IMG/VR virus record: IMGVR_UViG_3300030101_001745
Span: 1-64,000 of that record
Source of the DNA: a virus
Length of the DNA stretch: 64,000 bases
Direction: 5' to 3' (one strand)
Part shown: in pieces, positions 1-64,000 of the stretch
Numbering within the stretch: the stretch's first letter is position 1
Layout: the number at the start of each line of letters is the position of its first letter
Translations under genes and position numbers: made by a program
The notes under the pieces: generated by a model
What the model was told of the DNA's origin: nothing
Databases searched by the model: none
The model's input: only the letters and a program-made list of their open reading frames with translations

Positions 1-143
1 TGGACAGAGAGGCGAGTCGGTTGAGCAGATTGCTTGAAGTCGCAAGAAAATGGAAAGAAGAAATTGACAAACTAAATGAAGAGACAGATGAAAGAATTAG
101 ATTATTTGTGGAGGAAGGAATATGGAATGGAAAGAAATACTAA
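1..143 (+). CDS. Hypothetical protein, 5'-partial (...DREASRLSRLLEVARKWKEE...WNGKKY*)
   Basis: Hand-translated open frame from the window edge to TAA at 141-143; charged, helical composition like its neighbours. Confidence 0.5.
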   Translation, partial: DREASRLSRLLEVARKWKEEIDKLNEETDERIRLFVEEGIWNGKKY

Positions 144-244
144 GAAAGAATATGAAGCCTGATTACATTGACATAGATGGTGATGGCGACAAGAAAGAGC
201 CAATGAAAGACGCAGTTAAGGACAAAGGTGAGAAAGATGAGTGA
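122..244 (+). CDS. 40-aa protein MEWKEILRKNMKPDYIDIDGDGDKKEPMK..., DxDxDG motif, putative head-associated peptide
   Basis: Hand-translated, below the ORF-track cutoff; GGAGG upstream; N-terminal W-x-x-I-L motif shared with neighbours. Confidence 0.6.
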   Translation: MEWKEILRKNMKPDYIDIDGDGDKKEPMKDAVKDKGEKDE

Positions 245-473
245 AGAAAAAGGAGTAAGGGAACTGGAAAGGGAACTGAAGCAAGCAAGGATAGCGCAGA
301 AGAACGAGCATGATGCTCGCATCGAGAAGAACAAGAGTAGAGACTTCTCTGTAGGTGTAGGCATCGACAAAGATTCTACTGTCGAGAAGAAGATACCTAA
401 TGCTTCAGAGATTCCAGATGTCATTATCCTACCTAAGAAAAGTAAGGGAAGAAAAGAAAACATACCATTCTGA
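237..473 (+). CDS. Hypothetical protein (~78 aa)
   Basis: ORF track 228..473; ATG at 237 follows a GGTGA RBS. Confidence 0.65.
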   Translation: MSEEKGVRELERELKQARIAQKNEHDARIEKNKSRDFSVGVGIDKDSTVEKKIPNASEIPDVIILPKKSKGRKENIPF

Positions 474-483
474 GGTGAACAAG

Positions 484-2721
484 TTGTCTTTCATGGATAT
501 TCTAAGGAAAGACACGGAAGATGATGCGGCACGTTTGAGAGAAATGCTAGGTATCAAGGATGATGGTACATATGAACAAAGAACCGAACGTTCCGAAGAA
601 GAGAAACCAGAAGAGGAACCAGAAAAGAAACCGAAGAAAAAGGTTAACCCACTAGCAGAATCGACTCTTGATATTCCTGCATATAGCAGAGATAAAAGAA
701 CAGTGTTTGGTAGAGTTAGATACAAAGACGAGAAGATGCCTCAAGAGACTAGGGAAAGAGAAAAAATTAGTGGACGTAAGATAGAAAGTGCCTATGATAG
801 TTTAGGAAAGGAAATAGATGATTCGTGGCTACAAGTCTGGATTTGGTATTCAGACGATATCATGGGTGGGTTAGATTCTTGGACAAGAAATCTGTTTAAG
901 GCAGAAGAGAGTGCTGATGAAATTGAAGTTGAATTAGGTATAGAGAATCCGTTTAGTAAAAGTATCATGAGTGCAAGTGGTCTTACTTCACGTATGCGAC
1001 CAACTGGAAAGGAATTCAAGGAGGCTGGTGGTCGAGGTAAACTTAGAAGCCAACATCGGAGAGATTTTCAAAAGGTCGCCATGGATTATGACAAGGCAGT
1101 ATCTGAGGCATTGAAGGGAGTTGGCTATCAACCTGCAAGAGAACTCACAGACGCAGAGGTATCAGAACAAGAACGAGAGTCTGCAAGACAGAGAGAGGAA
1201 AGGGGAACAGATGAGGAAGGAAAACCAATTCCCATGCAGATGCCTAAGACTTCCGAGAAATATACACAGGAAGACATGTCAGTAATGAGAACGCTCCTTG
1301 ACAAGTTTGATGACGCGGGGGGAAAGATTCCAGAGATTCTCCTATTCCAAAGAAAGAGAGAACCACACACGATGACAATAGAAGACATCCCAGACGAAGA
1401 AGGTGGTGAACAAGAGAACACTCCGCCAACAACTAGGGAGATAACCGTTCAAGCACCTACTGGAGATGATTTCCGAGTACCCGGCATCAGCACAAGGAGA
1501 CTCAACAAATATGCAAGTGACCTAGGACTGTCCTCTGAGGAAGAGACAAAGAAAGTATCTGATACGCACAACACTACAGAAGAAGGAACCATAGTCGAGA
1601 GGACTTGGACTTTCAACCGATTGGATGCGGATAAGAAACTGCTTGAGATGCTTGGTAAGACACCAAAGGAAAGACAGGACATCAGAGATGCTATGATAAG
1701 AGATGTTCCAGAACCGGGTAAAGACCAACCCAAGCAGAAGATTGGTAGCAAGGTTACTACAAGGACTGGCCCAGTTGCTGGAAAAGTCTCAGAACTCTAT
1801 CAGAGAGTAAAGAACTTCTTCGATGAAGTATTCAACCTCCTATCTGTCGAACAATCACCTACCTTGGAGAGCGAGGTTCTCGATGTTACTGCTGGAATTG
1901 GTGAAAAAGGAAGAAAAGCGGCGAAGGAAAAGAGAGAGCGACAAGACCAACTTGGTAGGACACTAGCAAGAATTCTCAAGAACCATGCAGAAGGTAATGA
2001 AAAAACAGCAGGTGAAGCACTTTCAAAAATAAGCGCAGACAATCTAATTCTCATACAGAAGTTTCTCACTAGAGGAAATAAGAAGTTGGCCCGAACAGCA
2101 AGAGATGCATTGATAGAAAATTACAATGATAGCGAGTGGGATGCTAAGACGAAAAGATGGGTAAATAAGAAAACAGGGGAACCTGCATACAAGACATACG
2201 CAGGTAGGAGTACGCTTGAGTTAATTCCAGAGATACTCAACAAGAACAAGAAGAGAATACTTCCCGATAGAAGGACACAAGGACAGATACTCTCTGAGTT
2301 AGAAGAATTCTCAACTCCAGAATTCAACTTAACTAGGTTCGACCAAGGAGATGGTAAGCCTAGAAGAAAGGAATACACGTTGTCCGAGATAATGAAGGAA
2401 GTAAAGCAATTCATATCGGGAGAAGATAAGCAGATTCCACTACAAGGTAGTGCAGGTAATACTTACAGAAAATTACTATTCAAGGTAATGCAAAAATTGC
2501 GTACTGACTATGATGATGGTAAGACGGGAGAACTAGAATCTGATATTGAAATGATAGAATTCCTATATGCTGTTTTACGACACATAGGGAAGAGTAGAAG
2601 AATCTCTGATGTCGCATTGGAACGTGTGGAAGATATCGCCACTACGGAAGACATACCATTCGACACCGATAGAGAGTTTGATTTACCGCCTCTCTCTCCG
2701 GCTAGTAACGAAGAAGAGTAG
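484..2721 (+). CDS. Large charged hypothetical protein, possible internal head protein
   Basis: ORF 400..2721; likely TTG start at 484 after GAGGTGA, giving N-terminus MSFMDILRK. Confidence 0.75.
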   Translation: MSFMDILRKDTEDDAARLREMLGIKDDGTYEQRTERSEEEKPEEEPEKKPKKKVNPLAESTLDIPAYSRDKRTVFGRVRYKDEKMPQETREREKISGRKIESAYDSLGKEIDDSWLQVWIWYSDDIMGGLDSWTRNLFKAEESADEIEVELGIENPFSKSIMSASGLTSRMRPTGKEFKEAGGRGKLRSQHRRDFQKVAMDYDKAVSEALKGVGYQPARELTDAEVSEQERESARQREERGTDEEGKPIPMQMPKTSEKYTQEDMSVMRTLLDKFDDAGGKIPEILLFQRKREPHTMTIEDIPDEEGGEQENTPPTTREITVQAPTGDDFRVPGISTRRLNKYASDLGLSSEEETKKVSDTHNTTEEGTIVERTWTFNRLDADKKLLEMLGKTPKERQDIRDAMIRDVPEPGKDQPKQKIGSKVTTRTGPVAGKVSELYQRVKNFFDEVFNLLSVEQSPTLESEVLDVTAGIGEKGRKAAKEKRERQDQLGRTLARILKNHAEGNEKTAGEALSKISADNLILIQKFLTRGNKKLARTARDALIENYNDSEWDAKTKRWVNKKTGEPAYKTYAGRSTLELIPEILNKNKKRILPDRRTQGQILSELEEFSTPEFNLTRFDQGDGKPRRKEYTLSEIMKEVKQFISGEDKQIPLQGSAGNTYRKLLFKVMQKLRTDYDDGKTGELESDIEMIEFLYAVLRHIGKSRRISDVALERVEDIATTEDIPFDTDREFDLPPLSPASNEEE

Positions 2722-2729
2722 GTGACAGT

Positions 2730-3077
2730 ATGGGTTGGGAAGATATAATCAAAATACGGGAACTGAATAACTTCAAACAAGCACAAAAATATCTAGAAGG
2801 TGTACAAAAAGATATAGACACCATGATATATTTTCTAAAAGAAGAAAATGGTGGATGGAGAAGGAATAGAAACAAGTTAATGATTCTCAATGATAATTCA
2901 TATATACAACCAGACTTTGAAGACGAAGTAAATCTGCTAATGGAACTGGTAGAGGAAGTTCGTGATAAAATCAAAGAATTAGAAGAGATGCCAGAAATGG
3001 ATGATTTTGCCTTTGCGTTAGAAAATCAACGTGCAGACACAGAAAGCGGATATTATGACCCGCGCTTTGAGGGATAG
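2730..3077 (+). CDS. Hypothetical protein (MGWEDIIK...)
   Basis: ORF with GGTGA RBS, in operon spacing. Confidence 0.7.
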   Translation: MGWEDIIKIRELNNFKQAQKYLEGVQKDIDTMIYFLKEENGGWRRNRNKLMILNDNSYIQPDFEDEVNLLMELVEEVRDKIKELEEMPEMDDFAFALENQRADTESGYYDPRFEG

Positions 3078-3078
3078 T

Positions 3079-3408
3079 ATGAGTTGGCAATCTATTCTAA
3101 AGGCTAGTTCGATACTGGAGAAACTAGACCCGAAGGAAAAGAAGAGAGTCAAGAAACTATTGCAATCATCTCAACCTACTGAGTTCTTTGGAAAGGACAT
3201 GACACAACTAGGTGACTTAATTACAGAGATGAAATCACTGGATATGATGAAGGGCGATGAGAGTCTGAACAAGAAAATAGAATCGTTCGATGAGAAGAAC
3301 CTAGAAATAGTTGCCTCTGCCGCAGAACTAAGGAAGGACTATGAGGTTCTCTACGGTCAGATTAGAAATATGATTTATCCAAAGAAGAAAGGAGATGGAA
3401 AGAAATGA
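3079..3408 (+). CDS. Hypothetical coiled-coil protein (MSWQSILKA...)
   Basis: ORF 3031..3408; ATG at 3079 lies just after the previous stop. Confidence 0.7.
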   Translation: MSWQSILKASSILEKLDPKEKKRVKKLLQSSQPTEFFGKDMTQLGDLITEMKSLDMMKGDESLNKKIESFDEKNLEIVASAAELRKDYEVLYGQIRNMIYPKKKGDGKK

Positions 3409-3632
3409 CAGAAGACAATGAAATGATGCTACTATTGAAAGAATTAGTGAATAAGGTAAAGAGTTTAGAAGAAGCAGTTTATCACAAGGATAATCTGTTG
3501 ATGAAGAGTGGAATGGTCGTGGTTGACAGTCCAACTCCCGCAATGGCTCAAGGTGGAGAGTTACCCACAGGAGATACGATTGCGAAGATGGATTGGGATG
3601 ACATTCACAATATGGTCGAGAGGATGAGTTAG
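3405..3632 (+). CDS. 75-aa protein with scaffold-like C-terminal motif (MDWDDIHNM)
   Basis: ATGA overlap; C-terminus resembles that of the protease-scaffold (LSWGDIHNL). Confidence 0.75.
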   Translation: MTEDNEMMLLLKELVNKVKSLEEAVYHKDNLLMKSGMVVVDSPTPAMAQGGELPTGDTIAKMDWDDIHNMVERMS

Positions 3633-4427
3633 ATGCCAGAGAGAGTAAGCAAAGAAGAGATGCTGGTGAGAGCCGCCATAATCAAAGCAAAGGAAAGCAT
3701 ACAGGAAGCAGAACATCTAGGAATCGTTGAGAATAAAGACCCAGTTATGGGAGAGGAAATCAAGGTCAAAAGACCAAAGAAGAAGCCAGCAGAAGAGAAG
3801 GTAGACAACCCTGTGTCCACAGATGACATCAACTCTGGATATGGTCATGTTGGAAGCGAGGAATACTTCGGCAAGGGATTGGACTCAGTTGCGAAGTTGT
3901 CTCCACAGTTGGAAGGACTCCTAGATGAATTGACTCAAGCAATACAAAGAGTGCAAGGGAAAGATAAGAGAGAACTAGAGGAAAAGATGCATGAGATTCT
4001 AAGTGACATCAAGGGTAGTCCTAGAGTATTAAGTTCCCCACCTTCTATGGATAACGAGTTTAGAAGCGAAGCAGACATAGAAGAGAGATTAGGTAAAGAG
4101 GATGAGGAAGAAGAAGAAGAAAAAATCTATCTCGATAAGTCGGTTGATGAATGGAAGACTCTTTTGAAATATAGAATAGAAGAGCCGATGAACCCGAAGA
4201 CCATGGGTGAAATGATAGGCTGTCCCAAATGCGGTGGTAGCGGAACGTTAGGAGGAAGGCCAGTTAAGACGTATGGTAAAGGTGGTAAGAATCCCGGCGG
4301 AATGCAGACATGTGATTTATGTCGCGGGTTAGGAAAAGTAAGCAGACTTACGGCGCGTCAACATAGTCAAGATGAATACAATAGGAAGATGGGTGACAAT
4401 ACTGGCCCAGCCCCGTCCAAAGCATAA
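3633..4427 (+). CDS. Hypothetical protein with C-terminal DnaJ-type CxxCxGxG zinc finger
   Basis: CPKCGGSG ... CDLCRGLG. Confidence 0.7.
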   Translation: MPERVSKEEMLVRAAIIKAKESIQEAEHLGIVENKDPVMGEEIKVKRPKKKPAEEKVDNPVSTDDINSGYGHVGSEEYFGKGLDSVAKLSPQLEGLLDELTQAIQRVQGKDKRELEEKMHEILSDIKGSPRVLSSPPSMDNEFRSEADIEERLGKEDEEEEEEKIYLDKSVDEWKTLLKYRIEEPMNPKTMGEMIGCPKCGGSGTLGGRPVKTYGKGGKNPGGMQTCDLCRGLGKVSRLTARQHSQDEYNRKMGDNTGPAPSKA

Positions 4428-4439
4428 GGTGGATTCTGT

Positions 4440-7034
4440 GTGGTTGAAACAGGATTGATGTTTGAGAAAGAAACTGAGGATTTGACTAGAGCAATTCTTG
4501 ATTTCTTTGAGAAGACACGATACGCCTATCTTTCAGCCAGAGAAGACAAAGCAGAGTATGAGAAGGAATGGCACGAAGTCATAGATAAAATCAGAGATGA
4601 CTACGACTCGCTAAACAAACTGTCTGAGGAATTGAAGAAGTATCTAGAAGAGAAGGTTCTATTCGATAAGTCTGCTAAAGACCCAACCACTCTAGAAGCC
4701 AAGAAGGTATATGAAGCCGTAAAGGACATGAGGTTTCAGTCCAAGAAGGTTAGCGACCCGTTCTCTAAGAAGTTTGAAGGGGATGTAATAAACACCCTAT
4801 TGGAAAGTGACAGACTCTTCATCGCATTTATCCACTACGCACTACGTTCCCATTCCAATGCCCTTCCCGATAAAATATGGGAAGAACACGACATGGAGGG
4901 AGATGATATCACTCAAGGTGTAATGGGATTGGATTTAGAGATGGATGACATACCTCTCTACATCATAGAACACTATGGGGCAGAAGATGAAGACCAAAGC
5001 AGAATCAAGTCAAAGTTCAAGGGGGCGTTGAAGCAACTTGACAAGATGTTCAATGGTGTATACGAAGATGAACAATGGGATAATCTAGTTGAGTTAGACC
5101 TAGAGAAGAGCGAAGATGAGAAGAGCGAAGATGAGAAATCGGAGATAGATTTCATCATACCAAACAAGCCAATGTACAGGATATTTGAGTTGGATGACTT
5201 GAAGGAGTTGAAAGGATTTACTGGAGAGTGGTTAGTTCAAGAGAAGTATGATGGCATGAGAATACAACTTCACAAGAAGAAGGATAACATCAAGATATAC
5301 TCATACAATAAGAAGGATATTACTGACAAATGTGAGAAGCAAGTCGAGCAACTAAAGAAGAAGCAGTTCGGGGATTGCATACTAGATGGAGAGTTGGTTC
5401 TGTTTGAGGATGATGAACCACTACATCGGGCTTCTACCATTGCTCATGTTTTCAAGAACAAGAAAGGTGGAGAACTAAGAGCGCATGTGTTTGACATAAT
5501 GCAACATGAGGGCAAGGACATTCATGATGAACCATTGAGGGAGAGACATAACGTCCTTCTATACCAATTCAGCCAACACTCATCTGATGCTCTCGCTTTC
5601 CCATCGAAGAAAGATACCAGAGTTGCAGACTCAGTCAAGGAAGTAGGAGAGTATGCGAAAGACATCATGCAACTACCTGCATCGGAAGGAGTGGTAATCA
5701 AGGATATGGAGTCAACATATCCAATTACAAAGAAGAAGAATCCGAAGTGGATTAAGTGGAAAAAGTTCGTTGACTTGGATGTTATTGTACTAGATAAGAA
5801 ATCCACTAACAACGGAATGCATACTTACACTATGGGAGTAGGCCCGATTACTGCGGAAGAGGCTAGGACTTACACTACTACAGACATGGATGATAAGGCA
5901 TATGTTCCAGTTGGTAAGGCACTCAACACCAAGGTAAAGGTAAGTGTCGGAGACATAGTTAGAGTAAAAGTTGATGAAGTTAAGAAGAATAAGAAGGGAT
6001 TCAATCTCTACTCCGCTAAGGTAATAGAGATACCAGAGGTAACTCAATCTGACAAACTATCCACGTTGGAGAGGTTATCTACAAAGACAAAGAAATCCTT
6101 GACTTCAGACGCTATCATTGGAGTTCAACAACTCAGCCCATTCAAAATTACAACCGGATTAAGGGATAAGGACAATGAGAAGAAATCGTACATGATAACG
6201 GATAACGTACATGGTACTGCTGAGATAATTATGAAGAGTGATTTTGATGGTTTTACCATATATGGATTTGAAGGTGATTCACTCATGCAGAAGAACGCAT
6301 TGTACAATCTAGATATGTGGAAGTCTGAACTAGAGAGGATGTTGAAAACCAGAAGGTCAGAATTGAGAATCGCAATCAAGAATGAAATAATAGACATATA
6401 CAAGAACAAACCAACTGCCTTTCCTAAGATAGTTGATTTCGTAAAGAAGGAGTTCCCAGAGACATACGAAGAGGTTTTCCAGAGTAGCGATGAGAATCTG
6501 ATGAGTTGGATGAAGAAACAAGATAGTCTGAGATATCATCATCCCAACAAGTTTACTGCTATACCAGATGTTCTAGAGAAGGATGTCGAGGAATTAAAAA
6601 AAAGAGAAACAGGTTCGTTTAGCATCGTCTTAAGAGAAGATGGTAACTTGGATTTTATCATGAATGTTAATGACAAGAGAAACTTCTGGGAGATTGATAT
6701 AGAAGACACCGAGGACATATACGATTTGTTTGGTAAGTCTGGGAAGTTCCCTGCTATTGTAGGAAAGAAGTTAGGTCAACATAAGAAGGAGATAGACTCT
6801 GGTAAGTTAATACTAGGCGTACAGAAAGAAGGATACCATGAATACAAACTAGAAGGTGATAAGTTTGATACTAGATTCCACGTTAGAGTTGTACCTCTAG
6901 ATGAAAAGCAGACTTGGGTTGTTTGGACAGGTAAAAAACAAGAGATGTTGGATATGAAAGACGATACAAAACTCTGGGATATTACAGAAGATAAATATGC
7001 AGATTTGTCATTTCCAACTAAAAAATCAGATTAA
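4440..7034 (+). CDS. lig: ATP-dependent DNA ligase with N- and C-terminal extensions
   Basis: Motif I QEKYDGMR, III ILDGELV, IIIa HVFDIM, IV SEGVVIKD, V WIKWKK, followed by an OB-fold-like region. Confidence 0.92.
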   Translation: MVETGLMFEKETEDLTRAILDFFEKTRYAYLSAREDKAEYEKEWHEVIDKIRDDYDSLNKLSEELKKYLEEKVLFDKSAKDPTTLEAKKVYEAVKDMRFQSKKVSDPFSKKFEGDVINTLLESDRLFIAFIHYALRSHSNALPDKIWEEHDMEGDDITQGVMGLDLEMDDIPLYIIEHYGAEDEDQSRIKSKFKGALKQLDKMFNGVYEDEQWDNLVELDLEKSEDEKSEDEKSEIDFIIPNKPMYRIFELDDLKELKGFTGEWLVQEKYDGMRIQLHKKKDNIKIYSYNKKDITDKCEKQVEQLKKKQFGDCILDGELVLFEDDEPLHRASTIAHVFKNKKGGELRAHVFDIMQHEGKDIHDEPLRERHNVLLYQFSQHSSDALAFPSKKDTRVADSVKEVGEYAKDIMQLPASEGVVIKDMESTYPITKKKNPKWIKWKKFVDLDVIVLDKKSTNNGMHTYTMGVGPITAEEARTYTTTDMDDKAYVPVGKALNTKVKVSVGDIVRVKVDEVKKNKKGFNLYSAKVIEIPEVTQSDKLSTLERLSTKTKKSLTSDAIIGVQQLSPFKITTGLRDKDNEKKSYMITDNVHGTAEIIMKSDFDGFTIYGFEGDSLMQKNALYNLDMWKSELERMLKTRRSELRIAIKNEIIDIYKNKPTAFPKIVDFVKKEFPETYEEVFQSSDENLMSWMKKQDSLRYHHPNKFTAIPDVLEKDVEELKKRETGSFSIVLREDGNLDFIMNVNDKRNFWEIDIEDTEDIYDLFGKSGKFPAIVGKKLGQHKKEIDSGKLILGVQKEGYHEYKLEGDKFDTRFHVRVVPLDEKQTWVVWTGKKQEMLDMKDDTKLWDITEDKYADLSFPTKKSD
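5103..5144 (+). repeat. In-frame 15-bp tandem repeat (EKSED x2 plus a partial copy) in the ligase linker
   Basis: gagaagagcgaagat twice, then gagaaatcggag. Confidence 0.85.
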
Positions 7035-7046
7035 CTTAAATAGAAA
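7031..7046 (+). promoter_or_regulatory. Possible archaeal TATA-box promoter upstream of the protease/capsid genes
   Basis: TTAACTTAAATAG about 25 nt upstream of an in-frame GTG at 7065, compatible with a leaderless mRNA. Confidence 0.35.
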
Positions 7047-7055
7047 GAAAAAAAG

Positions 7056-8297
7056 GTGTCGAAAGTGTTAGCATCAGGAGAACTGCTACTAAAAGCAAAT
7101 GAGGAAAGAGAATTTAGTATACTGAAGTCTGACGGATTAGTAATAGGAGGATATGCATCAATAGAAATCGTTGACAAGCAAAACGACCTTATCACACTAG
7201 ATGCATTGGATGAAGCAGTCAAGAAATACATGGGAGAGAAGAAGTACAGAAATGTAATGTCAAACCATTCAAATGTTCAAGTCGGGGAGGTAGTAGAGAA
7301 ATATCGTGATAAAAACGGAGTCTTACACAAAACCAGTGTGGATGACGTTGGATTCTATGTTGTTATCAAAATGAGAGATGACATAGAAAAAGCGAAGGAA
7401 ATTTCTAGAAACATCCGAAAAGGAACACTTAGGTCATTTAGTATAGGAGGGCAAGCGATTTCTAAGAAGCAGAGAACATCTGACGAGTATGGAGAATACA
7501 ACGAAATAGATAAGTTGGAATTACATGAAGTCACAATCTGCGAGAAAGGAATCAACCCAGAAGCGAAATTCGACATCTTGAAACAAGAGTCGGAGGTGAA
7601 AAACAATATGAGTGAAAAACTGGAAAAAGCACTTGAAGAGTTGAACGGCCTAATGAAGCAGGTTGAGCAACTTAACAAGGAAGAAGAAGATGAAAAAATG
7701 GCAAATTCATCGTACGAGAAGGAAATGATGGACGAGAAGAAAGCCGATGAAGGTGATGACATGGAAGAAGAGGATATGGATTCTATGGCATACGCGGATG
7801 ATGATGAGGACAAGGAAGAGAAAGCACTTGACCAAGACACCACAAGAGATTATGAGGCGGGAGAGGAAGTTGTTAGCGGTGGTTCACCGAAAGCAACACC
7901 TGCACCACTCTCAGTCTCTAAGGGTCTAGAGTCGGCTGATTTCTCTACTCTTGACCTTAGTGCCGAGAACGTAGAGAAGGCTTACGAGGCTTTCAAAGCA
8001 GAGCAGTTGGAGAAACTTGCTTACGACAACCTAAGCAAGACCTTCGGTGCTAGGTTCCAAGAGGAACTTGCTTTGAAGAAATCCGAGGCAGAGAGAAGCG
8101 AGTACGATGCTCGCGCAGACGTTGCTGGACTAAAGCAAGAGTTTGCTGAGTTGAGGAAGTCTCTCACTGAGAAGGATGAAGAAATTCGCAAGGCACAGGA
8201 AGTCGCCTTTGACCTACCTGAAAACTTCCCAACGTCAGTTGAGGAAGCATCTGGTCTGTCATGGGGAGATATACACAACCTAGCGAGGGGTGATTAA
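7056..8297 (+). CDS. HK97-type prohead protease fused to an acidic coiled-coil scaffold
   Basis: GYAS..VDKQND, MSNH, LRSFSIGG, LHEVTICEKGINPEA; directly upstream of the MCP. Confidence 0.9.
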   Translation: MSKVLASGELLLKANEEREFSILKSDGLVIGGYASIEIVDKQNDLITLDALDEAVKKYMGEKKYRNVMSNHSNVQVGEVVEKYRDKNGVLHKTSVDDVGFYVVIKMRDDIEKAKEISRNIRKGTLRSFSIGGQAISKKQRTSDEYGEYNEIDKLELHEVTICEKGINPEAKFDILKQESEVKNNMSEKLEKALEELNGLMKQVEQLNKEEEDEKMANSSYEKEMMDEKKADEGDDMEEEDMDSMAYADDDEDKEEKALDQDTTRDYEAGEEVVSGGSPKATPAPLSVSKGLESADFSTLDLSAENVEKAYEAFKAEQLEKLAYDNLSKTFGARFQEELALKKSEAERSEYDARADVAGLKQEFAELRKSLTEKDEEIRKAQEVAFDLPENFPTSVEEASGLSWGDIHNLARGD

Positions 8298-8299
8298 AT

Positions 8300-9721
8300 A
8301 TGACTGGATATATTAAGACAATGAAAGACCTTGAAGCAGCAACCTATGGAATGAGGGGCGCACAGGGCAATGCACTACTAAAGAGCGCAGGTGTAGTCGG
8401 AGGATTTGGAACACCACACGATGCAAGTGGCAGAGACTTTACTGCCGCCACTGGATTGTCCGACCTATACGGAGTCCTATACGGGCAGAAGGTTTGGTCA
8501 ATGCTGAATCAGGAAGTTAACGCACTTTCGATGATGGCAAAGCGACCTTACACTTCCTCTGGTTGGAGGGTTCTAAGGAGCCGACCATCCGGTGGGGCTA
8601 GTGCCGCCTTCGGAGTAGGAAGCGGAGCCGCAGGTTCTGCAACCCCTAGAGCAGACAGACTAGGTGGAGTCACAGAGAACGAGGCTCTAGCAGACATCCC
8701 TGCTCTGTCTCCAGAGTACACCAAACTCTACATCAGCCCTAAGACGATTGCTCATAAGTTTGAGTTCTCAGAGGTTGGTATGGAGATGGCCGCTATTGAT
8801 GACGGTGTAGGTGACATTCGTGCTATCGTTAGAGAGGACATGGGTAAGCACCACGCAGAGGTTCAGAACGTTATGCTTCTGATGCCACTAGAGCGATACT
8901 CGGATGTCGATGGCGCAGTCAACGGAGATGACATTACAGACAGCAACAAGACTGGAGTTATGGAGAACTACACTTCGCTCCACAAGATTGTCTCATCTGC
9001 CGAGGAAATCGGACAGATGTACCTAGACAACATAACGGCTAGGAGCGAGAACGATGGCGGAGTAACGGCAATTTCCCTTGCAGTAAGGAAGATTTTCGGA
9101 ACAGACAGAGAAGTTACGTCTGCCGCCGATGGTGGTGACGCAGGAAGCGTTGACGATGTTGTGATAAACAACACTGGAGACAGGACTTACCTAGATGCAG
9201 AGGTTGACTTCGGTACATCATACGCATCTGCTAGGGTTCTAACTCTATCAATCCTTAACGACATGATTAGGAAGATAAGGCAGAACGGCGGAAACCCGAA
9301 GGTGATGATTACTGGATACGATACTATCCAGCACATCTCTGACCTACTACAGAGCCAAGAGAGATTCATGGACAGGAAGGAGATTGTACCTACCCACAAC
9401 GGAGTTCGCGGGCCTAAAGGTGCTGAAGTCGGTTTCCGTGTAGCAACCTACTACGACATACCCATCATCCCAGCAAAGGACATGCCATCCACAACTGCTT
9501 CGTCAGTTACCAACGGATTGAGCGACATCCTTCTTCTGGACACGGACCATCTGTGGATGAGTGTGATGAAGCCTACTCAATACTTTGAGGATGGTATCGC
9601 TAACGGCAACCCATTCGGTGTTGACAGGCTTGGTAACACAGGTCTGTACAGAACCATGGGCGAGACTGCTTGCTCGTTCTTCAAGGGACAAGGTAAGATA
9701 ACCAACCTAAAGTCTGCGTGA
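8300..9721 (+). CDS. Major capsid protein (HK97 fold)
   Basis: 473 aa, follows the protease; PKTIAHKFEFSE, long backbone helix, YYDIPIIP and LLLDTDHL P-domain-like strands. Confidence 0.88.
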   Translation: MTGYIKTMKDLEAATYGMRGAQGNALLKSAGVVGGFGTPHDASGRDFTAATGLSDLYGVLYGQKVWSMLNQEVNALSMMAKRPYTSSGWRVLRSRPSGGASAAFGVGSGAAGSATPRADRLGGVTENEALADIPALSPEYTKLYISPKTIAHKFEFSEVGMEMAAIDDGVGDIRAIVREDMGKHHAEVQNVMLLMPLERYSDVDGAVNGDDITDSNKTGVMENYTSLHKIVSSAEEIGQMYLDNITARSENDGGVTAISLAVRKIFGTDREVTSAADGGDAGSVDDVVINNTGDRTYLDAEVDFGTSYASARVLTLSILNDMIRKIRQNGGNPKVMITGYDTIQHISDLLQSQERFMDRKEIVPTHNGVRGPKGAEVGFRVATYYDIPIIPAKDMPSTTASSVTNGLSDILLLDTDHLWMSVMKPTQYFEDGIANGNPFGVDRLGNTGLYRTMGETACSFFKGQGKITNLKSA

Positions 9722-9733
9722 GGTGGTTGTTGA

Positions 9734-10117
9734 ATGGCAACCGTAGTAACGATACTTGAGGACCACAAGGGTATGACCACGCCTAGAGTATCTGGTGATG
9801 AGTATTTCGTAGATGTCTTAGTTGACATGGACGCATATCCCGGAACCGATGATGTAGGTATCCTAGTGAATGCCGCAGATTGTGGACTCAGCACCATTCA
9901 CCAAGTGATGGTGACTGGTCAGGACACCTTTACGGGACTAGTTGTCCCAGAGGTGTTGTCCACAGGTTCATACACAACGAACACAGGAAGCGGAGCAACT
10001 GCTTCTACGACTTCGTTCTGTCTGAACGTGCTACACGAAGTAAGTAACCAGATAGCAGAGCATACCGGAACCACAGATTACGGTTCTGTGCGCTGTCGAG
10101 TTTACGGCCTTCTCTGA
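9734..10117 (+). CDS. Putative capsid decoration / minor head protein
   Basis: Beta-rich 127-aa ORF immediately after the MCP, with GAGGTGG RBS. Confidence 0.55.
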   Translation: MATVVTILEDHKGMTTPRVSGDEYFVDVLVDMDAYPGTDDVGILVNAADCGLSTIHQVMVTGQDTFTGLVVPEVLSTGSYTTNTGSGATASTTSFCLNVLHEVSNQIAEHTGTTDYGSVRCRVYGLL

Positions 10118-10129
10118 GTAAAACATAAA

Positions 10130-10171
10130 GTAGTGGCCCTCTTCCTAGAGCATCAGGAAGGGGGTCGCTAC
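10130..10171 (+). promoter_or_regulatory. 17-bp RNA stem-loop after the capsid genes (stabiliser, attenuator or processing site)
   Basis: gtagtggccctcttcct / agagcatc / aggaagggggtcgctac; 14 Watson-Crick pairs plus 3 G.U pairs, no mismatches. Confidence 0.7.
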
Positions 10172-10192
10172 CCTCTATTACTAGGTGAGAAT

Positions 10193-10714
10193 ATGGCTAA
10201 GGTTAGACTAACTAACAGACCATTGAATGGTCGGGCAATGAGAATAAATTTTGGAACAGATAGGTACGTTGTAGGATACAAACAAGACGTAGACATACCT
10301 CTGAGATATGCTAGTTCGCTTCTTAGAGATGACAACTACACAGTAGTATTAGATTCAAGTGATGAGAAGGACTTGGCTACTATGTCAAAGTACAAGAGAA
10401 GCCATCTAATTGGACACTATGATGGATTGTCCGAGGATGATGATGGCCCGACCATGGTTAAGAAACTGTTCGGGAAGAGCAAGTCCTTCTTTGGTAGTAA
10501 GGCCAAGCCGGAGAAACTACCAGAGGCTAAGGAAGAGATTCATCCTCAAATGGAGAAGCCAGTCAAGGAAGAAAAGGAAGTCCTTGCCCCTTTGCCACCA
10601 AATCTAGAGAAACTCACCAACAAGCAACTCAAGGCTCTACTCGATGAGAGAGGAATCAAGGCAGACGGTAAGAAGTCGATTCTAATTGATGCGCTATTGG
10701 AGGCAGAAGGATGA
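10193..10714 (+). CDS. Protein with C-terminal SAP/HeH-like nucleic-acid-binding motif
   Basis: LEKLTNKQLKALLDERGIKADGKKSILIDALLE; ATG at 10193 after GGTGAG. Confidence 0.7.
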   Translation: MAKVRLTNRPLNGRAMRINFGTDRYVVGYKQDVDIPLRYASSLLRDDNYTVVLDSSDEKDLATMSKYKRSHLIGHYDGLSEDDDGPTMVKKLFGKSKSFFGSKAKPEKLPEAKEEIHPQMEKPVKEEKEVLAPLPPNLEKLTNKQLKALLDERGIKADGKKSILIDALLEAEG

Positions 10715-11025
10715 CCACAGTAGCAACTAGCAAGATGCTAACTAATCCAAGCAACGTTAATGTGGTTGGTGGTAAGTCTCCACAGAAGGTTCGATTGAAT
10801 AGCATTCATATTAGTACAGATGGTGGTTCTACTGCACAAGTTCAGATATTTGACAGTCATGATGCCACTACTGCTTCTGCTGACCAGATAACAAGAATCT
10901 ACCTACCAGCCGCAGTAACGAATCTAGAGCATGACTTTCATGGGGCTTTGCTATCAGACGGAATATTAGTGAATGTATCGAATAACGCTTCTGCTACCGT
11001 CTGCATAACAATTAATTATAGTTGA
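10711..11025 (+). CDS. Small beta-rich hypothetical (possibly virion) protein
   Basis: ATGA overlap, 104 aa. Confidence 0.65.
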   Translation: MTTVATSKMLTNPSNVNVVGGKSPQKVRLNSIHISTDGGSTAQVQIFDSHDATTASADQITRIYLPAAVTNLEHDFHGALLSDGILVNVSNNASATVCITINYS

Positions 11026-11034
11026 GGAAAAAAT

Positions 11035-11442
11035 ATGCCAAGCCTAGAAACAGACACCCGCATGATTATGGCGATACTGTTCGTAGGTTCGATGTGTGGT
11101 GTGAATGTATTCGCATACTCACAGTACGGAATATCCTTCCCATATGGCCCGGAGGCACATGCCATCTTATTTGGCATTAGTACGGTAGGTGGGATACTTG
11201 TTGTCAAAGTGGCATTCGATGTGTTCCTTAGCGATATGATTGAGGAAACCCTACTTAGGAGAGCCATTGATGGCTATTGGGGTAGAAAGGAAAGAGAAGA
11301 GCAGAACAAGAGAAGAGTACGAGAGTCGATGGCTCGCTTCCAACAGAACTACACTCCTTACGGAGATTCTACTCTTCCAACGGTGAAGGCCGAAGAACCA
11401 GAGACAATGACTCCTGCGTTCTTAACACTTGAAAACCAGTAG
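11035..11442 (+). CDS. Two-TM membrane protein with charged helical C-tail (holin-like topology)
   Basis: Hydrophobic segments MIMAILFVGSMCGVNVFAY and AILFGISTVGGILVVKVAFDVFL. Confidence 0.75.
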   Translation: MPSLETDTRMIMAILFVGSMCGVNVFAYSQYGISFPYGPEAHAILFGISTVGGILVVKVAFDVFLSDMIEETLLRRAIDGYWGRKEREEQNKRRVRESMARFQQNYTPYGDSTLPTVKAEEPETMTPAFLTLENQ

Positions 11443-11457
11443 ATGTGAGGAATATGT

Positions 11458-11682
11458 ATGGTCAGCGAAATCCTATTTGGAATGGATGAGTCTACCCTCG
11501 CATATGACTTACAAAGAGCGCACTCTGCTGATATCTGGTTTCTAAGGGCTAGGTTCTACCTATGGGGTGGAATCTTCTGTCTGGGTAGTTTTGCACTTGG
11601 ACAACTCCTAGCGGTTTATGGAATCAATACGCTATCAATGACATGGAATGGTCTAGTAGACTTCTGGAATCATCTGTGGTGA
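11458..11682 (+). CDS. Small membrane protein (1 TM plus Trp-rich amphipathic C-terminal helix)
   Basis: FYLWGGIFCLGSFALGQLLAVYGI; TWNGLVDFWNHLW. Confidence 0.7.
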   Translation: MVSEILFGMDESTLAYDLQRAHSADIWFLRARFYLWGGIFCLGSFALGQLLAVYGINTLSMTWNGLVDFWNHLW

Positions 11683-11686
11683 TATA

Positions 11687-12358
11687 TTGTCAGTAATGGC
11701 AGGTTTTGCCATATTGATAGTCGAGGGACTCAACAAACTATACCAACGTGTACATGCAATCAATTTCGGTATATATGGGGCTACCAGAGCAGGTAAGACC
11801 ACTATGAATCACCAGTTGAGAACGAGAGGTGATGTTCCAGATATTCGACATAGGACAGAAGGATTGCAACGTGCAAGCAGGAAGTACGTCAAACTAGACG
11901 GTGATGCACATACTGTGAAAACGGCTGATGTAGGTGGACAAACGGTATACTGGAATGACTGGTTGAACGATATGAGGAATCGAAGAGTCAAGTACATCAT
12001 CTTCATGATGGATGATAGACACATGGACAAGCATTATGATATCGAACAACAACTGTGTTGGACTTTCCTAGTGGATACAATTTGCAGTACAGAATGGAAC
12101 ATCAATGGTAAGAGAAAGAAGAAAAGAGAATCAGACTATCCAGTAGCAGTAGGAATATGGGCTAACAAGTATGACTTGTGGAAAGACAAGTATGAACATG
12201 ATGGGCCAATAGAACAGCATCCTATTTTCTCTGCATTCAGAGATGGCATTCAAAGATTGAACGACAAAGGAATACCTTGCTACAAATACATAGTAAGTGC
12301 CAAGACAGACTCTGAGATGGTCTACAGAGGTGTCCTAACCATGATAAAGGACTACTAG
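11687..12358 (+). CDS. Arf-like small GTPase (Ras superfamily)
   Basis: G1 GATRAGKT, G2 RTEG, G3 DVGGQ, IIFMMD, G4 ANKYD, G5 SAK; hydrophobic/amphipathic N-terminus; TTG start after GGTGA. Confidence 0.9.
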   Translation: MSVMAGFAILIVEGLNKLYQRVHAINFGIYGATRAGKTTMNHQLRTRGDVPDIRHRTEGLQRASRKYVKLDGDAHTVKTADVGGQTVYWNDWLNDMRNRRVKYIIFMMDDRHMDKHYDIEQQLCWTFLVDTICSTEWNINGKRKKKRESDYPVAVGIWANKYDLWKDKYEHDGPIEQHPIFSAFRDGIQRLNDKGIPCYKYIVSAKTDSEMVYRGVLTMIKDY

Positions 12359-12370
12359 TTCGGTGAACAT

Positions 12371-13045
12371 ATGTCAATGTCATTCCAACCACCAAGTTTG
12401 ATAGGTTCTTCGACAACGAATGTAACCAATACGGCATTCATGGATAGAATGGAACATGCTAGAAGCGCGGGTTCCATAATGCAATATGAATACAAGAGCG
12501 TCAAGCCAAAGAAACAATTGAAAGAGATAATCAAGGTACTAACACCTGAGAAGAAAACATTCCTGAAAATACCATACAGATTCAAGTACAACATCAAAGA
12601 TAGATGTGTAGTGTGCGGTACACACAAAGTATGGGATGCAAGTGATAATCTTCGACCACCTCTACCATTACACAAGGTTCGCAAGGGATACCCAATGCGA
12701 GGAACCTACTGTGAGAAACATGCAGGTATACACAGGCAATACGAGATGCTAGAGCAACAGGTACTAGCAGAGGAACATGGATTGTCATTCAGCGCATACA
12801 TACCTAAGACCCCATCTATGCAGACTCTGAATCCATTGTCCTCTGGCCCTTTGACTACCTTGAAAGAAACTGATATCATGTCACTTTCTTCTGTCGGTTG
12901 GACAATTAAACCACCTACGGCAGAACAAGAAAACATCGAAGAAGAATTGTTTCGGTTGCTAATAGAGCAAAATACAATTAACCAACGAGTGAAAACGTTA
13001 TTGACCGAGGGTGCGAAGGTCACCATTAAGGAGAGTGATGCGTGA
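12371..13045 (+). CDS. Putative Zn-binding protein with C-terminal coiled coil
   Basis: CVVCG ... YCEKH; C-terminal heptad-like helix. Confidence 0.7.
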   Translation: MSMSFQPPSLIGSSTTNVTNTAFMDRMEHARSAGSIMQYEYKSVKPKKQLKEIIKVLTPEKKTFLKIPYRFKYNIKDRCVVCGTHKVWDASDNLRPPLPLHKVRKGYPMRGTYCEKHAGIHRQYEMLEQQVLAEEHGLSFSAYIPKTPSMQTLNPLSSGPLTTLKETDIMSLSSVGWTIKPPTAEQENIEEELFRLLIEQNTINQRVKTLLTEGAKVTIKESDA

Positions 13046-13764
13046 TGGGGCTTTTTGGAACTAGTAACACATCTCTGTATAATCAAATGCAGAATAATCA
13101 ACAGGCACAGTTCAAGACAATGAACAATCTGTTGACTCTACAGGAGAATCACGTAGAGGATTTCTTTCAGTATCATGGTGAGGCATTTCTATCTGCATTG
13201 GCACAACTAGTGGGTGATGTGGTTAACAAGACTGTTAGTGAGATATTGACAAATCTCGCTTTCGTCACTTCCAACAATGGTAATCTTTCTCTATCTGTAG
13301 ATTCTACCAATGCTCTCAATGCTATCACACAGGCAAACATTGAGTTGGACATACAGACTCTTCTTGCTTCTGCGATAAACTCCGAAGTCATCATGCAGAG
13401 AAGAATGGCTAAGACGCAATACCTTGAGGCTCAAGGATTTGCTATGCCACAAGAACAGCAGGTCACACAACAGCAAGCAACGGTGGGTGGTATGCCCGGT
13501 CAGCCCAATACTAATGGTATAGACCCATCAATGATACAAGGTGGTAACGCCTCTGTCCAGATGAACAACGCGATGATGCAACAGCAAATGGCATTCAACA
13601 ACCAATCTGGATATCCCGTACCTCCTTCTGGATATGACAATATGAACAATCCATATTGGATAGACCCTGTATCCGGTCAGATGACATACACCCCGCCCGC
13701 AAGCGGGCTTGGTCTTGCTAATGCCGTCAGTAAGGGCATTGCTTGGGCCAAGTGGCTTGCATAG
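13042..13764 (+). CDS. Q/N/M-rich helical protein with low-complexity tail and amphipathic C-terminus
   Basis: Q/M/P-rich second half; ends GLANAVSKGIAWAKWLA. Confidence 0.75.
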   Translation: MMGLFGTSNTSLYNQMQNNQQAQFKTMNNLLTLQENHVEDFFQYHGEAFLSALAQLVGDVVNKTVSEILTNLAFVTSNNGNLSLSVDSTNALNAITQANIELDIQTLLASAINSEVIMQRRMAKTQYLEAQGFAMPQEQQVTQQQATVGGMPGQPNTNGIDPSMIQGGNASVQMNNAMMQQQMAFNNQSGYPVPPSGYDNMNNPYWIDPVSGQMTYTPPASGLGLANAVSKGIAWAKWLA

Positions 13765-13773
13765 GTGAGGTAG

Positions 13774-16662
13774 ATGGTTCTGATTAAACAAGATAGATAC
13801 AAAGAAAAAATGATTATTCCGGGCGAGTTAATACGCCTAGAAAATCAGAATGTCGTTTTTGATAATCTTCCCGCATCAGCAGACTTTGAAGAATTCTTGA
13901 GAAACATAGCATTCCAGTATCTAACCGCTTATCCTTTCAAGAATCTAGGTAAGAATCAAAGTGCGAAGATGAACAAAGCAAGGAAAGTGATGCCACTACT
14001 TGCTGATGTAGATGAAAGTGATTTCGCAGATGCAAACATATCCACTAGGAAAAACAAGCCCGGTAGTTTTACAGATACTAAGAAAAAAAGATACTTCGAT
14101 ACATTCATGAAAAAACTAGGAAAGGAGAATCTTTCGCTATTGATAAAGATACTTCAAAAGGAAGATTTTCTAGCAAAGGAGTTGAATCTCTCCGAAGCCA
14201 CGATAAAACGTCTAGGTGGTAAGGAAGGAGAGAATCTAACTCTAGAGAGATTGGATAGCGAATCTACCATTCAGAAGGTAGTAGGCTATGAAGCAGGTAC
14301 AGGGCTTTCTCCTAGTGGTAAGATAACTGCGGTGACACCAGAGCAACAGAAAAAATATGAAGATGATATGAAGCAGTATGAAGCAGGTGAAATCAAAGAA
14401 AAACCCGAAGCACCCAAACCAGATTTCCAAGAAGCAGACAAGCCAAACAGAACCATATCCCTACTATCCAAGTTTGACAAGGGAGAACCAATAGTGGACA
14501 TAGGTAGAAACAGCGATACCTTTCAGATGTTTTTGGATAACATATCAATAGAAGGAGATACGATTAAAATTCAAACTGAGGATTACATCAAGGCTATCAT
14601 GGCTATTCATGGGTACTATGACCCAGCGAAGGATGAATGGCAATTTGAGATGAAGGATGCTCCAGAAGGAGCAGACACAGAAGAAATGCAGAACATGCTT
14701 GATAAAATCTTAACGGGAATGGATAAGTTTGAGGATGAACCTGTAGAAAGTTCTTCGGGCTTGAGACAATATATGAAGGAATATAAAAAATTCAAGAGAC
14801 AACTCAAGAGAATGGAGAAAGAGAACTTTCTCACACCAGAGGAAGTCGATACCTATTTACAGAACCTAGAAGATAAGATTGCAGATACTAAGCAAGCCAT
14901 AAAGGATATGCGAGGTGCTGAGACTGGTGCTGATGCTGAAACTGGCGAAGGTGACATCGAAGAAGAACCTCAAGAAGAGATTGAAGTGTTAGAAGCAGGA
15001 AGTCCAGATGAGGATGATGTTGCTGAAAAGATGATGAAGGCGATGGATATCATCAAATCAAGTGTAGGTCAAAGAAGAGAATTGAAGAAAGTAGATAACT
15101 ACAGTATAGAATATATTACTCCGAAAGATAATGGCAAATATACGTTGAAGAAATTCGATGGTACTGAATTAGATAACCTGTCACCTAGAGAGGCATACAA
15201 TGCAAGATTGACAGAGTTGACAGAAACCGACATTAAGAACGCCCTATTATCAAAGCCACCTAAAAGCGGTAGAGATGTACATGGGTTAAGGAGAATGATT
15301 CTATCAACCATAACACCTTCTAATGGCTCTATATCAATTGGGACTACTGAATTCAAAATCAACTATGCTCCGTTCCAAGGAGATGCGGGATATGATAAAT
15401 TCCTAATGTCACTACAGAGAAAGGACACAAAGGAAGATTCGCAGTTTATGGCATATGTACCAGAGTTGCTGAAAGCGACATTCATTCTTTTCAAATACAA
15501 TCAGTTGATTCAAAGTATGCCTAAGTTTGAACTTGCAAAGATGCTTGACAGATATACAGATGAAGACGAACTAGTGCAAGATTTGGTATCGTATGCGGCT
15601 TTGATTACTAACGATGCATACGCATTGAAGAATCCAGAAGGTGGAACTAGACTAGCAAGTAGATACAATCCAGATACCAAAGCATATGAGGAAATAGAAG
15701 AGGAAATACCTGCAATAAAAGACCACCCAGATTGGAAGAAAGCAGTAGAGAACCCACAATACACAGAGTTGTTCAATGCTTGGAAAAAGAAAATTGCAGA
15801 TGCACCTGATGAGATAGACATGGAGACAGGTAAGGTCAAGGAAAAACCGACAGAACCGGGTAAATTCTACGAAGCAGATACCATTGATGAAAAAGGCCGT
15901 CTTGTTGAAGGTAAAGATAGAGAAGACACTCCAATGGTTGAAAGTCAGATAATGGAAGTAGACGACAAGACTCCACCATTTAGAAAGTTCAGATTTGCTA
16001 AAGTTGACTTAAATGATTTTACACAGGGATATACAACTAAAACAGTAGCAGACCTAACTAAATTGGTTGAAGATATCAATAAAATTATCATGTACATAGA
16101 TAACATCGAACTAGCAAAACCAGATGTAGATAAAGCAGAGATGGAGCCACAAGACAAGGCTATCATAGATGGTTTGGGAACTGGAAAGACAAGTCTCTTT
16201 TACAGGCCAAAGGGAGATGTCGGTCTTAGTTACAGTCTATCGGAGTTGTTTACCACGATGTCGGGTGACTCAGCACATGAGGAAATTATGGCAAGTATAG
16301 GAAATAAGGGCCAAGGTCTTATAGAAATTTATTATGACCATAAGGACTACCTCAAGAAACTTCTAGAGAATGCAGGGGGAGTTCAGATAGATGATGATGA
16401 AGACCCATTCATACAACCCCAGATGAATCTAATGTGGCTAGGTAAACCCGTTGACAAGAACAAGGATAGCATACACCAAAGGCAACTTATCCGCACCAAG
16501 CCAGAAGTAAAGGCCGGGAGAAAACAATGGAGAGAGACATATGACTCTCGTAAAGGTGAGAAGAACATATTCGATAAAGAGAAAGCACAGGATGTGAATG
16601 CGCTCATGAAGATAAAGAACAATTATCAAGACTTAAGAAGAGTAATCAATAGCGGTGGTTAA
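13774..16662 (+). CDS. Large (962 aa) acidic hypothetical protein
   Basis: Long ORF with GGTGAGG RBS; no recognisable motifs. Confidence 0.8.
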   Translation: MVLIKQDRYKEKMIIPGELIRLENQNVVFDNLPASADFEEFLRNIAFQYLTAYPFKNLGKNQSAKMNKARKVMPLLADVDESDFADANISTRKNKPGSFTDTKKKRYFDTFMKKLGKENLSLLIKILQKEDFLAKELNLSEATIKRLGGKEGENLTLERLDSESTIQKVVGYEAGTGLSPSGKITAVTPEQQKKYEDDMKQYEAGEIKEKPEAPKPDFQEADKPNRTISLLSKFDKGEPIVDIGRNSDTFQMFLDNISIEGDTIKIQTEDYIKAIMAIHGYYDPAKDEWQFEMKDAPEGADTEEMQNMLDKILTGMDKFEDEPVESSSGLRQYMKEYKKFKRQLKRMEKENFLTPEEVDTYLQNLEDKIADTKQAIKDMRGAETGADAETGEGDIEEEPQEEIEVLEAGSPDEDDVAEKMMKAMDIIKSSVGQRRELKKVDNYSIEYITPKDNGKYTLKKFDGTELDNLSPREAYNARLTELTETDIKNALLSKPPKSGRDVHGLRRMILSTITPSNGSISIGTTEFKINYAPFQGDAGYDKFLMSLQRKDTKEDSQFMAYVPELLKATFILFKYNQLIQSMPKFELAKMLDRYTDEDELVQDLVSYAALITNDAYALKNPEGGTRLASRYNPDTKAYEEIEEEIPAIKDHPDWKKAVENPQYTELFNAWKKKIADAPDEIDMETGKVKEKPTEPGKFYEADTIDEKGRLVEGKDREDTPMVESQIMEVDDKTPPFRKFRFAKVDLNDFTQGYTTKTVADLTKLVEDINKIIMYIDNIELAKPDVDKAEMEPQDKAIIDGLGTGKTSLFYRPKGDVGLSYSLSELFTTMSGDSAHEEIMASIGNKGQGLIEIYYDHKDYLKKLLENAGGVQIDDDEDPFIQPQMNLMWLGKPVDKNKDSIHQRQLIRTKPEVKAGRKQWRETYDSRKGEKNIFDKEKAQDVNALMKIKNNYQDLRRVINSGG

Positions 16663-16663
16663 T

Positions 16664-17761
16664 ATGGTCAAACTAGGTTCCCCAAGTGATTTTACGTCTA
16701 TCAACCCAAACTACACAATAGGAAATGGATTCTACACTACTCACACAGATGTTTCTAACTTACTCCAAATAGAGTCTTTTACAGATTTCTCTACACCAAC
16801 GAGAGCAGAGGTAGGTAAACTCATCAAGAGAGTAGAAGAAAAGATAGATGATGCAACCAAGCACTCATACAGACCACTAATCTACAAAGATGAGTTTTCT
16901 TCGTTTGAGGCAAATCGCCATCTTATGTATCCTGTAACCATGTACAGGGATTACATTGGTTTCGTGCAATTGGAATTTCCGAAGGTTCAGAAACTTGTGA
17001 GGTTAGAGATATGGCAAGGAAGCGATTGGGTGGACTTGGCTTCTGCTACTGCTAGTATCACAATGCCATCCTCTGCTACTACTAATTCGCAGACTTGGAA
17101 GATTACACTAACCGCAGGAACGTTCACCTTTGAGATAATAGAGGGAACTCATTTCTTTGACTCCTTCGGGCCAAAGACAACAGCCAGTCAATTGGTGGAT
17201 GCAATCAACGAGGTATACCCAATGAAGACTGCTAAGTTTACAGGAGAAACTGCGCGTAAGACTGTAACTGCCGTTGGAAACACATCAGTCAATATATCTG
17301 ATTTCTTCTATGCTACCAAAGATGGTGACAAGGTAACAATCTCATCATTGTTGATGGGCGATGATGGCTCTAGTTGCACCATTACTTCTGTTGATACGCA
17401 GAATGGGAATGCAGGAGTGGGAAGTGTATCTGGATTCACAGACCATGAGACACAAGGGAGGCTAGATGATTTCTGGCAGATAAGCCATGAAGGTAAGATA
17501 TTCTTTCACAGTAAGTATCCATTCATCAAGAATCACTCCATTAGAGTCACATATGTCGCAGGTGATGGAAGAGTACCTGCACCTATTCACGAAGCCGCTA
17601 CGAAACTAGTAGCCGCCGAAGTAATTAGGCATGATGACAATTCTATCCTTGTTGCTGAAACAGGTTCAAACATCGACTTGAAGACCAAGCACGATATACT
17701 AATTGAAGAGGCGAACAAGATTATTGATGGGAAGAAGAACATCATCCATTTCATATCGTGA
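16664..17761 (+). CDS. Head-tail adaptor (gp6/gp15-like) with an inserted beta domain
   Basis: C-terminal IRVTYVAGDGRVPAPIHEAATKLVAAE resembles connector proteins; position before the tail genes. Confidence 0.65.
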   Translation: MVKLGSPSDFTSINPNYTIGNGFYTTHTDVSNLLQIESFTDFSTPTRAEVGKLIKRVEEKIDDATKHSYRPLIYKDEFSSFEANRHLMYPVTMYRDYIGFVQLEFPKVQKLVRLEIWQGSDWVDLASATASITMPSSATTNSQTWKITLTAGTFTFEIIEGTHFFDSFGPKTTASQLVDAINEVYPMKTAKFTGETARKTVTAVGNTSVNISDFFYATKDGDKVTISSLLMGDDGSSCTITSVDTQNGNAGVGSVSGFTDHETQGRLDDFWQISHEGKIFFHSKYPFIKNHSIRVTYVAGDGRVPAPIHEAATKLVAAEVIRHDDNSILVAETGSNIDLKTKHDILIEEANKIIDGKKNIIHFIS

Positions 17762-17973
17762 TTCAAATGGTAGAAGAAGTAAGAAGAAAATTGCTCAAAG
17801 CCTTGAAGATAGGCAGAGAGGCGGCGGAGAGAGAGATAGAACGAAACGCCATGCTTGCTGATTTGGGCCTTGGGGAGTTTTCTCTATCTGAGAGCGCATT
17901 GAATGAACAGGCTCTAAAGGCCGCAGATGAGGCGTTTGCCAGAAAAATGTCGGAGGCTTTGACAGATGGATGA
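17758..17973 (+). CDS. Small helical hypothetical protein
   Basis: Coupled ORF in the neck region. Confidence 0.6.
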   Translation: MIQMVEEVRRKLLKALKIGREAAEREIERNAMLADLGLGEFSLSESALNEQALKAADEAFARKMSEALTDG

Positions 17974-18541
17974 AGTGACGTTGGTACTACGTTTGCTATC
18001 TGATAGGTGGTCTGCCGCCGCTAGTGCGTTAGTTAGTGCTGGCACGATAACTGCTAGTCACGTTGAAACTCCTAGATTCATTGATGTTCGTTCTATTAAG
18101 CCAAATGAGGGCAGAAGGGTAGATGCAGACCAGAAGGCGATACTCATTGTATACGAAGATTCCAACACCACAGATTATCCAACGATAGACTATGCTGTGA
18201 GAAACGAGACATACACATTCACACTTCATCTTAGAGTCCTACATCGTAGGGATTTCGCAGATGGTTATCCTACTACTGAAACTCCAAGTGAAGCAAATAC
18301 AGAGGCTGGCCTAGTTTTCTCTAGAGATAGACTCAAGGCATTATACGAAATAGCGCGATATATTCTAGAAAATAACTCATTGAGGCCAACCGTCTATGTA
18401 GGTGGTGGGACTTCGGGAACCGTGGAAGGTAACGCAGACCTCATCAAACTTCAAAGCAGGTCGGAAGCCAATGACCGTGGAAAAAGGTTATTGGGCTACA
18501 AACTAGCGGTTGAGATGAAGCGGTTCGCTCGGACAGTATAG
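17966..18541 (+). CDS. Putative tail terminator / completion protein
   Basis: Position directly before the tail tube; alpha/beta pattern. Confidence 0.5.
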   Translation: MDEVTLVLRLLSDRWSAAASALVSAGTITASHVETPRFIDVRSIKPNEGRRVDADQKAILIVYEDSNTTDYPTIDYAVRNETYTFTLHLRVLHRRDFADGYPTTETPSEANTEAGLVFSRDRLKALYEIARYILENNSLRPTVYVGGGTSGTVEGNADLIKLQSRSEANDRGKRLLGYKLAVEMKRFARTV

Positions 18542-18555
18542 GTGGGATAATTTCA

Positions 18556-20109
18556 GTGAGTAATGAGGTATTTATTGGCGCAGGTGCAATGACTACATTA
18601 GCCCCGGAGTGTGACATTTTTCTACATCAATGTGACATCTCTGGAGCAGTAGCAACATTAGATGGGGCTGTTGATGATGACTTTCTATTAGTTCCCGGTC
18701 TATACAAGGGATGTATTGCTAAAATTCACAATGGTACGGCGGCAGATACCCAATATCTTGTGATAAAGGACAACTCTTCTACGACTCTCACATTCGATGA
18801 GACTCTAGTAAAGAATGGTAGCAACCATGCTAACTTGGTCATTCTAGCGTTTGGCGCACCAGTACCGGGGCCAAAGAATGGAAACAAGACAACTCTACTA
18901 TCAGACCATTGGCTAGGACTAGTCAATACATTCAATCCGCCTTCGGTAGAAGTCGAGATGAAGCAATTGAATCTAGCAACTGGAAGCACACGCAACTTCG
19001 GATTCCAGTTCAAGGGCAATGAGACAGTAAGCGGTGGTTCTATTGACATTGCATTGAACAATGGTTCTTGGCTATACTACGCATTAGGTAAGTATGCAAT
19101 AGATACCACAATGGAAACTTCTACGCACATACATTCAACTAACGAAGGAACATACGTCAATCCGGGCGATGAGAGCATTGTCCGAGCAATAGGAGGGGCT
19201 TTCTATCCGCCTATACACACTAGCCTAACTCCAGCATATAGAGAAGGCACAGATACCACAGACCCAGATTTTCATCTTGTTCAAGCATCAAGCATTAGTA
19301 ATGGGGTAGAAAGTAAGTTGTACGAATACACATTCACAGAGGCAAACGGTTCGGCTCTTCCATCCTTCGCAATAGAGATGTGCTACGCCAAGGAAGGTAG
19401 AACTGCAACAGAGGTCGTTGATGATAACACCAACAACTCAAACATGTATGCAAGGGTCTTCACAGGAAACCAAGTAAACTCCCTTGCAATCAACTTTGAG
19501 GAAGGACAGGAAGTCAAGGCTTCCGTGGATTTCGTTACTAGGAGAGCGTTCGATGTTCCCGGTGCAAGTGCAAGTACCACCTTCGATGGTCACATACCAA
19601 ACAGAGGGAAACTACAGGCAAGCGAGTTGCTTAACTTTGGTACAGATGCAGAGAACCAACCCTTCATGTTCTCATCTGGGGCAATCAAGATATTCGGGCA
19701 GACCTTTGCCAGAGTAAAGAATGGTAACATTACCATCAACAATAACATAACCCCTCACAGATTCATAGGTAATTACAGTCGGGAAGTGACATCAATGCAC
19801 GTACCCGGACAGAGAACCTATGATGCATCATTTACACTATTAATCACAGACACCAAGGTATGGGATGAGTTGAGAACAGAGACAGAGCATTCCGGTGGAG
19901 TAATCGAGGTTTCCTTTGTCAAGGATTCTGGCGAACTTCTCAAGTTGCAACTCAATGATTACTTGGTACAGAACGTAACAGTTCCCCTACCCGATGACAA
20001 AGGTGCAGTTGAAGTAGAGTTGGCAGTATCTGCTAGAAGCCTAGGTACAGTCCAATACAAAGGAAGATGGCATGTATTGTCAATCGGAGGTGTTGCTACG
20101 AGCGAGTAA
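18556..20109 (+). CDS. Major tail tube protein with extra domains
   Basis: LPSFAIE, RVFTGNQVNSLAINFEEGQEVKASVDF, GQRTYDASFTL patterns typical of siphovirus tube proteins; followed by chaperone and TMP. Confidence 0.75.
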   Translation: MSNEVFIGAGAMTTLAPECDIFLHQCDISGAVATLDGAVDDDFLLVPGLYKGCIAKIHNGTAADTQYLVIKDNSSTTLTFDETLVKNGSNHANLVILAFGAPVPGPKNGNKTTLLSDHWLGLVNTFNPPSVEVEMKQLNLATGSTRNFGFQFKGNETVSGGSIDIALNNGSWLYYALGKYAIDTTMETSTHIHSTNEGTYVNPGDESIVRAIGGAFYPPIHTSLTPAYREGTDTTDPDFHLVQASSISNGVESKLYEYTFTEANGSALPSFAIEMCYAKEGRTATEVVDDNTNNSNMYARVFTGNQVNSLAINFEEGQEVKASVDFVTRRAFDVPGASASTTFDGHIPNRGKLQASELLNFGTDAENQPFMFSSGAIKIFGQTFARVKNGNITINNNITPHRFIGNYSREVTSMHVPGQRTYDASFTLLITDTKVWDELRTETEHSGGVIEVSFVKDSGELLKLQLNDYLVQNVTVPLPDDKGAVEVELAVSARSLGTVQYKGRWHVLSIGGVATSE

Positions 20110-20174
20110 GCAACATTAATCAAATTCCACCAACATTGTTTGTTTGTTGGTTTGTGTTATAGGTGGAATAAAAA

Positions 20175-20528
20175 ATGAGTGAAATAGTAAATGACAAGAA
20201 TATGCTGTTCGCAAGAACAGAAAGCGAATGCCATGAATTGAAAGTAAGCCCGGATTCAGAACAGGTTCTGAAAGTCTGGGTAAAGGAACCTACTTGGCTA
20301 CAAGTAGAACAAGCCTTATCTTCTGTTATGCAGTTATCAGAGGATAGTATGAATCTAGACTTGAATAAAATGTACAGATTCATGGCTGAAGAATTTATCG
20401 ACAAGACCGAGCCATCTCTATCGACTACGGAGATTCTTAGGTTAAGCCCCTTCATCGGAGAACAACTAAAGGATATTCTCCCTAACCCATTCACCGATTT
20501 GATGGAGGCTGATACGGGAAAAGTCTAG
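20175..20528 (+). CDS. Tail assembly chaperone (gpG-like)
   Basis: Between tail tube and TMP; ends in slippery heptamer G GGA AAA. Confidence 0.75.
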   Translation: MSEIVNDKNMLFARTESECHELKVSPDSEQVLKVWVKEPTWLQVEQALSSVMQLSEDSMNLDLNKMYRFMAEEFIDKTEPSLSTTEILRLSPFIGEQLKDILPNPFTDLMEADTGKV

Positions 20529-20746
20529 CGATACGTCAAGCATTAGAAGGAAGAGCGAGTGACCCTTCTGTGTCATTCTCGGTTCTTCTATACACATATT
20601 GCAAGACATTCGGCATAGACCCACACCACGCAAAACATACTCCATTGAGCCTAATGATGGAGATGTTGATGATACACGGAGAAGTAGAGAAATACAAATC
20701 GGATGAGATAGAAAAAGAGTCAAAGAGGATGAGAGAAAATGGTTGA
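20516..20746 (+). CDS. gpT-like extension produced by -1 frameshift (gpGT = 20175..20746)
   Basis: The -1 frame is open from GGGAAAA (20516-20522): GKSLAIRQALEG...YTYCKTFGIDPHHA...RENG*; it fills the gap to the TMP. Confidence 0.8.
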   Translation, partial: GKSLAIRQALEGRASDPSVSFSVLLYTYCKTFGIDPHHAKHTPLSLMMEMLMIHGEVEKYKSDEIEKESKRMRENG

Positions 20747-22115
20747 TGTAGCATCATCCACTTCTGCATTGACCGAGGCTATTGCACAACTGAACGCCGA
20801 GACTGATAGCCTAGTAGTAAAGTTCGGTGAGATTTCAGATAGCAGTAAGGTATGGACAATAGCATCTAGGATTCTTTCGGGTTCTGGATTGTGGAAACTA
20901 CAGAATAGGATTCGTGCCGTAGGACAGACAATCAACGTTTTCAACGAGGCCAATAACAAGGCTCTAGAGAATCAGATGAAGCAGATGGAAGCCAACCAGA
21001 AGTTGGCTAAGACCATGATGAAACTCAAGAAGGAATACAAGGAGATAGGTCAATCCGATTACTTCAAGCAAATGAAGAAGGGATTGATGGCGAAGGGATA
21101 TACTGAGAAAGACGCAACCAAACTCGCAAAGGAACAAATTCAAGGACAATATGCTCAAGTACAGAAAGGTCTGGAAGGTAGGATATCTACCAAAGCAGGA
21201 TTCAGAGATTTTCTAAAGACTGGAAAGGTACAGGAATTATCAGCAGAAAGAGGAATGCTCAGAGATAAGAAGGGAAGATTCACCGGAAAGGGAATAACAG
21301 GCATAAGCCAAAAAATGTCTGATGCAGGTATAGGTGGATTTACTGCAAACATGCTATCAAACACATTCAAGAAAATGAAATGGACTAAAGAAATAATTAT
21401 GCAAGGTAAGTTCAGAAAGAAAGCAGAAGCAGTCAATGACTGGTTCAAGAAGAAACTGACTACGTTTGGCAGATTCTTAGATGTGGGTCTTTCCGTCTTA
21501 CTAAAACTAACTATGGGTCTATTGTTAATTACATTCTTTGTGATGATAGTCAGGAAGGTGTGGCCTAAGTTCACGGCTACACTAGACCAATTAGGTGGGC
21601 TGAAACCACAATTAAACCAAATATGGAGTGGATTGAAGGGTGTTCTTGGTGGTCTATTCACCATGTTCCAAGGTGTGTTCCAAGGAGACTTCGGTAAGGT
21701 ATGGAAAGGATTTACGAAGGTTCTGAAAGGATTCTGGAATATACTGCTAGGTGCGTTGTTTGGATTGGGTAAGATAATCATAGCGGCTCTAGTAGGACTA
21801 GGGAAGGCAATAGTCCATGGTTATCGAAGCATTGCCCCAAGTTGGCTAGGTGGATATGCGACTGGTGGGGTTACACCAAGAAGCGGAGTAGCGTTGGTAG
21901 GAGAAAGAGGGCCAGAGTTGGTATCGCTTCCAGCAGGTGCTAGAGTACACAACAACACAGAAAGTAAGAGAATGATGGGAGGACACACAATCAATGTCCA
22001 TGTGAATGGCAGGGTTGGTGCTTCTGATGCAGAGATACGAGACATCGCTACAAAGGTAGCAAGGGAGATAGGAATACAGATGAACAGAACGACAAGCGTG
22101 GTAGGTAGATTCTGA
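20739..22115 (+). CDS. Tape measure protein (short, 458 aa)
   Basis: Helical, G/W/F-periodic region with a hydrophobic segment; C-terminal YATGG..ALVGERGPELV motif. Confidence 0.85.
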   Translation: MVDVASSTSALTEAIAQLNAETDSLVVKFGEISDSSKVWTIASRILSGSGLWKLQNRIRAVGQTINVFNEANNKALENQMKQMEANQKLAKTMMKLKKEYKEIGQSDYFKQMKKGLMAKGYTEKDATKLAKEQIQGQYAQVQKGLEGRISTKAGFRDFLKTGKVQELSAERGMLRDKKGRFTGKGITGISQKMSDAGIGGFTANMLSNTFKKMKWTKEIIMQGKFRKKAEAVNDWFKKKLTTFGRFLDVGLSVLLKLTMGLLLITFFVMIVRKVWPKFTATLDQLGGLKPQLNQIWSGLKGVLGGLFTMFQGVFQGDFGKVWKGFTKVLKGFWNILLGALFGLGKIIIAALVGLGKAIVHGYRSIAPSWLGGYATGGVTPRSGVALVGERGPELVSLPAGARVHNNTESKRMMGGHTINVHVNGRVGASDAEIRDIATKVAREIGIQMNRTTSVVGRF

Positions 22116-22831
22116 TGCCCGGTGAGAACTTCAATAACTTCAAGGTCTTCTTGGAATTACAAAGAAGAAATGACGAAGGCATGAATGATGGTGCGGTGAA
22201 CAGAATACCGCTATTCGTAGACAACCTCGGCATAACCACATCAAAGAGCGTAATGGCGATACCCGTTCCCTTCTCTGGTGCTATACAGGGAGAGTCTCTG
22301 AATCTAGCCTTCGATGTGGGTATGGCTCAGAAGACAATAAACATGTCCGGTCAACTACTAGGACAGACCATAGTGAAGAAGAGAGATGGTTCTGCGGCCA
22401 AGACCGTAAAGATGACTTCCTATGAAATGGCCCAACTCATACATTCGTATGTGGATTCAAGTACATTCCAAGATGACCAGAACATGAACAAACTAATCGT
22501 TCTAGGCCCAACCAGAGTAGGGTTCAACTTTGACTATCATGCCGGGGCAGAGAATGCAGATGTCTCAGATTTGAAGATGATGCCCTTCTCTTGGAAAACT
22601 AGGGGATACGACAACAGTTTCACTCGATATGATTATGATGCAGAAGCAGGGACTGGAGCAAACTCCGAATGGTTTACTCCCTATACTGGAGCAGAGGAAG
22701 TTAGCGTTGGCATAACTGGGTTTATTCAGAACTTCAACACGACCATGGATGGGTCTACGTTTCCTGCGGTTGGTTTTACAATGGACTTTACAGAAGCCTT
22801 CGTGCTATCGGAGAACTTCTTGGATGGGTGA
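22115..22831 (+). CDS. Putative distal tail / baseplate hub protein
   Basis: Immediately after the TMP (TGATG overlap); tube-like beta pattern. Confidence 0.55.
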   Translation: MPGENFNNFKVFLELQRRNDEGMNDGAVNRIPLFVDNLGITTSKSVMAIPVPFSGAIQGESLNLAFDVGMAQKTINMSGQLLGQTIVKKRDGSAAKTVKMTSYEMAQLIHSYVDSSTFQDDQNMNKLIVLGPTRVGFNFDYHAGAENADVSDLKMMPFSWKTRGYDNSFTRYDYDAEAGTGANSEWFTPYTGAEEVSVGITGFIQNFNTTMDGSTFPAVGFTMDFTEAFVLSENFLDG

Positions 22832-25800
22832 AAATGGTCAATGCATACATCGAGGACTCATACAAATTGGTATTTCCAATATTGTGCAACGGTTATCTGA
22901 ACATTGATTATGATGCGCCGATTGCGCTTTCTGGAACTAAAGTCTCTACAGGAGTTCTAGTAAATGGTGCAGTAACCAATTCCTCTACAACTAACATAGC
23001 CGTGGATACGGTAGATGCTACTACCAAGTTCTCAAAGGGAGATAACGTGTATGATGCTGATGGGAATACAGTAGGGCAGGTATCTTCTGTTACGGCTACG
23101 CAGATTACCTTGACATCCAATAACGCTCAAGCACTAAGCAATGACGAGAACCTCAAACAAGACCTAACCTCAGTATCTTCTCTACGAAATAGGAGTATAT
23201 GGTCCGATGATGCGGAAGTAGGAGTAACCAATGGATTTGTGTTAGAGGCAATATTGACTCCTTACGATGTAAATGGCATTGGTTCTAGGACTGCGGGGCG
23301 ACATGGCGTTCTTGATTCTCAGAAAACCCCGCCTTATCCTAATGACAATTCCAGTGATGTTGCTGATAGAACAGCATATGAAAGCGTAGACTATCTTGGT
23401 TCTTCTGCATACCTACAACAAAAGATGATGATATTTCACAATGCCAACCTTAAATTCTATTTGCAAAACGTTACTTCTACTTCTTCACTTACGGGTAGTT
23501 CATACAACCAACCCGCAGAGTACAAGTTAGTTGCTGAGTTGACGAAAGGAGGAACTACAGAGAAGATTGAGAGTCACAAGATAATTACTGCAAGTAAGAA
23601 TCTATACGGATACTATGATAATACTGGTTACTACAACGGTATCACTACTAGTCATCGAAGGGTGACTACTAGCGCAACTGGTAGCAATCCGTCTGGTACT
23701 ATAACCATACAAGACTACGATGACTTGGAGAGAAACACAAAATCCACAGGTCAAATCGTCATCTCTGGAGATATAGCAAATTACACGAAACCTGTCAAAG
23801 CAACTGGAAGCATTACAATAGTGCAGAGAAACAATCTGAATACAGATGTAGTTGGTGCTACTGCTGAAGAAGGTACAGTACAATTCTACAATCAACCAGT
23901 CAATGCTGATAATACAAATGTCAATAATCACATTCTAGTAACTCATGAAAGCGGTAATCCTACTAGGAAGTGGTTTGCTCTACCGGGAATAACTAACGGT
24001 GCTGACCTAAGCGGTACTGCATCTGCTGGATTTACTTGGCCTTCTGGTGCTAAAGGATACTTGATAGGGGCTAGTGTGGAAGCAACGGCACAGAACTTCG
24101 CTGATGCAGTTAACGCCGATAACACAGGTTTTGCAGGTTCTGCTTCCAATCCTAGAGATGGTACTGCGATTACGTTCGGATTTAACGCACCCGAAGAAGT
24201 GACGCTGACGGTTGCTATCACAGGTAGCGCACCAAACAGAAAGGGAAATGATGGTGCGGTGCTGTCTGCGGGTAGCACACTGATAGCAAGCAATAACTAT
24301 ACTGAGGCAGATGGTTCAACTCAAGCAGGAGTAAAGATAATTCCTTTCAGTGGTGGGGTTAATGAGTTAATTCTAGGAGAGACTACTGGCTCAAATGACA
24401 ACACGATAAACTACTTCACGCTAACAGATAGTGCTGGCAATACGAAGAACTACTTTCCTGCACATGATTCCACACAAACCACTGGTTCCACTGGAACTAG
24501 AACGTTAGATGACAATAGTACCGTATCGGTAGTCTACTTTAATTTCGCAAGTAACGCAAATAACAATGGTGCGGCTACTGCTCTAGCAAATGTAATCAAT
24601 CACAACAACGGACACGGCAGTACGATAACTGCTGTTGCTAATGGCGCAACAGTAAACCTCACTCATGATTTAACTGGTGCGGCAGGTAATAACGCAACGA
24701 TAGCAAAAGCAAACATTGCCAATAGCGCGGCAACGATATCTGGTTCTAACTTCACAGGCGGAGTCACAGAAACTAATGCAAGCAGTACCCCATTCATACA
24801 ACTAGTAGACAATGCAGGTTCTCCTGTCACTAAGAAGTACGTTCCTGTAGCAAATGGTGGTGCAATTGCTACTGGTGGTTTAAATGGTGGCTCTATTGGA
24901 GATGTATCTGGAGGTATAGCATTCCAAGAGGGAGGAAGCGCATCTGCAACGGCTGATAATCTAAGAACCGCAATTGCTCATAGCAATGGTCATGCAGGTA
25001 GCATACTAACAGATTCGGCAGGTAGTGCCACAATTAATCTAACACAGAATACGATTGGAACAAACACCGCCGCCATAACTTTGGGTAATCTTTCCTCAAA
25101 TATCAGTAAGACTAACTTTAGTGGTGGTGGAACACCAGACAATTTTATCAGCGTTACAGATGCATCTGGTACATTGAAGAAGTACAAGGCTTCAACACAT
25201 GAGGTCACTGGAACAACCGATGGAACATACACCTTCTTCAAAGCAGAGACTAACAACGATACAACTGCCGCCAATCTAGAAACTGCCATAGATGGAGCAA
25301 ATGGTCATAATGGGACATTGATTACAACAAGGGCAAACAATGTGCTAACTGTCAAACTGAATCAAGCGGCTATGGGTAGTGCGGCTATGTCTGATAGCAT
25401 AACTGACTTGGCTACTGTGAATTTCTCAGCAGGAAACAATACGGAAATTAGTGTAGGTTCTGGAGAAGCAACAGAAATAGGGCCGGGGAACAAGATATAT
25501 GATTCATCAATACAGGAGTTAGGAACTGTTGCCTCTGTTAGTGGGGATACTATCACTCTTACTTCTGCTCCTGCATATACTGTAACTTCTACAATCTATA
25601 CAGACCAGAGAAAGGAAGCATTGTATCTTGAGCAAATATTCAAGGTGTCTCTAGTATATAATAGAAATAACCTAGAATTACATCTGAATAACTCTCTGGT
25701 AAAGCAGAAGGCACACAACGTAGCACCATTCTATCTTGATAAGAGTGATTGTCAAATAGGTAGGGGTTCTGGTAATTCAGAGCAATTCTTTGGTGAGTTA

Positions 25801-25902
25801 TTTGAAATTGCCATGCATAAGTCAAAACGCCCATCAACTAACACACATACACTGAGTCCCGGCTTTTCTGATATCTTGTTTTACTATACGTTTGGTGATT
25901 GA
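22828..25902 (+). CDS. Tail-associated protein with LamG-like frame and repeated inserted beta domains
   Basis: C-terminal QIGRG..QFFGELFEIAMH; four ~110-aa repeats ending F(S/T)GG or FSAG. Confidence 0.7.
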   Translation: MKMVNAYIEDSYKLVFPILCNGYLNIDYDAPIALSGTKVSTGVLVNGAVTNSSTTNIAVDTVDATTKFSKGDNVYDADGNTVGQVSSVTATQITLTSNNAQALSNDENLKQDLTSVSSLRNRSIWSDDAEVGVTNGFVLEAILTPYDVNGIGSRTAGRHGVLDSQKTPPYPNDNSSDVADRTAYESVDYLGSSAYLQQKMMIFHNANLKFYLQNVTSTSSLTGSSYNQPAEYKLVAELTKGGTTEKIESHKIITASKNLYGYYDNTGYYNGITTSHRRVTTSATGSNPSGTITIQDYDDLERNTKSTGQIVISGDIANYTKPVKATGSITIVQRNNLNTDVVGATAEEGTVQFYNQPVNADNTNVNNHILVTHESGNPTRKWFALPGITNGADLSGTASAGFTWPSGAKGYLIGASVEATAQNFADAVNADNTGFAGSASNPRDGTAITFGFNAPEEVTLTVAITGSAPNRKGNDGAVLSAGSTLIASNNYTEADGSTQAGVKIIPFSGGVNELILGETTGSNDNTINYFTLTDSAGNTKNYFPAHDSTQTTGSTGTRTLDDNSTVSVVYFNFASNANNNGAATALANVINHNNGHGSTITAVANGATVNLTHDLTGAAGNNATIAKANIANSAATISGSNFTGGVTETNASSTPFIQLVDNAGSPVTKKYVPVANGGAIATGGLNGGSIGDVSGGIAFQEGGSASATADNLRTAIAHSNGHAGSILTDSAGSATINLTQNTIGTNTAAITLGNLSSNISKTNFSGGGTPDNFISVTDASGTLKKYKASTHEVTGTTDGTYTFFKAETNNDTTAANLETAIDGANGHNGTLITTRANNVLTVKLNQAAMGSAAMSDSITDLATVNFSAGNNTEISVGSGEATEIGPGNKIYDSSIQELGTVASVSGDTITLTSAPAYTVTSTIYTDQRKEALYLEQIFKVSLVYNRNNLELHLNNSLVKQKAHNVAPFYLDKSDCQIGRGSGNSEQFFGELFEIAMHKSKRPSTNTHTLSPGFSDILFYYTFGD

Positions 25903-28900
25903 ATGGGTGGAGTAAGTAAGGGCAAGGCAATATTCCCACTCAACGTAGGTGTGAAGGATACTGACATCACAGATGACAACGATGCATTTGACTATGCTGG
26001 ACACGCCGCAAAGAAGAGTGAAGCATACCTAAACGTATCAGTAAATCCTACACTAGTGCAGAACAACCTACAATACGAGAACTCTCAAAACGGGTCATCT
26101 TTGAAGTCGTCTGCTAACTTCATGGAAATAAGAGACACCTCTCACGGTGGTTCAATTAGCAATGACTCTACAAGTAGGATTGGTAATAGGATATATCCTA
26201 GCAATGCTACTTTGACTGACCATGCTCTAAACAGAGATGAGACTCATTCATTCAAAGTGAAGGTGTATGATTCGCAACTCACTAATTCCGAGACAAATAG
26301 AAAGTTCGTTTATTCTACCAGTGACTATCCTGCTACAGAGGAAGTCGGATTAGACATAGAGAACTATGATTACTTTATCTTGTTAAATCCAGATACAGTA
26401 GTTATGGGTACAGATGCAATCAGACCACACTTTGCGAAGGTAACTAGAATAATCTCCTTTGATGAGTTTGGAGATGGATTAGAATTCTCTCCTGCATATC
26501 CTACAGAAATAGGAATCAATACGAAGTTTGAGATTTACAAAGGACCAGCAAAGACAGCGACTGACATTGTTGCTGTGAGTTATGGTCTGAGAGGTGATGC
26601 TCTAAGCAATACGAATAAACACGATAGAGTATCACATGCTAGTAGGCCGACTTGGTATTTCTACGATGATAGATTAGATGAGAAAGACCAACTAGATTAC
26701 ATGACGAAATACAATCTAACTCATCTACGTTATTGGAGTGCTTTCACTACTGTATCAATGAATGCAGTAACATCACATGCCCAGTACGCTATAGGTAGTG
26801 ACTCGATAAAGTTCACAGTAACAGATGTGGCAAACAGACAGAAACTCTTGCCGGGTATGTCAATCTTCGACAATAGCGGGGTTTACCTTGGAAACATCAA
26901 GACCTTAGATGACACTAACAATCTAAGATTAAAATTAGATTATGCGAGAGTGCTGATAAACCAGAACAACTCACAGTTCAATGTAAAGATTGGTAAGACT
27001 ATACAGAACGTAATATTCAGAACCGAAGGAAAGTTCAACAATACAATACACAGTCTAGGAAAGGACAGACTAGAGGCAACTCTAGTAGATGCGAATAAGA
27101 CATCTGATGACTCCACTTCTAGTGATTTCTACAAATGGGAAACTGCGTTTCCTAAGATGCACAGGCATACCGCAAACTTGGATTCTACTTCTACTCTCAA
27201 ATTAGATGGTGACCTAACTGGACCGGGCAAGTACCTAACTTTTGAGAAAGCCAACTACAAGAATAATCAAATTCCATTAATTACACATGCACTATTGAAT
27301 CAACCTAGGAATAAGATGAGTCAACTCGCTCAATTCAAAGTAATGGACAATAGCGGATTGCAACACCTCAAGATGAAGGAAGAAACCGATTTGATTCTAG
27401 AGAGGAACATATACAATGGTAGTATGCAATTTATGAAGTTCCACGGCAAGGCATCCCGACATTCATCAAACACATCCACAATCGTCTTGTCGGACATACA
27501 AAAGAACACAGACCTAAGAGCCGTATTGGGTGCTGGCCCGAATGCAAATACAATAGTGGAGATAGATGGATACTACTATGTCGTCAATGTAGTAAACGCT
27601 CAATCTAATGGAGAGCAATCATTCACAATCAAGAACAAGAAAACAATTGCGGCAAACACATGGACAGGTAGTTCTGTAGCAGAAAACTTCTCATCAAAGG
27701 AAATGAAAGTAGCACCATACACAGGCGTATTGAATACTACATTAGAACCAGATACAGAATTTGACCTAGATTCATCTAGATTATCAATGTCAGATGTTAC
27801 GATAGATGAGAATGAATCTAAGTTATACAACTCTAGATTGGTTATCGGTACGCATAACAGGCACGATAATAGAATACAATATGGAGATAAGGATAACAAG
27901 TATCTGAAGATACAGGATGATAGTCGGGTCTTCTACCAACGTTCTAATGAAAACAAGAGCAGGTTCTATTACTACAACAGTAGTTATTCAATTAGCGATG
28001 TTGCCTTTACTGGCGTAATAGAGGATATTACTAGTGCCTCGGAGAATGGTCTAACTACATACAATGTGGTTGGTAGAGATGAAACTTCCAAACTCCTATC
28101 ACAGACAGTAAGCAAGAACACTACATTCATGGAAGATGTTATCCATACTTCATTACCACCTATTCTAAACGCAACTGCGATTACTGGTATAAGCAGTCTA
28201 AGCGTGACAACAGGTAGTGCTTCTGTGACATTCTCTGGCACTCCTTCTACTACTCCTGCGAAGTACGGCCTCATACTTAACCAAGCAGGGGAGTTAATTG
28301 GGGAGGTAAAACAATACTCATCTGGAACCATAACCTTGTATGATGGAGCATTCTCCACACCAACTACGACATCATCATTGAAGTATTATCATCCATACAG
28401 TCCTACATGGGTGAACTATGTTACAGGCACTAAGGCACTAGGAAGTAATGAGCAACACAATACTGGTACTGCGTCTTTTACCTCGATAAGCGAGAAAGCA
28501 ATTGATTTCAACTCTGGGCTATCTCTAACATTAGATGGAAATAATTTCGTTTATACAGTAATAAGAGGCTCATCCAATACTGGTTCCTATCTAAAAGATG
28601 GAACATTAGGATATGACATATCATCACCAAAGGCAATTTCTACCAATGATGCTATCTTCGCATTCAATGCAGGTAATGAAAACGGAGTGACATTGGATAA
28701 GATAGATATCGCTTCAATAAGCAAGGAAACCTTTGATGTGGTGAAGGTAAACGAGAAGGATGAATCTGAAACCAGATTGTCTCTATCTCCTATATTCCCC
28801 ATACTACTAGGAAGGGTGGACATAAATTCCTCAGATACAAGAGGAAACTGCAATCTGTATCTAGTCAACAACAATGCAGATACAGGTGGATTCATCCATA

Positions 28901-31900
28901 GATTACAATCAACTGCAAGTGGTACTGGCTACTTCGGGCCAAAGGAAACCATGAGGTACTGGGATTTGCAGAGATTTGCCAGAGGAACGATATACAGGAA
29001 TCATGACAGTATCTATCGGTTTGGCTCTAAACCACAGATGGTAACTGGCTACGCCGTGGCATATGGTGTCAAGGCAGATGGCAGTCTCATGACTCCAACT
29101 GCAACAGGAGACAGCAAACCGCTATCTGGTAGCAACACAATCAAGGGATGGACATATGTTGCTAACTTCTTCGGTAATCAAGATGACTATCCAATAGTAG
29201 AGTCTTATCCAACAATACGAGAAGAAACCAGTGTCTCAATGTCTGGATACGTGCCAAGTGGTTTGGAAAGTGACATACAATATAACTCCTTTGAGCAGAT
29301 AGACCCAAGAGCAGAAACATATGAATTACTAGCAACGGGTGATATATTTCCATATTCCAAATTGCGACATAACAATCTGGGATACCATACGAAAGACTAC
29401 AATGAATTTGGAGTTCTATTGGAATCAGAACCAAATCTCACAGGAGAAACAACTCACCAACACTATGTTGGTAAGACGAAGCAGACTCTCCAAACAGAGA
29501 ACATGTTTGAGGAATCATCCATTCAGACATCAACACAAACCACCAATCAGATGAGAAGGTTTGGAGTTATGAAACTAGTAGAGGCTACATTCGACTGGCA
29601 TTTCAATCCGGTGGACTATGAATCCTTACCAGACAAAGCAGAGGACATACCAACTGTGAAAACTTTTGACTATGTTCAGTTCTGCACACCAGTAGCAGAA
29701 ACTTCTACCAATAGCATATCATGGGACAATGATGGTGTGTATACTACCTCAAATGTGGATGCATCAGATGGTAGGGTGTTCTACCAGAAAAGCAAGATAG
29801 GCGCATTTCCCGCTAGTGCATACGGAAACATAGCGTTTGCGTCAGGTATCAATGGCTTCGTTGCATTGAATCAAGACACTACAATGTCATCTGTTCGATG
29901 GATAATGAATTCGATTACTGATGTATTAGACGCAGGTAGCGCAAATGGCCTATTGAGATATGATGGTGGAACACATGCAAGCGGCCTTCTGAGTTACTTC
30001 GGTGTGCAACCCTTCCGGCTTTTCGGAACTACGGACTTTAATATTGACAACCTCACTTCGCATACTGGAAGCACACAACTTAAGTTTCAAAGAAGAAGCA
30101 ACGCGCACAATATTCGTTTTAGTCACGTTTGGCTATGTACACCAACAGTAGACAGTAGTAATTTCAAATGGGCTAAGTCACTAAAGAGTTCTACTGGTTT
30201 CAATACGAGGTTTACGGGACACGACATAATCCTACCAATTGTCTCAGAGGAACATGCTGGAACTTGGTCTGGTAGTCCGAATTATGATTTCATACGAGAA
30301 CCAGACAAGAAAGATAGGAGACTCTCCGCCCATACGCACTTCTCTACTGGAACACATAAGCACATCTCTAGAGTGGTTGCCGGGTTGTACCACAGAGAAC
30401 TTAGCGATACGGATAGTGACCTTCGATTTAGGTTCGGGGTAGGGCAGACCGCAAACAATAGTGCTTCCCTAGCACACATCTATGAAGGATGCATTGGTGT
30501 ATTCAGAGGCTTCAAGCAAGGCTCAACCGTCATGGCGGAGAACTTCGGTACTGGAGTCATAGACAATGATAACATCGTGATGAGTACGGTGTTGTCATTA
30601 ACTACGGATTCTGTGTATAACACTTTCATTACTGGAAACACCTCGGACTATGACCAAGTAAGTAGGAACCTAATGATACAGAGATATGCTAAGAATGTCG
30701 ATACTCTACATCTGGAATATGAGGATGACGACACTACCATGATGCTCAATGTAGGTGGCTATGATACAAACTATGGTGTTTCGTTTAACGACCATGGATA
30801 TGGTTTCATTGGAGACTCCTTCCAAGCATTTTCATGGACAGGAAAGAGTGGTAATGATACACTCACAGGAGTATCGGACTTGAACAACGACTATCCAGTT
30901 GGAACTGATGTTCATGAAACAGAGTACAGTCTTGCTATGGTAGGAACAAAGGGTGCTGATTGCATTCTTTCAGACAAGTTGTTCTTACGGGTAAGTGGAA
31001 CTAGAAGTAATTTCAAGTATTATTCTCCACACTTTAGTCATCAAGTAGCAACACCGTCTGGAACACCTACGCATTATGAAACTGCGGGTGGTGTGATATC
31101 AGCACAGATGCTAGTTAAACCAACATTCAACATAGTCAACAATAGTGGTGGAATCACAGTACCTACAAGTAGCGATAACAAGGTAATCACATTCGTACTT
31201 AACTCAGATACTGAACATGCTTGGCTTAGTTACATGCCAAACCTAACGGGATACTACCTAGTCTCTGAGGACTTTACTGGTGATATAGAAGGCAATCTAA
31301 ACATACGAACCTCACCTAATGCAGATATGCCTAAGAAGATACACAAGATAGTCAATCACAGAGTCTCTGTAGCACCTAGTACAACTGCTACAGAAACACA
31401 AGAAATAACTCTAGATTCTGATTTCTCTTCAAGCAATGGTGCAAGATACAGATTGATGCGACCTTCTGAAGTCACATTCGATGAGCATGAAAATGAGATA
31501 AGGTTCAATGTGCTTCTAAATGATGGAAAGGGAAGAGATTGGAGAACAGGCGGTAGTAGACAATCAAACGCTACATTTTCCGAAAGCGTAAATCACATGT
31601 ACCTTCTTCTTGATATCGACAACGCACATAGCACCATAGAGAGAAGAACGGGTACTGATGCCATCGCTCCGTTCTCGGATTTAGCAGATGGAGACATATT
31701 GGATATGAACATCACAGATGGTACGGAATCCGTTAGAAAGAATATCGTAGTCAGGAAGACCGTTGCAATAAATGATGGGGAGAATCAACAGACCAAGACA
31801 GGTTTGACATTGGAATTCGATGGTAGGTTATCTGCTAATGGAGTCGTATCGTTTGGAGAGGTGTTTGAAGTCACCCTAGGAAGAAAGCCAAAGTTGAAGG

Positions 31901-33288
31901 ACATCACGAAATGTAGCATAGGAACAACCTACGCAATCGCATCTCAACTTGAGAAGGAGGTAGAGAACATCGTGACTCTTGCTGGGTTAGAGTACAATCC
32001 AAGTCGAAGTTTCTCCAACCCTACAGGTAATATTGTTAGTTCAGGCACTACCATGCTATCTACAGGAGTCATCGTGAATGGCACACATGGTAGTGCGGCT
32101 TCCACCATTACAGTAGATGGTGTTGATGCAACGACTATCTTTGCAGAGGGAGATTCTGTCTTCGATGATTCTGGGACATTCTTAGGGTTTGTTAGTAGCA
32201 CTACGGCAACGGCAATTAATTTAACCGCAGGACATCCAGTTGGTATCAGCGACAATGAAAATCTCCAGAGAGAGGGAATCACATGTACCTCTGCTATCGA
32301 GGGAATATCAGTAGGAGATGTAGTGTATTCCTATGATGGACATTTGATTGGAGAAGTTGCCTTAGCGGGAGTTTCTGGTTCGACAATCGCACTTAGGAAA
32401 AGATACTTCTCACCTGCTCAGTATGACGAACTTGTTCTTGTGAACAAGAAGACCTTTGCAACTAACTTGAAGTTCGATAACACGAACATGTACAACGCGC
32501 TGAACTCCTTGGTAGTAAAGAGAGGACTGGATTACAATATCAAGAATGGTGAATTCATAACAAGAAACATAGAAGATACTGGAAGCCTACGAAGATACGC
32601 ACTATCATACAAGGAATCCAATAGGCTAATCTCCGTCAAAGGAAACACATCAATGTTTGACAAGGCAAACAAGATAGTCGTTGTAGGTGATAAGGTGCAA
32701 TACGAATTGGAAAAGCCGACCAAGAAGCAGACTAGAACTGTAAAGGTTGTTGACCCAACGATAAAGAGTAGGGTAGATGCTGAGACAAAGGCAGTTGAAC
32801 TGATGAATATATATGATGGGGATGCAAGGAAGATAGATATTGAATTGCAGAAAGAAGGTCTTGAATTACTTGAAGCGGGAGATATTCTAAGAATGAACTT
32901 CCCTAACCATAACATTCCTGTTAACGATTACATAGTATTTGAAATTGAGAATGTTCTATCTGGAACATTGAAACTCAAGGTAGGAACGTTTGACAAGACG
33001 ATAGCAGAACGACTTAGCGAACTCTCAATGCAACAAGCAGATGACAGTACCACTTTACTAGGCAGAAATGCAGTAGTGGAATCATCTGGTAAATTCCTAT
33101 TCGATGCAATCAAATTAAAGAACATCAGTTTCTCCTACAACATAACCGGACCATCTAACGCGCTGTCTAGAAACTCAAACATGGGCTTCGATGACATAGT
33201 TGGATTTACGGAGGAAGTAGGGTTTGAACACAGCATTGTCACAAAGAAGTCATATAAGGATAGATTCTATGAGCAGGAGGATTACTAA
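25903..33288 (+). CDS. Large tail tip / baseplate hub protein (2461 aa)
   Basis: C-terminal NKIVVVGD..VVDPTIKS..AETKA..LLEAGDILRMNFP resembles tail-tip hub proteins; position in the tail operon. Confidence 0.7.
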   Translation: MGGVSKGKAIFPLNVGVKDTDITDDNDAFDYAGHAAKKSEAYLNVSVNPTLVQNNLQYENSQNGSSLKSSANFMEIRDTSHGGSISNDSTSRIGNRIYPSNATLTDHALNRDETHSFKVKVYDSQLTNSETNRKFVYSTSDYPATEEVGLDIENYDYFILLNPDTVVMGTDAIRPHFAKVTRIISFDEFGDGLEFSPAYPTEIGINTKFEIYKGPAKTATDIVAVSYGLRGDALSNTNKHDRVSHASRPTWYFYDDRLDEKDQLDYMTKYNLTHLRYWSAFTTVSMNAVTSHAQYAIGSDSIKFTVTDVANRQKLLPGMSIFDNSGVYLGNIKTLDDTNNLRLKLDYARVLINQNNSQFNVKIGKTIQNVIFRTEGKFNNTIHSLGKDRLEATLVDANKTSDDSTSSDFYKWETAFPKMHRHTANLDSTSTLKLDGDLTGPGKYLTFEKANYKNNQIPLITHALLNQPRNKMSQLAQFKVMDNSGLQHLKMKEETDLILERNIYNGSMQFMKFHGKASRHSSNTSTIVLSDIQKNTDLRAVLGAGPNANTIVEIDGYYYVVNVVNAQSNGEQSFTIKNKKTIAANTWTGSSVAENFSSKEMKVAPYTGVLNTTLEPDTEFDLDSSRLSMSDVTIDENESKLYNSRLVIGTHNRHDNRIQYGDKDNKYLKIQDDSRVFYQRSNENKSRFYYYNSSYSISDVAFTGVIEDITSASENGLTTYNVVGRDETSKLLSQTVSKNTTFMEDVIHTSLPPILNATAITGISSLSVTTGSASVTFSGTPSTTPAKYGLILNQAGELIGEVKQYSSGTITLYDGAFSTPTTTSSLKYYHPYSPTWVNYVTGTKALGSNEQHNTGTASFTSISEKAIDFNSGLSLTLDGNNFVYTVIRGSSNTGSYLKDGTLGYDISSPKAISTNDAIFAFNAGNENGVTLDKIDIASISKETFDVVKVNEKDESETRLSLSPIFPILLGRVDINSSDTRGNCNLYLVNNNADTGGFIHRLQSTASGTGYFGPKETMRYWDLQRFARGTIYRNHDSIYRFGSKPQMVTGYAVAYGVKADGSLMTPTATGDSKPLSGSNTIKGWTYVANFFGNQDDYPIVESYPTIREETSVSMSGYVPSGLESDIQYNSFEQIDPRAETYELLATGDIFPYSKLRHNNLGYHTKDYNEFGVLLESEPNLTGETTHQHYVGKTKQTLQTENMFEESSIQTSTQTTNQMRRFGVMKLVEATFDWHFNPVDYESLPDKAEDIPTVKTFDYVQFCTPVAETSTNSISWDNDGVYTTSNVDASDGRVFYQKSKIGAFPASAYGNIAFASGINGFVALNQDTTMSSVRWIMNSITDVLDAGSANGLLRYDGGTHASGLLSYFGVQPFRLFGTTDFNIDNLTSHTGSTQLKFQRRSNAHNIRFSHVWLCTPTVDSSNFKWAKSLKSSTGFNTRFTGHDIILPIVSEEHAGTWSGSPNYDFIREPDKKDRRLSAHTHFSTGTHKHISRVVAGLYHRELSDTDSDLRFRFGVGQTANNSASLAHIYEGCIGVFRGFKQGSTVMAENFGTGVIDNDNIVMSTVLSLTTDSVYNTFITGNTSDYDQVSRNLMIQRYAKNVDTLHLEYEDDDTTMMLNVGGYDTNYGVSFNDHGYGFIGDSFQAFSWTGKSGNDTLTGVSDLNNDYPVGTDVHETEYSLAMVGTKGADCILSDKLFLRVSGTRSNFKYYSPHFSHQVATPSGTPTHYETAGGVISAQMLVKPTFNIVNNSGGITVPTSSDNKVITFVLNSDTEHAWLSYMPNLTGYYLVSEDFTGDIEGNLNIRTSPNADMPKKIHKIVNHRVSVAPSTTATETQEITLDSDFSSSNGARYRLMRPSEVTFDEHENEIRFNVLLNDGKGRDWRTGGSRQSNATFSESVNHMYLLLDIDNAHSTIERRTGTDAIAPFSDLADGDILDMNITDGTESVRKNIVVRKTVAINDGENQQTKTGLTLEFDGRLSANGVVSFGEVFEVTLGRKPKLKDITKCSIGTTYAIASQLEKEVENIVTLAGLEYNPSRSFSNPTGNIVSSGTTMLSTGVIVNGTHGSAASTITVDGVDATTIFAEGDSVFDDSGTFLGFVSSTTATAINLTAGHPVGISDNENLQREGITCTSAIEGISVGDVVYSYDGHLIGEVALAGVSGSTIALRKRYFSPAQYDELVLVNKKTFATNLKFDNTNMYNALNSLVVKRGLDYNIKNGEFITRNIEDTGSLRRYALSYKESNRLISVKGNTSMFDKANKIVVVGDKVQYELEKPTKKQTRTVKVVDPTIKSRVDAETKAVELMNIYDGDARKIDIELQKEGLELLEAGDILRMNFPNHNIPVNDYIVFEIENVLSGTLKLKVGTFDKTIAERLSELSMQQADDSTTLLGRNAVVESSGKFLFDAIKLKNISFSYNITGPSNALSRNSNMGFDDIVGFTEEVGFEHSIVTKKSYKDRFYEQEDY

Positions 33289-33620
33289 TGATAGTAGATG
33301 AAGGAAAAGAAGTATTGGCGACATATATCGCAAGCAATTTTACAACGGTAAAGATAGGTAATGGTGGAGATGATACTGCTGGTTCTCAGACAGATTTAGA
33401 TTCGTTTGTAGCCACTAAGTCTGCTACACCATCAAGGATAGGAACACAACTAGTTTGGACTGCATCTTTTACAGGTACAGACATTGGTACTCAAGGTGTT
33501 TCAGAATTAGGAATTTTCGATGGTAACGATAAACTCTTGAGCCGAGTCACCTTCACGAATACTGGAGTAGTGCCTACTACAGACACGGTGACGTTCACAA
33601 TTAGACTGGAGGTAGATTGA
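33288..33620 (+). CDS. Tail-fibre attachment / collar-like protein
   Basis: IVDEGKEVLA..IGNGG..ELGIFD..LLSRVTF pattern; precedes the fibre gene. Confidence 0.6.
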   Translation: MIVDEGKEVLATYIASNFTTVKIGNGGDDTAGSQTDLDSFVATKSATPSRIGTQLVWTASFTGTDIGTQGVSELGIFDGNDKLLSRVTFTNTGVVPTTDTVTFTIRLEVD

Positions 33621-36600
33621 TGGTAAATAGTAATCCGGGCTTTCTAAGTACATTGTCTGCTACACCTAACACTCGCATAGTGGATGGTTCGGACAATATT
33701 CATAGTGGTATAATCAATAGCCTGAACGTTGCTACTGGTGGAAATGTTGCTCTTAGTGGGTTCAATATAACACAAGAAGATGGTGGGACATACACGCAGT
33801 ATGATGTGGCTTCTGGTAAGATACTAAGGAACGGGTTGTTAGTCTCAGTTTCTGCTAGGAACGACATTGCACCCGGAGTTGGTGAACGTGCAGGAAATGA
33901 CTGGTATGCTACTGTTGTAGTGGATTCATCTAACGTTATACAGATTAGAACAGGTGCAAGTTCAATCTCAACTGCATCTGTCTCTTCTTTGACTGCGGGT
34001 GATATTCCAGTTGCTATCATCAAGTATCCGGCAGGTTCAGACCACGATGCAGTAAACAGATTGGTTCAGTTCCTAGGATACGACCAAACCACAAAGGGAT
34101 TGAGCGCGATAAACAGTGGTTCAGAGACACTCAGAATCAATGCAGATGGAACCTTGACAAAGGGAGGTTCTGGGACAATAACGCTACCTGCAAGTGGTAC
34201 ATTAGCAACTGTTGACCAGATAGCATACACTTCGGCAATCTCCCAAGGCAATGCCGGATTAGTCCCAAGTGGTGGTGTGGCAACTGCTAACATAGCAGAT
34301 GATGCAGTTACATACGCAAAGATGCAGAATGTGTCTACCACGAATAGAATACTAGGAAGGGATAGTTCTGGAGCAGGAGTAGTAGAGGAAATCTCTCCCG
34401 CTAATTTGAGAACAATGCTTGGCATTGAAGCAGGTGCTACTGCTGACCAGACCGATAGTGAAATTGAAACAGCATACAACACACAAGTAAGTCAAGTATC
34501 ATCCTCTGAGAGAAATGCAGGTACGTCAACTTCCGTTAGAAGATTTTCTCCTGCTGACATAAAAAGCATGATTGATACTCATGAGACTGATACCAATACG
34601 GATACAGATGTTAGCGTAGCGAATCTAAAGGCTAGGTTAAACTCAGACATGGGTGGTGATTTCAACATAGGGACACAATCCAATGATACTGCTGTATTTG
34701 CAGGACATATGACTGTAGGAGGAAATCTCACAGTAAATGGTACAACTACTACGATAAACACAGAAACACTTGCGTTGCAAGACAATATGGTTCTTCTCAA
34801 TAGCAATTCTGCAAGTACCCCAAGCGAGAACGCGGGGCTAGAAGTAGAACGTGGAAACTCGACTAACGTTAAGTTGCGTTGGAACGAATCTAGTGATAGG
34901 TGGGAATTCAGCAATGACGGAAGTGCATATCATAACATCCCTGTATCTTCCGAGATTCCTAGTGCGTATATACACCCAACTTCTGATGTGGCAAATATAA
35001 CGACATCTGGAACCGAGGTAGTTGAAAACATATCAACAAATGCACAAGGTCACGTTACTGCACTATCAAAGAGAAATCTATCTCTCTCTGACTTAGGTTA
35101 CACAGGTGCAACTGATGCCAATAAGTATGTGCATCCTAACCATACTGGCGATGTTACTTCTAATGCAGATGGTACTACTACTATTGCCAATGATGCAGTA
35201 GTGACTGCAAAGATAGCAGATAGCAATGTTACAGAGGCAAAGATAGCAAATGGAGCAATCACGAACGGTAAGGTTGCTAGTGATGCGGCCATCGCTCAAA
35301 GCAAGATTAGTGGATTGACATCTGCTCTTAGTGGTAAAGAACCTAGCCTCACTATTGAGAATGGACTAACTAGAACAGGTTCGACCTTGAAGATTAACAT
35401 CAACGATGCTAGTGGTGGTTTAACCGAAGAAAACGGCATGGATAGAACTGCTGACTTCTTAATGTACGATGATGGTTCTGTCACTTCTGGAAATCCACTA
35501 AGAAGAATTAATCTTGCGAACGTCTTTGATAAGTTAGTAGCGGGTGACATACCCGACATTAGTTCTGCATACAGAGCAGTAGGAACAAAAATAGTTGATG
35601 CGGATATAGCATCCTCTGCTGACATACAAGTTGACAAGTTATCAGAAAGCAGTTCCACCAACAATAAGTTATTTACCGCCACTCTAAAGTCAAAGTTAGA
35701 TGGTATTGCTACGGGGGCGACTGTCGGTGCTGATTGGTCGAGCAATGTCAGCAACATATCTGTGGCAAATTCTCAACTGGCTGGAAGCATTGCAAACAAC
35801 AAACTCGCAAATTCAGCAATAACCATAAACAGTAATTCTCTGAACCTAGGTGGTTCTCTCACTCTAGATACTGGTGACATAGCGGAAGGAAGCAACAAAT
35901 ATTACACAGACGAGAGAGTTGATGATAGAGTCAATGCACTAATTACGGATGGAGAAGGAATCACAACCACATACAACGATGGTTCTGGTACTCTAACAAT
36001 TGATGCAGAGGTTGCTACAACAAGCAATAGGGGAGTTGCATCTTTCGACTCAAATAACTTCGATGTACCGTCTGGCGCAGTTGCTATCAAGGCTAGTGGA
36101 ATAACTAACACGCATCTAGCAGGTGGAATTGCACAGAGCAAGATTACCAACCTAGTAAGTAATCTAGCGTCTAAGATAGAAGACTTGAGTGACTTAAGCA
36201 TAACTGCTACTGCAACGGAGATAAATATTCTAGATGGAGTCACAGGTGTTAGCGCAACAGAAATTGGCTATCTAGATGGAGTGACATCTTCGATACAAAC
36301 ACAACTGAACACTAAACTATCTTCTGTTGCATTAGCAGACCTGACCGATATAACTGGTCTGGAAAACGATATTACATCTGTGAGTAATTCGCATGACACC
36401 ATTCCATCTGCGAAGGCAACCAAAGCGTATGTAGATGCTCAAGTGGTCGCGCCTTCTGCGTATAACCTACTAGCAGGTCTTTCTGCCACCAACAAGGCAA
36501 AAATCATACTTAGAGATGCTAGTAGCCAAGATGATGAAGTAATCCTAGAAGCAGGAGAGGGAATAGGAATTACACAAACTGGTCAAACCATAAACATCGC

Positions 36601-39600
36601 CAACTCTGAAAGAGGGGATGATGTACTATCCGCATCCTTTAATCAAGGTCTTCTTACTCTAACACAAAGGGACTCTTCGACAATCACGGCCACATTGTCC
36701 GATGCCACAACTGATGCTCATGGATTGATGACTGACGACCAGTTTGATAAACTGGCAGGAATCGAGGCATCAGCAGATGTCACTGATAAAGAAAATGTGG
36801 TCGCATCTCTCGCGCTTCTTGATGAGAGCGATACTCTCCATATTGGTGATGCTGACAATGACACTACTGTTCGCGTCCGTGGTAATCTCTTCGTAGATGG
36901 CACTACCACTACGGTAAACCAAACAGAAGTAAACGTGCAGAACGCATTTGTATTTGAGGGTACGACTGCTGATGCACATGAAACGACCTTATCCATAGTT
37001 GACCCAACAGCAGATAGAACAATCTCATTGCCAGATGTGACTGGTACGATAATCACCACAGGAGATACAGGAACTATAGCAACTGGTATGATTGCCGCTT
37101 CCGCAGTAACTACTGGTAAGATAAACAGCAATGCGATAAGCACAGGTAAACTTGCGGGTGGTGCAGTAACAACTGCTAAAATTGCAGATGACGCTGTAAC
37201 AGGTGCGAAGATTAATTTCATTGATGATTCGATTGCAGTTACTAACACACACATCATGGTAGCAGATGGTACTGATTACAATAACGTAGCAGTCTCAGGT
37301 GATGCTACACTTGCTAATGATGGTACTCTAACGATTGCTAATCTAGCAGTAGAAACAGGAATGTTAGCGAACCTAGGAGTAACAACTGCTAAGATTGCCG
37401 CAGATGCGGTAACTAGTGCTAAGATTGCAGATGATGCAATAGATTCCGAACACATTGCAGATGGAGCAATAGATACTGCACACATAGGAAACAATCAAGT
37501 TACTGTTGGTAAGATAAGTGGATTAAGTGATTTAGGTAGCGGCACTGTAATCAGTTCTGCTGAGAGAACCAAACTGTCTGGTATCGAGGCTTCTGCTGAT
37601 GTTACGGATGCTACGAATGTAGCGGCGGCAGGAGCATTGATGGATGGTGACTTCACTTCTAATGGTTTCTTGAAGAGAACTGGTGCAGGTAGTTATTCAG
37701 TAGACACCAACACATACATCACCTCACTGGCAACTACAGGTCTAACTGATATTTCTCAACTAGAAACCAACTTGGCAAGTATTACTGATGACCATGCTGG
37801 ACTTGTTACTGCTAAGGCAGTCAAGGCGTATGTGGATAGCATTCCCGGTGGCGTGGGTGGAATGTCATTCATATTGGAAGATGGAGATGGCACGGAACTC
37901 ACGGTTGCTAATGACAAGGAAATCAAGTTTGTACCATCCAGTCTTCTAACGATAAACTGGACTGATGTTGATAATGGAACGGATGCTGACCCATACGACC
38001 TGACATTTACGGTAGATAATGACCTTGCGAACTATGATAACTCAAACAGTTCATTCTCAACTACAACTGCATTGACTAATGCAACTGCGGCTACTGCCAT
38101 AACTGGAAAGGTTCTCACAAATCTAGGAACTGGAACTGGTGGAGCGATAGCGGCAACTGATACTATTCTAGCGGCCATGCAGAAACTAGAAACTAGAACT
38201 GCATTGAATGATGCTAAGGTAACTAACACCGATGTAAATGTAAACGAAGCCAACTTAAGAACAAGGCTTGCAGATATCAGTAGCAATGTTACGATTGGTG
38301 ATGCAACTGATGTAACTGTGACAACATCGGGAGCATTAGTAGTAACTGGTAACTTAACTGTTAATGGTACTACAACTACTGTTAATACCAACACTGTGAA
38401 CATAGGCGACAACATAATTGTTCTCAATTCTGATGAGACTGGTACTCCTTCACAGAATGCTGGAATAGAAGTGGAAAGGGGAACTGCTTCTAACAAAACC
38501 CTGACATGGGATGAAACTAATGATAAATGGACTGTTGGTTCTGAAACATTCGTAGCGGGAGCATTCACAGGAGATTTGACTGGGGATGTTACTGGAGATG
38601 TTACAGGAAATGCAGATACTGCTACTACTCTCGCTACGGCTAGAAGCATAGCAGGACAGTCATTCAATGGTTCTGCTGACATCACAATAGCAACTACTGA
38701 CCTATCTGATATTTCCGCATTAGATACTGACCTATCATCAGTAAGTGCTAACGATGATTCTCTTGCTACGGCTAAAGCCATCAAGACCTATGTAGATGCT
38801 CAAGTAGATACAGTAGATACGATTGCTGAATTGGCTGATGTTAATCAGAACAACCCTACTGCTGGACAGGTATTCATTAGAGATACTTCCTCGACACCAG
38901 CAAAATGGAAGAACGCACATCTAACAGCAGGAACGAATGTTTCAATCACCAATGGTGATGGCTCGATTACAATAGCATCTACTGACACAACGTTCACCGC
39001 CGCATCTAACAATGGGCTTGTTCTAAGTGGTACTGCTTTCAGCATTGACGACCCTGTGAACACCAACATTACTCTGATGAGTTCTGGTTCAGATGGAAGC
39101 GCATCAAATCCTGCACAGAGAAATGCAAATACTGCTGACCAATTACTAATCTGGGATGATAGCGCAGGTGAATGGGCTTACATAAATCTAGCACATCTGG
39201 CAGATTTTGCTGTAGATAATGGTGGAGCAGGTGGAATCAAGGCATTCAAGACAATCTCAGTTAGTGGTCAAGATGACATTGTTGCAGATGCTTCTGCTGA
39301 TACTCTAACACTAACTGCGGGTTCAGGAATTACAATAGCCAATACTGCATCATCGGATACCATTGCTTTCTCAGTTGCAAGTGGGGATATCAGCAACGCA
39401 ATGCTTGCGAATGACTCAGTAAGTTTCGGTGGTGTAAGTCTAGACTTAGGACAATCGGATGCAACCCCTGCGTTTGACTTGACAGATGCAACTAACTATC
39501 CAACTTCCTCATTGACTGGTACGATTACAAACGCACAACTTGCAGGTTCTATTGCTAATGCGAAACTAGCAAACTCTAGCATTACTGTAAGCGATGGTTC

Positions 39601-42600
39601 TAACTCAACGGCTACTGCTCTTGGTGGAACGATTACCTTTGCCGCAACTGCAAATGAAACCACAGTAGCGGAGAGTAGTGGCACAGTTACAATAGGATTA
39701 CCTGATGATGTAACAATTGCTAGTGACTTAACACTATCAGATGGTAAGGCAGAGATTACACAAAGCGATGGTTCAGCACATGGGTTGAAGGTTTACAGAA
39801 ACGATGATTCTACCAGTACACCGTTGGTGTATTTCCATGATGACCACGCATTCAACGACAGCCCTGTTCTTCATGTAAAAACAGATAGAACAGACGAACA
39901 TGGAGATGCCGCTATCTTTGAAGGCAGAGTGGGAATGGGTACTACTGCTCCCGGTACGAACCTACACATCTCAGACGACACGACCTCCTTAGTTACTGGT
40001 CTACTAGTCGAAAATGTAGGTAGTGATGGAGACTCAGCAACAGTAGCAGGTATCGAGATAAAGAATGGTGCAGGTACAGATAGCAGTACGCACATCGAAC
40101 AGGATGCATTTGGTCAAACAATGATGTATACTGGTCAAGGTGCTAAGAATCGTTTCTTGCTTGTTAGTGCTGATGCAAGCACTTTCACTGTTGATGGTGA
40201 TTTGAAGGTAGGCGGAAACGACATCAAATCATCTTCCGGCGATACTGTAATGACTCTAAGTAATGATGATGTTACCTTTGCTTCTAGAGTTACTATTGGA
40301 GATTCATATCTAACAGATGACGGGTCTAACTTTCAACTCTATGGTAATTCTGCATTCCAATTCTTTGCTCTTGGTCAATATGGCGCACACACATTCTACA
40401 CCAAAGATGGCGTAAATGGTGGAAGCAACGTAAAGCAATTCAAGGTTGATTATAGAGGATTCTTAGAATTAGGAAACAATAGAGACAAGAGTATCTTTGT
40501 TGAAGCAACTGCCCATGATGCGGCAGGTAAAGACCTCACAATATCTGCCGGAGATACTACTGCCGGAACTACAGACAACATAGCGGGTGGAGACTTAATT
40601 CTTGAAAGTGGACAAGGTAAGGGAACTGGTGCAGGTGGAGACATAATCTTCAAAGTCGCAAATGCAGGTAGTAGCGGAAGTTCATTGAACTCCCTAGCAA
40701 CTGCGATGACAATCTCAGATGATACTACGATTTCAACTGCTTCTAACTTTACAGTAGGTGGAAACCTAACCGTATCTGGAACTACCACGACTGTAAACTC
40801 AAACACAGTGAACATCGGAGATAGCATAATCACATTGAACTCTGATGAAACAGGTACACCTTCGCAAGATGGTGGTATAGAGATTGAGAGAGGAACCTCC
40901 ACAAACAAGTCATTCTTTTGGGATGAGAGCGAGGATGAATGGACAATAGGTTCTGAGAACTTCAAAGCAGGTAGTCTTGAGGGTTCAGGTGCGGCAATAA
41001 CTGCAATAAACGCAAGCAATATCTCAAGCGGAACTCTAGCCGCCGCAAGAGTTGCTACGTTAAATCAGAATACCACAGGTAGAGCAGGTGGATTAGATGC
41101 CGCTAATGACAGGGATTTGGCTCCCGAAGATTTGTCATATGCGAATGACTTCAACGTATTCTTCACTTCTAAGGAAGGATTGGAAGATGGTTCTACTTCT
41201 GGTAGCAATTACCAAGATGCAATTGTATTGAATACATGGTCTGATGGAACAGGTGGAGATGCAAACCTACTAGCATTCGACAAGTCCGAGATGAAGATTT
41301 ACCATTATCAAGCAGACCAAGCCGCTACAAATTGGGGTACTGCAAAAACAATCGCATACACTTCTGATATTACTGCGGCGGCAGGAGATGGAATCACTCT
41401 AGCGAATGGTGCGAATAACAGAATAGTAACTGCTACTGGTTCTGCGGCACTAACTGGTGAATCGAATCTCACCTACGATGGTTTCACTCTTCTCCTAGAA
41501 TCACAAGCAACTTCTGGTGAAGCACCTATCTTTGAATTATACAAAAACGATAGCGGCCCTGCTGTTGGAGAAGCGATGGGAACAATCAAGTTCTCTGGTG
41601 AAAATGACGCTGACCAGAAAGTGACTTATGCTGAGATTCAATCATTCATAGAAGATGAAACTGATGCTACTGAGAATGCCGCTTTGCAGTTCTTCGTGCA
41701 GGAGATGGGAACTCCAAGAGAGAATCTGAGACTTGCATCTAACCAAATTACATTCAACAATTCTGAGAGAAACGTAGATGTGCTAATTAAATCAGACGAT
41801 GGTTCGACAAACTTCTTCTCGGATGCGGGTAACAATCGTATTGGAATAGGAACTACAAGCCCTTCTGATGCATTACACATCAGAGCCGCTAGTGACCACC
41901 CACTTGTGATTGAAAACACTACCAATGCCGGATTCGCAGGTATTCAATTTAGTGACTCTAGTAATTCGTCTTATGCACAGAAGGGAGAGTTGAGATTTAA
42001 TCACGCAGACTCACAATCGGATGGCTCTGGTGCTTCGTTCCACTTTACATCTACTGAATCGTTAAATGTCATTATGCCAAAACTGTCAGTACATTCGACA
42101 TTATCCGGTAATGATGCTACAACACTAACCGGACAAACTGCATTCAAGGTAGACTGTGATGATGGGTCAGGACAAGGTGGAGGGCCGGGTTTCCAAATTA
42201 GACTAGAAGCAACTAATGACCACAATGGCCCCAATTATCAGAAAACCATCATGGGCGATGGTGGAGGTATGAGAGTTAAGAACATCTTTGGAAACTATGG
42301 ATTCTCAGAATGGTGGTTAGGTGGGACTGCTGATGGTAATAAGCCGATTATGTCTCTTGCGGCAGGTGGAAGCACAAGTGCAGGTGCGGCTCAAGATGGA
42401 ATATTAACACTCTATTCAACTACTTCGGCTTGGGCAAACAATACATATTCACCAACCAATAACACGGCAAAGGTCGTATTAGACGCAGGTGGAAACTCTT
42501 ACTTTACTGGTGGTAATGTCGGAATAGGAACAGCAAGCCCCACCGGAACACTAACTGTCACAAGTGCAGGACACGACATTATTCACTTAAACAGAACGGT

Positions 42601-44038
42601 GAACAATGTTGGTTATGGTGCAGGTATAATCGGAAGGCTAGGAAACTCAGCATCCACAACTGCCGCACATGAGTACGCCGGAATCTTCTTGCAGATAGAG
42701 GACAACACAGATGGTGCGGAAAAGGGTAGCATAGCATTCAACACATCAAGTGGTGGAACTGCGGCAGACTCAGGTAGCACTCATGCTATGCAGATTACAT
42801 CTGCGGGTAATGTAGGAATAGGCACTACGAGTCCTTCAACACCATTAGCCACTAACGCAAAAGGATTGGTTGTTGCTGGTACGGGCGGTCAATCGGGTTC
42901 CGCACAGGATGGTAGTGAAAGAATCCCAACAATTGTTCTCTACGATACTGTGACAGACTACGGTAGCAACACGGCAACAGTAGGAGAAGCAAGAGGTTCT
43001 ATCGAGTTCTATTCCTCAGAAACATCGAACAATTATCCGGGGATTGCTGCTTCTATCAAGGCAATCAACGAAAGCACATACAATAATGCTATGGGTCTTG
43101 GTCTGTTTACAAGTAATAACCTAGCAACTGCCACTGAGAAGGTAAGAATAGACGCTGATGGTAATGTCGGAATAGGCACTACGAATCCTGCTTTCCCATT
43201 AGAAGTTGATGGATTCATTTCAACAGCCAGTGGGATTGTCCACATGGGCGATACTAACAACACCATTTCGTTTGGTACTGACATTCAAAATTTCAATACC
43301 GCCGGAACAACGAGGATGAAGATTGATAGCGATGGTGACATAGGAATAGGCACTACGACTATAAATGCTAAACTGCATATTCGTGATGAGAATGATGGTA
43401 ATGACCAATTCTCCGGTATTCGTTTCTTCCCCGCAGATTCAGAGACAAGTGCTACTGATAATGACTTCTATCATAATATCACAGGTTTCAGAAAGGGAGG
43501 ATTGATGCTAAGTGGTGGACAAACCGGAAACTACACTAGAACATACGCAACTCTCAACAATGATGGTTTCAAGGTATTCACGAATGCAGGTGATAACACC
43601 GCAGTCAATATGTCTACACAACAAAGACTGTTGATTCCAACGGGTGGAGGTTCTGCTACACTTTCTGTTGGTCTAGATGTAAGCGGTGCGTTGACGGCTA
43701 CTACGAAGTCTTTCGATATAGAACACCCAACCAAAGAAGGAAAGAGATTGCATCACGGTTCTCTGGAAGGGCCGGAACACGGTGTCTACATCAGAGGTAG
43801 ATTAGAGGGAGATGTAATCGAACTACCTGACTACTGGCTAGGTCTAGTTGATGAAGATACAATCACAGTTCAACTAACTCCCAACAAGGGCTTCCAGCAG
43901 ATTTACGTTGACCATATAGAGGACAACAAGGTATATGTGGGAACACAAACAGATACAGCAATAGACTGCTTCTACTTCATACAAGCAGAGAGAAAGGACA
44001 TTGACAAGGTGGAGGTAGAATATGACGCTGTGGTTTGA
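33617..44038 (+). CDS. Giant mosaic tail fibre (3473 aa)
   Basis: Repeated GNLTVNGTTTTVN..EVERG, VTTAKIADDA and GNVGIGTTxP modules; C-terminal KSFDIEHP..LEGPEHGVY domain. Confidence 0.88.
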   Translation: MMVNSNPGFLSTLSATPNTRIVDGSDNIHSGIINSLNVATGGNVALSGFNITQEDGGTYTQYDVASGKILRNGLLVSVSARNDIAPGVGERAGNDWYATVVVDSSNVIQIRTGASSISTASVSSLTAGDIPVAIIKYPAGSDHDAVNRLVQFLGYDQTTKGLSAINSGSETLRINADGTLTKGGSGTITLPASGTLATVDQIAYTSAISQGNAGLVPSGGVATANIADDAVTYAKMQNVSTTNRILGRDSSGAGVVEEISPANLRTMLGIEAGATADQTDSEIETAYNTQVSQVSSSERNAGTSTSVRRFSPADIKSMIDTHETDTNTDTDVSVANLKARLNSDMGGDFNIGTQSNDTAVFAGHMTVGGNLTVNGTTTTINTETLALQDNMVLLNSNSASTPSENAGLEVERGNSTNVKLRWNESSDRWEFSNDGSAYHNIPVSSEIPSAYIHPTSDVANITTSGTEVVENISTNAQGHVTALSKRNLSLSDLGYTGATDANKYVHPNHTGDVTSNADGTTTIANDAVVTAKIADSNVTEAKIANGAITNGKVASDAAIAQSKISGLTSALSGKEPSLTIENGLTRTGSTLKININDASGGLTEENGMDRTADFLMYDDGSVTSGNPLRRINLANVFDKLVAGDIPDISSAYRAVGTKIVDADIASSADIQVDKLSESSSTNNKLFTATLKSKLDGIATGATVGADWSSNVSNISVANSQLAGSIANNKLANSAITINSNSLNLGGSLTLDTGDIAEGSNKYYTDERVDDRVNALITDGEGITTTYNDGSGTLTIDAEVATTSNRGVASFDSNNFDVPSGAVAIKASGITNTHLAGGIAQSKITNLVSNLASKIEDLSDLSITATATEINILDGVTGVSATEIGYLDGVTSSIQTQLNTKLSSVALADLTDITGLENDITSVSNSHDTIPSAKATKAYVDAQVVAPSAYNLLAGLSATNKAKIILRDASSQDDEVILEAGEGIGITQTGQTINIANSERGDDVLSASFNQGLLTLTQRDSSTITATLSDATTDAHGLMTDDQFDKLAGIEASADVTDKENVVASLALLDESDTLHIGDADNDTTVRVRGNLFVDGTTTTVNQTEVNVQNAFVFEGTTADAHETTLSIVDPTADRTISLPDVTGTIITTGDTGTIATGMIAASAVTTGKINSNAISTGKLAGGAVTTAKIADDAVTGAKINFIDDSIAVTNTHIMVADGTDYNNVAVSGDATLANDGTLTIANLAVETGMLANLGVTTAKIAADAVTSAKIADDAIDSEHIADGAIDTAHIGNNQVTVGKISGLSDLGSGTVISSAERTKLSGIEASADVTDATNVAAAGALMDGDFTSNGFLKRTGAGSYSVDTNTYITSLATTGLTDISQLETNLASITDDHAGLVTAKAVKAYVDSIPGGVGGMSFILEDGDGTELTVANDKEIKFVPSSLLTINWTDVDNGTDADPYDLTFTVDNDLANYDNSNSSFSTTTALTNATAATAITGKVLTNLGTGTGGAIAATDTILAAMQKLETRTALNDAKVTNTDVNVNEANLRTRLADISSNVTIGDATDVTVTTSGALVVTGNLTVNGTTTTVNTNTVNIGDNIIVLNSDETGTPSQNAGIEVERGTASNKTLTWDETNDKWTVGSETFVAGAFTGDLTGDVTGDVTGNADTATTLATARSIAGQSFNGSADITIATTDLSDISALDTDLSSVSANDDSLATAKAIKTYVDAQVDTVDTIAELADVNQNNPTAGQVFIRDTSSTPAKWKNAHLTAGTNVSITNGDGSITIASTDTTFTAASNNGLVLSGTAFSIDDPVNTNITLMSSGSDGSASNPAQRNANTADQLLIWDDSAGEWAYINLAHLADFAVDNGGAGGIKAFKTISVSGQDDIVADASADTLTLTAGSGITIANTASSDTIAFSVASGDISNAMLANDSVSFGGVSLDLGQSDATPAFDLTDATNYPTSSLTGTITNAQLAGSIANAKLANSSITVSDGSNSTATALGGTITFAATANETTVAESSGTVTIGLPDDVTIASDLTLSDGKAEITQSDGSAHGLKVYRNDDSTSTPLVYFHDDHAFNDSPVLHVKTDRTDEHGDAAIFEGRVGMGTTAPGTNLHISDDTTSLVTGLLVENVGSDGDSATVAGIEIKNGAGTDSSTHIEQDAFGQTMMYTGQGAKNRFLLVSADASTFTVDGDLKVGGNDIKSSSGDTVMTLSNDDVTFASRVTIGDSYLTDDGSNFQLYGNSAFQFFALGQYGAHTFYTKDGVNGGSNVKQFKVDYRGFLELGNNRDKSIFVEATAHDAAGKDLTISAGDTTAGTTDNIAGGDLILESGQGKGTGAGGDIIFKVANAGSSGSSLNSLATAMTISDDTTISTASNFTVGGNLTVSGTTTTVNSNTVNIGDSIITLNSDETGTPSQDGGIEIERGTSTNKSFFWDESEDEWTIGSENFKAGSLEGSGAAITAINASNISSGTLAAARVATLNQNTTGRAGGLDAANDRDLAPEDLSYANDFNVFFTSKEGLEDGSTSGSNYQDAIVLNTWSDGTGGDANLLAFDKSEMKIYHYQADQAATNWGTAKTIAYTSDITAAAGDGITLANGANNRIVTATGSAALTGESNLTYDGFTLLLESQATSGEAPIFELYKNDSGPAVGEAMGTIKFSGENDADQKVTYAEIQSFIEDETDATENAALQFFVQEMGTPRENLRLASNQITFNNSERNVDVLIKSDDGSTNFFSDAGNNRIGIGTTSPSDALHIRAASDHPLVIENTTNAGFAGIQFSDSSNSSYAQKGELRFNHADSQSDGSGASFHFTSTESLNVIMPKLSVHSTLSGNDATTLTGQTAFKVDCDDGSGQGGGPGFQIRLEATNDHNGPNYQKTIMGDGGGMRVKNIFGNYGFSEWWLGGTADGNKPIMSLAAGGSTSAGAAQDGILTLYSTTSAWANNTYSPTNNTAKVVLDAGGNSYFTGGNVGIGTASPTGTLTVTSAGHDIIHLNRTVNNVGYGAGIIGRLGNSASTTAAHEYAGIFLQIEDNTDGAEKGSIAFNTSSGGTAADSGSTHAMQITSAGNVGIGTTSPSTPLATNAKGLVVAGTGGQSGSAQDGSERIPTIVLYDTVTDYGSNTATVGEARGSIEFYSSETSNNYPGIAASIKAINESTYNNAMGLGLFTSNNLATATEKVRIDADGNVGIGTTNPAFPLEVDGFISTASGIVHMGDTNNTISFGTDIQNFNTAGTTRMKIDSDGDIGIGTTTINAKLHIRDENDGNDQFSGIRFFPADSETSATDNDFYHNITGFRKGGLMLSGGQTGNYTRTYATLNNDGFKVFTNAGDNTAVNMSTQQRLLIPTGGGSATLSVGLDVSGALTATTKSFDIEHPTKEGKRLHHGSLEGPEHGVYIRGRLEGDVIELPDYWLGLVDEDTITVQLTPNKGFQQIYVDHIEDNKVYVGTQTDTAIDCFYFIQAERKDIDKVEVEYDAVV

Positions 44039-44468
44039 GGAACTCAAAAAGGAGAAGGATGCTTGCTACCGTAAGGTAAGAAGCAGATACAAGAAGTGGC
44101 CTTCTGCTTATGCTTCTGGTGCATTGGTTCAATGTAGAAAGAAGGGTGCGGCTAATTGGGGTAACTCAAAAAAGAAAAAGAAAGTAAAGAAGGCAGAAGG
44201 TTGCGGTTGTGCAGAATGCGAAGAAAAGAAATCTGATGGTCTTTGGAAAGATTGGGTAAGTTGTGCATCTTGTACTGATGACAAAGAAGGAACGGAGCCG
44301 TGTGGTAGAAAGGATGCATCGAAAGGAACAAAAAGAAGATGTAGACCAACCTGCTCTGCTTGTGAAGATTACAAGAGAAGAGGCGGAAAACCTAAGAAAA
44401 GAAAGTCTGGTACGTTTAGCAGAGAAGAAGACAAGGGACTTCGTGGTTGGTTTGAAAGGAGAGGTTAA
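44022..44468 (+). CDS. Basic Cys-rich small protein (KDACYRKVRSRYKKWPSAYASGALVQCRK)
   Basis: ORF with GGAGG RBS; motif recalled from marine phage proteins. Confidence 0.75.
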   Translation: MTLWFEELKKEKDACYRKVRSRYKKWPSAYASGALVQCRKKGAANWGNSKKKKKVKKAEGCGCAECEEKKSDGLWKDWVSCASCTDDKEGTEPCGRKDASKGTKRRCRPTCSACEDYKRRGGKPKKRKSGTFSREEDKGLRGWFERRG

Positions 44469-44469
44469 G

Positions 44470-44760
44470 ATGACTTGGGAAAAAGTAGTAAAGAAAAAAT
44501 GCGGGTGTGGGCAAGACCCATGTAAAACATATGGTAGTGTAAAGAAATACGACATAGAGAAAGGAAAGGGAGAAAGACATTTCTACATGGAAAACGGTAA
44601 ACCGAAACAATACATTGGGCCTACACACAAACACCCAGATGGAACGCTAATGTCTGGTGAGAAACACGTAGAAGGTGAAAGTAAAGTTCTACAACACTTC
44701 TACGAATTAAGCGAAGATGCTTTGAGACATCTAAGTAAGGATACTACGGAGATAAAGTGA
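44470..44760 (+). CDS. Small basic His/Cys protein (MTWEKVVKK..., THKHPDGTLMSG)
   Basis: ATG at 44470 after GAGG, within ORF 44263..44760. Confidence 0.7.
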   Translation: MTWEKVVKKKCGCGQDPCKTYGSVKKYDIEKGKGERHFYMENGKPKQYIGPTHKHPDGTLMSGEKHVEGESKVLQHFYELSEDALRHLSKDTTEIK

Positions 44761-44761
44761 A

Positions 44762-45031
44762 ATGGAAATTTGGTTTGACGCAATGTGCAAATCTGGTAGG
44801 TGTACCAGAAGCACGAAGAAAACGTCATCCACGGCTAAAGGAAAGAAGTGGATGAAGTGTGTCAGGAAACCCGGTGGAGGATACAAGAGAGTACATTGGG
44901 GTCAAAGGGGAGTAACGGTTTCTGGTAAGAGAAAGGGAAAGAGAAGAAAGTCTTTCAGAGCAAGACACAAATGTTCTACTTGTAAAGGAGGAAACAATTC
45001 CCCGCGATGTATGGCTTGTAGAGATTGGTGA
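44762..45031 (+). CDS. Small highly basic Cys-rich protein (RRKSFRARHKC...CRDW)
   Basis: Coupled ORF; motif recalled from marine phage proteins. Confidence 0.75.
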   Translation: MEIWFDAMCKSGRCTRSTKKTSSTAKGKKWMKCVRKPGGGYKRVHWGQRGVTVSGKRKGKRRKSFRARHKCSTCKGGNNSPRCMACRDW

Positions 45032-45807
45032 TTGCTGTGGGATTCTATAGTGGGCCAGTCATAGTTACTGATAGTCTCATCTTTAACTTCGATGCAGGTA
45101 ATGACAAATGCACAGATGCAGATGATGACCTTACTAGCATGAGGGATATAGGTTCAGTAGACCATTCTTCTAGAACAGATAGAGCAATGCATGGTGATGG
45201 TATAACTGCGAATATATCATTTCCAACCAACACAGGTGCAGTCAAGGCAATCAATACAGGAGTCACATTTCGTAGAAGTGATGGCGACTCTGCTGACCCT
45301 TCTAACTTTGAAAACAGAATAGATTTGGATGATGATATTCTATTTGCAGACCAAGATGCTTGGTCTTTTGAGTTTTGGGCGAAGCCCGATTCCGATTCAG
45401 AACATACGTTTCTGAGTCTAGCAGGTAGGGGAGCAACAAGTCCGTGGTTTATTTGGCAACATGGTAGTACCACATTCTATCCTCGCTATCGAGATAACAA
45501 CGGAAACTACTACAGAGATAGTTCTAACACAAATTGTGCTGACCCCGATGACTGGCATCAAGTTGTATTTACTGCTGATACTAGCAGGAACATATCCTTC
45601 TACAAGGATGGTGAATTGTTAGGTGGCTCTGTTCAAGCCGCAGATACTCAAACTCAGATAAACAGACTCATGGCAGGTTATTCATCTGGAACTTCTAGAT
45701 ATGGATTTCAAGGTAGTATGCTTTGCACTAGGATATACGCTAAGACACTATCAGCCGCAGAAGTATTGCAGAACTTCAATGCAACGAGAAGGAGAGTGGG
45801 AATATGA
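45025..45807 (+). CDS. LamG / concanavalin-A-like lectin domain protein
   Basis: SLIFNFDAGN, WSFEFWAKP, WHQVVFT, FYKDGE, RIYAKTLSAAEVLQNF. Confidence 0.85.
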   Translation: MVIAVGFYSGPVIVTDSLIFNFDAGNDKCTDADDDLTSMRDIGSVDHSSRTDRAMHGDGITANISFPTNTGAVKAINTGVTFRRSDGDSADPSNFENRIDLDDDILFADQDAWSFEFWAKPDSDSEHTFLSLAGRGATSPWFIWQHGSTTFYPRYRDNNGNYYRDSSNTNCADPDDWHQVVFTADTSRNISFYKDGELLGGSVQAADTQTQINRLMAGYSSGTSRYGFQGSMLCTRIYAKTLSAAEVLQNFNATRRRVGI

Positions 45808-46022
45808 AATACAGAATAAACGGAGTAGATTATACTGAAAGACAATTGGAAAATATACTCGGCGGTGCTGTTGCTAAGTATTGTGATGAAGAGGGAAACC
45901 CAATCGTGGAACTACAAGATGCCGCATTACTAGCATTAGAGCAAGGTAGCAGTTTTACCCCATTGACATTTGAAGAGGCTATGATTCAGTCTAGGTTATT
46001 GCATAAGGAGGAAGAGGAATAA
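45804..46022 (+). CDS. Small acidic hypothetical protein
   Basis: ATGA overlap between the two LamG genes. Confidence 0.6.
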   Translation: MKYRINGVDYTERQLENILGGAVAKYCDEEGNPIVELQDAALLALEQGSSFTPLTFEEAMIQSRLLHKEEEE

Positions 46023-46759
46023 TGGGTGTAGCAGGTGGGCCTAGAATACCACAAAGCGGTATGCAATTGAATCTCGATGCTTCCAATAGCAAGAGTTCTC
46101 CCGGTAGTGGTACAACGTGGTTCGATGTAAGTGGAAATGGCAGAGACTTCACTTGGTCATCTGCACCCACATATAACACAAGACCTGTTGTCGGTGGTTA
46201 TCAACAACCGGATTCGATTGATGCGGCTATGGCTAGTGGCCCCGCCGCGAATAGTTTTGGTATTGACTCATCAAGTGGTGCTTCTTTTATCTTCTATTGC
46301 ACTAATGATTCGCTAACGAGTAAAGGTGCATTCAAACTTCCTATGGGTTCAGGATTAAGCGGCGGAGCATCAAGAGGATATTCAATACATTTACCGTGGG
46401 GTAATGGCTACATCTATTTTGACACAAATGGCTCTACATCTACTAGTAGCGGGGGAGGTAGAGTGAACACCAGTAGCAATATAGGTAGTCATATCAATTT
46501 CTTTTGGGTTCATGCTTTTACCAAATCAGCCGATGGTGCTACCATGAAAATATACAGAGATGGTGAGGTAGTAGCATCTAGGACAAATGCAGGTGCTTGT
46601 CCAACATTGAATTCAGACGCATTCACTGTAGGTGGTACTGACGAATACACAAGTGGTTGGGATGCCAAGATGGGTGCTTTCCTATGCTACAACAGGGAAC
46701 TTAGTGCAGATGAGGTAAAGCAAATAACTGCCGCATTGCGTGGAAGGGATGGTGCTTAG
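46022..46759 (+). CDS. LamG / concanavalin-A-like lectin domain protein
   Basis: LNLDASN..TWFDVSGNG, IYRDGE, YNRELSADEV. Confidence 0.85.
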   Translation: MGVAGGPRIPQSGMQLNLDASNSKSSPGSGTTWFDVSGNGRDFTWSSAPTYNTRPVVGGYQQPDSIDAAMASGPAANSFGIDSSSGASFIFYCTNDSLTSKGAFKLPMGSGLSGGASRGYSIHLPWGNGYIYFDTNGSTSTSSGGGRVNTSSNIGSHINFFWVHAFTKSADGATMKIYRDGEVVASRTNAGACPTLNSDAFTVGGTDEYTSGWDAKMGAFLCYNRELSADEVKQITAALRGRDGA

Positions 46760-48298
46760 ATGGCGGATAGCGATAAGGACATCCTGATTACTCCGAATGT
46801 GAGTCAAACTTCCCAACCAGAAATCAAACTGGTAGGTAAAGACAACTCCCCAATGTACCTCAAGGTATTGGATGATAACACCCTATCATTTGAAGGAACA
46901 GAGGGACAGGTTTTCTCAATCGGGCCTACAATGTCAAGTGGAGATATATTCAACGTGAGTGATATCTCTGGTGTGCAGAATATGGCCGTCAATGCCGATG
47001 GTTCAATCAAGATTATCCCAACCGGAACAAACCCATCTAGTAATTTGTATGTAGGAGATTTGAGACATTGCTTCGTCTACGCTAGAGGAACAGGAAACAA
47101 CAATGCGGCAAACTCTCTGATTTACGTTAATGGTAAGAAGATAGTAGATAGTGCTACTAGAGGTATGTATCTAACAATAATCAACCAAGTTGATTTGAGT
47201 GTTGTATCTTCTACTAACTATGATACATTTTCTAATCAAACCAACAACGACAATCTTGCTACTGCCATAGGAAATATGACAGACCAACAGATAGGAATTC
47301 TAGTCTCAGAGGATGCTTGGGAAACTAGCAATACTACTAATTCTGCGAATCTAGTGGCCGCGGCTAAGTTAGTTGGGCTTACAAAACTAGGCAACATAGG
47401 AAACGCAAATGCATCCAATAGAAGACCCTACGCGGCTATCTTCATGGGTTCGGGAGATGATGCGAATGCCGCTAACAAATTCGTAATTGAGAGAATGTCT
47501 GATGCTGATGCTGATGCTCCTATGGCTTCGATATCTGCTGTTCTAGTCTCGGATGGAACTCATGCTTCTATCATGGGTTCTAACAATGTAAATGCGATTT
47601 GGGGTGCAGATTCAAACCATGAGGAACCTGCTCTCATCGCAGACGAGGACAACAACATAGACATTCTAGGTGGTAGTGGTGGAAATGGACAGGTAAACAT
47701 CAGTAGAACAAGTGGTGCAACTGTCTTCCTACAAGCACAATCCGCAACAGGAATAGTGGGAACCTCAAGCAATCATACTCTAGCCCTTACTACAAATGGT
47801 TCTCAGAGACTCAAGATAAACAATGTCGGGGGAATCGAAGCAGTATCCAACGCGAACGGTTGGAATCTTTGGCATAAGGTGACTTGGGGCAAGAATGACT
47901 ATGGAACTTCCAATGGGGATGGTCATGGCCTCAAAAGAATGACATTCGATGATGACGAGGCAGGTTCGCCAGTCTATTCCGTACCTAGAGATATTACGAT
48001 AAGAGCAGTTGTCATTAGAACCAACGGTGTTGTTCTTTCCGGTACTACTGCTCAAGTGGTGAGAATATTCGCAAATGGAAATGCAGGGACAGGAACCCTA
48101 CTCGATGTTTCCTATAACGCCAGCCAATTCACAAGACACAACTCTGAGAACTCCAACGCAACTCATCATTCACTAGTGACCACAGGACTCAGTACCTCCT
48201 ACAATGCAGGTGATACATTAGCGGTAAGAAGAAATTCGGGTGCAGTTGATATGGGTGATTACATAGTGGATGTTTGGTTTAGTATTGATAATGCTTAG
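46760..48298 (+). CDS. Fibre / receptor-binding protein with ILEI (GG-type lectin)-like domain
   Basis: RGMYLTIINQVDL..NYDTF..LATAI..IGILVSEDAW; fibre-like linker. Confidence 0.7.
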   Translation: MADSDKDILITPNVSQTSQPEIKLVGKDNSPMYLKVLDDNTLSFEGTEGQVFSIGPTMSSGDIFNVSDISGVQNMAVNADGSIKIIPTGTNPSSNLYVGDLRHCFVYARGTGNNNAANSLIYVNGKKIVDSATRGMYLTIINQVDLSVVSSTNYDTFSNQTNNDNLATAIGNMTDQQIGILVSEDAWETSNTTNSANLVAAAKLVGLTKLGNIGNANASNRRPYAAIFMGSGDDANAANKFVIERMSDADADAPMASISAVLVSDGTHASIMGSNNVNAIWGADSNHEEPALIADEDNNIDILGGSGGNGQVNISRTSGATVFLQAQSATGIVGTSSNHTLALTTNGSQRLKINNVGGIEAVSNANGWNLWHKVTWGKNDYGTSNGDGHGLKRMTFDDDEAGSPVYSVPRDITIRAVVIRTNGVVLSGTTAQVVRIFANGNAGTGTLLDVSYNASQFTRHNSENSNATHHSLVTTGLSTSYNAGDTLAVRRNSGAVDMGDYIVDVWFSIDNA

Positions 48299-48306
48299 GT
48301 GATTGT

Positions 48307-48621
48307 ATGGTTGAACATGGGATAGAGGATGAAGAAACACCGAGCAATGTGACAGTACATTACAATGTAGGGCCGGGGCATCCAGAGTATGATGAGAACG
48401 GTCATATTAGTTTTGCTTGGGAAGACCTTAGAGCAAGGAGAGCCATGCGCTTGAAGAAAGTAGACATCTATCAAGGTGTATTAGTTTACAATACTCTAAC
48501 AGAAGAACAACAAAATGAGTTGGCTACATACAGACAGGCACTTCTAGATTTGCCAAGTGACTACGATGACCCATTTGAGGCAATGGCAAACCTACCAACA
48601 ATACCATCTTGGCTAAATTAA
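48307..48621 (+). CDS. Tail fibre assembly chaperone
   Basis: WEDLRARR..L..VD..YRQALLDLP..P..PSW. Confidence 0.8.
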   Translation: MVEHGIEDEETPSNVTVHYNVGPGHPEYDENGHISFAWEDLRARRAMRLKKVDIYQGVLVYNTLTEEQQNELATYRQALLDLPSDYDDPFEAMANLPTIPSWLN

Positions 48622-48728
48622 CTCGCAATCCCACCATCGAAAGCGATTCAATCTTACTTTCTTCAACGGTAAATCCAAAATGCAACCCCATTGTAAATTA
48701 GTTTTCTAGATGACCCTTATAACCCACC

Positions 48729-48890
48729 CTAGAGAGAACGATTTTTGGCCCACTCCATGGCGAGGTAATCCAACCTGCCCAACCACGAAATTAGACCACT
48801 TGCAAACACAATCATGAAAGGAGTGTAGAAACTCAGAGGTATTTCAAAAGACAAGTCATGTAAGAAACTCATGTCCAGAATTTCAATCAT
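48729..48890 (-). CDS. 53-aa putative membrane microprotein (MIEILDMSFL...)
   Basis: Hand-translated; ATGA overlap with the upstream micro-ORF. Confidence 0.5.
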   Translation of the reverse strand: MIEILDMSFLHDLSFEIPLSFYTPFMIVFASGLISWLGRLDYLAMEWAKNRSL

Positions 48891-49009
48891 GGCTCTTCAC
48901 TCCTAAAATATTTGGCTATTTCTTTGAATTCATTTACTAGAAGAAACGAAGCGCAAAAAAGAAAGAAGCCCATTAGGATATAGACGGGAAGAAAGGGTGA
49001 GTATTCCAT
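48887..49009 (-). CDS. 40-aa single-TM microprotein (MEYSPFLPVYILMGFFLFCASFLLV...)
   Basis: Hand-translated; starts 3 nt after the previous stop. Confidence 0.55.
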   Translation of the reverse strand: MEYSPFLPVYILMGFFLFCASFLLVNEFKEIAKYFRSEEP

Positions 49010-49012
49010 AGT

Positions 49013-49111
49013 TTATCTTACCTGCGCTTTCCAATATTCCCAATCCCAATCTGGATGTTTTTCCATTAATTTTTCTAATCTAATATCATGCCTATCCTTT
49101 TCATTAGCCAT
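49013..49111 (-). CDS. 32-aa microprotein (MANEKDRH...WDWEYWKAQVR)
   Basis: GGGAGGT RBS before ATG at 49111. Confidence 0.55.
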   Translation of the reverse strand: MANEKDRHDIRLEKLMEKHPDWDWEYWKAQVR

Positions 49112-49301
49112 CTGGTAAACCTCCCGACATCCATGAAAGCGCGGTGTAAAAATTACACCATAAATATTGTCGTTAAAATCTACACAATCTACCTTACTAC
49201 ACATTGAGATTTGGTTTTCGGAACTTCATATACTCTCGGATTTGATGTTTCGCAAATACTGAAGTTTCTCCGTAGTTCTTCAGTTATTAAAATCGGCTTC
49301 T

Positions 49302-49350
49302 ATATAGAAAACTACTTTTTCATATAAAAAACTACTTTTTCATATAGAAA
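49302..49350. repeat. AT-rich 20-bp tandem repeat, 2.5 copies (ATAT-A-R-AAAACTACTTTTTC)
   Basis: tatatagaaaactacttttt catataaaaaactacttttt catatagaaa. Confidence 0.85.
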
Positions 49351-49352
49351 GC

Positions 49353-49418
49353 AAAAAAAAGTGTTTAGAAACCAAAAAAAAAGTTGACCCAATGGCCGGA
49401 AGATTACTCTTCCCGCCA
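49353..49418 (-). terminator. Probable terminator of the replication arm (hairpin plus two oligo-T tracts)
   Basis: tggc-c-ggaaga/ttac/tcttcc-c-gcca stem spanning the stop codon, followed on the - strand by two T-runs of 8-9 nt. Confidence 0.55.
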
Positions 49419-49541
49419 AAGGGCTTTACATTCTTTACATTCCCAGATTAGGATTTTTTCTAAAGAGCCAACTACATGGCCTTTGATTCTTCTTGGGATT
49501 GTTCTTTTTTCGCAGAACTTGCACTTACTGCGGAGGGACAC
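49404..49541 (-). CDS. 45-aa Zn-ribbon microprotein (CKFC...WECKEC)
   Basis: Hand-translated, GTG start. Confidence 0.6.
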   Translation of the reverse strand: MSLRSKCKFCEKRTIPRRIKGHVVGSLEKILIWECKECKALWREE

Positions 49542-49701
49542 GACCAGACCTCTGCTCTTCAAGAATCTGATTTTCCAATCTGGTCATATACTCGTCTATT
49601 GTCTTCTCATCATATTTGGAACTACCAAAGGTAGCAAAGAAAAGTAGGGACATCCCCATGATGAAAAATATCCCTAGAATCCACTCAAATGTCGTTGCCA
49701 T
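49525..49701 (-). CDS. Small single-TM protein
   Basis: WILGIFFIMGMSLLFFATFG. Confidence 0.65.
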   Translation of the reverse strand: MATTFEWILGIFFIMGMSLLFFATFGSSKYDEKTIDEYMTRLENQILEEQRSGRVPPQ

Positions 49702-50297
49702 TACCAATCAACTCCTAGGTCGAGGACTTCCTCTTGGTCTAATGAGAAGCCCTTGACTACTTTATTGTTCTGTCCATGTTCCCACAATTTGTAGACCAAT
49801 TCGCAATCCATGAGGCAGTATTCTGCTACCTCTGCATAACCGCCCGCTTTCCAGACTTTGGGAGCATCCTCGCTCTTCATCAGTTTCTCTGCACCTAGCG
49901 TATGGTGGACTAGATTATTCAAGGAATACCTCTCCTTGAATTCCTTTTGTAGTATGTGGCTAGTGTCAATGTATGCTTCCGCATCCATATACTTCTTGAT
50001 ACAATAGATGTCCATCGCATTCTTCAATACTGGTAGGTCAAACCCTACTATGTTGTGTCCTAGTAGTTTACCTCCCTTCTCAAAGTGGTCATCCAAGTCA
50101 AACTTCAACTCAGACATAGACTTTACAATCGTATTGGGGAGTTTCAAGTCATCCAATGCCTTGTCTATGTAGATGGTTCCTTTGTCTCCATCGTAAGTAC
50201 ATACAGTAGAGACTCGGAACATGTGGGTATTACCCCACCCACCTATCTCATGGGCGTAGTTTTTGGTTTCCAAATCAATTGCTAGTACAGACATCAT
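49701..50297 (-). CDS. DEDD / RNase H-like 3'-5' exonuclease (YprB-like)
   Basis: AIDLET, GHNIVGFDLPVL, YSLNNL, EYCLMD. Confidence 0.85.
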   Translation of the reverse strand: MMSVLAIDLETKNYAHEIGGWGNTHMFRVSTVCTYDGDKGTIYIDKALDDLKLPNTIVKSMSELKFDLDDHFEKGGKLLGHNIVGFDLPVLKNAMDIYCIKKYMDAEAYIDTSHILQKEFKERYSLNNLVHHTLGAEKLMKSEDAPKVWKAGGYAEVAEYCLMDCELVYKLWEHGQNNKVVKGFSLDQEEVLDLGVDW

Positions 50298-50536
50298 GAT
50301 TCCTCTGTGTCAGCAGACCAGATAGAATCCAATTTCTTTTTAGCAGATTTAGCGGGGTCTGGGTCTTCTATTACAGATTCCCTAGCCATGAACGCAACAA
50401 GTTTGTCACCTGCTACGCTTATCATGGTCTTTACTTCCCAACCTTCCTGTCCATAAGTATTCAAAGATTCGATGATTATCTTCGGACCTTCTGCAACTTG
50501 GAAAACAAGATACATGTTTTCATATTGCTTCTTCAT
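50294..50536 (-). CDS. Small protein, DUF4177-like pattern
   Basis: LNTYGQEGWEV motif. Confidence 0.55.
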   Translation of the reverse strand: MKKQYENMYLVFQVAEGPKIIIESLNTYGQEGWEVKTMISVAGDKLVAFMARESVIEDPDPAKSAKKKLDSIWSADTEES

Positions 50537-52020
50537 TCTTTAACCTCCTTTTCGACAATCTTTGTGTAAACCGACCTTCCCTTCTTGGCCTCGTTGAATA
50601 CTCCAGTCTTAGCCAATTCTTTGTAGTTTCGGTATATCGTAGCCTGTCCTTTACCTGTTGATTTACGGACATTCTCCAATAACTGTTGCTTGTTCACTCT
50701 CCCTTCACTGTCTGCTACGGTTTTTAGGTTTTCATATTCTGCCTTGAATACTTTGATTCCTAATTTGTCTTGACCAGATATTCTCTCCTGTCTAAGTGAA
50801 GTATCCAACCACGATATGAGAGACTTGTAACATGCTCGTATCAATCTAGAAGACTGTTGAACGTGCTTGTCTGTGACATAGTATCTGTTCTTCTTGGTTC
50901 TGATGGTAGGGGCTTCTGTGATAGCACACAATACTGCCATCCTCGCCATGCTTCCTTGCATCCTAGTGATGAAGTTGTTAGCCAATGACAACACCGATGG
51001 CCTACTTGACTGAACATAATTCTCAAACTTCTTTGTTTCAGCCTTGATTGAATCTCTAAAGTTAGGAGCGAATCTCATTGTCTTCGTTCTATCCTTTCCG
51101 TTTTCTTCAAAGTGTTCTTTCAGACATTCATACACCTTTACTATCGCATCTCCAAACTGATTGATAGGTTGTGCGCTATCTGCAACTGTACCATATGAGT
51201 CTGCTACTTTTGCACGTAGTTCGTTCTGTAGTTCTATTGGTATCTCTCTGATGAAGAGTACCGACCTCTGCATTAAACCAGTCTCTGCAATAACCCTAGT
51301 CATGTTACTTGGGATGTAGGTAGTTGCGAAGATGCTTCTCTGGCAATCGCAAACTAGAACATGGCCCTTAGCCAACTTCTTCTTGATAAGGTGATTATTT
51401 CCATGAAGCGAATTCATGAACTTGTTCATGTACATCACAACGTTCTCCTTGTGTTGTGAACTCTTGAAGACACCAGAATACTCAAACTCGTCATATGCGA
51501 CTAATCCACTACCTTCCAATGCGCCATACACTTGTACGGGAACATCCACTACAGTAGCATTACCTTCATCGTCAGTCAACGTTTCTCTTTCTTCTGTTAT
51601 CGTTCCAATCAAACCTGCATCAGTTGTGTCTTCGACATCCATGATATCGAAGTTGGTTCCGTGGTTCGCATTGAGAACCTCAAACACATAGTTGGATACA
51701 GGGCCGAAGAAGTTGTACAATTCGGACTTTCCAGTACCAGATGTCTGCATCCATATCAATTGGATTCTGGTATCATCTGTCCTTCTTCCATGTGGTATTG
51801 CGGCCATGTCCTTACATATCTGACCTAGTAGAACAAAGTATGACAATGCCGCAGGTATCTCATTGTAGTAAGACACCTCTGATGCAGAATTGACATACTG
51901 CTCAACTAGGCTAGGTAACTTCCGTTGCCTTGCCTTCGGGACTTCTTTTGACAAAGACTCCCAATACTCACGTTCAACGTGAGCCTCTCTTGCTTCTCTT
52001 GCTATTTCTTTTTCATTCAT
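50533..52020 (-). CDS. MCM-like AAA+ ATPase / putative replicative helicase with C-terminal wHTH
   Basis: Walker A SGTGKS, TTDAGLIG, GALEGSGLVAYDEFE (Walker B), GLMQR Arg finger, TRMQGSMARMA sensor-2-like; start reset to MNEKE. Confidence 0.7.
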   Translation of the reverse strand: MNEKEIAREAREAHVEREYWESLSKEVPKARQRKLPSLVEQYVNSASEVSYYNEIPAALSYFVLLGQICKDMAAIPHGRRTDDTRIQLIWMQTSGTGKSELYNFFGPVSNYVFEVLNANHGTNFDIMDVEDTTDAGLIGTITEERETLTDDEGNATVVDVPVQVYGALEGSGLVAYDEFEYSGVFKSSQHKENVVMYMNKFMNSLHGNNHLIKKKLAKGHVLVCDCQRSIFATTYIPSNMTRVIAETGLMQRSVLFIREIPIELQNELRAKVADSYGTVADSAQPINQFGDAIVKVYECLKEHFEENGKDRTKTMRFAPNFRDSIKAETKKFENYVQSSRPSVLSLANNFITRMQGSMARMAVLCAITEAPTIRTKKNRYYVTDKHVQQSSRLIRACYKSLISWLDTSLRQERISGQDKLGIKVFKAEYENLKTVADSEGRVNKQQLLENVRKSTGKGQATIYRNYKELAKTGVFNEAKKGRSVYTKIVEKEVKE

Positions 52021-52022
52021 AT

Positions 52023-52718
52023 TTATATCTCCATTTTTGTTTCTTTGTTCAGAGTGTTTATTACTCTCTCTGCTAGAGTTTGGCCTACGCCTTCTATTTC
52101 GCACAATTCTGAAATTGTTGCTTCTCCTATTTCCATGATAGAACCAAATTTGTCTAACATGAGTTTAGCCTTATTCAGACTAATTCCTTTGATTGTAGTC
52201 AGAACATCCACCCTCAAATCGGTGGTGGTTATTCTCTTTACAATTCTAGGAGTGTATACTTCTCTGGTGATTGGTTGCATTTTACATACCGTACAAATCA
52301 CCTCTGCGGCAGTCAATGAGTCCTTGACCCATACTACACTACAATCGGTATCTAGTATTATTCTGCCTAATGCACCATAGAACTTTTTCCAAGTCAAGGT
52401 GCGTAGGACTTTTGGATTGATATCAGACTTGACATGTGCAAGATGTTGTCTGAATGCTTTGTCAAATGAACCGTGTACTATCACAAGGTTATTGTCAAAG
52501 GCTCTATCCATGTTATCTAGTTGCTTCCACAGTCGCTTGTTCTGTACTGACTGTAGGAAGTCGAAGGATGACTTCGCTTCAAAGCAGACGTTGTTGAAGG
52601 TATAGTCTCCAAACTCAATCCATTCTTTCTCAAAGGGTATGTTCATCTTTCTTGCTTTCTCTTCCACTTGTTCCGTTAGAACAGAATTTTCCCTACTGTC
52701 AATAATGAGTTTGTTCAT
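52023..52718 (-). CDS. ERCC4/XPF-family structure-specific nuclease with (HhH)2
   Basis: IIDSRE, FGDY, FEAKSSFDF, RLWKQL, IKGISLNKA, IEGVGQTLA. Confidence 0.88.
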   Translation of the reverse strand: MNKLIIDSRENSVLTEQVEEKARKMNIPFEKEWIEFGDYTFNNVCFEAKSSFDFLQSVQNKRLWKQLDNMDRAFDNNLVIVHGSFDKAFRQHLAHVKSDINPKVLRTLTWKKFYGALGRIILDTDCSVVWVKDSLTAAEVICTVCKMQPITREVYTPRIVKRITTTDLRVDVLTTIKGISLNKAKLMLDKFGSIMEIGEATISELCEIEGVGQTLAERVINTLNKETKMEI

Positions 52719-52849
52719 CTGAAAACCTCCCTGTGATTACATGAATTGCATTTCATTACTGCCTTCTGTATCTTTGTACCTGCTCTTTGATAGGGGAGTT
52801 TGGTAGCAAACATCCTACCTTTGCATATTGGACACTTAACTCCCCGCAT
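52715..52849 (-). CDS. 44-aa Zn-ribbon microprotein (CPIC...CNSC)
   Basis: Hand-translated; ATGA-coupled to the ERCC4 gene. Confidence 0.6.
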   Translation of the reverse strand: MRGVKCPICKGRMFATKLPYQRAGTKIQKAVMKCNSCNHREVFR

Positions 52850-53006
52850 TTCTTTTCCTCCCATGTCTATCTACCTTAGAGTAATCTGTCATTGTCTGTA
52901 TCTTTTTACAGTCTAGGCAAATTCTCTTCTTCACATTGGGAGGTGATGGTAGTTTACCCCATCTATTACATGGGCATCTGTTATCCTTGAACCGAATGCT
53001 ACTCAT
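52836..53006 (-). CDS. Cys-rich microprotein
   Basis: RCPC...CLDC; internal ATG in ORF 52836..53030. Confidence 0.5.
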   Translation of the reverse strand: MSSIRFKDNRCPCNRWGKLPSPPNVKKRICLDCKKIQTMTDYSKVDRHGRKRNAGS

Positions 53007-53991
53007 CAGGATACCTCCAACACCTGCCAATACAATATCCTTGTGGTATTAGAACAGACTCGCAACCCGGAGCATGATACCCCTTCTGCACGATTCCCCT
53101 AACATATTTCTCACTTAGACCACGATTCCAATCAAGCCAGATACCCGGCTTCTCTGCTATTGTCTCCAATTCATCCATAACCATACTTACTATCTTCTCC
53201 TGTTGTGGTAGCCCGATGTGTCTCTCACCTATGCTTAGTAAATCTCTATACCATTGAATGAGATACACCCTAGCATAGTGACTAGGATTCTCAACTGTAA
53301 TGGCGTTCTGCAAGCATGGCAGGATAGGTAGGTTTGCCAGTTTGTCTGGCATTTCAATCTCGGTGTCTGATACACTAACTGGTTTGACTTTCGGCCAATC
53401 AATCAGTTTGCCACCATACACGAAGTCTTCCTGTACTTGTTTCTTCGCCATCTCAATGATAGTATCAACATTTGCCGTCTTATCCATATCTAGTGGAATA
53501 CAATAGTATCCATCACTACTTAGGTTGAGTGTGTTTGGTATCCTACGAAGTCTGGTGGTCTGAATGCCTGTCCTGTCTAACGTAGGATAATCCTTAGCCA
53601 ACTCGGTATAATACGCTTGAATGCTTCTGATATCATCTGCTCTCTTACCATAAGCGATGATGTGAAAACCTTTGCCAGAAAAGAATGGTCTGAACTTGAT
53701 ACCCTCGTCTTGAAACTTCTTACATACTCCACGGAAATCTCTGTGGGCATTATCCAATGGTTCACCGTGAGCATCAAAATCCAGAAACATCTTGTCTAGA
53801 ATAGCAGAACTATCTATCTTGGTATTGTCCGTGAACCTCTCAAACTCATACACGGTCATGTAGCAGTTCATTCTGCCATTGTTCATGTTCAACCATTTCA
53901 GATATTCTTCTCTACTCTTCACTAGTTTTCTTGGTATTTGCCTTGAGCCTTTGATGTGACTTCCGGCCCAAACTTCCCTTGGGTATCTCAT
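52999..53991 (-). CDS. priS: Archaeo-eukaryotic primase, PriS fused to a PriL-like Fe-S C-terminal domain
   Basis: FLDFD, FSGKGFH, LRRIPNTLN; C-terminal LPC..HYAR..PGC..C...C. Confidence 0.85.
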   Translation of the reverse strand: MRYPREVWAGSHIKGSRQIPRKLVKSREEYLKWLNMNNGRMNCYMTVYEFERFTDNTKIDSSAILDKMFLDFDAHGEPLDNAHRDFRGVCKKFQDEGIKFRPFFSGKGFHIIAYGKRADDIRSIQAYYTELAKDYPTLDRTGIQTTRLRRIPNTLNLSSDGYYCIPLDMDKTANVDTIIEMAKKQVQEDFVYGGKLIDWPKVKPVSVSDTEIEMPDKLANLPILPCLQNAITVENPSHYARVYLIQWYRDLLSIGERHIGLPQQEKIVSMVMDELETIAEKPGIWLDWNRGLSEKYVRGIVQKGYHAPGCESVLIPQGYCIGRCWRYPDE

Positions 53992-54265
53992 TCTTATCAT
54001 CTCCATTAAAATTAATATTTGCATTCATTAGTAATTCTTTGACTTCTATCGCTACGTCTTCCTTCAATCTGGTAATGAGGATTCTCTGAAAGTCCTCACC
54101 TATGTCCTGCCATACGAAATCTAATTTCTCCTTAGCAGACATATCTGTGTATATCCTTTCAGCGAACGTATCAACCAGAGCAGACATATCCTGCATCTCT
54201 GCAAAAGTCCATTGTTTTTCTTGTAGCATTTCTTCTATTCTATCTCTCACTATATCACTCCCCAT
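53912..54265 (-). CDS. Hypothetical protein
   Basis: 117-aa ORF in the operon; 3' end overlaps the primase start. Confidence 0.55.
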   Translation of the reverse strand: MGSDIVRDRIEEMLQEKQWTFAEMQDMSALVDTFAERIYTDMSAKEKLDFVWQDIGEDFQRILITRLKEDVAIEVKELLMNANINFNGDDKNEIPKGSLGRKSHQRLKANTKKTSEE

Positions 54266-54381
54266 ATTTTTGCTATTAGTAATAGCGACAAGAGTATGTT
54301 TACTCCTGCGGCTATCGTTCTGAACAAGGCCATTCTAGCAAAACGGTCTTGACTCCAGTATTCCAATTCATCTCCATTCAT
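54250..54381 (-). CDS. 43-aa membrane microprotein
   Basis: Hand-translated MNGDELEYW...VNILLSLLLIAKIWGVI. Confidence 0.5.
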   Translation of the reverse strand: MNGDELEYWSQDRFARMALFRTIAAGVNILLSLLLIAKIWGVI

Positions 54382-54489
54382 TCATTCTTCCTCTCTTATT
54401 TGTTCCTCTATGCATTTTCTACACCATCTATTTCCCATCATTATGAAATCATTACATGTCTCACATTTTACGGTGACTATGCCATTCAA
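54382..54489 (-). CDS. 35-aa Zn-finger microprotein (CETC...CRKC)
   Basis: Hand-translated; TTGA overlap with the PolB C-part stop. Confidence 0.5.
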   Translation of the reverse strand: MNGIVTVKCETCNDFIMMGNRWCRKCIEEQIREEE

Positions 54490-55400
54490 ACTAACCATTC
54501 CCCCAAGGCACTTTGATTTCTATCTTTCTTAATTGCCTGTAAGTCCCATTCCATTGCATGATAGATTGGTGTGGCTTTCTTTAGAACCGACTCTGCATAA
54601 TGTCTCCAATCTGGTTCATGCCATGACTCCGATAGTTCCTTCTCCGTTATGAAGGAGAAGTAGGATGGTCTTGTTGACCTACCAGAGAACGGATGTGTGT
54701 ATGTGGCGGGAGAGTGTGGGTCAATCCTAAAGTACAGATATGAATCTGTAATAGGTGTATCCGATATAGTATCGTGATACAATACACCCTCTATCCCAGA
54801 ACCGATGGTAGGTCGCTTTCCTTCTGATGTGACATAATCTGGTTTATCACAACACTCTCTTCCCATCTGCTTTCTCTCCATCAACTCATGAAGGGTAAAG
54901 TTACTCTTCCAACCGTTCTTCCTACAGTTGTTACAGATTACCTTGAACCTAGATTCTTTGTATCTCGTTCTTGTTAGAACATCGCTAACAGGAATCTTAC
55001 CTTTTAATACTGCATTGTAAAGACCATGTAGGTAATCAGTTACCTCTTCTTCACTACATGCATTGACCCACATGTTCAAGACTTGTGTTTGTGTCTCCTT
55101 ACCTAGTTTAGTGATAGACTGTCTCTTGGCAGTAAAACCAGTCATTGAGAACTCGTCTTCTTCAAGGAACTCCCCATCTTTCCAAGTAATCAACCCTGCG
55201 TTCCTGTTCTTTGTCACACCTACACCTAGAGTTTTGAAATACTTCTCAAACTCTAACTGTACAGGATGCTCATCCAAACCTAGAATGTTTGGAAACAACT
55301 TCTGTACTTCCTTGTTTATATGCTCTACTGCTTCCTTACCTTTCTCAACAGATTCACAATCTACATAGATGGAATCCGTGTGTCCATAAACTACCTTCAT
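54486..55400 (-). CDS. polB: Family B DNA polymerase, C-terminal subunit (motif C plus thumb)
   Basis: VVYGHTDSIYV, LEFEKYF, KNRNAG, GFTAKR. Confidence 0.88.
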   Translation of the reverse strand: MKVVYGHTDSIYVDCESVEKGKEAVEHINKEVQKLFPNILGLDEHPVQLEFEKYFKTLGVGVTKNRNAGLITWKDGEFLEEDEFSMTGFTAKRQSITKLGKETQTQVLNMWVNACSEEEVTDYLHGLYNAVLKGKIPVSDVLTRTRYKESRFKVICNNCRKNGWKSNFTLHELMERKQMGRECCDKPDYVTSEGKRPTIGSGIEGVLYHDTISDTPITDSYLYFRIDPHSPATYTHPFSGRSTRPSYFSFITEKELSESWHEPDWRHYAESVLKKATPIYHAMEWDLQAIKKDRNQSALGEWLV

Positions 55401-55633
55401 TATTCTCTCTCCTTGTAATTATCATGGTCTTTAGGTAACTTGTGTTGCCTTCTTTCCATCATGTTTCTAAGATAACCGCTAATGTTAGTGGCTCCTGTTC
55501 GGAAACGCTTCTCAGCAATCTTGTCTCCTTTCGGAACCATTTCGGCCATTAGGCCATCTAACCATGCTCTTCTTCCTACCCAATCTAATATTTCATATTC
55601 TACGTGTGCTACGCTTCTCGCTCTTCTTTCCAT
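55400..55633 (-). CDS. Hypothetical protein between the PolB halves
   Basis: 77 aa; TAATG-coupled to the PolB C-part. Confidence 0.6.
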   Translation of the reverse strand: MERRARSVAHVEYEILDWVGRRAWLDGLMAEMVPKGDKIAEKRFRTGATNISGYLRNMMERRQHKLPKDHDNYKERE

Positions 55634-55812
55634 TTTATCAATTCCTTTTTTATTTTCATAATCATTTTTTCATCTAAATGTGGGAATGGATTCACCATTC
55701 TCAGATAGTCGTGTAGCCAATGTCCGATACATACTTTGCACACGAAACCATGTTCCGTCATACAACCCTCGGACTCTACATGACATACCGTACATCTAGC
55801 CACCTCTCCCAT
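55609..55812 (-). CDS. Zn-finger microprotein between the PolB halves
   Basis: CTVC...CKVC. Confidence 0.6.
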   Translation of the reverse strand: MGEVARCTVCHVESEGCMTEHGFVCKVCIGHWLHDYLRMVNPFPHLDEKMIMKIKKELIKWKEEREA

Positions 55813-55863
55813 GTCGCTTCCTCCATGCTTTCCTCGCTTTGAAGTAAGACTCCCAAGTTTGGC

Positions 55864-57543
55864 TCATTCGTATCGCCTCGCTTGGTAGGCCGCTTCTCTA
55901 ATTGCTTCTCTAGCACTAGCAGTAATTGCCTCTGCTAATTCGATATCACACCAACCGTATCCTTGGAATCCAACAATCCCATAGAACGAAGCCATTAATC
56001 TCTTGACCGCTAGTTGGTTGTTGTTCCACATAACGTACTCGGATTTGTCAGATGCATTTTTCATATTCACCTTGTACTCATTCCTCAACTTCTTCAATCC
56101 CAAAAGAGAACGTGGCAGAAGTCCTAAGTCATCCGTCTTGAAGTATCTCATATTCGTGTGAGTTGATTCACTGAAATCCTTGGGAGTGCTGATATTTACT
56201 GCAAACTCAGTTGGTACTCTCGATTTTGTCTCCCACGAAATGTTTCTTGCAATCATCATGCTCGGATACAGACCCGCGAAGTCAAATGCGGCTACACCGA
56301 AATGTAGCCCATTTGTGCCTTCACTAAGCGGGTCATATACCATCGCCCCATCATATGACCTAGACTCTCCTTTCTTGCCTGTAGGAGCCTTCCAAGAAGC
56401 ATTACGCATGAAGTAAATTCCTGCCATCTTAGTCGCATGATGACATGCATCATACGGTGCTTTCAGAAGTCTCTGTAGAGATAGTATTGCTTCCGTGATG
56501 TGATTGGTAGTATCTAGTTCAACTAGCAATTCTACGTCTATCCTAGCATACTCCAGATAGACATCTGAATCCTCCAACCAAGCCCTAGCAAAGAATTCGT
56601 TCTTGTCTGGAAACCTATTACTCACTAGTTTCTTCTTTCCAAGAACGGTTTCACCTATGTAGTCAAGTGCCATTGAAGGCAATGTTCCTCTCTGAGAATC
56701 CAACCATTGTCTTTCAAACGCCGCATCTAGAGCAACACATATCCTACCCTTGATTGGTTGGTATGTAGGTGAGTAACTGTTCACCTTTCTCTTATCCATA
56801 GCGACTTGCTTTGTCTTCTTATCCCAATACACTCCACTAACTTCATCACAAGGAGAAAGCAGTTGAGCATCTAACTTGTTATGGATGAGCCTCTCAATCA
56901 ACTTAGGCAGGTCGAACTTCCAACCGAACCAAGAGATAAGCATGTCTGGGTCATGGAAGATGATATCGCTAAGGAAAGCCTGTAGCATCTTCTTCTCAGA
57001 AGAATAAAACTTCGCACCTTGTCCTAGCCCATCTGTGTCTCTACCATCTGGATACCAAACATATGTCTTGTACCAATTGTCATAACTGTCGTATGTAGCA
57101 ATACAAGTAATCGCGCCGTCATGTTCTCCACCTTGCATCCATTCCATATCCCAATACAACTTTCTCATTTCATACTCTGGAAAGAAATCCGGGTTCTCTA
57201 TAGCATACCTGTGATGATGTGCAACATCTCCTTCGTATGTGTCAATATTGTTTCTGTCAAACCAGTTTCTCATCAACTTAGCATAGTGTGGTTTTGGTGG
57301 TGACCAAGAAACTTGCTTTAGTCTATCACCGTCAAGATTGACGAAATCAGTCTTCTCGTATGATGGCTTCAATGTGAAACTACCATAGGCATCTCTACCC
57401 TTGCACTCATTCATCTCAACCTCACTATCCTTGATGTAGAACCTAGGCTTGAATTCATCGAAGGATACTTCCTTCGTCTGAACCTTCTTGTATTCATCTC
57501 TCCATCTAAGCAGTATTCCCTTTGTCGTAGTATCAATAATCAT
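55864..57543 (-). CDS. polB: Family B DNA polymerase, N-terminal subunit (exonuclease plus motifs A and B)
   Basis: ExoI WDME, ExoII FDLPKL, ExoIII YARID, motif A FDFAGLYPSMM, motif B KRLMASFYG. Confidence 0.92.
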   Translation of the reverse strand: MIIDTTTKGILLRWRDEYKKVQTKEVSFDEFKPRFYIKDSEVEMNECKGRDAYGSFTLKPSYEKTDFVNLDGDRLKQVSWSPPKPHYAKLMRNWFDRNNIDTYEGDVAHHHRYAIENPDFFPEYEMRKLYWDMEWMQGGEHDGAITCIATYDSYDNWYKTYVWYPDGRDTDGLGQGAKFYSSEKKMLQAFLSDIIFHDPDMLISWFGWKFDLPKLIERLIHNKLDAQLLSPCDEVSGVYWDKKTKQVAMDKRKVNSYSPTYQPIKGRICVALDAAFERQWLDSQRGTLPSMALDYIGETVLGKKKLVSNRFPDKNEFFARAWLEDSDVYLEYARIDVELLVELDTTNHITEAILSLQRLLKAPYDACHHATKMAGIYFMRNASWKAPTGKKGESRSYDGAMVYDPLSEGTNGLHFGVAAFDFAGLYPSMMIARNISWETKSRVPTEFAVNISTPKDFSESTHTNMRYFKTDDLGLLPRSLLGLKKLRNEYKVNMKNASDKSEYVMWNNNQLAVKRLMASFYGIVGFQGYGWCDIELAEAITASAREAIREAAYQARRYE

Positions 57544-57544
57544 T

Positions 57545-58312
57545 CTATCGCCTCAAGTAAGGTGCTTTGACCAACAAAGAGTTAGCAGTAGTTATGATAA
57601 CCGGAGAGTCATCTCGCAAATAAAGAGTCACATAGTTGTCGCTTCCCAGAAACTTGGTAATGTTACCAGTAAACTCAACAGATGCACCATCACCACTTGA
57701 CTCAGCAACGAGTATGTCAGCAGTAAATCCGTCTGTCATACTACGTTGACTCGATAGGGTCAAGGACTCACCATCAAAGACAAACTTGTATCTAGCCAAG
57801 TTAGTGACATCACAACCCTTCACCGCATTGAGCAACTCCGTGGTTGGTATCTTCACCATGTTGTCATACTTGGTCTTACCAAACGTGGGGTAGTCTTCTT
57901 CTGAAAGGATTGCATCAAACCTCTCCCTAACTAGATTCACCATAGTGATTGCCGGATGCTCTACGACAACAGGTAACTTAGCCTTACTGTTACCATCGTC
58001 TAGAGTCACAAAGCCATCAACCGACATGGTGACATCATCCTCAAAGGGACTCAGATACTTACCCAACTTGGTGATATCCAACACACACGTTCCGTCTAGC
58101 GAATCACCATCCTCTTGCAATATACTATCTTTAATAATACAAGCAGTAGTGTTGTCACCATTGGTTAGTATTGTCTGACCATTCACCACTTCGATGTGAA
58201 CGTAGTTGGATAGTACGCCATTCTTTGCAGACTCACCATCGTAATACTTTCCTCTCATCTCTACTCTATCTAACATTTCATTAAATTCATTCTTCTTCAT
58301 TTCTATTCTCAT
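57545..58312 (-). CDS. pcn: Sliding clamp (PCNA-like)
   Basis: 255 aa with a two-domain alpha/beta repeat, ends DDSPV..LVKAP; adjacent to PolB, with RFC nearby. Confidence 0.72.
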   Translation of the reverse strand: MRIEMKKNEFNEMLDRVEMRGKYYDGESAKNGVLSNYVHIEVVNGQTILTNGDNTTACIIKDSILQEDGDSLDGTCVLDITKLGKYLSPFEDDVTMSVDGFVTLDDGNSKAKLPVVVEHPAITMVNLVRERFDAILSEEDYPTFGKTKYDNMVKIPTTELLNAVKGCDVTNLARYKFVFDGESLTLSSQRSMTDGFTADILVAESSGDGASVEFTGNITKFLGSDNYVTLYLRDDSPVIITTANSLLVKAPYLRR

Positions 58313-58448
58313 TTTTATTCCTCAAATATTCTTCATATTCTCCTTCCAATGTTCCCCAATCCTCACATTCGGAACATACTGTAGCACCATAATAGCACAG
58401 GTTCTCATGACAAACCGTACATTCAACTGCGTGTCTATTCTTCCCCAT
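58287..58448 (-). CDS. 53-aa Zn-finger microprotein (CTVC...CSEC)
   Basis: Hand-translated. Confidence 0.5.
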   Translation of the reverse strand: MGKNRHAVECTVCHENLCYYGATVCSECEDWGTLEGEYEEYLRNKNENRNEEE

Positions 58449-58722
58449 GATTCATCGCCTCATATCTTGCAAGTCGTTGCTCTAACTCAAACTTACCAAA
58501 CTCTATCACAGACCGTAGAGATGTCTCAAACTTCTCATCTCCGAACAGGCTTGCCATTCTGTAGGGTATCACTATCAAACAGTCACATGCATCACAACAT
58601 CTACCATCAGCAACAGGTTGAGCATTGTTTCCATGTGTCCAATACACCTTACCATTGTGGCTTCTGTGTTCTATGTCTTTCTTACAAAGAACACATTGTA
58701 TAACTTCCTCACTCATACCCAT
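58435..58722 (-). CDS. Zn-binding small protein
   Basis: CVLC...GNNAQPV..GRCCDAC. Confidence 0.7.
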   Translation of the reverse strand: MGMSEEVIQCVLCKKDIEHRSHNGKVYWTHGNNAQPVADGRCCDACDCLIVIPYRMASLFGDEKFETSLRSVIEFGKFELEQRLARYEAMNHGEE

Positions 58723-59579
58723 CCCGCCATACTAGCAGTAGGACATATGCTGAAATAACTGCAACTAGCACAAGACCTTTCGTTGTACTTACCTTCAAAG
58801 GCATTATTCTCGTAAGCATGTACCAAGTTGGCGATGCCTTTCAACATAGCACTCTCACTAATCTTCTTCACCTTCTCCACTTGGATATGGTTTGCTACGG
58901 GAAAGTACCAACCCCAATGGGTCATCTCATATTGTGGGTCTATGCCCTTTTCTCTAAGGTGAGCATCAGTTGATTCATCAAATAGCAACTTGTAGAATGC
59001 CATTTCCTTTCTCATACCTGTAGCCTTATGTTTGCCCCATGCACCTGTTTTCAACTCCATGGGAATGTAACCACCTTCACTGAAATACAACCTGTCGATT
59101 ATACCTTGCAGGTGAACCAGATAGTTTCTCTTTAACTCAACATGGTCAAAGGCACTAGCCCTAACTAGAAACTCAGCATCCAACATTACTTCATTTAAGA
59201 CTGGTAGGAAATCCTCAGTTTCTCCTTCATCCTTAGCATCCATCAAACGATTAGCATCGAAACATGCCATCGAATAGTAGACATCTGTGTAGTCATCTAT
59301 TGGATAGAGACTGTAGTTGTATGCTATCAATTCCTCTAGTGTCTCCATACTCTCTGCCTTCTTCAAGTCGTAGACGTTGAAGTAATCCTCTCTGGCATTG
59401 TGTATGATAGTCCCTTTGGTCATAGCCTCAGTAGTATCCTGTGGTAGTCTCTCTCGATAGTTGAAGTGATATTTCTGTGGACACCAGTTGTATGAGCCTT
59501 GCGAAGATTTTGTTATCTTCAATATAGGCCCATCTGGATACTCATCTACCTTCCAATCATATGTGAATTCTCTCATCAT
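58713..59579 (-). CDS. Cas4/AddB-like PD-(D/E)XK nuclease with 4-Cys cluster
   Basis: WCPQKY, GTIIH, GIIDRL, ELKTG, EMAFY, CASCSYFSICP. Confidence 0.88.
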   Translation of the reverse strand: MMREFTYDWKVDEYPDGPILKITKSSQGSYNWCPQKYHFNYRERLPQDTTEAMTKGTIIHNAREDYFNVYDLKKAESMETLEELIAYNYSLYPIDDYTDVYYSMACFDANRLMDAKDEGETEDFLPVLNEVMLDAEFLVRASAFDHVELKRNYLVHLQGIIDRLYFSEGGYIPMELKTGAWGKHKATGMRKEMAFYKLLFDESTDAHLREKGIDPQYEMTHWGWYFPVANHIQVEKVKKISESAMLKGIANLVHAYENNAFEGKYNERSCASCSYFSICPTASMAGWV

Positions 59580-59839
59580 TCTTTCAAGTCTCCTATGGGG
59601 TTATTCTTCTTCATTCCATACCACCCTTCTGTTACGAAGGGCAGACCCATATACTCAGCATAGTGCTTCTCTGTGCAGAAACCTCTGATGCCTACAGGCG
59701 TATCTTCAACGTAGAAGGTAGCAGGTTCATCGCACAATGCACAAGTGAACACTTCTCTATGTCTGAATTCAGCCAACTTACTTTTTGAAAGACCTATGAT
59801 TACTTTAGCACCTGTTGGGTCTGCCCTTCCATACTTCAT
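59576..59839 (-). CDS. Small Zn-binding protein
   Basis: CALC...FCTEKH. Confidence 0.6.
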   Translation of the reverse strand: MKYGRADPTGAKVIIGLSKSKLAEFRHREVFTCALCDEPATFYVEDTPVGIRGFCTEKHYAEYMGLPFVTEGWYGMKKNNPIGDLKE

Positions 59840-60018
59840 CTAAAGCACCTCGTAGAGCAGTATGACATTCACCAATATAGAAATCCAACATGCAGTCTTC
59901 CAGAAACCCTCTCTTTTGATGTGGAAGTTGTGCATCCACATAACTAAGTCATTGGCTTCCTTGTCCTTGGCCTTGTAGTATTCCTCATCCGTTTCGTAAT
60001 GATATCTCTTGACTGACA

Positions 60019-60900
60019 TCAGAACCTACCTTCCACAAACGGGGGGAACCCGAACCATTCGTTTTCCTTCTCCCCAGAGTTGACCTTGAAGGTTTCCCAA
60101 GTCTTACCAACTGCTGAAGGATTGGTCTTGCAATCTCTTAAGATAGCCTTGTAGGACACATCGTTTCCAAGAGTTACCTTCTCGCACCATACAGTCTGTA
60201 GCATTCTCTGTGGTGTGTTCTTGTGCCAATCTGCTTCCCAATGTGTTGGGCCTTCGCTTAGATTAGCACTACCATAGATAGGCTTCAGGTGTGTGATGAT
60301 GAACCTATGTGTATCTAGGTTCATGAATGTATCTTGTATTCTCTTGTAGATATCATTTCTTACCTTCCATTGGAAAGGTTTCACAGTCAGATTGATTGTA
60401 TCTCTAATGATGTCCTGTCTGTCTTGGTTCATGTTCACCAATGCTTCTCGCATTATGTCTCCAGAACCATCGTACACCTTGTCCATACCATCTATTGCAA
60501 CTGCCTTTACCTTGCCTTTCTCAATCTCTTCCTTGGTTTCATCTAGCCATGCTAGAGCATTCTCAAAGGTTTCATTCCAATCATACGTTCCATCTGCTCT
60601 CAGAACATTAGGAACGTAGATGTCTATTCCTTCATCTCTATCATGAGCAGAATCCCATGTAGCCAAAGCACCGTCATCGAAGTCAAGTACACGAACCGTG
60701 TACCCATCTTTCTTCTCCTGTTCGCTTCTGCAATCTAGAACGATACCTGTCTTGGTAGTCTTGGGATGCCCAAGGACTGCACAGAGAAGAAACTCATTGT
60801 CTCTCCTTTGTCTAGCAAGTCTCTGTTGCCTTATTGCTTCTCTTCGTTCTTCATAAGATATCCTATCTTCTTTCTTGTTCGTTGTATTCCATGCCATCAT
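60019..60900 (-). CDS. AAA_24 / Sak4-like (RecA-fold) ATPase
   Basis: GHPKTTKT, VLDFDDG, VAIDG, FIITH. Confidence 0.7.
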   Translation of the reverse strand: MMAWNTTNKKEDRISYEERREAIRQQRLARQRRDNEFLLCAVLGHPKTTKTGIVLDCRSEQEKKDGYTVRVLDFDDGALATWDSAHDRDEGIDIYVPNVLRADGTYDWNETFENALAWLDETKEEIEKGKVKAVAIDGMDKVYDGSGDIMREALVNMNQDRQDIIRDTINLTVKPFQWKVRNDIYKRIQDTFMNLDTHRFIITHLKPIYGSANLSEGPTHWEADWHKNTPQRMLQTVWCEKVTLGNDVSYKAILRDCKTNPSAVGKTWETFKVNSGEKENEWFGFPPFVEGRF

Positions 60901-61159
60901 TATCACCATTTTCATATTGTACCTTATCATTTCCTGTTATCTTTAGGAGTTTATTTAGTCCTTCATAGGACACTCTGAGCCTTATCTCCTTACCAGACAT
61001 GGTATGGAGTTTAACCCAGAACTCACCAGTTTCGTGGTTCTTCTTCCAAGTAGTGAAGTCAACGTTGTTCACAGGGACAGAATAACTGCCCCCATGAATT
61101 ACGTGGTCACCGCTTCCCATTGATGAGATTGTGAATGAGGGATAATATCCCTTACTCAC
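60863..61159 (-). CDS. Hypothetical protein
   Basis: GTGA-coupled 98-aa ORF. Confidence 0.6.
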   Translation of the reverse strand: MSKGYYPSFTISSMGSGDHVIHGGSYSVPVNNVDFTTWKKNHETGEFWVKLHTMSGKEIRLRVSYEGLNKLLKITGNDKVQYENGDNDGMEYNEQERR

Positions 61160-62466
61160 TTGTCTCCCTCGCTAAAGCCTAGGTCATCAGCATCGGGTAA
61201 AATCCAGTCATCATCATCACCATCGCTAGTGATTGCATCTGGAACCGAGCCTGTGATACTGGTAGGTAGTAGCCCTAGTACATTGATTGATACTGGTCTT
61301 AACTCACCAGTCTCTTGGTCTGTACCTTGGGTTGTTCTTCCTACTACTACGACCTCAGAACCGATACCGAAGTTGATTGGTATCTTCTCTGGAATCCAAC
61401 ATGTCACACCTAGAGACTGTTGCTCCCCACCATAGTCGAAGTCACCTGCTCCGAAGGTAGTGATGTCATCTAGGTTGATTATCCTGTTTCCAGTCTTCTC
61501 TGATACATTCATGTTGATGCTATTCACAGTACCATCCGTGAAGACGAACCTATCTGTGTAAGCCTTCTCTTCGACAGTAGCGTGGTACGCCTCAAGGTCG
61601 ATTAGAGGACTGTAGTTAGCAGACGAATGCTCCATGAGTGCATCTTGGAATTCACTCACATCCTCGTCATCAAAGTCCATCTTCAACTCATGGGTGTTAT
61701 CTAGGTCATCGTCATACAGCAGAGAACCTAGGGTCGTTGCCTTAGCCCCATGTATCTTGCTTGGGTCGTTGCTATTCAAGACACAGGAGAAGTGTAGAAG
61801 CCTGAAGGTATCTGGTGTGAACTCTTCAGCAGATGGGCCTCGGTAGTGGAAGAACCACTTACCCATCTTACCATCTACCATTCCGAAGAATACACCTTGC
61901 ATTCTCCATTCCTCCTTTGGTAGAGGTTTTCCATACCGAGCCTTGTTCCAGTCTTGGTCAAGCGTGTCTAGGGGAATCACAAAGGTTCCCTCGCTTACCT
62001 CAACGTGGTTCTCAGGTAGTTGTGGTAGGTTCTTCTCTACTTCCTTACCTCGGTATGTCTGCTTCACATCATACGTTCCGTCAGACGTAGCAGTAGCGAT
62101 AGCAACAATACCCATGTTGTAGGCATTACTACCATCTCTCTCGTACTCAGCAACTGCTTTCTCCCTCTGAATCGCCATCATATCAAACGGGTCATCGGCA
62201 GTTGCAAAGAAGCCAGATGCTTGCTTGTAAAACGCATTGCTTCCACCGGAGTTACTGCTTCCGGCAGGTGCAGGTTTTGCTTGCATTGACCTCAAGTTGA
62301 CGAAATACTGTCGCCATAACGACAGAGCCAACTGCTCATTCTCGGAGGGGTCTACGTTGTTCTTTTCACAGATTGACGTAAACTTCTCCAATGCTTCTTC
62401 AACATCCATTCCTAGATGCTTCGCGGCATTTCCTATTTCTGTTTCCATTTTCTTACTTATTTCCAT
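61156..62466 (-). CDS. RPA/SSB-like OB-fold ssDNA-binding protein
   Basis: C-terminal OB-like pattern (VFTDGTV..IINLDD..VTCW..GSEVVVVGRT..SINV) and acidic tail DDDDWIL. Confidence 0.65.
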   Translation of the reverse strand: MEISKKMETEIGNAAKHLGMDVEEALEKFTSICEKNNVDPSENEQLALSLWRQYFVNLRSMQAKPAPAGSSNSGGSNAFYKQASGFFATADDPFDMMAIQREKAVAEYERDGSNAYNMGIVAIATATSDGTYDVKQTYRGKEVEKNLPQLPENHVEVSEGTFVIPLDTLDQDWNKARYGKPLPKEEWRMQGVFFGMVDGKMGKWFFHYRGPSAEEFTPDTFRLLHFSCVLNSNDPSKIHGAKATTLGSLLYDDDLDNTHELKMDFDDEDVSEFQDALMEHSSANYSPLIDLEAYHATVEEKAYTDRFVFTDGTVNSINMNVSEKTGNRIINLDDITTFGAGDFDYGGEQQSLGVTCWIPEKIPINFGIGSEVVVVGRTTQGTDQETGELRPVSINVLGLLPTSITGSVPDAITSDGDDDDWILPDADDLGFSEGDK

Positions 62467-62475
62467 TTTTTTCAC

Positions 62476-62727
62476 CTATTGTTTTCTTTTTTTTGTTTTT
62501 AGAATTTCCAATACGGCTTCGGCACTTATGACCACTCCGGCCAATATCCAAAACCAATCGGAATCTAATGTTAATACCCCTGCTAGTTTTAGCAAGGGGA
62601 GTATAGTTAGGAGTAATCCCCCAACTAGTATTATCTCATACCTTAGCATGAGATGTTTGAAGTCGTCAAAGTTAACTTCGCCGTCTTCATTCAAATCTAA
62701 TATTTTCTTCACCATTATTATCACCAT
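62476..62727 (-). CDS. Small two-TM protein with EF-hand-like Ca-binding loop
   Basis: DLNEDGEVNFDDF followed by two hydrophobic helices. Confidence 0.7.
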   Translation of the reverse strand: MVIIMVKKILDLNEDGEVNFDDFKHLMLRYEIILVGGLLLTILPLLKLAGVLTLDSDWFWILAGVVISAEAVLEILKTKKRKQ

Positions 62728-62818
62728 TCATATTACCATCTTCCTCTCGGCCCGCTATCCATTAGTTTGTAAATAAATCTCCATACAACAAATATCAATA
62801 GAACCGTCAAGCCATCCA

Positions 62819-63736
62819 TCAAATCAACTGTCCTATCATCCAAGAAGCCAGAACCTTTGGAGTCATATTACTGCTTCTCCATTCTGCCTCTCCGATGACC
62901 CTCAACATTTTGAATTTTCTATCGGAATCCATATCAGACTTAATAACAACATCATGGAGATTAATGCAAATCTCCTTCATTGTCGCAGAGTCTTGAATCA
63001 ATTTATGCACACCCGATATAGAATTGTCATAGTCATTAGAATTTAGATTAGATACTAGTGTTGTATATGGTTGAAGGGACTTGTCTATCTGGCTTGAGAG
63101 TGTCGAATCACTATTCACAGATGCCTGTAACTCGCCTATCCCCCTTCTCAAATCACCATGTAAGTGACTAATAAAAGTTGTCAAGTCCTCTATGGTGTAC
63201 CGATTCTTGTGTCCTTCTTGGTCTAGGATGTCACATAGGACATCCATGATGTGGTCATCACTAATCCTGCCGAAGCCATAGTTTGCACATCTAGATTGTA
63301 GTGGATAGATAATCCTGAACTTCTCATTGGCAGTCATGATGAATCTGCAATTATCAGCATACCTCTCCATGATTCTCTTGAGAGCGTTCTGCGAATCCTT
63401 GGTCATACCATCCATCTCATCCAATAGGATAATCTTGAATGGTGCATCACCGATGACTTGGGTAGAAGCAATCTCCTTGATTTTGTTTCTAACCGTATCC
63501 AACCTTCTGTCGTCTGATGCATTAATCTCAAAGAAGTTACCAGACTTGAATTCGCCTAGTATCTCATTGGACAAAGCAGTAGCCGCCGCAGTCTTACCTA
63601 CACCTGCTACACCATACAACAAGACGTTCATCATGTCATCTGGATTCTTCACCCATCTCTCAGCATCCATAACGAATCCCGGTTGTCCAACTATCTTGCT
63701 CAATCTATCTGGTCTATATTTCTCTGTCCACAACAT
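62819..63736 (-). CDS. rfcS: Replication factor C small subunit (clamp loader)
   Basis: WTEKYRP, GVAGVGKT, EINASDDR, ILLDEMD, QNALKR, LQSRC, GDLRR. Confidence 0.95.
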   Translation of the reverse strand: MLWTEKYRPDRLSKIVGQPGFVMDAERWVKNPDDMMNVLLYGVAGVGKTAAATALSNEILGEFKSGNFFEINASDDRRLDTVRNKIKEIASTQVIGDAPFKIILLDEMDGMTKDSQNALKRIMERYADNCRFIMTANEKFRIIYPLQSRCANYGFGRISDDHIMDVLCDILDQEGHKNRYTIEDLTTFISHLHGDLRRGIGELQASVNSDSTLSSQIDKSLQPYTTLVSNLNSNDYDNSISGVHKLIQDSATMKEICINLHDVVIKSDMDSDRKFKMLRVIGEAEWRSSNMTPKVLASWMIGQLI

Positions 63737-64000
63737 TATGCATTCACCCCGTACCATGATGTATACCACCAAGGTTTGTTCTTCTTCCAAGTAGCAATCC
63801 TTGCTTTGTCTTGGATGTAGTATTGTCTGTACTTATCTATCTCAGACATATCATCGAATCCCTTGACCTGTCTGCATTTCATGTTCTCTGAAATAGCAAT
63901 GGCAAAGGGAGTCAATCCTATGTCTGGTAGTGCTTCGACTACATCAATCCAAATGTGGTTGTAGTCATTCATTGTTAGTTCGCACTTGTGAGTCTTGCCA
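63736..64000 (-). CDS. Pyrimidine-dimer DNA glycosylase-like protein, 5'-partial
   Basis: Frame open to the window edge: GKTHKC..., LTPFAIAI, YRQYY..K..ATW...PWW. Confidence 0.55.
   Translation of the reverse strand, partial: GKTHKCELTMNDYNHIWIDVVEALPDIGLTPFAIAISENMKCRQVKGFDDMSEIDKYRQYYIQDKARIATWKKNKPWWYTSWYGVNA

Follow-up and report, generated by a model that had tools for sequence, protein, structure and literature searches.

A five-gene cassette in the late operon

The window analysed here is a stretch of 64,000 nucleotides from a virus (IMG/VR record IMGVR_UViG_3300030101_001745, positions 1 to 64,000). Five genes, called A to E below, follow one another on its plus strand. Gene A (11035..11442) encodes 135 residues, gene B (11458..11682) 74 residues, gene C (11687..12358, TTG start) 223 residues, gene D (12371..13045) 224 residues and gene E (13042..13764) 240 residues. 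The spacers measure 15 nt between A and B, 4 nt between B and C and 12 nt between C and D, and genes D and E overlap by 4 nt. ORF calling bears out the five tightly packed, co-oriented genes of a preliminary description of this DNA.

Genes for the prohead protease (at 7056) and the major capsid protein (MCP, at 8300) were confirmed upstream of the cassette. Those for the tail tube (at 18556) and a tape-measure-like protein (at 20739) were confirmed downstream, where a 368-aa gene may encode the neck protein. The location between head and neck genes put forward earlier is correct in that protease and MCP precede the cassette and tail genes follow it, but this position is incidental, as other viral lineages have different neighbours (see below). 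Contigs from RNA libraries span parts of A, the A/B junction, C and E, with DNA carry-over possible. Coverage is missing for the larger part of C and D and for genes past 13.7 kb; this is not evidence of silence, and the contig depths are unsuited to ranking the genes.

The virus of the window is a magrovirus. Magroviruses are predicted to be tailed and to infect archaea of Marine Group II (Poseidoniales); they are the dominant predicted viruses of these abundant, uncultured ocean hosts. Most magrovirus genes are unannotated. Magroviruses are among the most abundant archaeal viruses of the surface ocean (PMC5434244).

Two small membrane proteins

Hydropathy analysis predicts two transmembrane segments in A and one in B, and none in C, D or E. 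A and B are the only transmembrane proteins of the late operon. In A, the segments cover approximately residues 10-28 and 43-61 (about nt 11062-11118 and 11161-11217) and are followed by a highly charged, Arg/Glu-rich C-terminal tail. By sequence, this layout of two transmembrane segments and a charged tail is holin-like. A had no match in Pfam, PHROG, NCBIfam or PADLOC. Its identity across the 80 of 80 related loci that carry it ranges from 44 to 99%, with a dN/dS of 0.08. B is a predicted single-pass membrane protein. Its first ~35 residues are nearly invariant, with the motif DESTLAYDLQRAHSAD; then come the transmembrane segment (residues 38-56, nt 11569-11625) and a Trp-rich C-terminus. 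B is 60-99% identical over the 80 loci, with dN/dS values of 0.02-0.28. The 2-TM and 1-TM partners proposed for the GTPase are therefore integral membrane proteins by hydropathy. No holin or endolysin family was detected among the window ORFs scanned, in line with the lack of a recognisable endolysin reported at first reading.

A predicted Arf-like GTPase

The product of gene C contains the motifs of a Ras-like G domain, namely G1 (GATRAGKT, nt 11777-11800), the switch-I threonine (Thr57, nt 11855-11857), G3 (DVGGQ, nt 11927-11941), G4 (NKYD, nt 12164-12175) and G5 (SAK, nt 12296-12304). An alternative ATG start at 11696 is used by many database copies. A hydrophobic helix is predicted in the AF2 model at residues 3-22 (hydrophobic moment 0.39, mean hydrophobicity 0.27), and a polybasic loop is found at residues ~140-147. 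The alignment reveals a nearly invariant tryptophan in switch II, Trp92, seven residues after the glutamine of G3. Among 27 diverse members of the family, G31, G36, K37, D81, G84, N160 and K161 are invariant. The residue after DxGG can be Q, E, H, D or A and differs even between close relatives, so that GTP hydrolysis by C, and hence the idea of a "timing" device, is uncertain.

The window protein itself falls under the cut-off of the Pfam Arf family (PF00025; E 0.0055, 16.6 bits for a cut-off of 22.3 bits), and its match to TIGR00231 is weak (E 0.0014). Over the 27 family members, Arf is the strongest Pfam family (10 of 27 at E<=0.1, best E 4e-9), and weak matches to SRPRB occur in nine of them. 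In a profile search of the PDB, the best real match was an Asgard archaeal Arf (8OUN, E 1.1e-9), followed by Arl3. The fold search gave Z scores of 9.9 and 9.8 for Arf6, 9.7 for SRbeta (range 8.8-9.7), 9.6 for an Asgard Rag-like protein, 9.0 for G-alpha and 8.5 for Sar1. The neighbours of C in the Atlas are Arf-like clusters. The switch and interswitch regions are poorly modelled (AF2 pLDDT 26-49 over residues 34-87), and the G-alpha chains returned by Foldseek with this model (TM 0.32-0.41, rmsd 8-10 Å) are a clade hint only. From its sequence, C is a divergent G domain of the Arf/Sar/SRbeta/G-alpha clade and a predicted guanine-nucleotide binder. The view of C as an intact Arf-like small GTPase holds, since all G motifs are present and the likeness to Arf emerges at the family level.

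Profile A1 of C, run against 1.84 billion proteins, retrieved only 69 clusters at E<=0.001, mostly fragments or proteins of viral-family lengths, and no large cellular GTPase family was among them. A tblastn search of the GenBank phage collection with C gave no match. Two distant GTPase relatives were followed in viral contigs: P0040 was not found there, and P0012 was absent from the viral contigs searched and present in metagenome contigs.

The Cys/His protein D and the Gln/Asn/Met-rich protein E

D is a predicted soluble protein with a Cys/His site formed by C79, C82, C114 and H117 (nt 12605-12721), and with the motif MRGTYC-x2-H. C79, C114 and H117 are invariant across lineages (alignment A2), and the second cysteine is displaced by two positions in lineage 2. 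This C-C-C-H site probably binds a metal, presumably zinc; the zinc-binding character attributed to D at the outset thus agrees with a site predicted from sequence and conserved across lineages. Where a coiled coil had been proposed, the AF2 model (pLDDT 63) shows only long helices, at residues 115-136 and 189-213. Fold searches with D reached a Z score of only 4.5, for helical hairpins, and no relatives of D were found in the PDB, Pfam or PHROG, nor in the Atlas above 0.75.

The string CEKHAGIHR of D resembles the ArfGAP motif, CxxCSGxHR. An ArfGAP identity was rejected because the arginine is not conserved, lineage 2 having His and some lineage-1 members Met in place of the Arg of "GIHR", and because the cysteine spacing is wrong (CxxC, 31 residues and CxxH, where ArfGAPs have CxxC-x16-CxxC and then a conserved catalytic Arg). 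D had no Pfam match to ArfGAP, and the fold search, which alone decides little, listed none.

E is rich in Gln, Asn and Met (29% Q+N+M), as had been noticed. An N-terminal GLFG is followed by a conserved central helical region of ~90 residues, a linker rich in Q, a stretch rich in Pro and Tyr and, at the C-terminus, a conserved Gly/Ala/Trp-rich part (WAKWLA). The amphipathic character ascribed to this C-terminus proved weak, with a hydrophobic moment of 0.26. Convincing membrane segments are therefore limited to A, B and C, that is three of the five proteins instead of the four first counted. A sequence search of the PDB found no relatives of E. PADLOC matches to LmuA (0.002) and TIR (0.006) were dismissed as weak matches of a low-complexity protein.

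Conservation and mobility of the cassette

The order A-B-C-D-E is kept in 80 of 80 related viral contigs anchored on the GTPase and in 45 of 45 anchored on the capsid protein, the latter being those that reach far enough to show the cassette. The five genes are thus co-conserved in the synteny comparison that the preliminary description had called for. Values of dN/dS lie between about 0.02 and 0.28 across all five genes, with dS saturated, and gene C stands at 0.04. C is 72-100% identical between loci and MCP 52-99%, MCP being below C in nearly every locus. All five are real genes under strong purifying selection, and together with the perfect synteny the low dN/dS shows that the cassette is more than a chance assembly.

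The same cassette, together with a gene X for a 2-TM protein, is present in three further lineages, all magrovirus-like and very divergent: lineage 2, with 127 contigs, lineage 3 and lineage 4. Between lineages 1 and 2, hhalign gave 99.9% for C, 92.5% (E 5e-7) for D and 92.8% (E 4e-7) for E, and E also has an HMM match to its lineage 3 counterpart (E 2e-10). Homology of A, B and X across lineages rests on HMMs. A is linked to its counterparts in lineages 3 and 4, and B has weak links to genes of 70-100 aa with one transmembrane segment that occupy the same position in lineages 2-4. The polybasic loop and the N-terminal helix of C are kept in all four lineages. The window lacks the motif GGTGAAT[CG]A that was found ahead of the lineage 2 cassette.

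That the five are unrelated neighbours without a common function, or that some of the small ORFs are not genes, is highly improbable. Adjacent genes of dense viral operons need not cooperate, and for A and B the databases gave no relatives beyond these viruses. Against this stand the purifying selection on all five genes, the D/E overlap of 4 nt and an order and content kept in four lineages with different flanks. The synteny data largely refute this explanation.

The surroundings of the cassette vary. In lineage 2, a giant ORF is a neighbour and a small-terminase-like HTH gene comes directly after the cassette; the homologue of this gene in the genome of the window lies at 89.7 kb, far from the cassette. 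In lineage 3 the cassette follows a thermosome gene and in lineage 4 glycosyltransferase-like genes. The flanks of locus L084 show no similarity to the window. Because the neighbours differ between lineages, the cassette travels as a unit and does not depend on the head-neck position. We read it as a conserved functional module of magroviruses, whose five genes stay together and are mobile as one block. When the lineage-1 alignment was searched against 185,579 species genomes, a single contig was retrieved, with the full cassette, protease and MCP, from a "Maricaulis" MAG; it is most likely a mis-binned viral contig.

These surroundings also bear on a virion or morphogenesis module. In such a module, C would serve assembly as an NTPase or chaperone, and D and E would be proteins of head completion, of the particle interior or of ejection. 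The role of A and B would be to tether assembly to the membrane, or to form a channel on entry after being injected. In the window, the cassette does lie within the structural operon, between MCP and tail genes with spacers of 9-15 nt, and in lineage 2 it directly precedes the small-terminase-like gene. Phage ejection proteins and tape measures can carry transmembrane segments. However, the position is not conserved, the cassette following the thermosome gene, placed in the replicative cluster by Philosof et al., in lineage 3 and glycosyltransferase-like genes in lineage 4. None of the five proteins matches a PHROG structural family. Small GTPases of the Arf type are not known among the virion or assembly proteins of Caudoviricetes, and we found no paper that describes one. 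We regard this explanation as unlikely.

A possible role at the host membrane

In our view, the cassette is likely to work at the host membrane as a GTP-switched module. Egress or lysis as its purpose is conceivable, though short of probable. Stated in full, and equally tentatively, it could be a magrovirus module in which a membrane-targeted Arf/Sar-type GTP switch serves virion release.

In such a scheme, the cassette would be co-expressed with the late genes. A and B, placed in the cytoplasmic membrane of the host, would recruit or activate C. Once bound to GTP, C would embed its N-terminal helix in the membrane in the manner of Sar1, Arf1 and ArvA. D might be a regulator or effector of the switch, and E might use its Q/N-rich region and its hydrophobic C-terminus to multimerise on the membrane; both roles are conjectural, since D and E have no recognisable fold or family. 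A, or X in the other lineages, would be a holin-like element, with C as the timer or trigger. As the likeliest output, in our view, the host membrane would be disrupted or remodelled in a controlled way so that virions are released. A more specific version, held with some doubt, is that magroviruses may encode their own Arf/Sar-like vesiculating GTPase system with dedicated membrane receptors and effectors, and that they may release their virions by deforming or rupturing the host membrane with it.

The egress reading is weakened by the pace of evolution: holins and lysis genes as a rule change rapidly, but the cassette ranks with the most conserved parts of the genome. Such conservation would suit an enzyme, or a machine that interacts with the host, at least as well as a lysis device, if not better.

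A cellular system offers another explanation. In Haloferax volcanii, the ArvA-ArvB-ArvC (OapABC) operon vesiculates the archaeal cytoplasmic membrane, and this vesiculation is driven by a small GTPase with an N-terminal helix (PMC10927574). The cassette would then be a viral counterpart of ArvABC that produces budding, vesicles or intracellular membranes rather than lysis. It may serve non-lytic or en-bloc release, decoy vesicles, an assembly or replication site, or superinfection exclusion. The gene layout, a GTPase with an N-terminal hydrophobic helix and then a Zn-binding protein, matches that of ArvA and ArvC (PMC10927574), and a review speculates that viruses could exploit such GTPases (PMC10791045). 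The high conservation of C suits a machine engaging conserved host membranes or factors, and its polybasic loop and N-terminal helix are retained in the four lineages. On the other hand, neither OapB/ArvB (DUF2073, PF09846) nor the Zn-ribbon of OapC/ArvC (DUF2072, PF09845) matched anything in the 101.5-kb genome at E<=10, and control genomes including Haloferax responded to the OapB model. The 69 clusters retrieved with C include no large cellular GTPase family. We know of no tailed, non-enveloped virion that buds. Finally, magrovirus reads come mainly from the free-virus fraction (Philosof et al.), which fits lytic release. Overall, we find a viral ArvABC counterpart rather unlikely.

A GTP-switched membrane module is the preferred reading, with virion release as its tentative purpose. 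The main players in the egress of archaeal tailed viruses have been called "still completely uncharacterized" (PMC10791045). The cassette surpasses the capsid protein in conservation, occurs in four divergent lineages and contains a predicted Arf-type switch; it is a concrete, cloneable and undescribed candidate for viral action on, or exit through, the host membrane. If the release proposal is true, archaeal tailed viruses would have their first identified egress machinery. It would also be the first small-GTPase membrane-remodelling machine from a prokaryotic virus, evolved outside eukaryotes and Asgard archaea.

Comparison with known systems

The Arf family (Arf1/Arf6, Arl3, Sar1 and the Asgard Arf GTPases 8OUN, 8OUM and 8OUL; bioRxiv 10.1101/2024.02.28.582541, PMC11914678) provides the best profile and fold matches of C. 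Both have G1-G5 with DVGGQ and, following switch II, the "IIFxxD" strand; in both, strand 1 is preceded by an N-terminal helix of hydrophobic or amphipathic character. Differences are also apparent. The window protein is under the Pfam Arf cut-off, Ala replaces the Trp before DxGG, and the Gln of G3 is not conserved. In C, the switch-I/interswitch region is longer and G4 is preceded by a polybasic insert. Its gene belongs to a prokaryotic virus, and no GEF, GAP or coat partner of it is known. Within one Z unit, Arf is tied with SRbeta, Rag-like and G-alpha structures. Arf1 has a switch-II Trp seven residues after the G3 Gln, as does C with Trp92.

SRbeta (Z 8.8-9.7) is likewise a GTPase of the Arf clade held at the membrane by an N-terminal hydrophobic segment. 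In C, this segment is too short for a transmembrane span by hydropathy. The virus has no partner resembling SRalpha/SRX, and the genomic context is unrelated to protein targeting.

Holin cassettes resemble the viral one in their small late membrane proteins, A and X having two transmembrane segments and a charged C-terminus and lying in or beside the late operon. In contrast, no endolysin or spanin is recognisable with the viral cassette, the host has no murein, and the extreme conservation of the cassette differs from the diversity of holins, which are too diverse for a negative family search to count. We know of no described lysis cassette that contains a GTPase.

By analogy, ArvABC is the closest functional counterpart, but membership in that system fails. 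The likeness consists of an operon, a GTPase with an N-terminal hydrophobic helix and a Zn-binding protein downstream, the viral Zn site being a predicted one. ArvA and C are likened by description, not by sequence. The C-C-C-H site of D is a different one and its fold is unmatched, and the viral cassette adds two or three small transmembrane proteins and a Q/N-rich protein. The statement that no equivalent of the cassette is described in Caudoviricetes agrees with the magrovirus and archaeal-virus papers searched, in which we found no mention of a GTPase; it does not extend to cells, where ArvABC is an analogue (PMC10927574). A viral Arf-like GTPase bears on the evolution of GTPase-driven membrane remodelling, and widens the range of Arf/Sar-like membrane GTPases to viruses, beyond eukaryotes, Asgard archaea and the ArvA family.

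Genomic setting of the cassette

The virus record of 101,546 bp is rated complete by CheckV, and the window is its first 64 kb. Its late structural operon, on the + strand, includes an ATP-dependent DNA ligase (4440-7034, within the head genes), a prohead protease (7056), an HK97-type major capsid protein (MCP; 8300), a tail tube gene (18556) and a tape-measure-like gene (20739), beyond which giant ORFs follow on the same strand. The archaeal-type replication block, on the - strand, contains a family-B polymerase split into two ORFs (54486-57543), a PD-(D/E)XK nuclease and an RFC-like clamp loader. Both a head-operon ligase and a split family-B polymerase have been described in magroviruses of groups A/B and B1 (PMC5434244). 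The window fits the description of group B/B1, with the ligase inside the structural module and a split DNAP (PMC5434244).

The cassette (11035-13764, + strand) consists of genes A (11035-11442), B (11458-11682), C (11687-12358), D (12371-13045) and E (13042-13764). Spacers measure 4-15 nt, except that the start of E lies 4 nt inside D. Upstream, three small genes follow the MCP gene; downstream lies a 962-aa gene.

This K/E-rich gene (13774-16662), directly adjacent to the cassette, is hypervariable. It is barely alignable by tblastn (20-33% identity or no match) while flanking genes are 60-90% identical. It may encode a fast-evolving host-interaction or internal protein.

Conservation and expression

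Gene C used as an IMG/VR query gave 211 contigs, from which 80 loci were fetched. In these loci, tblastn showed that the order A-B-C-D-E is kept wherever the contig is long enough. To avoid the circularity of a C-anchored test, the search was repeated with MCP as the anchor. All five genes were present in 45/45 loci having at least 4.3 kb downstream of MCP, and the gene content of incomplete contigs was precisely what the remaining length allows. The five-gene cassette seen in the preliminary description is thus confirmed, and the observation strengthened. Identity of C across loci is 72-100%, above that of MCP in nearly every locus. Pairwise dN/dS ranges from 0.02 to 0.28 across the five genes; dS is saturated. 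On this evidence the small ORFs are genuine genes.

Among 185,579 species genomes, the sole match was locus L162 (NZMJ01000101.1), a 28.9-kb contig in a 'Maricaulis sp.' MAG. It carries the protease and MCP genes and the entire cassette (~68% identity), and so almost certainly derives from a magrovirus and was wrongly binned into a bacterial MAG.

Metatranscriptome assemblies from two samples of one study contain contigs identical to stretches of A, C and E and of the A/B junction; such contigs indicate presence only, not strand, level or timing, and may include DNA carry-over. A long RNA-library contig (7610-10567), found in two samples, covers the protease C-terminus (scaffold part), MCP and the next gene. 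It stops inside the SAP-domain gene, at ~10238-10567; a single loose end falls at 10238. The contig end may mark a transcript end or a processing site upstream of the cassette.

The GTPase and its partners

C is a small GTPase of 223 aa. Among 27 diverse members, G31, G36 and K37 of the P-loop, D81 and G84 of G3, D109, and N160 and K161 of G4 are invariant, and T57, W92 and D163 nearly so. The window protein itself matches Pfam Arf weakly (E 0.0055, under the cut-off). At the family level Arf gives the strongest match (10/27 members, best E 4e-9), with weaker matches in similar numbers of members to MMR_HSR1 (11), Roc (10) and SRPRB (9). The best genuine match of the family profile to solved structures is an Asgard Arf GTPase (8OUN, E 1.1e-9), followed by Arl3. 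The AF2 model is of middling quality, with pLDDT 62 overall and <50 in the switch regions. Its best fold matches are all tied within ~1 Z unit: Arf6 (9.9 and 9.8), SRbeta (9.7), an Asgard Rag-like GTPase (9.6), G-alpha (9.0), Arf1 (8.8) and Sar1 (8.5). Beyond viral clusters, the language-model neighbours of C are prokaryotic and Asgard Arf-like clusters, and one IMG copy is automatically named 'GTPase SAR1 family protein'.

Residues 3-22 of C are predicted to form a helix with a hydrophobic face, comparable to the N-termini of Sar1 and Arf1. The helix is retained in all lineages, as is a polybasic loop that precedes G4. The position after DxGG (codon 85, 11939-11941) is Q, E, H, D or A. Gln and Glu alternate among viruses of the window's own lineage (lineage 1) that are 75-90% identical; H, D or A occurs in other lineages. 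No changes in D matching these switches were seen. With this residue so variable, GTP hydrolysis by C may be slow or partner-dependent.

Of the late-operon proteins, A and B alone have TM segments. A (135 aa) has two, together with a charged tail. B (74 aa) has one; its 35 N-terminal residues are almost invariant, and its other end is rich in Trp. D (224 aa) is a soluble Cys/His protein in which C79, C114 and H117 are kept in all lineages, the second Cys being at position 82 or 84; its MRGTYC-x2-H motif is nearly invariant. Neither the AF2 model of D (pLDDT 63) nor sequence profiles revealed a known fold. E (240 aa; 29% Q+N+M) combines a conserved helical region at its centre with a hydrophobic C-terminus rich in Gly; no known relatives were found.

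An ArfGAP-like identity for D was rejected, the Cys spacing being wrong and the Arg not conserved.

A GTP-switched membrane module is a reasonable and the best-supported reading of the cassette, and we consider it probable. A specific role in egress or lysis is a hypothesis that we advance tentatively. A morphogenetic role is a live alternative. None of the cassette proteins matched PHROG structural families or defence models.

The cassette in divergent lineages

When 1.84 billion representative proteins were searched with a profile of C, just 69 clusters matched, several of them full-length proteins (224-277 aa, ~20-33% identity). Three of these distant relatives led to further sets of marine contigs, each contig 27-118 kb long, here lineages 2-4, lineage 1 being that of the window. 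Lineage 2 (127 viral contigs) has the order ~180 aa with 1 TM, ~81 aa with 1 TM, GTPase, a ~295-345-aa Q-rich Cys/His protein, a ~190-225-aa Q/N-rich protein and 'X', of ~80 aa with 2 TM. In lineage 3 the same five genes immediately follow a thermosome-type chaperonin. In lineage 4 the order A, B, inserted acidic protein, C, D, E, X follows glycosyltransferase-like genes. Comparison of lineages 1 and 2 with hhalign gave 99.9% for C, 92.5% (E 5e-7) for D and 92.8% (E 4e-7) for E; A, B and X are linked by HMMs via lineages 3 and 4.

The lineage 4 insert (L241, 6229-6999; L250, 6217-6999) is 256-260 aa long with a very acidic C-terminus.

The lineage 2 cassette lies between a ~2,300-aa ORF and, after the cassette, a small-terminase-like HTH/Zn gene; these flanking genes have no detectable similarity to the window. 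A homologue of the HTH/Zn gene (E 1e-61) is found outside the window at 89719-90375 of the full genome, near its other end and distant from the cassette. The cassette is therefore relocated relative to packaging genes. Position between head and neck genes, given in the preliminary description as the context of the cassette, turns out to be incidental: neighbours differ in lineages 2-4, and what is conserved is the cassette. These arrangements make it a unit that is mobile across deep lineages.

In lineage 2 (L084-L113), an AT-rich intergenic region of 100-350 nt precedes the cassette. A GGTGAAT[CG]AA...CTTATGTAGCG element recurs there, ~60-75 nt ahead of the gene that opens the cassette, and is a possible promoter or regulatory site. 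The GGTGAAT[CG]A motif is absent from the window.

Comparison with known systems

In the magrovirus and archaeal-virus papers that were searched, no GTPase is mentioned, and among the papers covered none combines 'magrovirus' with 'GTPase'. A review calls the machinery by which archaeal tailed viruses leave the cell uncharacterised and speculates that viruses might exploit ArvA-like GTPases (PMC10791045). The small GTPase ArvA of Haloferax, which bears an amphipathic helix at its N-terminus, is needed for extracellular-vesicle formation; it is encoded alongside a DUF2073 protein and its proposed GAP, a Zn-ribbon protein (PMC10927574). The OapB and OapC (ArvB and ArvC) models matched nothing in the whole viral genome, even at E<=10, and on these two models the viral cassette falls outside ArvABC. 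Among described systems, ArvA-ArvB-ArvC comes closest in function, and ArvA-like vesiculation is a live alternative for the role of the cassette. As in ArvABC, a helix-bearing GTPase is followed in the viral cassette by a Zn protein.

Follow-up and report, generated by a model that had tools for sequence, protein, structure and literature searches.

A conserved small GTPase within a five-gene cassette of magrovirus-type genomes, a candidate membrane switch

The Arf family of small GTPases, which includes the Asgard ArfR protein GerdArfR1 (PDB 8OUN/8OUM), Arl8, Arf1/6, Sar1 and SRbeta, carries an N-terminal membrane-type helix that leads straight into the G domain. A two-residue shift of the interswitch register, with nucleotide-dependent release of this helix, is the defining feature of the family, and outside the Asgard archaea ArfR has been reported solely in Korarchaeia (bioRxiv 10.1101/2024.02.28.582541). 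A precedent in Euryarchaeota is ArvA (OapA), which is experimentally tied to membrane budding, begins with an amphipathic helix and shares its operon with a Cys-rich protein (PMC10927574). In another small GTPase, MglA, the G3 motif is without the conserved Asp (PMC4316618). Among viruses, the mimivirus Rab (PDB 5XC5) is a small GTPase of a large dsDNA virus, recognisable as a Rab and acquired from eukaryotic hosts. For tailed archaeal viruses, the way out of the host cell is not known (PMC10791045).

The GTPase described here is encoded in a window of 64,000 nucleotides, i.e. positions 1 to 64,000 of the IMG/VR record IMGVR_UViG_3300030101_001745, a linear genome of 101,546 bp that is 100% complete according to CheckV. 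This linear genome of about 100 kb contains an HK97-type structural module, a ligase located inside that module and archaeal-type replisome genes, the replication genes being a split PolB, RFC and a PD-(D/E)XK nuclease. The gene content agrees with the description of the magroviruses, whose reported traits include a split PolB, RFC and a ligase located among the structural genes (PMC5434244). On gene content, the window comes from a magrovirus-type genome, that of a tailed virus whose putative hosts are the Marine Group II archaea, which are abundant in the ocean. The structural genes used as landmarks are the following:

4440-7034, ligase, within the structural module
7056-8297, protease of the capsid module, same strand as the cassette
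8300-9721, major capsid protein (MCP) of the capsid module, same strand as the cassette
18556-20109, tail tube, same strand as the cassette

We propose that the GTPase is a functional GTP-binding switch of a virus-specific family acting at a late membrane event, and give this explanation as a whole a probability of about 0.55.

The GTPase gene, its conservation and its predicted fold

The GTPase is encoded on the + strand at 11687-12358 as a protein of 223 aa, and the gene is supported by the ORF itself, by homologues, by the AF2 model and by profile matches. The start codon is TTG, with GGTGA 4 nt upstream; starting instead from an in-frame ATG at 11696, the protein would have 220 aa, and the first position in many homologues is ATG or GTG. 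The ORF and every motif listed in the original prediction were found in the translation, and all nucleotide-binding motifs of the proposed viral small GTPase are intact. The features of the protein are:

11687-11752, + strand, N-terminal helix, residues 1-22, hydrophobic at residues 1-12 and amphipathic at 10-22, with F7 and E13 invariant
11777-11800, + strand, G1/P-loop GATRAGKT, residues 31-38, with G31, G36 and K37 invariant in all clades
11852-11863, + strand, switch I/G2 R56-T57-x-G59, RTEG in the window, invariant in clade 1
11927-11962, + strand, G3 DVGG(Q/E) and switch II YWxxW, residues 81-92, with D81 and G84 invariant and W92 near-invariant
12092-12142, + strand, polybasic K-rich insert, residues 136-152, between alpha3 and beta5, an extra beta-hairpin in the AF2 model
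12164-12175, + strand, G4 NKYD, residues 160-163, guanine specificity, NKxD in 165 of 165 copies
12296-12304, + strand, G5 SAK, residues 204-206, invariant in clade 1 (83/83)

The G3 motif of the window protein reads D81-V-G-G-Q85, and further motifs are YWNDW (residues 88-92), IIFMMD (104-109), WANKYDL (158-164) and VYRGV (212-216). Like NKxD, GxxxxGK[ST] is intact in all 165 fetched copies, and the switch-I RT is kept in 162 of them. In clade 2, G5 is MAT[KR] in 69 of 82 copies. With five conserved G motifs and a G domain of the expected size, the protein is a small GTPase of the Ras superfamily (TRAFAC).

Marine metagenomes yielded 317 homologues with E<=0.01, and the gene is carried by IMG/VR viral contigs, at least 337 and a further 257 or more (at least 594 in all), which is far more than chance would give. 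The median identity to relatives is 76% for the GTPase versus 69% for the MCP, and dN/dS is about 0.05 versus 0.14; the median pN of the GTPase is 0.139, with a pS of 0.82, which is saturated. The GTPase is a genuine gene under very strong purifying selection. By tblastn no match was obtained in the INPHARED phage collection, the PHROGs contained nothing for the GTPase, and the gene was not found in the magrovirus papers searched.

One archaeal MAG carries a cassette contig, and its order is the likely host order; in 61 genomes of this order a cellular orthologue of the viral GTPase was not found. The magrovirus protein differs in this from the mimivirus Rab (structural Z 12.0), as well as by having its own partner cassette and a presumed archaeal host.

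The AF2 model exhibits a six-stranded G domain, preceded by a helix at residues 2-22 and extended by a hairpin with strands at 136-139 and 142-145, while switch I has a pLDDT below 50. The N-terminal helix has a muH of 0.56-0.68 at residues 10-22 and a KD19 of 1.33, under the TM level of about 1.6. The helix is kept in every viral clade and aligns with the amphipathic helix of GerdArfR1 and with the N-terminus of ArvA. A membrane-type helix had been anticipated here, and its presence, which is the aspect assessed, is supported by the AF2 prediction, by conservation and by its hydrophobic/amphipathic character. Within the insert, clade 1 keeps K146 and P152 without exception, and a basic run also occurs in clade 2.

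Affinities of the GTPase

Searched against the PDB, the viral profile matched best the Asgard ArfR GerdArfR1 (8OUN; E 1.4e-6, 31 bits), with the N-helix included in the alignment and W92 facing the switch-II Trp of that protein; Arl8 came next (2e-4, 24 bits), then Ras (about 1e-3, 22 bits). As links to Arf proper, these sequence matches, 31 bits at most, are weak. The likeness to the Arf family comprises the N-terminal helix that runs directly into the G domain, G1 xAGKTT, DxGGQ followed by the switch-II Trp, hhFhhD and NKxD. Arf (PF00025) is also the top Pfam match of the window protein, and the ESM-Atlas neighbours of the GTPase carry PF00025. The Arf-side affinity of the original prediction was thus upheld, but its 'complete Arf-family signature' was overstated, the Pfam Arf score being 16.6 bits against a cut-off of 22.3.

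The window protein and nearly all its viral relatives fall below the Pfam thresholds, and the matches of the family members are weak and scattered among SRPRB, MMR_HSR1, Ras, Roc and Arf. At E<=1 the Arf profile matched 15 of 39 members, compared with 37 of 39 for SRPRB and MMR_HSR1, and PF00025 gave no match at E<=1 in a six-frame search of the whole genome. NCBIfam returned the generic small_GTP alone, below its cut-off, and a profile search of 1.8 billion proteins recovered no Arf, ArfR or eukaryotic protein at E<=1e-3.

The glutamine at position 85 had been taken as typical of Arf and G-alpha; in the Arf family this catalytic Gln is conserved, with His in its place in Sar1 and SRbeta. This argument fails because the residue alternates in the viral family among Q, E, H, D and A, so that the Q of the window is only one variant: we counted 43 Q and 40 E in clade-1 loci, 38 Q and 82 E among protein hits, and 57 Q, 17 E, 3 D and 2 H in clade 2. 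Besides this non-conserved Gln, the viral GTPase differs from the Arf family by its SAK at G5, by R-T instead of the Arf P-T at G2, by the polybasic hairpin insert of about 15 residues and by having no Gly2 myristoylation site; the genome that encodes it is that of a probable euryarchaeal virus instead of an Asgard or eukaryotic one.

Structural comparison of the model gave Z scores of 10-13 to many small GTPases. The best VIA-align matches were SRbeta (13.1), Loki RagO (13.1), Arf6 (12.9), Gi (12.7), Arl2 (12.7) and Sar1 (11.9), the leading families being tied at Z 12-13, and the identity to Arf6 in the structural match is 18-20%. SRbeta was rejected as an identity: the viral protein has no true TM anchor (maximal KD19 1.33 vs about 1.6), SRPRB scores 13 bits vs 25, and several other families tie with its Z of 13.1. 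The Ras-like domain of G-alpha shares DVGGQ and a long N-terminal helix with the viral protein and gives a weak Pfam match, and G-alpha chains led the Foldseek list (E about 3e-7, TM about 0.45-0.5). These Foldseek matches were discounted because they are global alignments with an rmsd of 8-10 A, driven by the N-helix; G-alpha was rejected, as clade 1 has no helical-domain insert and PF00503 scores 14.5 bits vs a cut-off of 48.8. MglA is ruled out, since D81 of G3 is invariant and the genome has no MglB/roadblock gene: Robl_LC7 was without a match in the 101.5-kb genome, in agreement with the earlier remark that such a partner was not evident.

The nearest whole-domain relatives are a bacterial family annotated as 'ADP-ribosylation factor-like protein', mostly from Chloroflexota/Anaerolineae (e.g. 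P0355, P0376 and P0418). By hhalign, the viral family matched the bacterial one with a probability of 99.6% (E 1.7e-24, 184 columns), with a reciprocal match at E 1.5e-20, and the bacterial profile itself matches Arl3, G-alpha and Arf1 at 1e-8 to 1e-15. The two families share the whole G domain, an N-terminal hydrophobic segment, a variable residue after GG, and the motifs GKTT, DxGG[E/Q]xxxWxxW, IIFMxDH and NKxDxW. Unlike the viral proteins, the bacterial ones are cellular, encoded on Mb-scale chromosomal contigs, and pass the Pfam Arf threshold; their G2 is PTxG vs the viral RTxG, and they are without the HPIF/GIP block. The bacterial group was not found in IMG/VR, and P0130 gave no pattern match. 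In 300 genomes from the phylum of the 'Maricaulis' MAG, the bacterial profile matched mis-binned viral contigs only.

A bona fide Arf-family member outside Asgard, belonging to the clade of ArfR and eukaryotic Arf/Arl/Sar/SRbeta, toggling its interswitch and informative on Arf origins, would explain why ArfR is the best solved relative, N-helix included, with Arl8 second, why the best structural matches include Arf6, Arl2 and Sar1, and why Arf, though sub-threshold, leads in Pfam for the window protein. We regard such membership as quite improbable in view of that Pfam score and the 15 of 39 members matched, of a search of 1.8 billion proteins that held no Arf, ArfR or eukaryotic match at its threshold, of the variable catalytic Gln and of a G5 that is SAK instead of the Arf-type motif; moreover, the closest relatives are bacterial, and ArfR beyond Asgard is reported in Korarchaeia only. 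In the same way, the suggestion that the gene tells how the Arf family arose is not sustained: on present evidence it has no direct bearing on this, the nearest relatives found being bacterial and not Asgard.

ArvA was compared as an archaeal-world small GTPase that likewise has an N-terminal amphipathic helix, a near-identical P-loop neighbourhood (GIYGATxVGKTTL) and an adjoining gene for a Cys-containing protein. With a DPANN ArvA from a verified OapA-OapB-OapC operon, BLASTP gave 32% identity over G1-G3 (37 bits), and hhalign of the viral family with ArvA gave 97.6% (E 2.8e-12). A viral derivative of ArvA, driving ArvA-like budding or vesiculation in a host lineage without ArvABC, would be in line with these matches, with the shared helix and Cys-rich operon partner, and with OapB (ArvB) not being found in the 61 genomes of the likely host order. 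In a quick tree that included the bacterial family, ArvA also attaches beside the viral clades; we did not use this tree for placement because it has no outgroup and ArvA forms a very long branch. Such a derivation is nevertheless unlikely. The hhalign match covers 73 columns, from the N-helix to G3, and leaves the C-terminal half unaligned. Over its whole domain ArvA is Era/Der-like, its profile matching Era/Der/TrmE in the PDB while the viral profile matches ArfR/Arl8/Ras, and its G3 is DMPG vs the viral DVGG. No ArvA-type protein appeared at E<=1e-3 when the viral profile was searched in 1.8 billion proteins. The ArvA partners ArvB (OapB, PF09846) and ArvC (OapC, PF09845) are absent from the virus, whose cassette encodes in their place two TM proteins and one rich in Gln, and the Cys/His protein of the cassette aligned with OapC or OapB at an hhalign probability of at most 1.3%. 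Membership in the ArvA family was rejected, the similarity being confined to those 73 N-terminal columns and the cassette neighbours being without a Pfam match.

Together, these comparisons describe the GTPase as the very divergent founder of a virus-specific family which, within the extended Ras superfamily, stands on the Arf/G-alpha-like side; it is no canonical Arf. Its assignment to an Arf-like superclade is probable. Arf-like small GTPases with N-terminal membrane helices would be extended by it to euryarchaeal viruses and linked to an unstudied bacterial family, which is relevant to the spread of helix-mediated GTPase membrane switches beyond eukaryotes and Asgard archaea.

The five-gene cassette

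The GTPase gene is the third of five genes on the late (structural) strand; its linkage to the four partners is strict, and the order of the five is conserved in three deeply divergent viral clades:

11035-11442, + strand, gene 1, 135 aa, two predicted TM helices (KD19 2.13 and 1.92) and a charged C-terminal tail
11458-11682, + strand, gene 2, 74 aa, a single predicted TM helix (KD19 1.73)
11687-12358, + strand, gene 3, the small GTPase
12371-13045, + strand, gene 4, 'protein D', 224 aa, Cys/His protein homologous across clades
13042-13764, + strand, gene 5, 240 aa, Gln/Asn/Met-rich, present in 71 of 71 eligible clade-1 loci

Gene 1 is syntenic in 78 of about 77 eligible clade-1 loci, and analogues with two TM helices and a charged tail occupy the same position in loci L084 (7173-7739) and L164 (3818-4606). 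Gene 2 lies at the same offset in 80 of 80 clade-1 loci and has single-TM analogues at 7746-7988 of L084 and 4625-4909 of L164; analogues of gene 5, rich in Q, M and G, are found at 9686-10309 and 6433-7179, respectively. Searches for the four partners of the GTPase gave no family or fold match (Pfam and PHROG, gene 1 included, and a fold search for protein D).

In protein D, C79, G83, G106 and T112-Y113-C114 are invariant and H117 is near-invariant, and AF2 predicts a core at residues 41-135 with a pLDDT of 83-91. The best Z for this fold across VIA was 4.3, Foldseek returned nothing at E<=0.001, and no roadblock/longin or ArfGAP fold was detected. In the protein D of the window, the sequence C-x-x-H-A-G-I-H-R recalls the zinc-finger/Arg-finger motif of ArfGAPs; this identity was rejected, the Arg and the second Cys not being conserved across clades, and the genome contained nothing that matched Pfam ArfGap.

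In the window, the cassette stands between the capsid module and the tail genes, on their strand. A morphogenetic role is equally compatible with this position, because the interval between head and tail genes normally holds assembly or connector proteins. The cassette proteins could then be virion-assembly factors, such as a GTP-dependent head-tail chaperone or checkpoint, or packaged proteins that are ejected, and would form no device for egress or membrane remodelling. Gln/Met/Gly-rich and small hydrophobic proteins are frequent among internal and ejection proteins, to which those of the cassette could then belong. We nevertheless hold an assembly or packaged function to be unlikely: two of the five proteins are predicted to be integral to the membrane and the GTPase starts with a membrane-type helix, the cassette is without a PHROG match to structural families, and its linkage to head and tail genes is not conserved, since in clade 2 and L164 the internal order is kept but the flanks differ, being large ORFs of no assigned function or a thermosome gene.

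A predicted membrane switch and its possible role in egress

From the N-helix, the intact GTP-binding motifs and the cassette, we predict that the GTPase is very probably a GTP switch that associates with membranes and belongs to a dedicated viral module. Analogy with Arf, Sar1, ArfR and ArvA suggests that the N-terminal helix of the GTP-bound protein, aided by the basic loop, would insert into the host membrane from the cytoplasmic side. At the membrane, the GTPase would meet the two small membrane proteins and could organise or time a late event, most likely one in which the host envelope is opened or remodelled so that virions are released. This putative role in egress or membrane remodelling is advanced tentatively. 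We know of no lysis system in tailed archaeal viruses.

A switch in the membrane might also serve host takeover, superinfection exclusion or anti-defence, unrelated to release. The predicted location and the switch nature would fit, and small membrane proteins could block the entry of other viruses; however, the cassette is contiguous and co-oriented with the late structural genes, apart from the early/replication arm. Exclusion and anti-defence genes are usually variable, and a near-universal, extremely conserved core gene is atypical for them. Such a function therefore seems very unlikely.

Returning to virion release, the fullest version is somewhat more speculative than the egress role as such. 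The cassette may be a self-contained, virus-encoded, GTP-timed membrane machine that opens or remodels the Marine Group II envelope. In it, a membrane-inserting Arf-like switch would act with the two small membrane proteins, the Cys/His protein being a regulator and the Gln-rich one a polymerising protein or an effector. If true, viral egress systems would gain a new class, and in archaeal viruses this would be the first functional module with a small GTPase. The GTPase gene offers a concrete, cloneable starting point for work on egress, because its conservation exceeds that of the capsid protein, membrane proteins accompany it in all clades studied and it did not turn up in the magrovirus papers searched.

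Additionally, since the catalytic position varies among Q, E and H, the sequences suggest that the GTPase has a slow intrinsic hydrolysis, or that a partner or the invariant switch-I Arg56 assists the reaction.

The GTPase gene, its motifs and its constraint

Translation of the window confirmed that the GTPase ORF is real and reads as the original prediction described it. An alternative ATG start at 11696 would yield a protein of 220 aa instead of 223, and the longer form is favoured because homologues have ATG or GTG in place of the TTG.

GTPase ORF and its motifs
11687-12358, plus strand: GTPase ORF, start TTG, GGTGA 4 nt upstream
Residues 31-38: G1, GATRAGKT
Residue T57: switch-I Thr, inside R56-T57-E-G (G2)
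Residues 81-85: G3, D81-V-G-G-Q85
Residues 88-92: YWNDW
Residues 104-109: IIFMMD
Residues 158-164: WANKYDL
Residues 204-206: SAK (G5)
Residues 212-216: VYRGV

All 165 fetched copies keep an intact P-loop and NKxD, and 162 of them also the switch-I RT. A word-indexed search gave 317 homologues, all from marine metagenomes, with identities of at least 60% among the 120 listed. Close relatives (clade 1) occur on at least 337 IMG/VR contigs, and a second viral clade (clade 2), only about 30% identical, on at least 257 further contigs. The GTPase is a real, constrained gene: against 78 relatives it has the lowest non-synonymous divergence of 7 genes tested (pN 0.139 at a saturated pS of 0.82), its dN/dS in unsaturated pairs is ~0.05 versus 0.14 for the capsid protein, and its median identity to relatives is 76% versus 69%.

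Placement among the small GTPases

A complete Arf-family signature had been proposed for this protein, which is not what we found. The Pfam matches of the window GTPase are all sub-threshold (Arf 16.6 bits for a cut-off of 22.3, G-alpha 14.5, SRPRB 13), as is NCBIfam small_GTP for the single sequence (18.4). In the HMM search suggested earlier, the weak matches of 39 members were scattered among SRPRB (37), MMR_HSR1 (37), Ras (30), Roc (29), Arf (15) and G-alpha (14). G2 is R-T, whereas the Arf type is P-T; G5 is SAK in clade 1 and MAT[K/R] in 69 of 82 clade-2 copies; and a polybasic insert is conserved. The catalytic Gln of DVGGQ holds for the window genome and not for the family, residue 85 being Q or E in both clades and H, D or A in some members. 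The distinction from MglA stood, as the G3 Asp is invariant here, MglA has a G3 without a conserved Asp (PMC4316618), and no roadblock domain was found in the 101,546-bp genome.

The proposed Sar1/Arf-type membrane-inserting helix was retained in part. The N-terminus has a strongly hydrophobic run of about 12 residues followed by a predicted amphipathic stretch (muH 0.56-0.68), below the hydrophobicity of a TM helix (KD19 1.33). This matches only the static half of the feature by which the Asgard Arf-related GTPases (ArfR) were defined by their authors, a nucleotide-switched N-terminal amphipathic helix coupled to the interswitch shift (bioRxiv 10.1101/2024.02.28.582541).

When 1.8 billion representatives were scanned in full with HMMER and the family profile, only 82 clusters came up at E<=1e-3, with no canonical Arf, Ras or ArvA among them; the family is therefore distinct. 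The distant matches form two sets, further viral clades (P0130-P0161) and a bacterial group exceeding the Pfam Arf threshold, named 'ADP-ribosylation factor-like protein' by NCBI. This bacterial family is mostly from Chloroflexota/Anaerolineae, lies on chromosomal contigs of up to 2.2 Mb and was not found in IMG/VR. Profile-profile comparison aligned it with the viral family along the entire G domain (99.6%, E 1.7e-24, 184 columns), and its profile found viral copies at E 1.5e-20. By these comparisons it is the nearest whole-domain relative identified.

Against solved structures, the bacterial profile matched mini-Gq (2.6e-15), Arl3 (4e-11), G-alpha (~1e-9) and Arf1 (~1e-8). The two-clade viral profile matched the ArfR protein GerdArfR1 (8OUN, E 1.4e-6), in an alignment extending from the N-terminal helix to beta4, then Arl8A (2e-4), then H/K-Ras and Rab33 (~1e-3). 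The AF2 model (pLDDT 69) shows a G domain with an N-terminal helix at 2-22 and an extra hairpin at 136-145. In its exhaustive structural alignment several families share the top rank (SRbeta 13.1, Loki Rag-like 13.1, Arf6 12.9, Gi/Gs 12.7, Arl2 12.7, Sar1 11.9), and Rab/Rho/Ras score 11-12. Beyond the viral clusters, the language-model neighbours belong to prokaryotic G-domain clusters, some with PF00025. Taken together, these data place the GTPase on the Arf/G-alpha-like side of the extended Ras superfamily; a narrower assignment, to the Arf family proper, is not claimed. The protein appears to be a new, virus-specific variant of Arf-like small GTPases, and present evidence does not support a bearing on how the Arf family arose.

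The viral cassette and its proposed role

The record is a linear virus of 101,546 bp, rated 100% complete, of which the window is the first 64 kb. The window encodes a tail tube, a prohead protease and a capsid protein of the HK97/SU10 type, and on its opposite arm RFC, a PD-(D/E)XK nuclease and a family-B polymerase that is split. Judged from its sequence, the virus matches in both gene complement and arrangement the published description of magroviruses (PMC5434244), which are tailed viruses attributed to Marine Group II Euryarchaeota. The magrovirus papers searched, supplements aside, do not mention a GTPase.

Other features of the window
4440-7034, plus strand: ATP-dependent DNA ligase, 864 aa, long N- and C-terminal extensions; within the head-gene block, directly upstream of the prohead protease, a known magrovirus peculiarity
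10133-10714, plus strand: 193-aa protein between capsid genes and cassette, C-terminal SAP DNA-binding motif (Pfam 1.8e-7)
25903-33288 and 33617-44038, plus strand: giant ORFs of the tail region, 2461 and 3473 aa, presumably fibres or adhesins
About 48000-49700: GC and AT skew change sign, coinciding with the change from the long plus-strand late block to the minus-strand replication block
54486-57543, minus strand: family-B DNA polymerase in two ORFs (559 and 304 aa) ~460 bp apart, in agreement with the published 'split DNAP' of magrovirus group B1

The GTPase lies in a five-gene membrane module that appears not to have been described before. Gene order does not vary over 80 close loci, and neither do the offsets: 2-TM (135 aa), 1-TM (74 aa), GTPase, Cys/His (224 aa) and Gln/Asn-rich protein (240 aa). 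Within +-8 kb in clade 2, phmmer paired only the GTPase with window proteins, apart from two marginal matches of the Cys/His protein; direct reading of one clade-2 locus (L084) gave the same five-gene order with analogous proteins. The cross-clade alignment makes the Cys/His protein one family, with C79, G83, G106 and T-Y-C114 invariant; no fold match was found for its confidently modelled core. In L084 an additional 85-aa TM protein (10314-10571) directly follows the Gln-rich gene, and the cassette may be six-membered there. A third cassette variant (L164) adjoins a thermosome (chaperonin) gene, at 2271-3821, directly upstream of the 2-TM gene; magrovirus chaperonins have been described in the literature as part of the replicative cluster.

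The GTPase is predicted to be a guanine-specific nucleotide-binding switch under extreme constraint, with a membrane-type N-helix and a basic loop, and is, by gene order, obligately linked to two predicted integral membrane proteins and two soluble orphans, in a cassette on the late strand. It may dock on the cytoplasmic side of the host membrane in a GTP-dependent manner, and assemble with or control the small membrane proteins. Hydrolysis would be slow or partner-assisted because of the Q/E/H variation, and the invariant R56, beside the G2 Thr, is a candidate cis element. The GTPase could time or organise a late event at the membrane, virion release being the most plausible one; the cassette may instead act in assembly or ejection, which its position between head and tail genes would fit.

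Cellular loci and ArvA

In 185,579 species genomes only six loci matched. Four of them have a viral-type GTPase, three on different contigs of a single 'Maricaulis' MAG and the fourth in an archaeal MAG, and cassette genes follow in the three downstream regions read (L161, L162, L164). The version of the viral GTPase differs between the three contigs of the 'Maricaulis sp.' MAG (L161, L162, L163), and the gene does not occur in 300 other genomes of the same phylum; the three are almost certainly magrovirus contigs mis-binned into an alphaproteobacterial MAG. Searches of 61 genomes from the order to which the archaeal MAG belongs gave neither a cellular orthologue of the GTPase nor OapB.

The other two loci are partial matches in Aenigmatarchaeota, in genuine ArvA(OapA)-OapB-OapC operons (Pfam OapB 2.3e-18, OapC 6.5e-24). 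ArvA, a euryarchaeal/DPANN GTPase with an N-terminal amphipathic helix, drives vesicle formation in Haloferax (PMC10927574). It is 32% identical to the viral GTPase from G1 to G3, and profile comparison of the two families gives a probability of 97.6% (E 2.8e-12). However, just 73 N-terminal columns align, whole ArvA is Era/Der/TrmE-like with a DMPG G3, and OapB and OapC are unrelated to the viral cassette partners. In a tree built with no outgroup, the viral clades, the bacterial family and ArvA each come out monophyletic, and their branching order is not settled. ArvA is best regarded as the nearest archaeal analogue in function and as a possible partial relative of the viral GTPase, outside its family.
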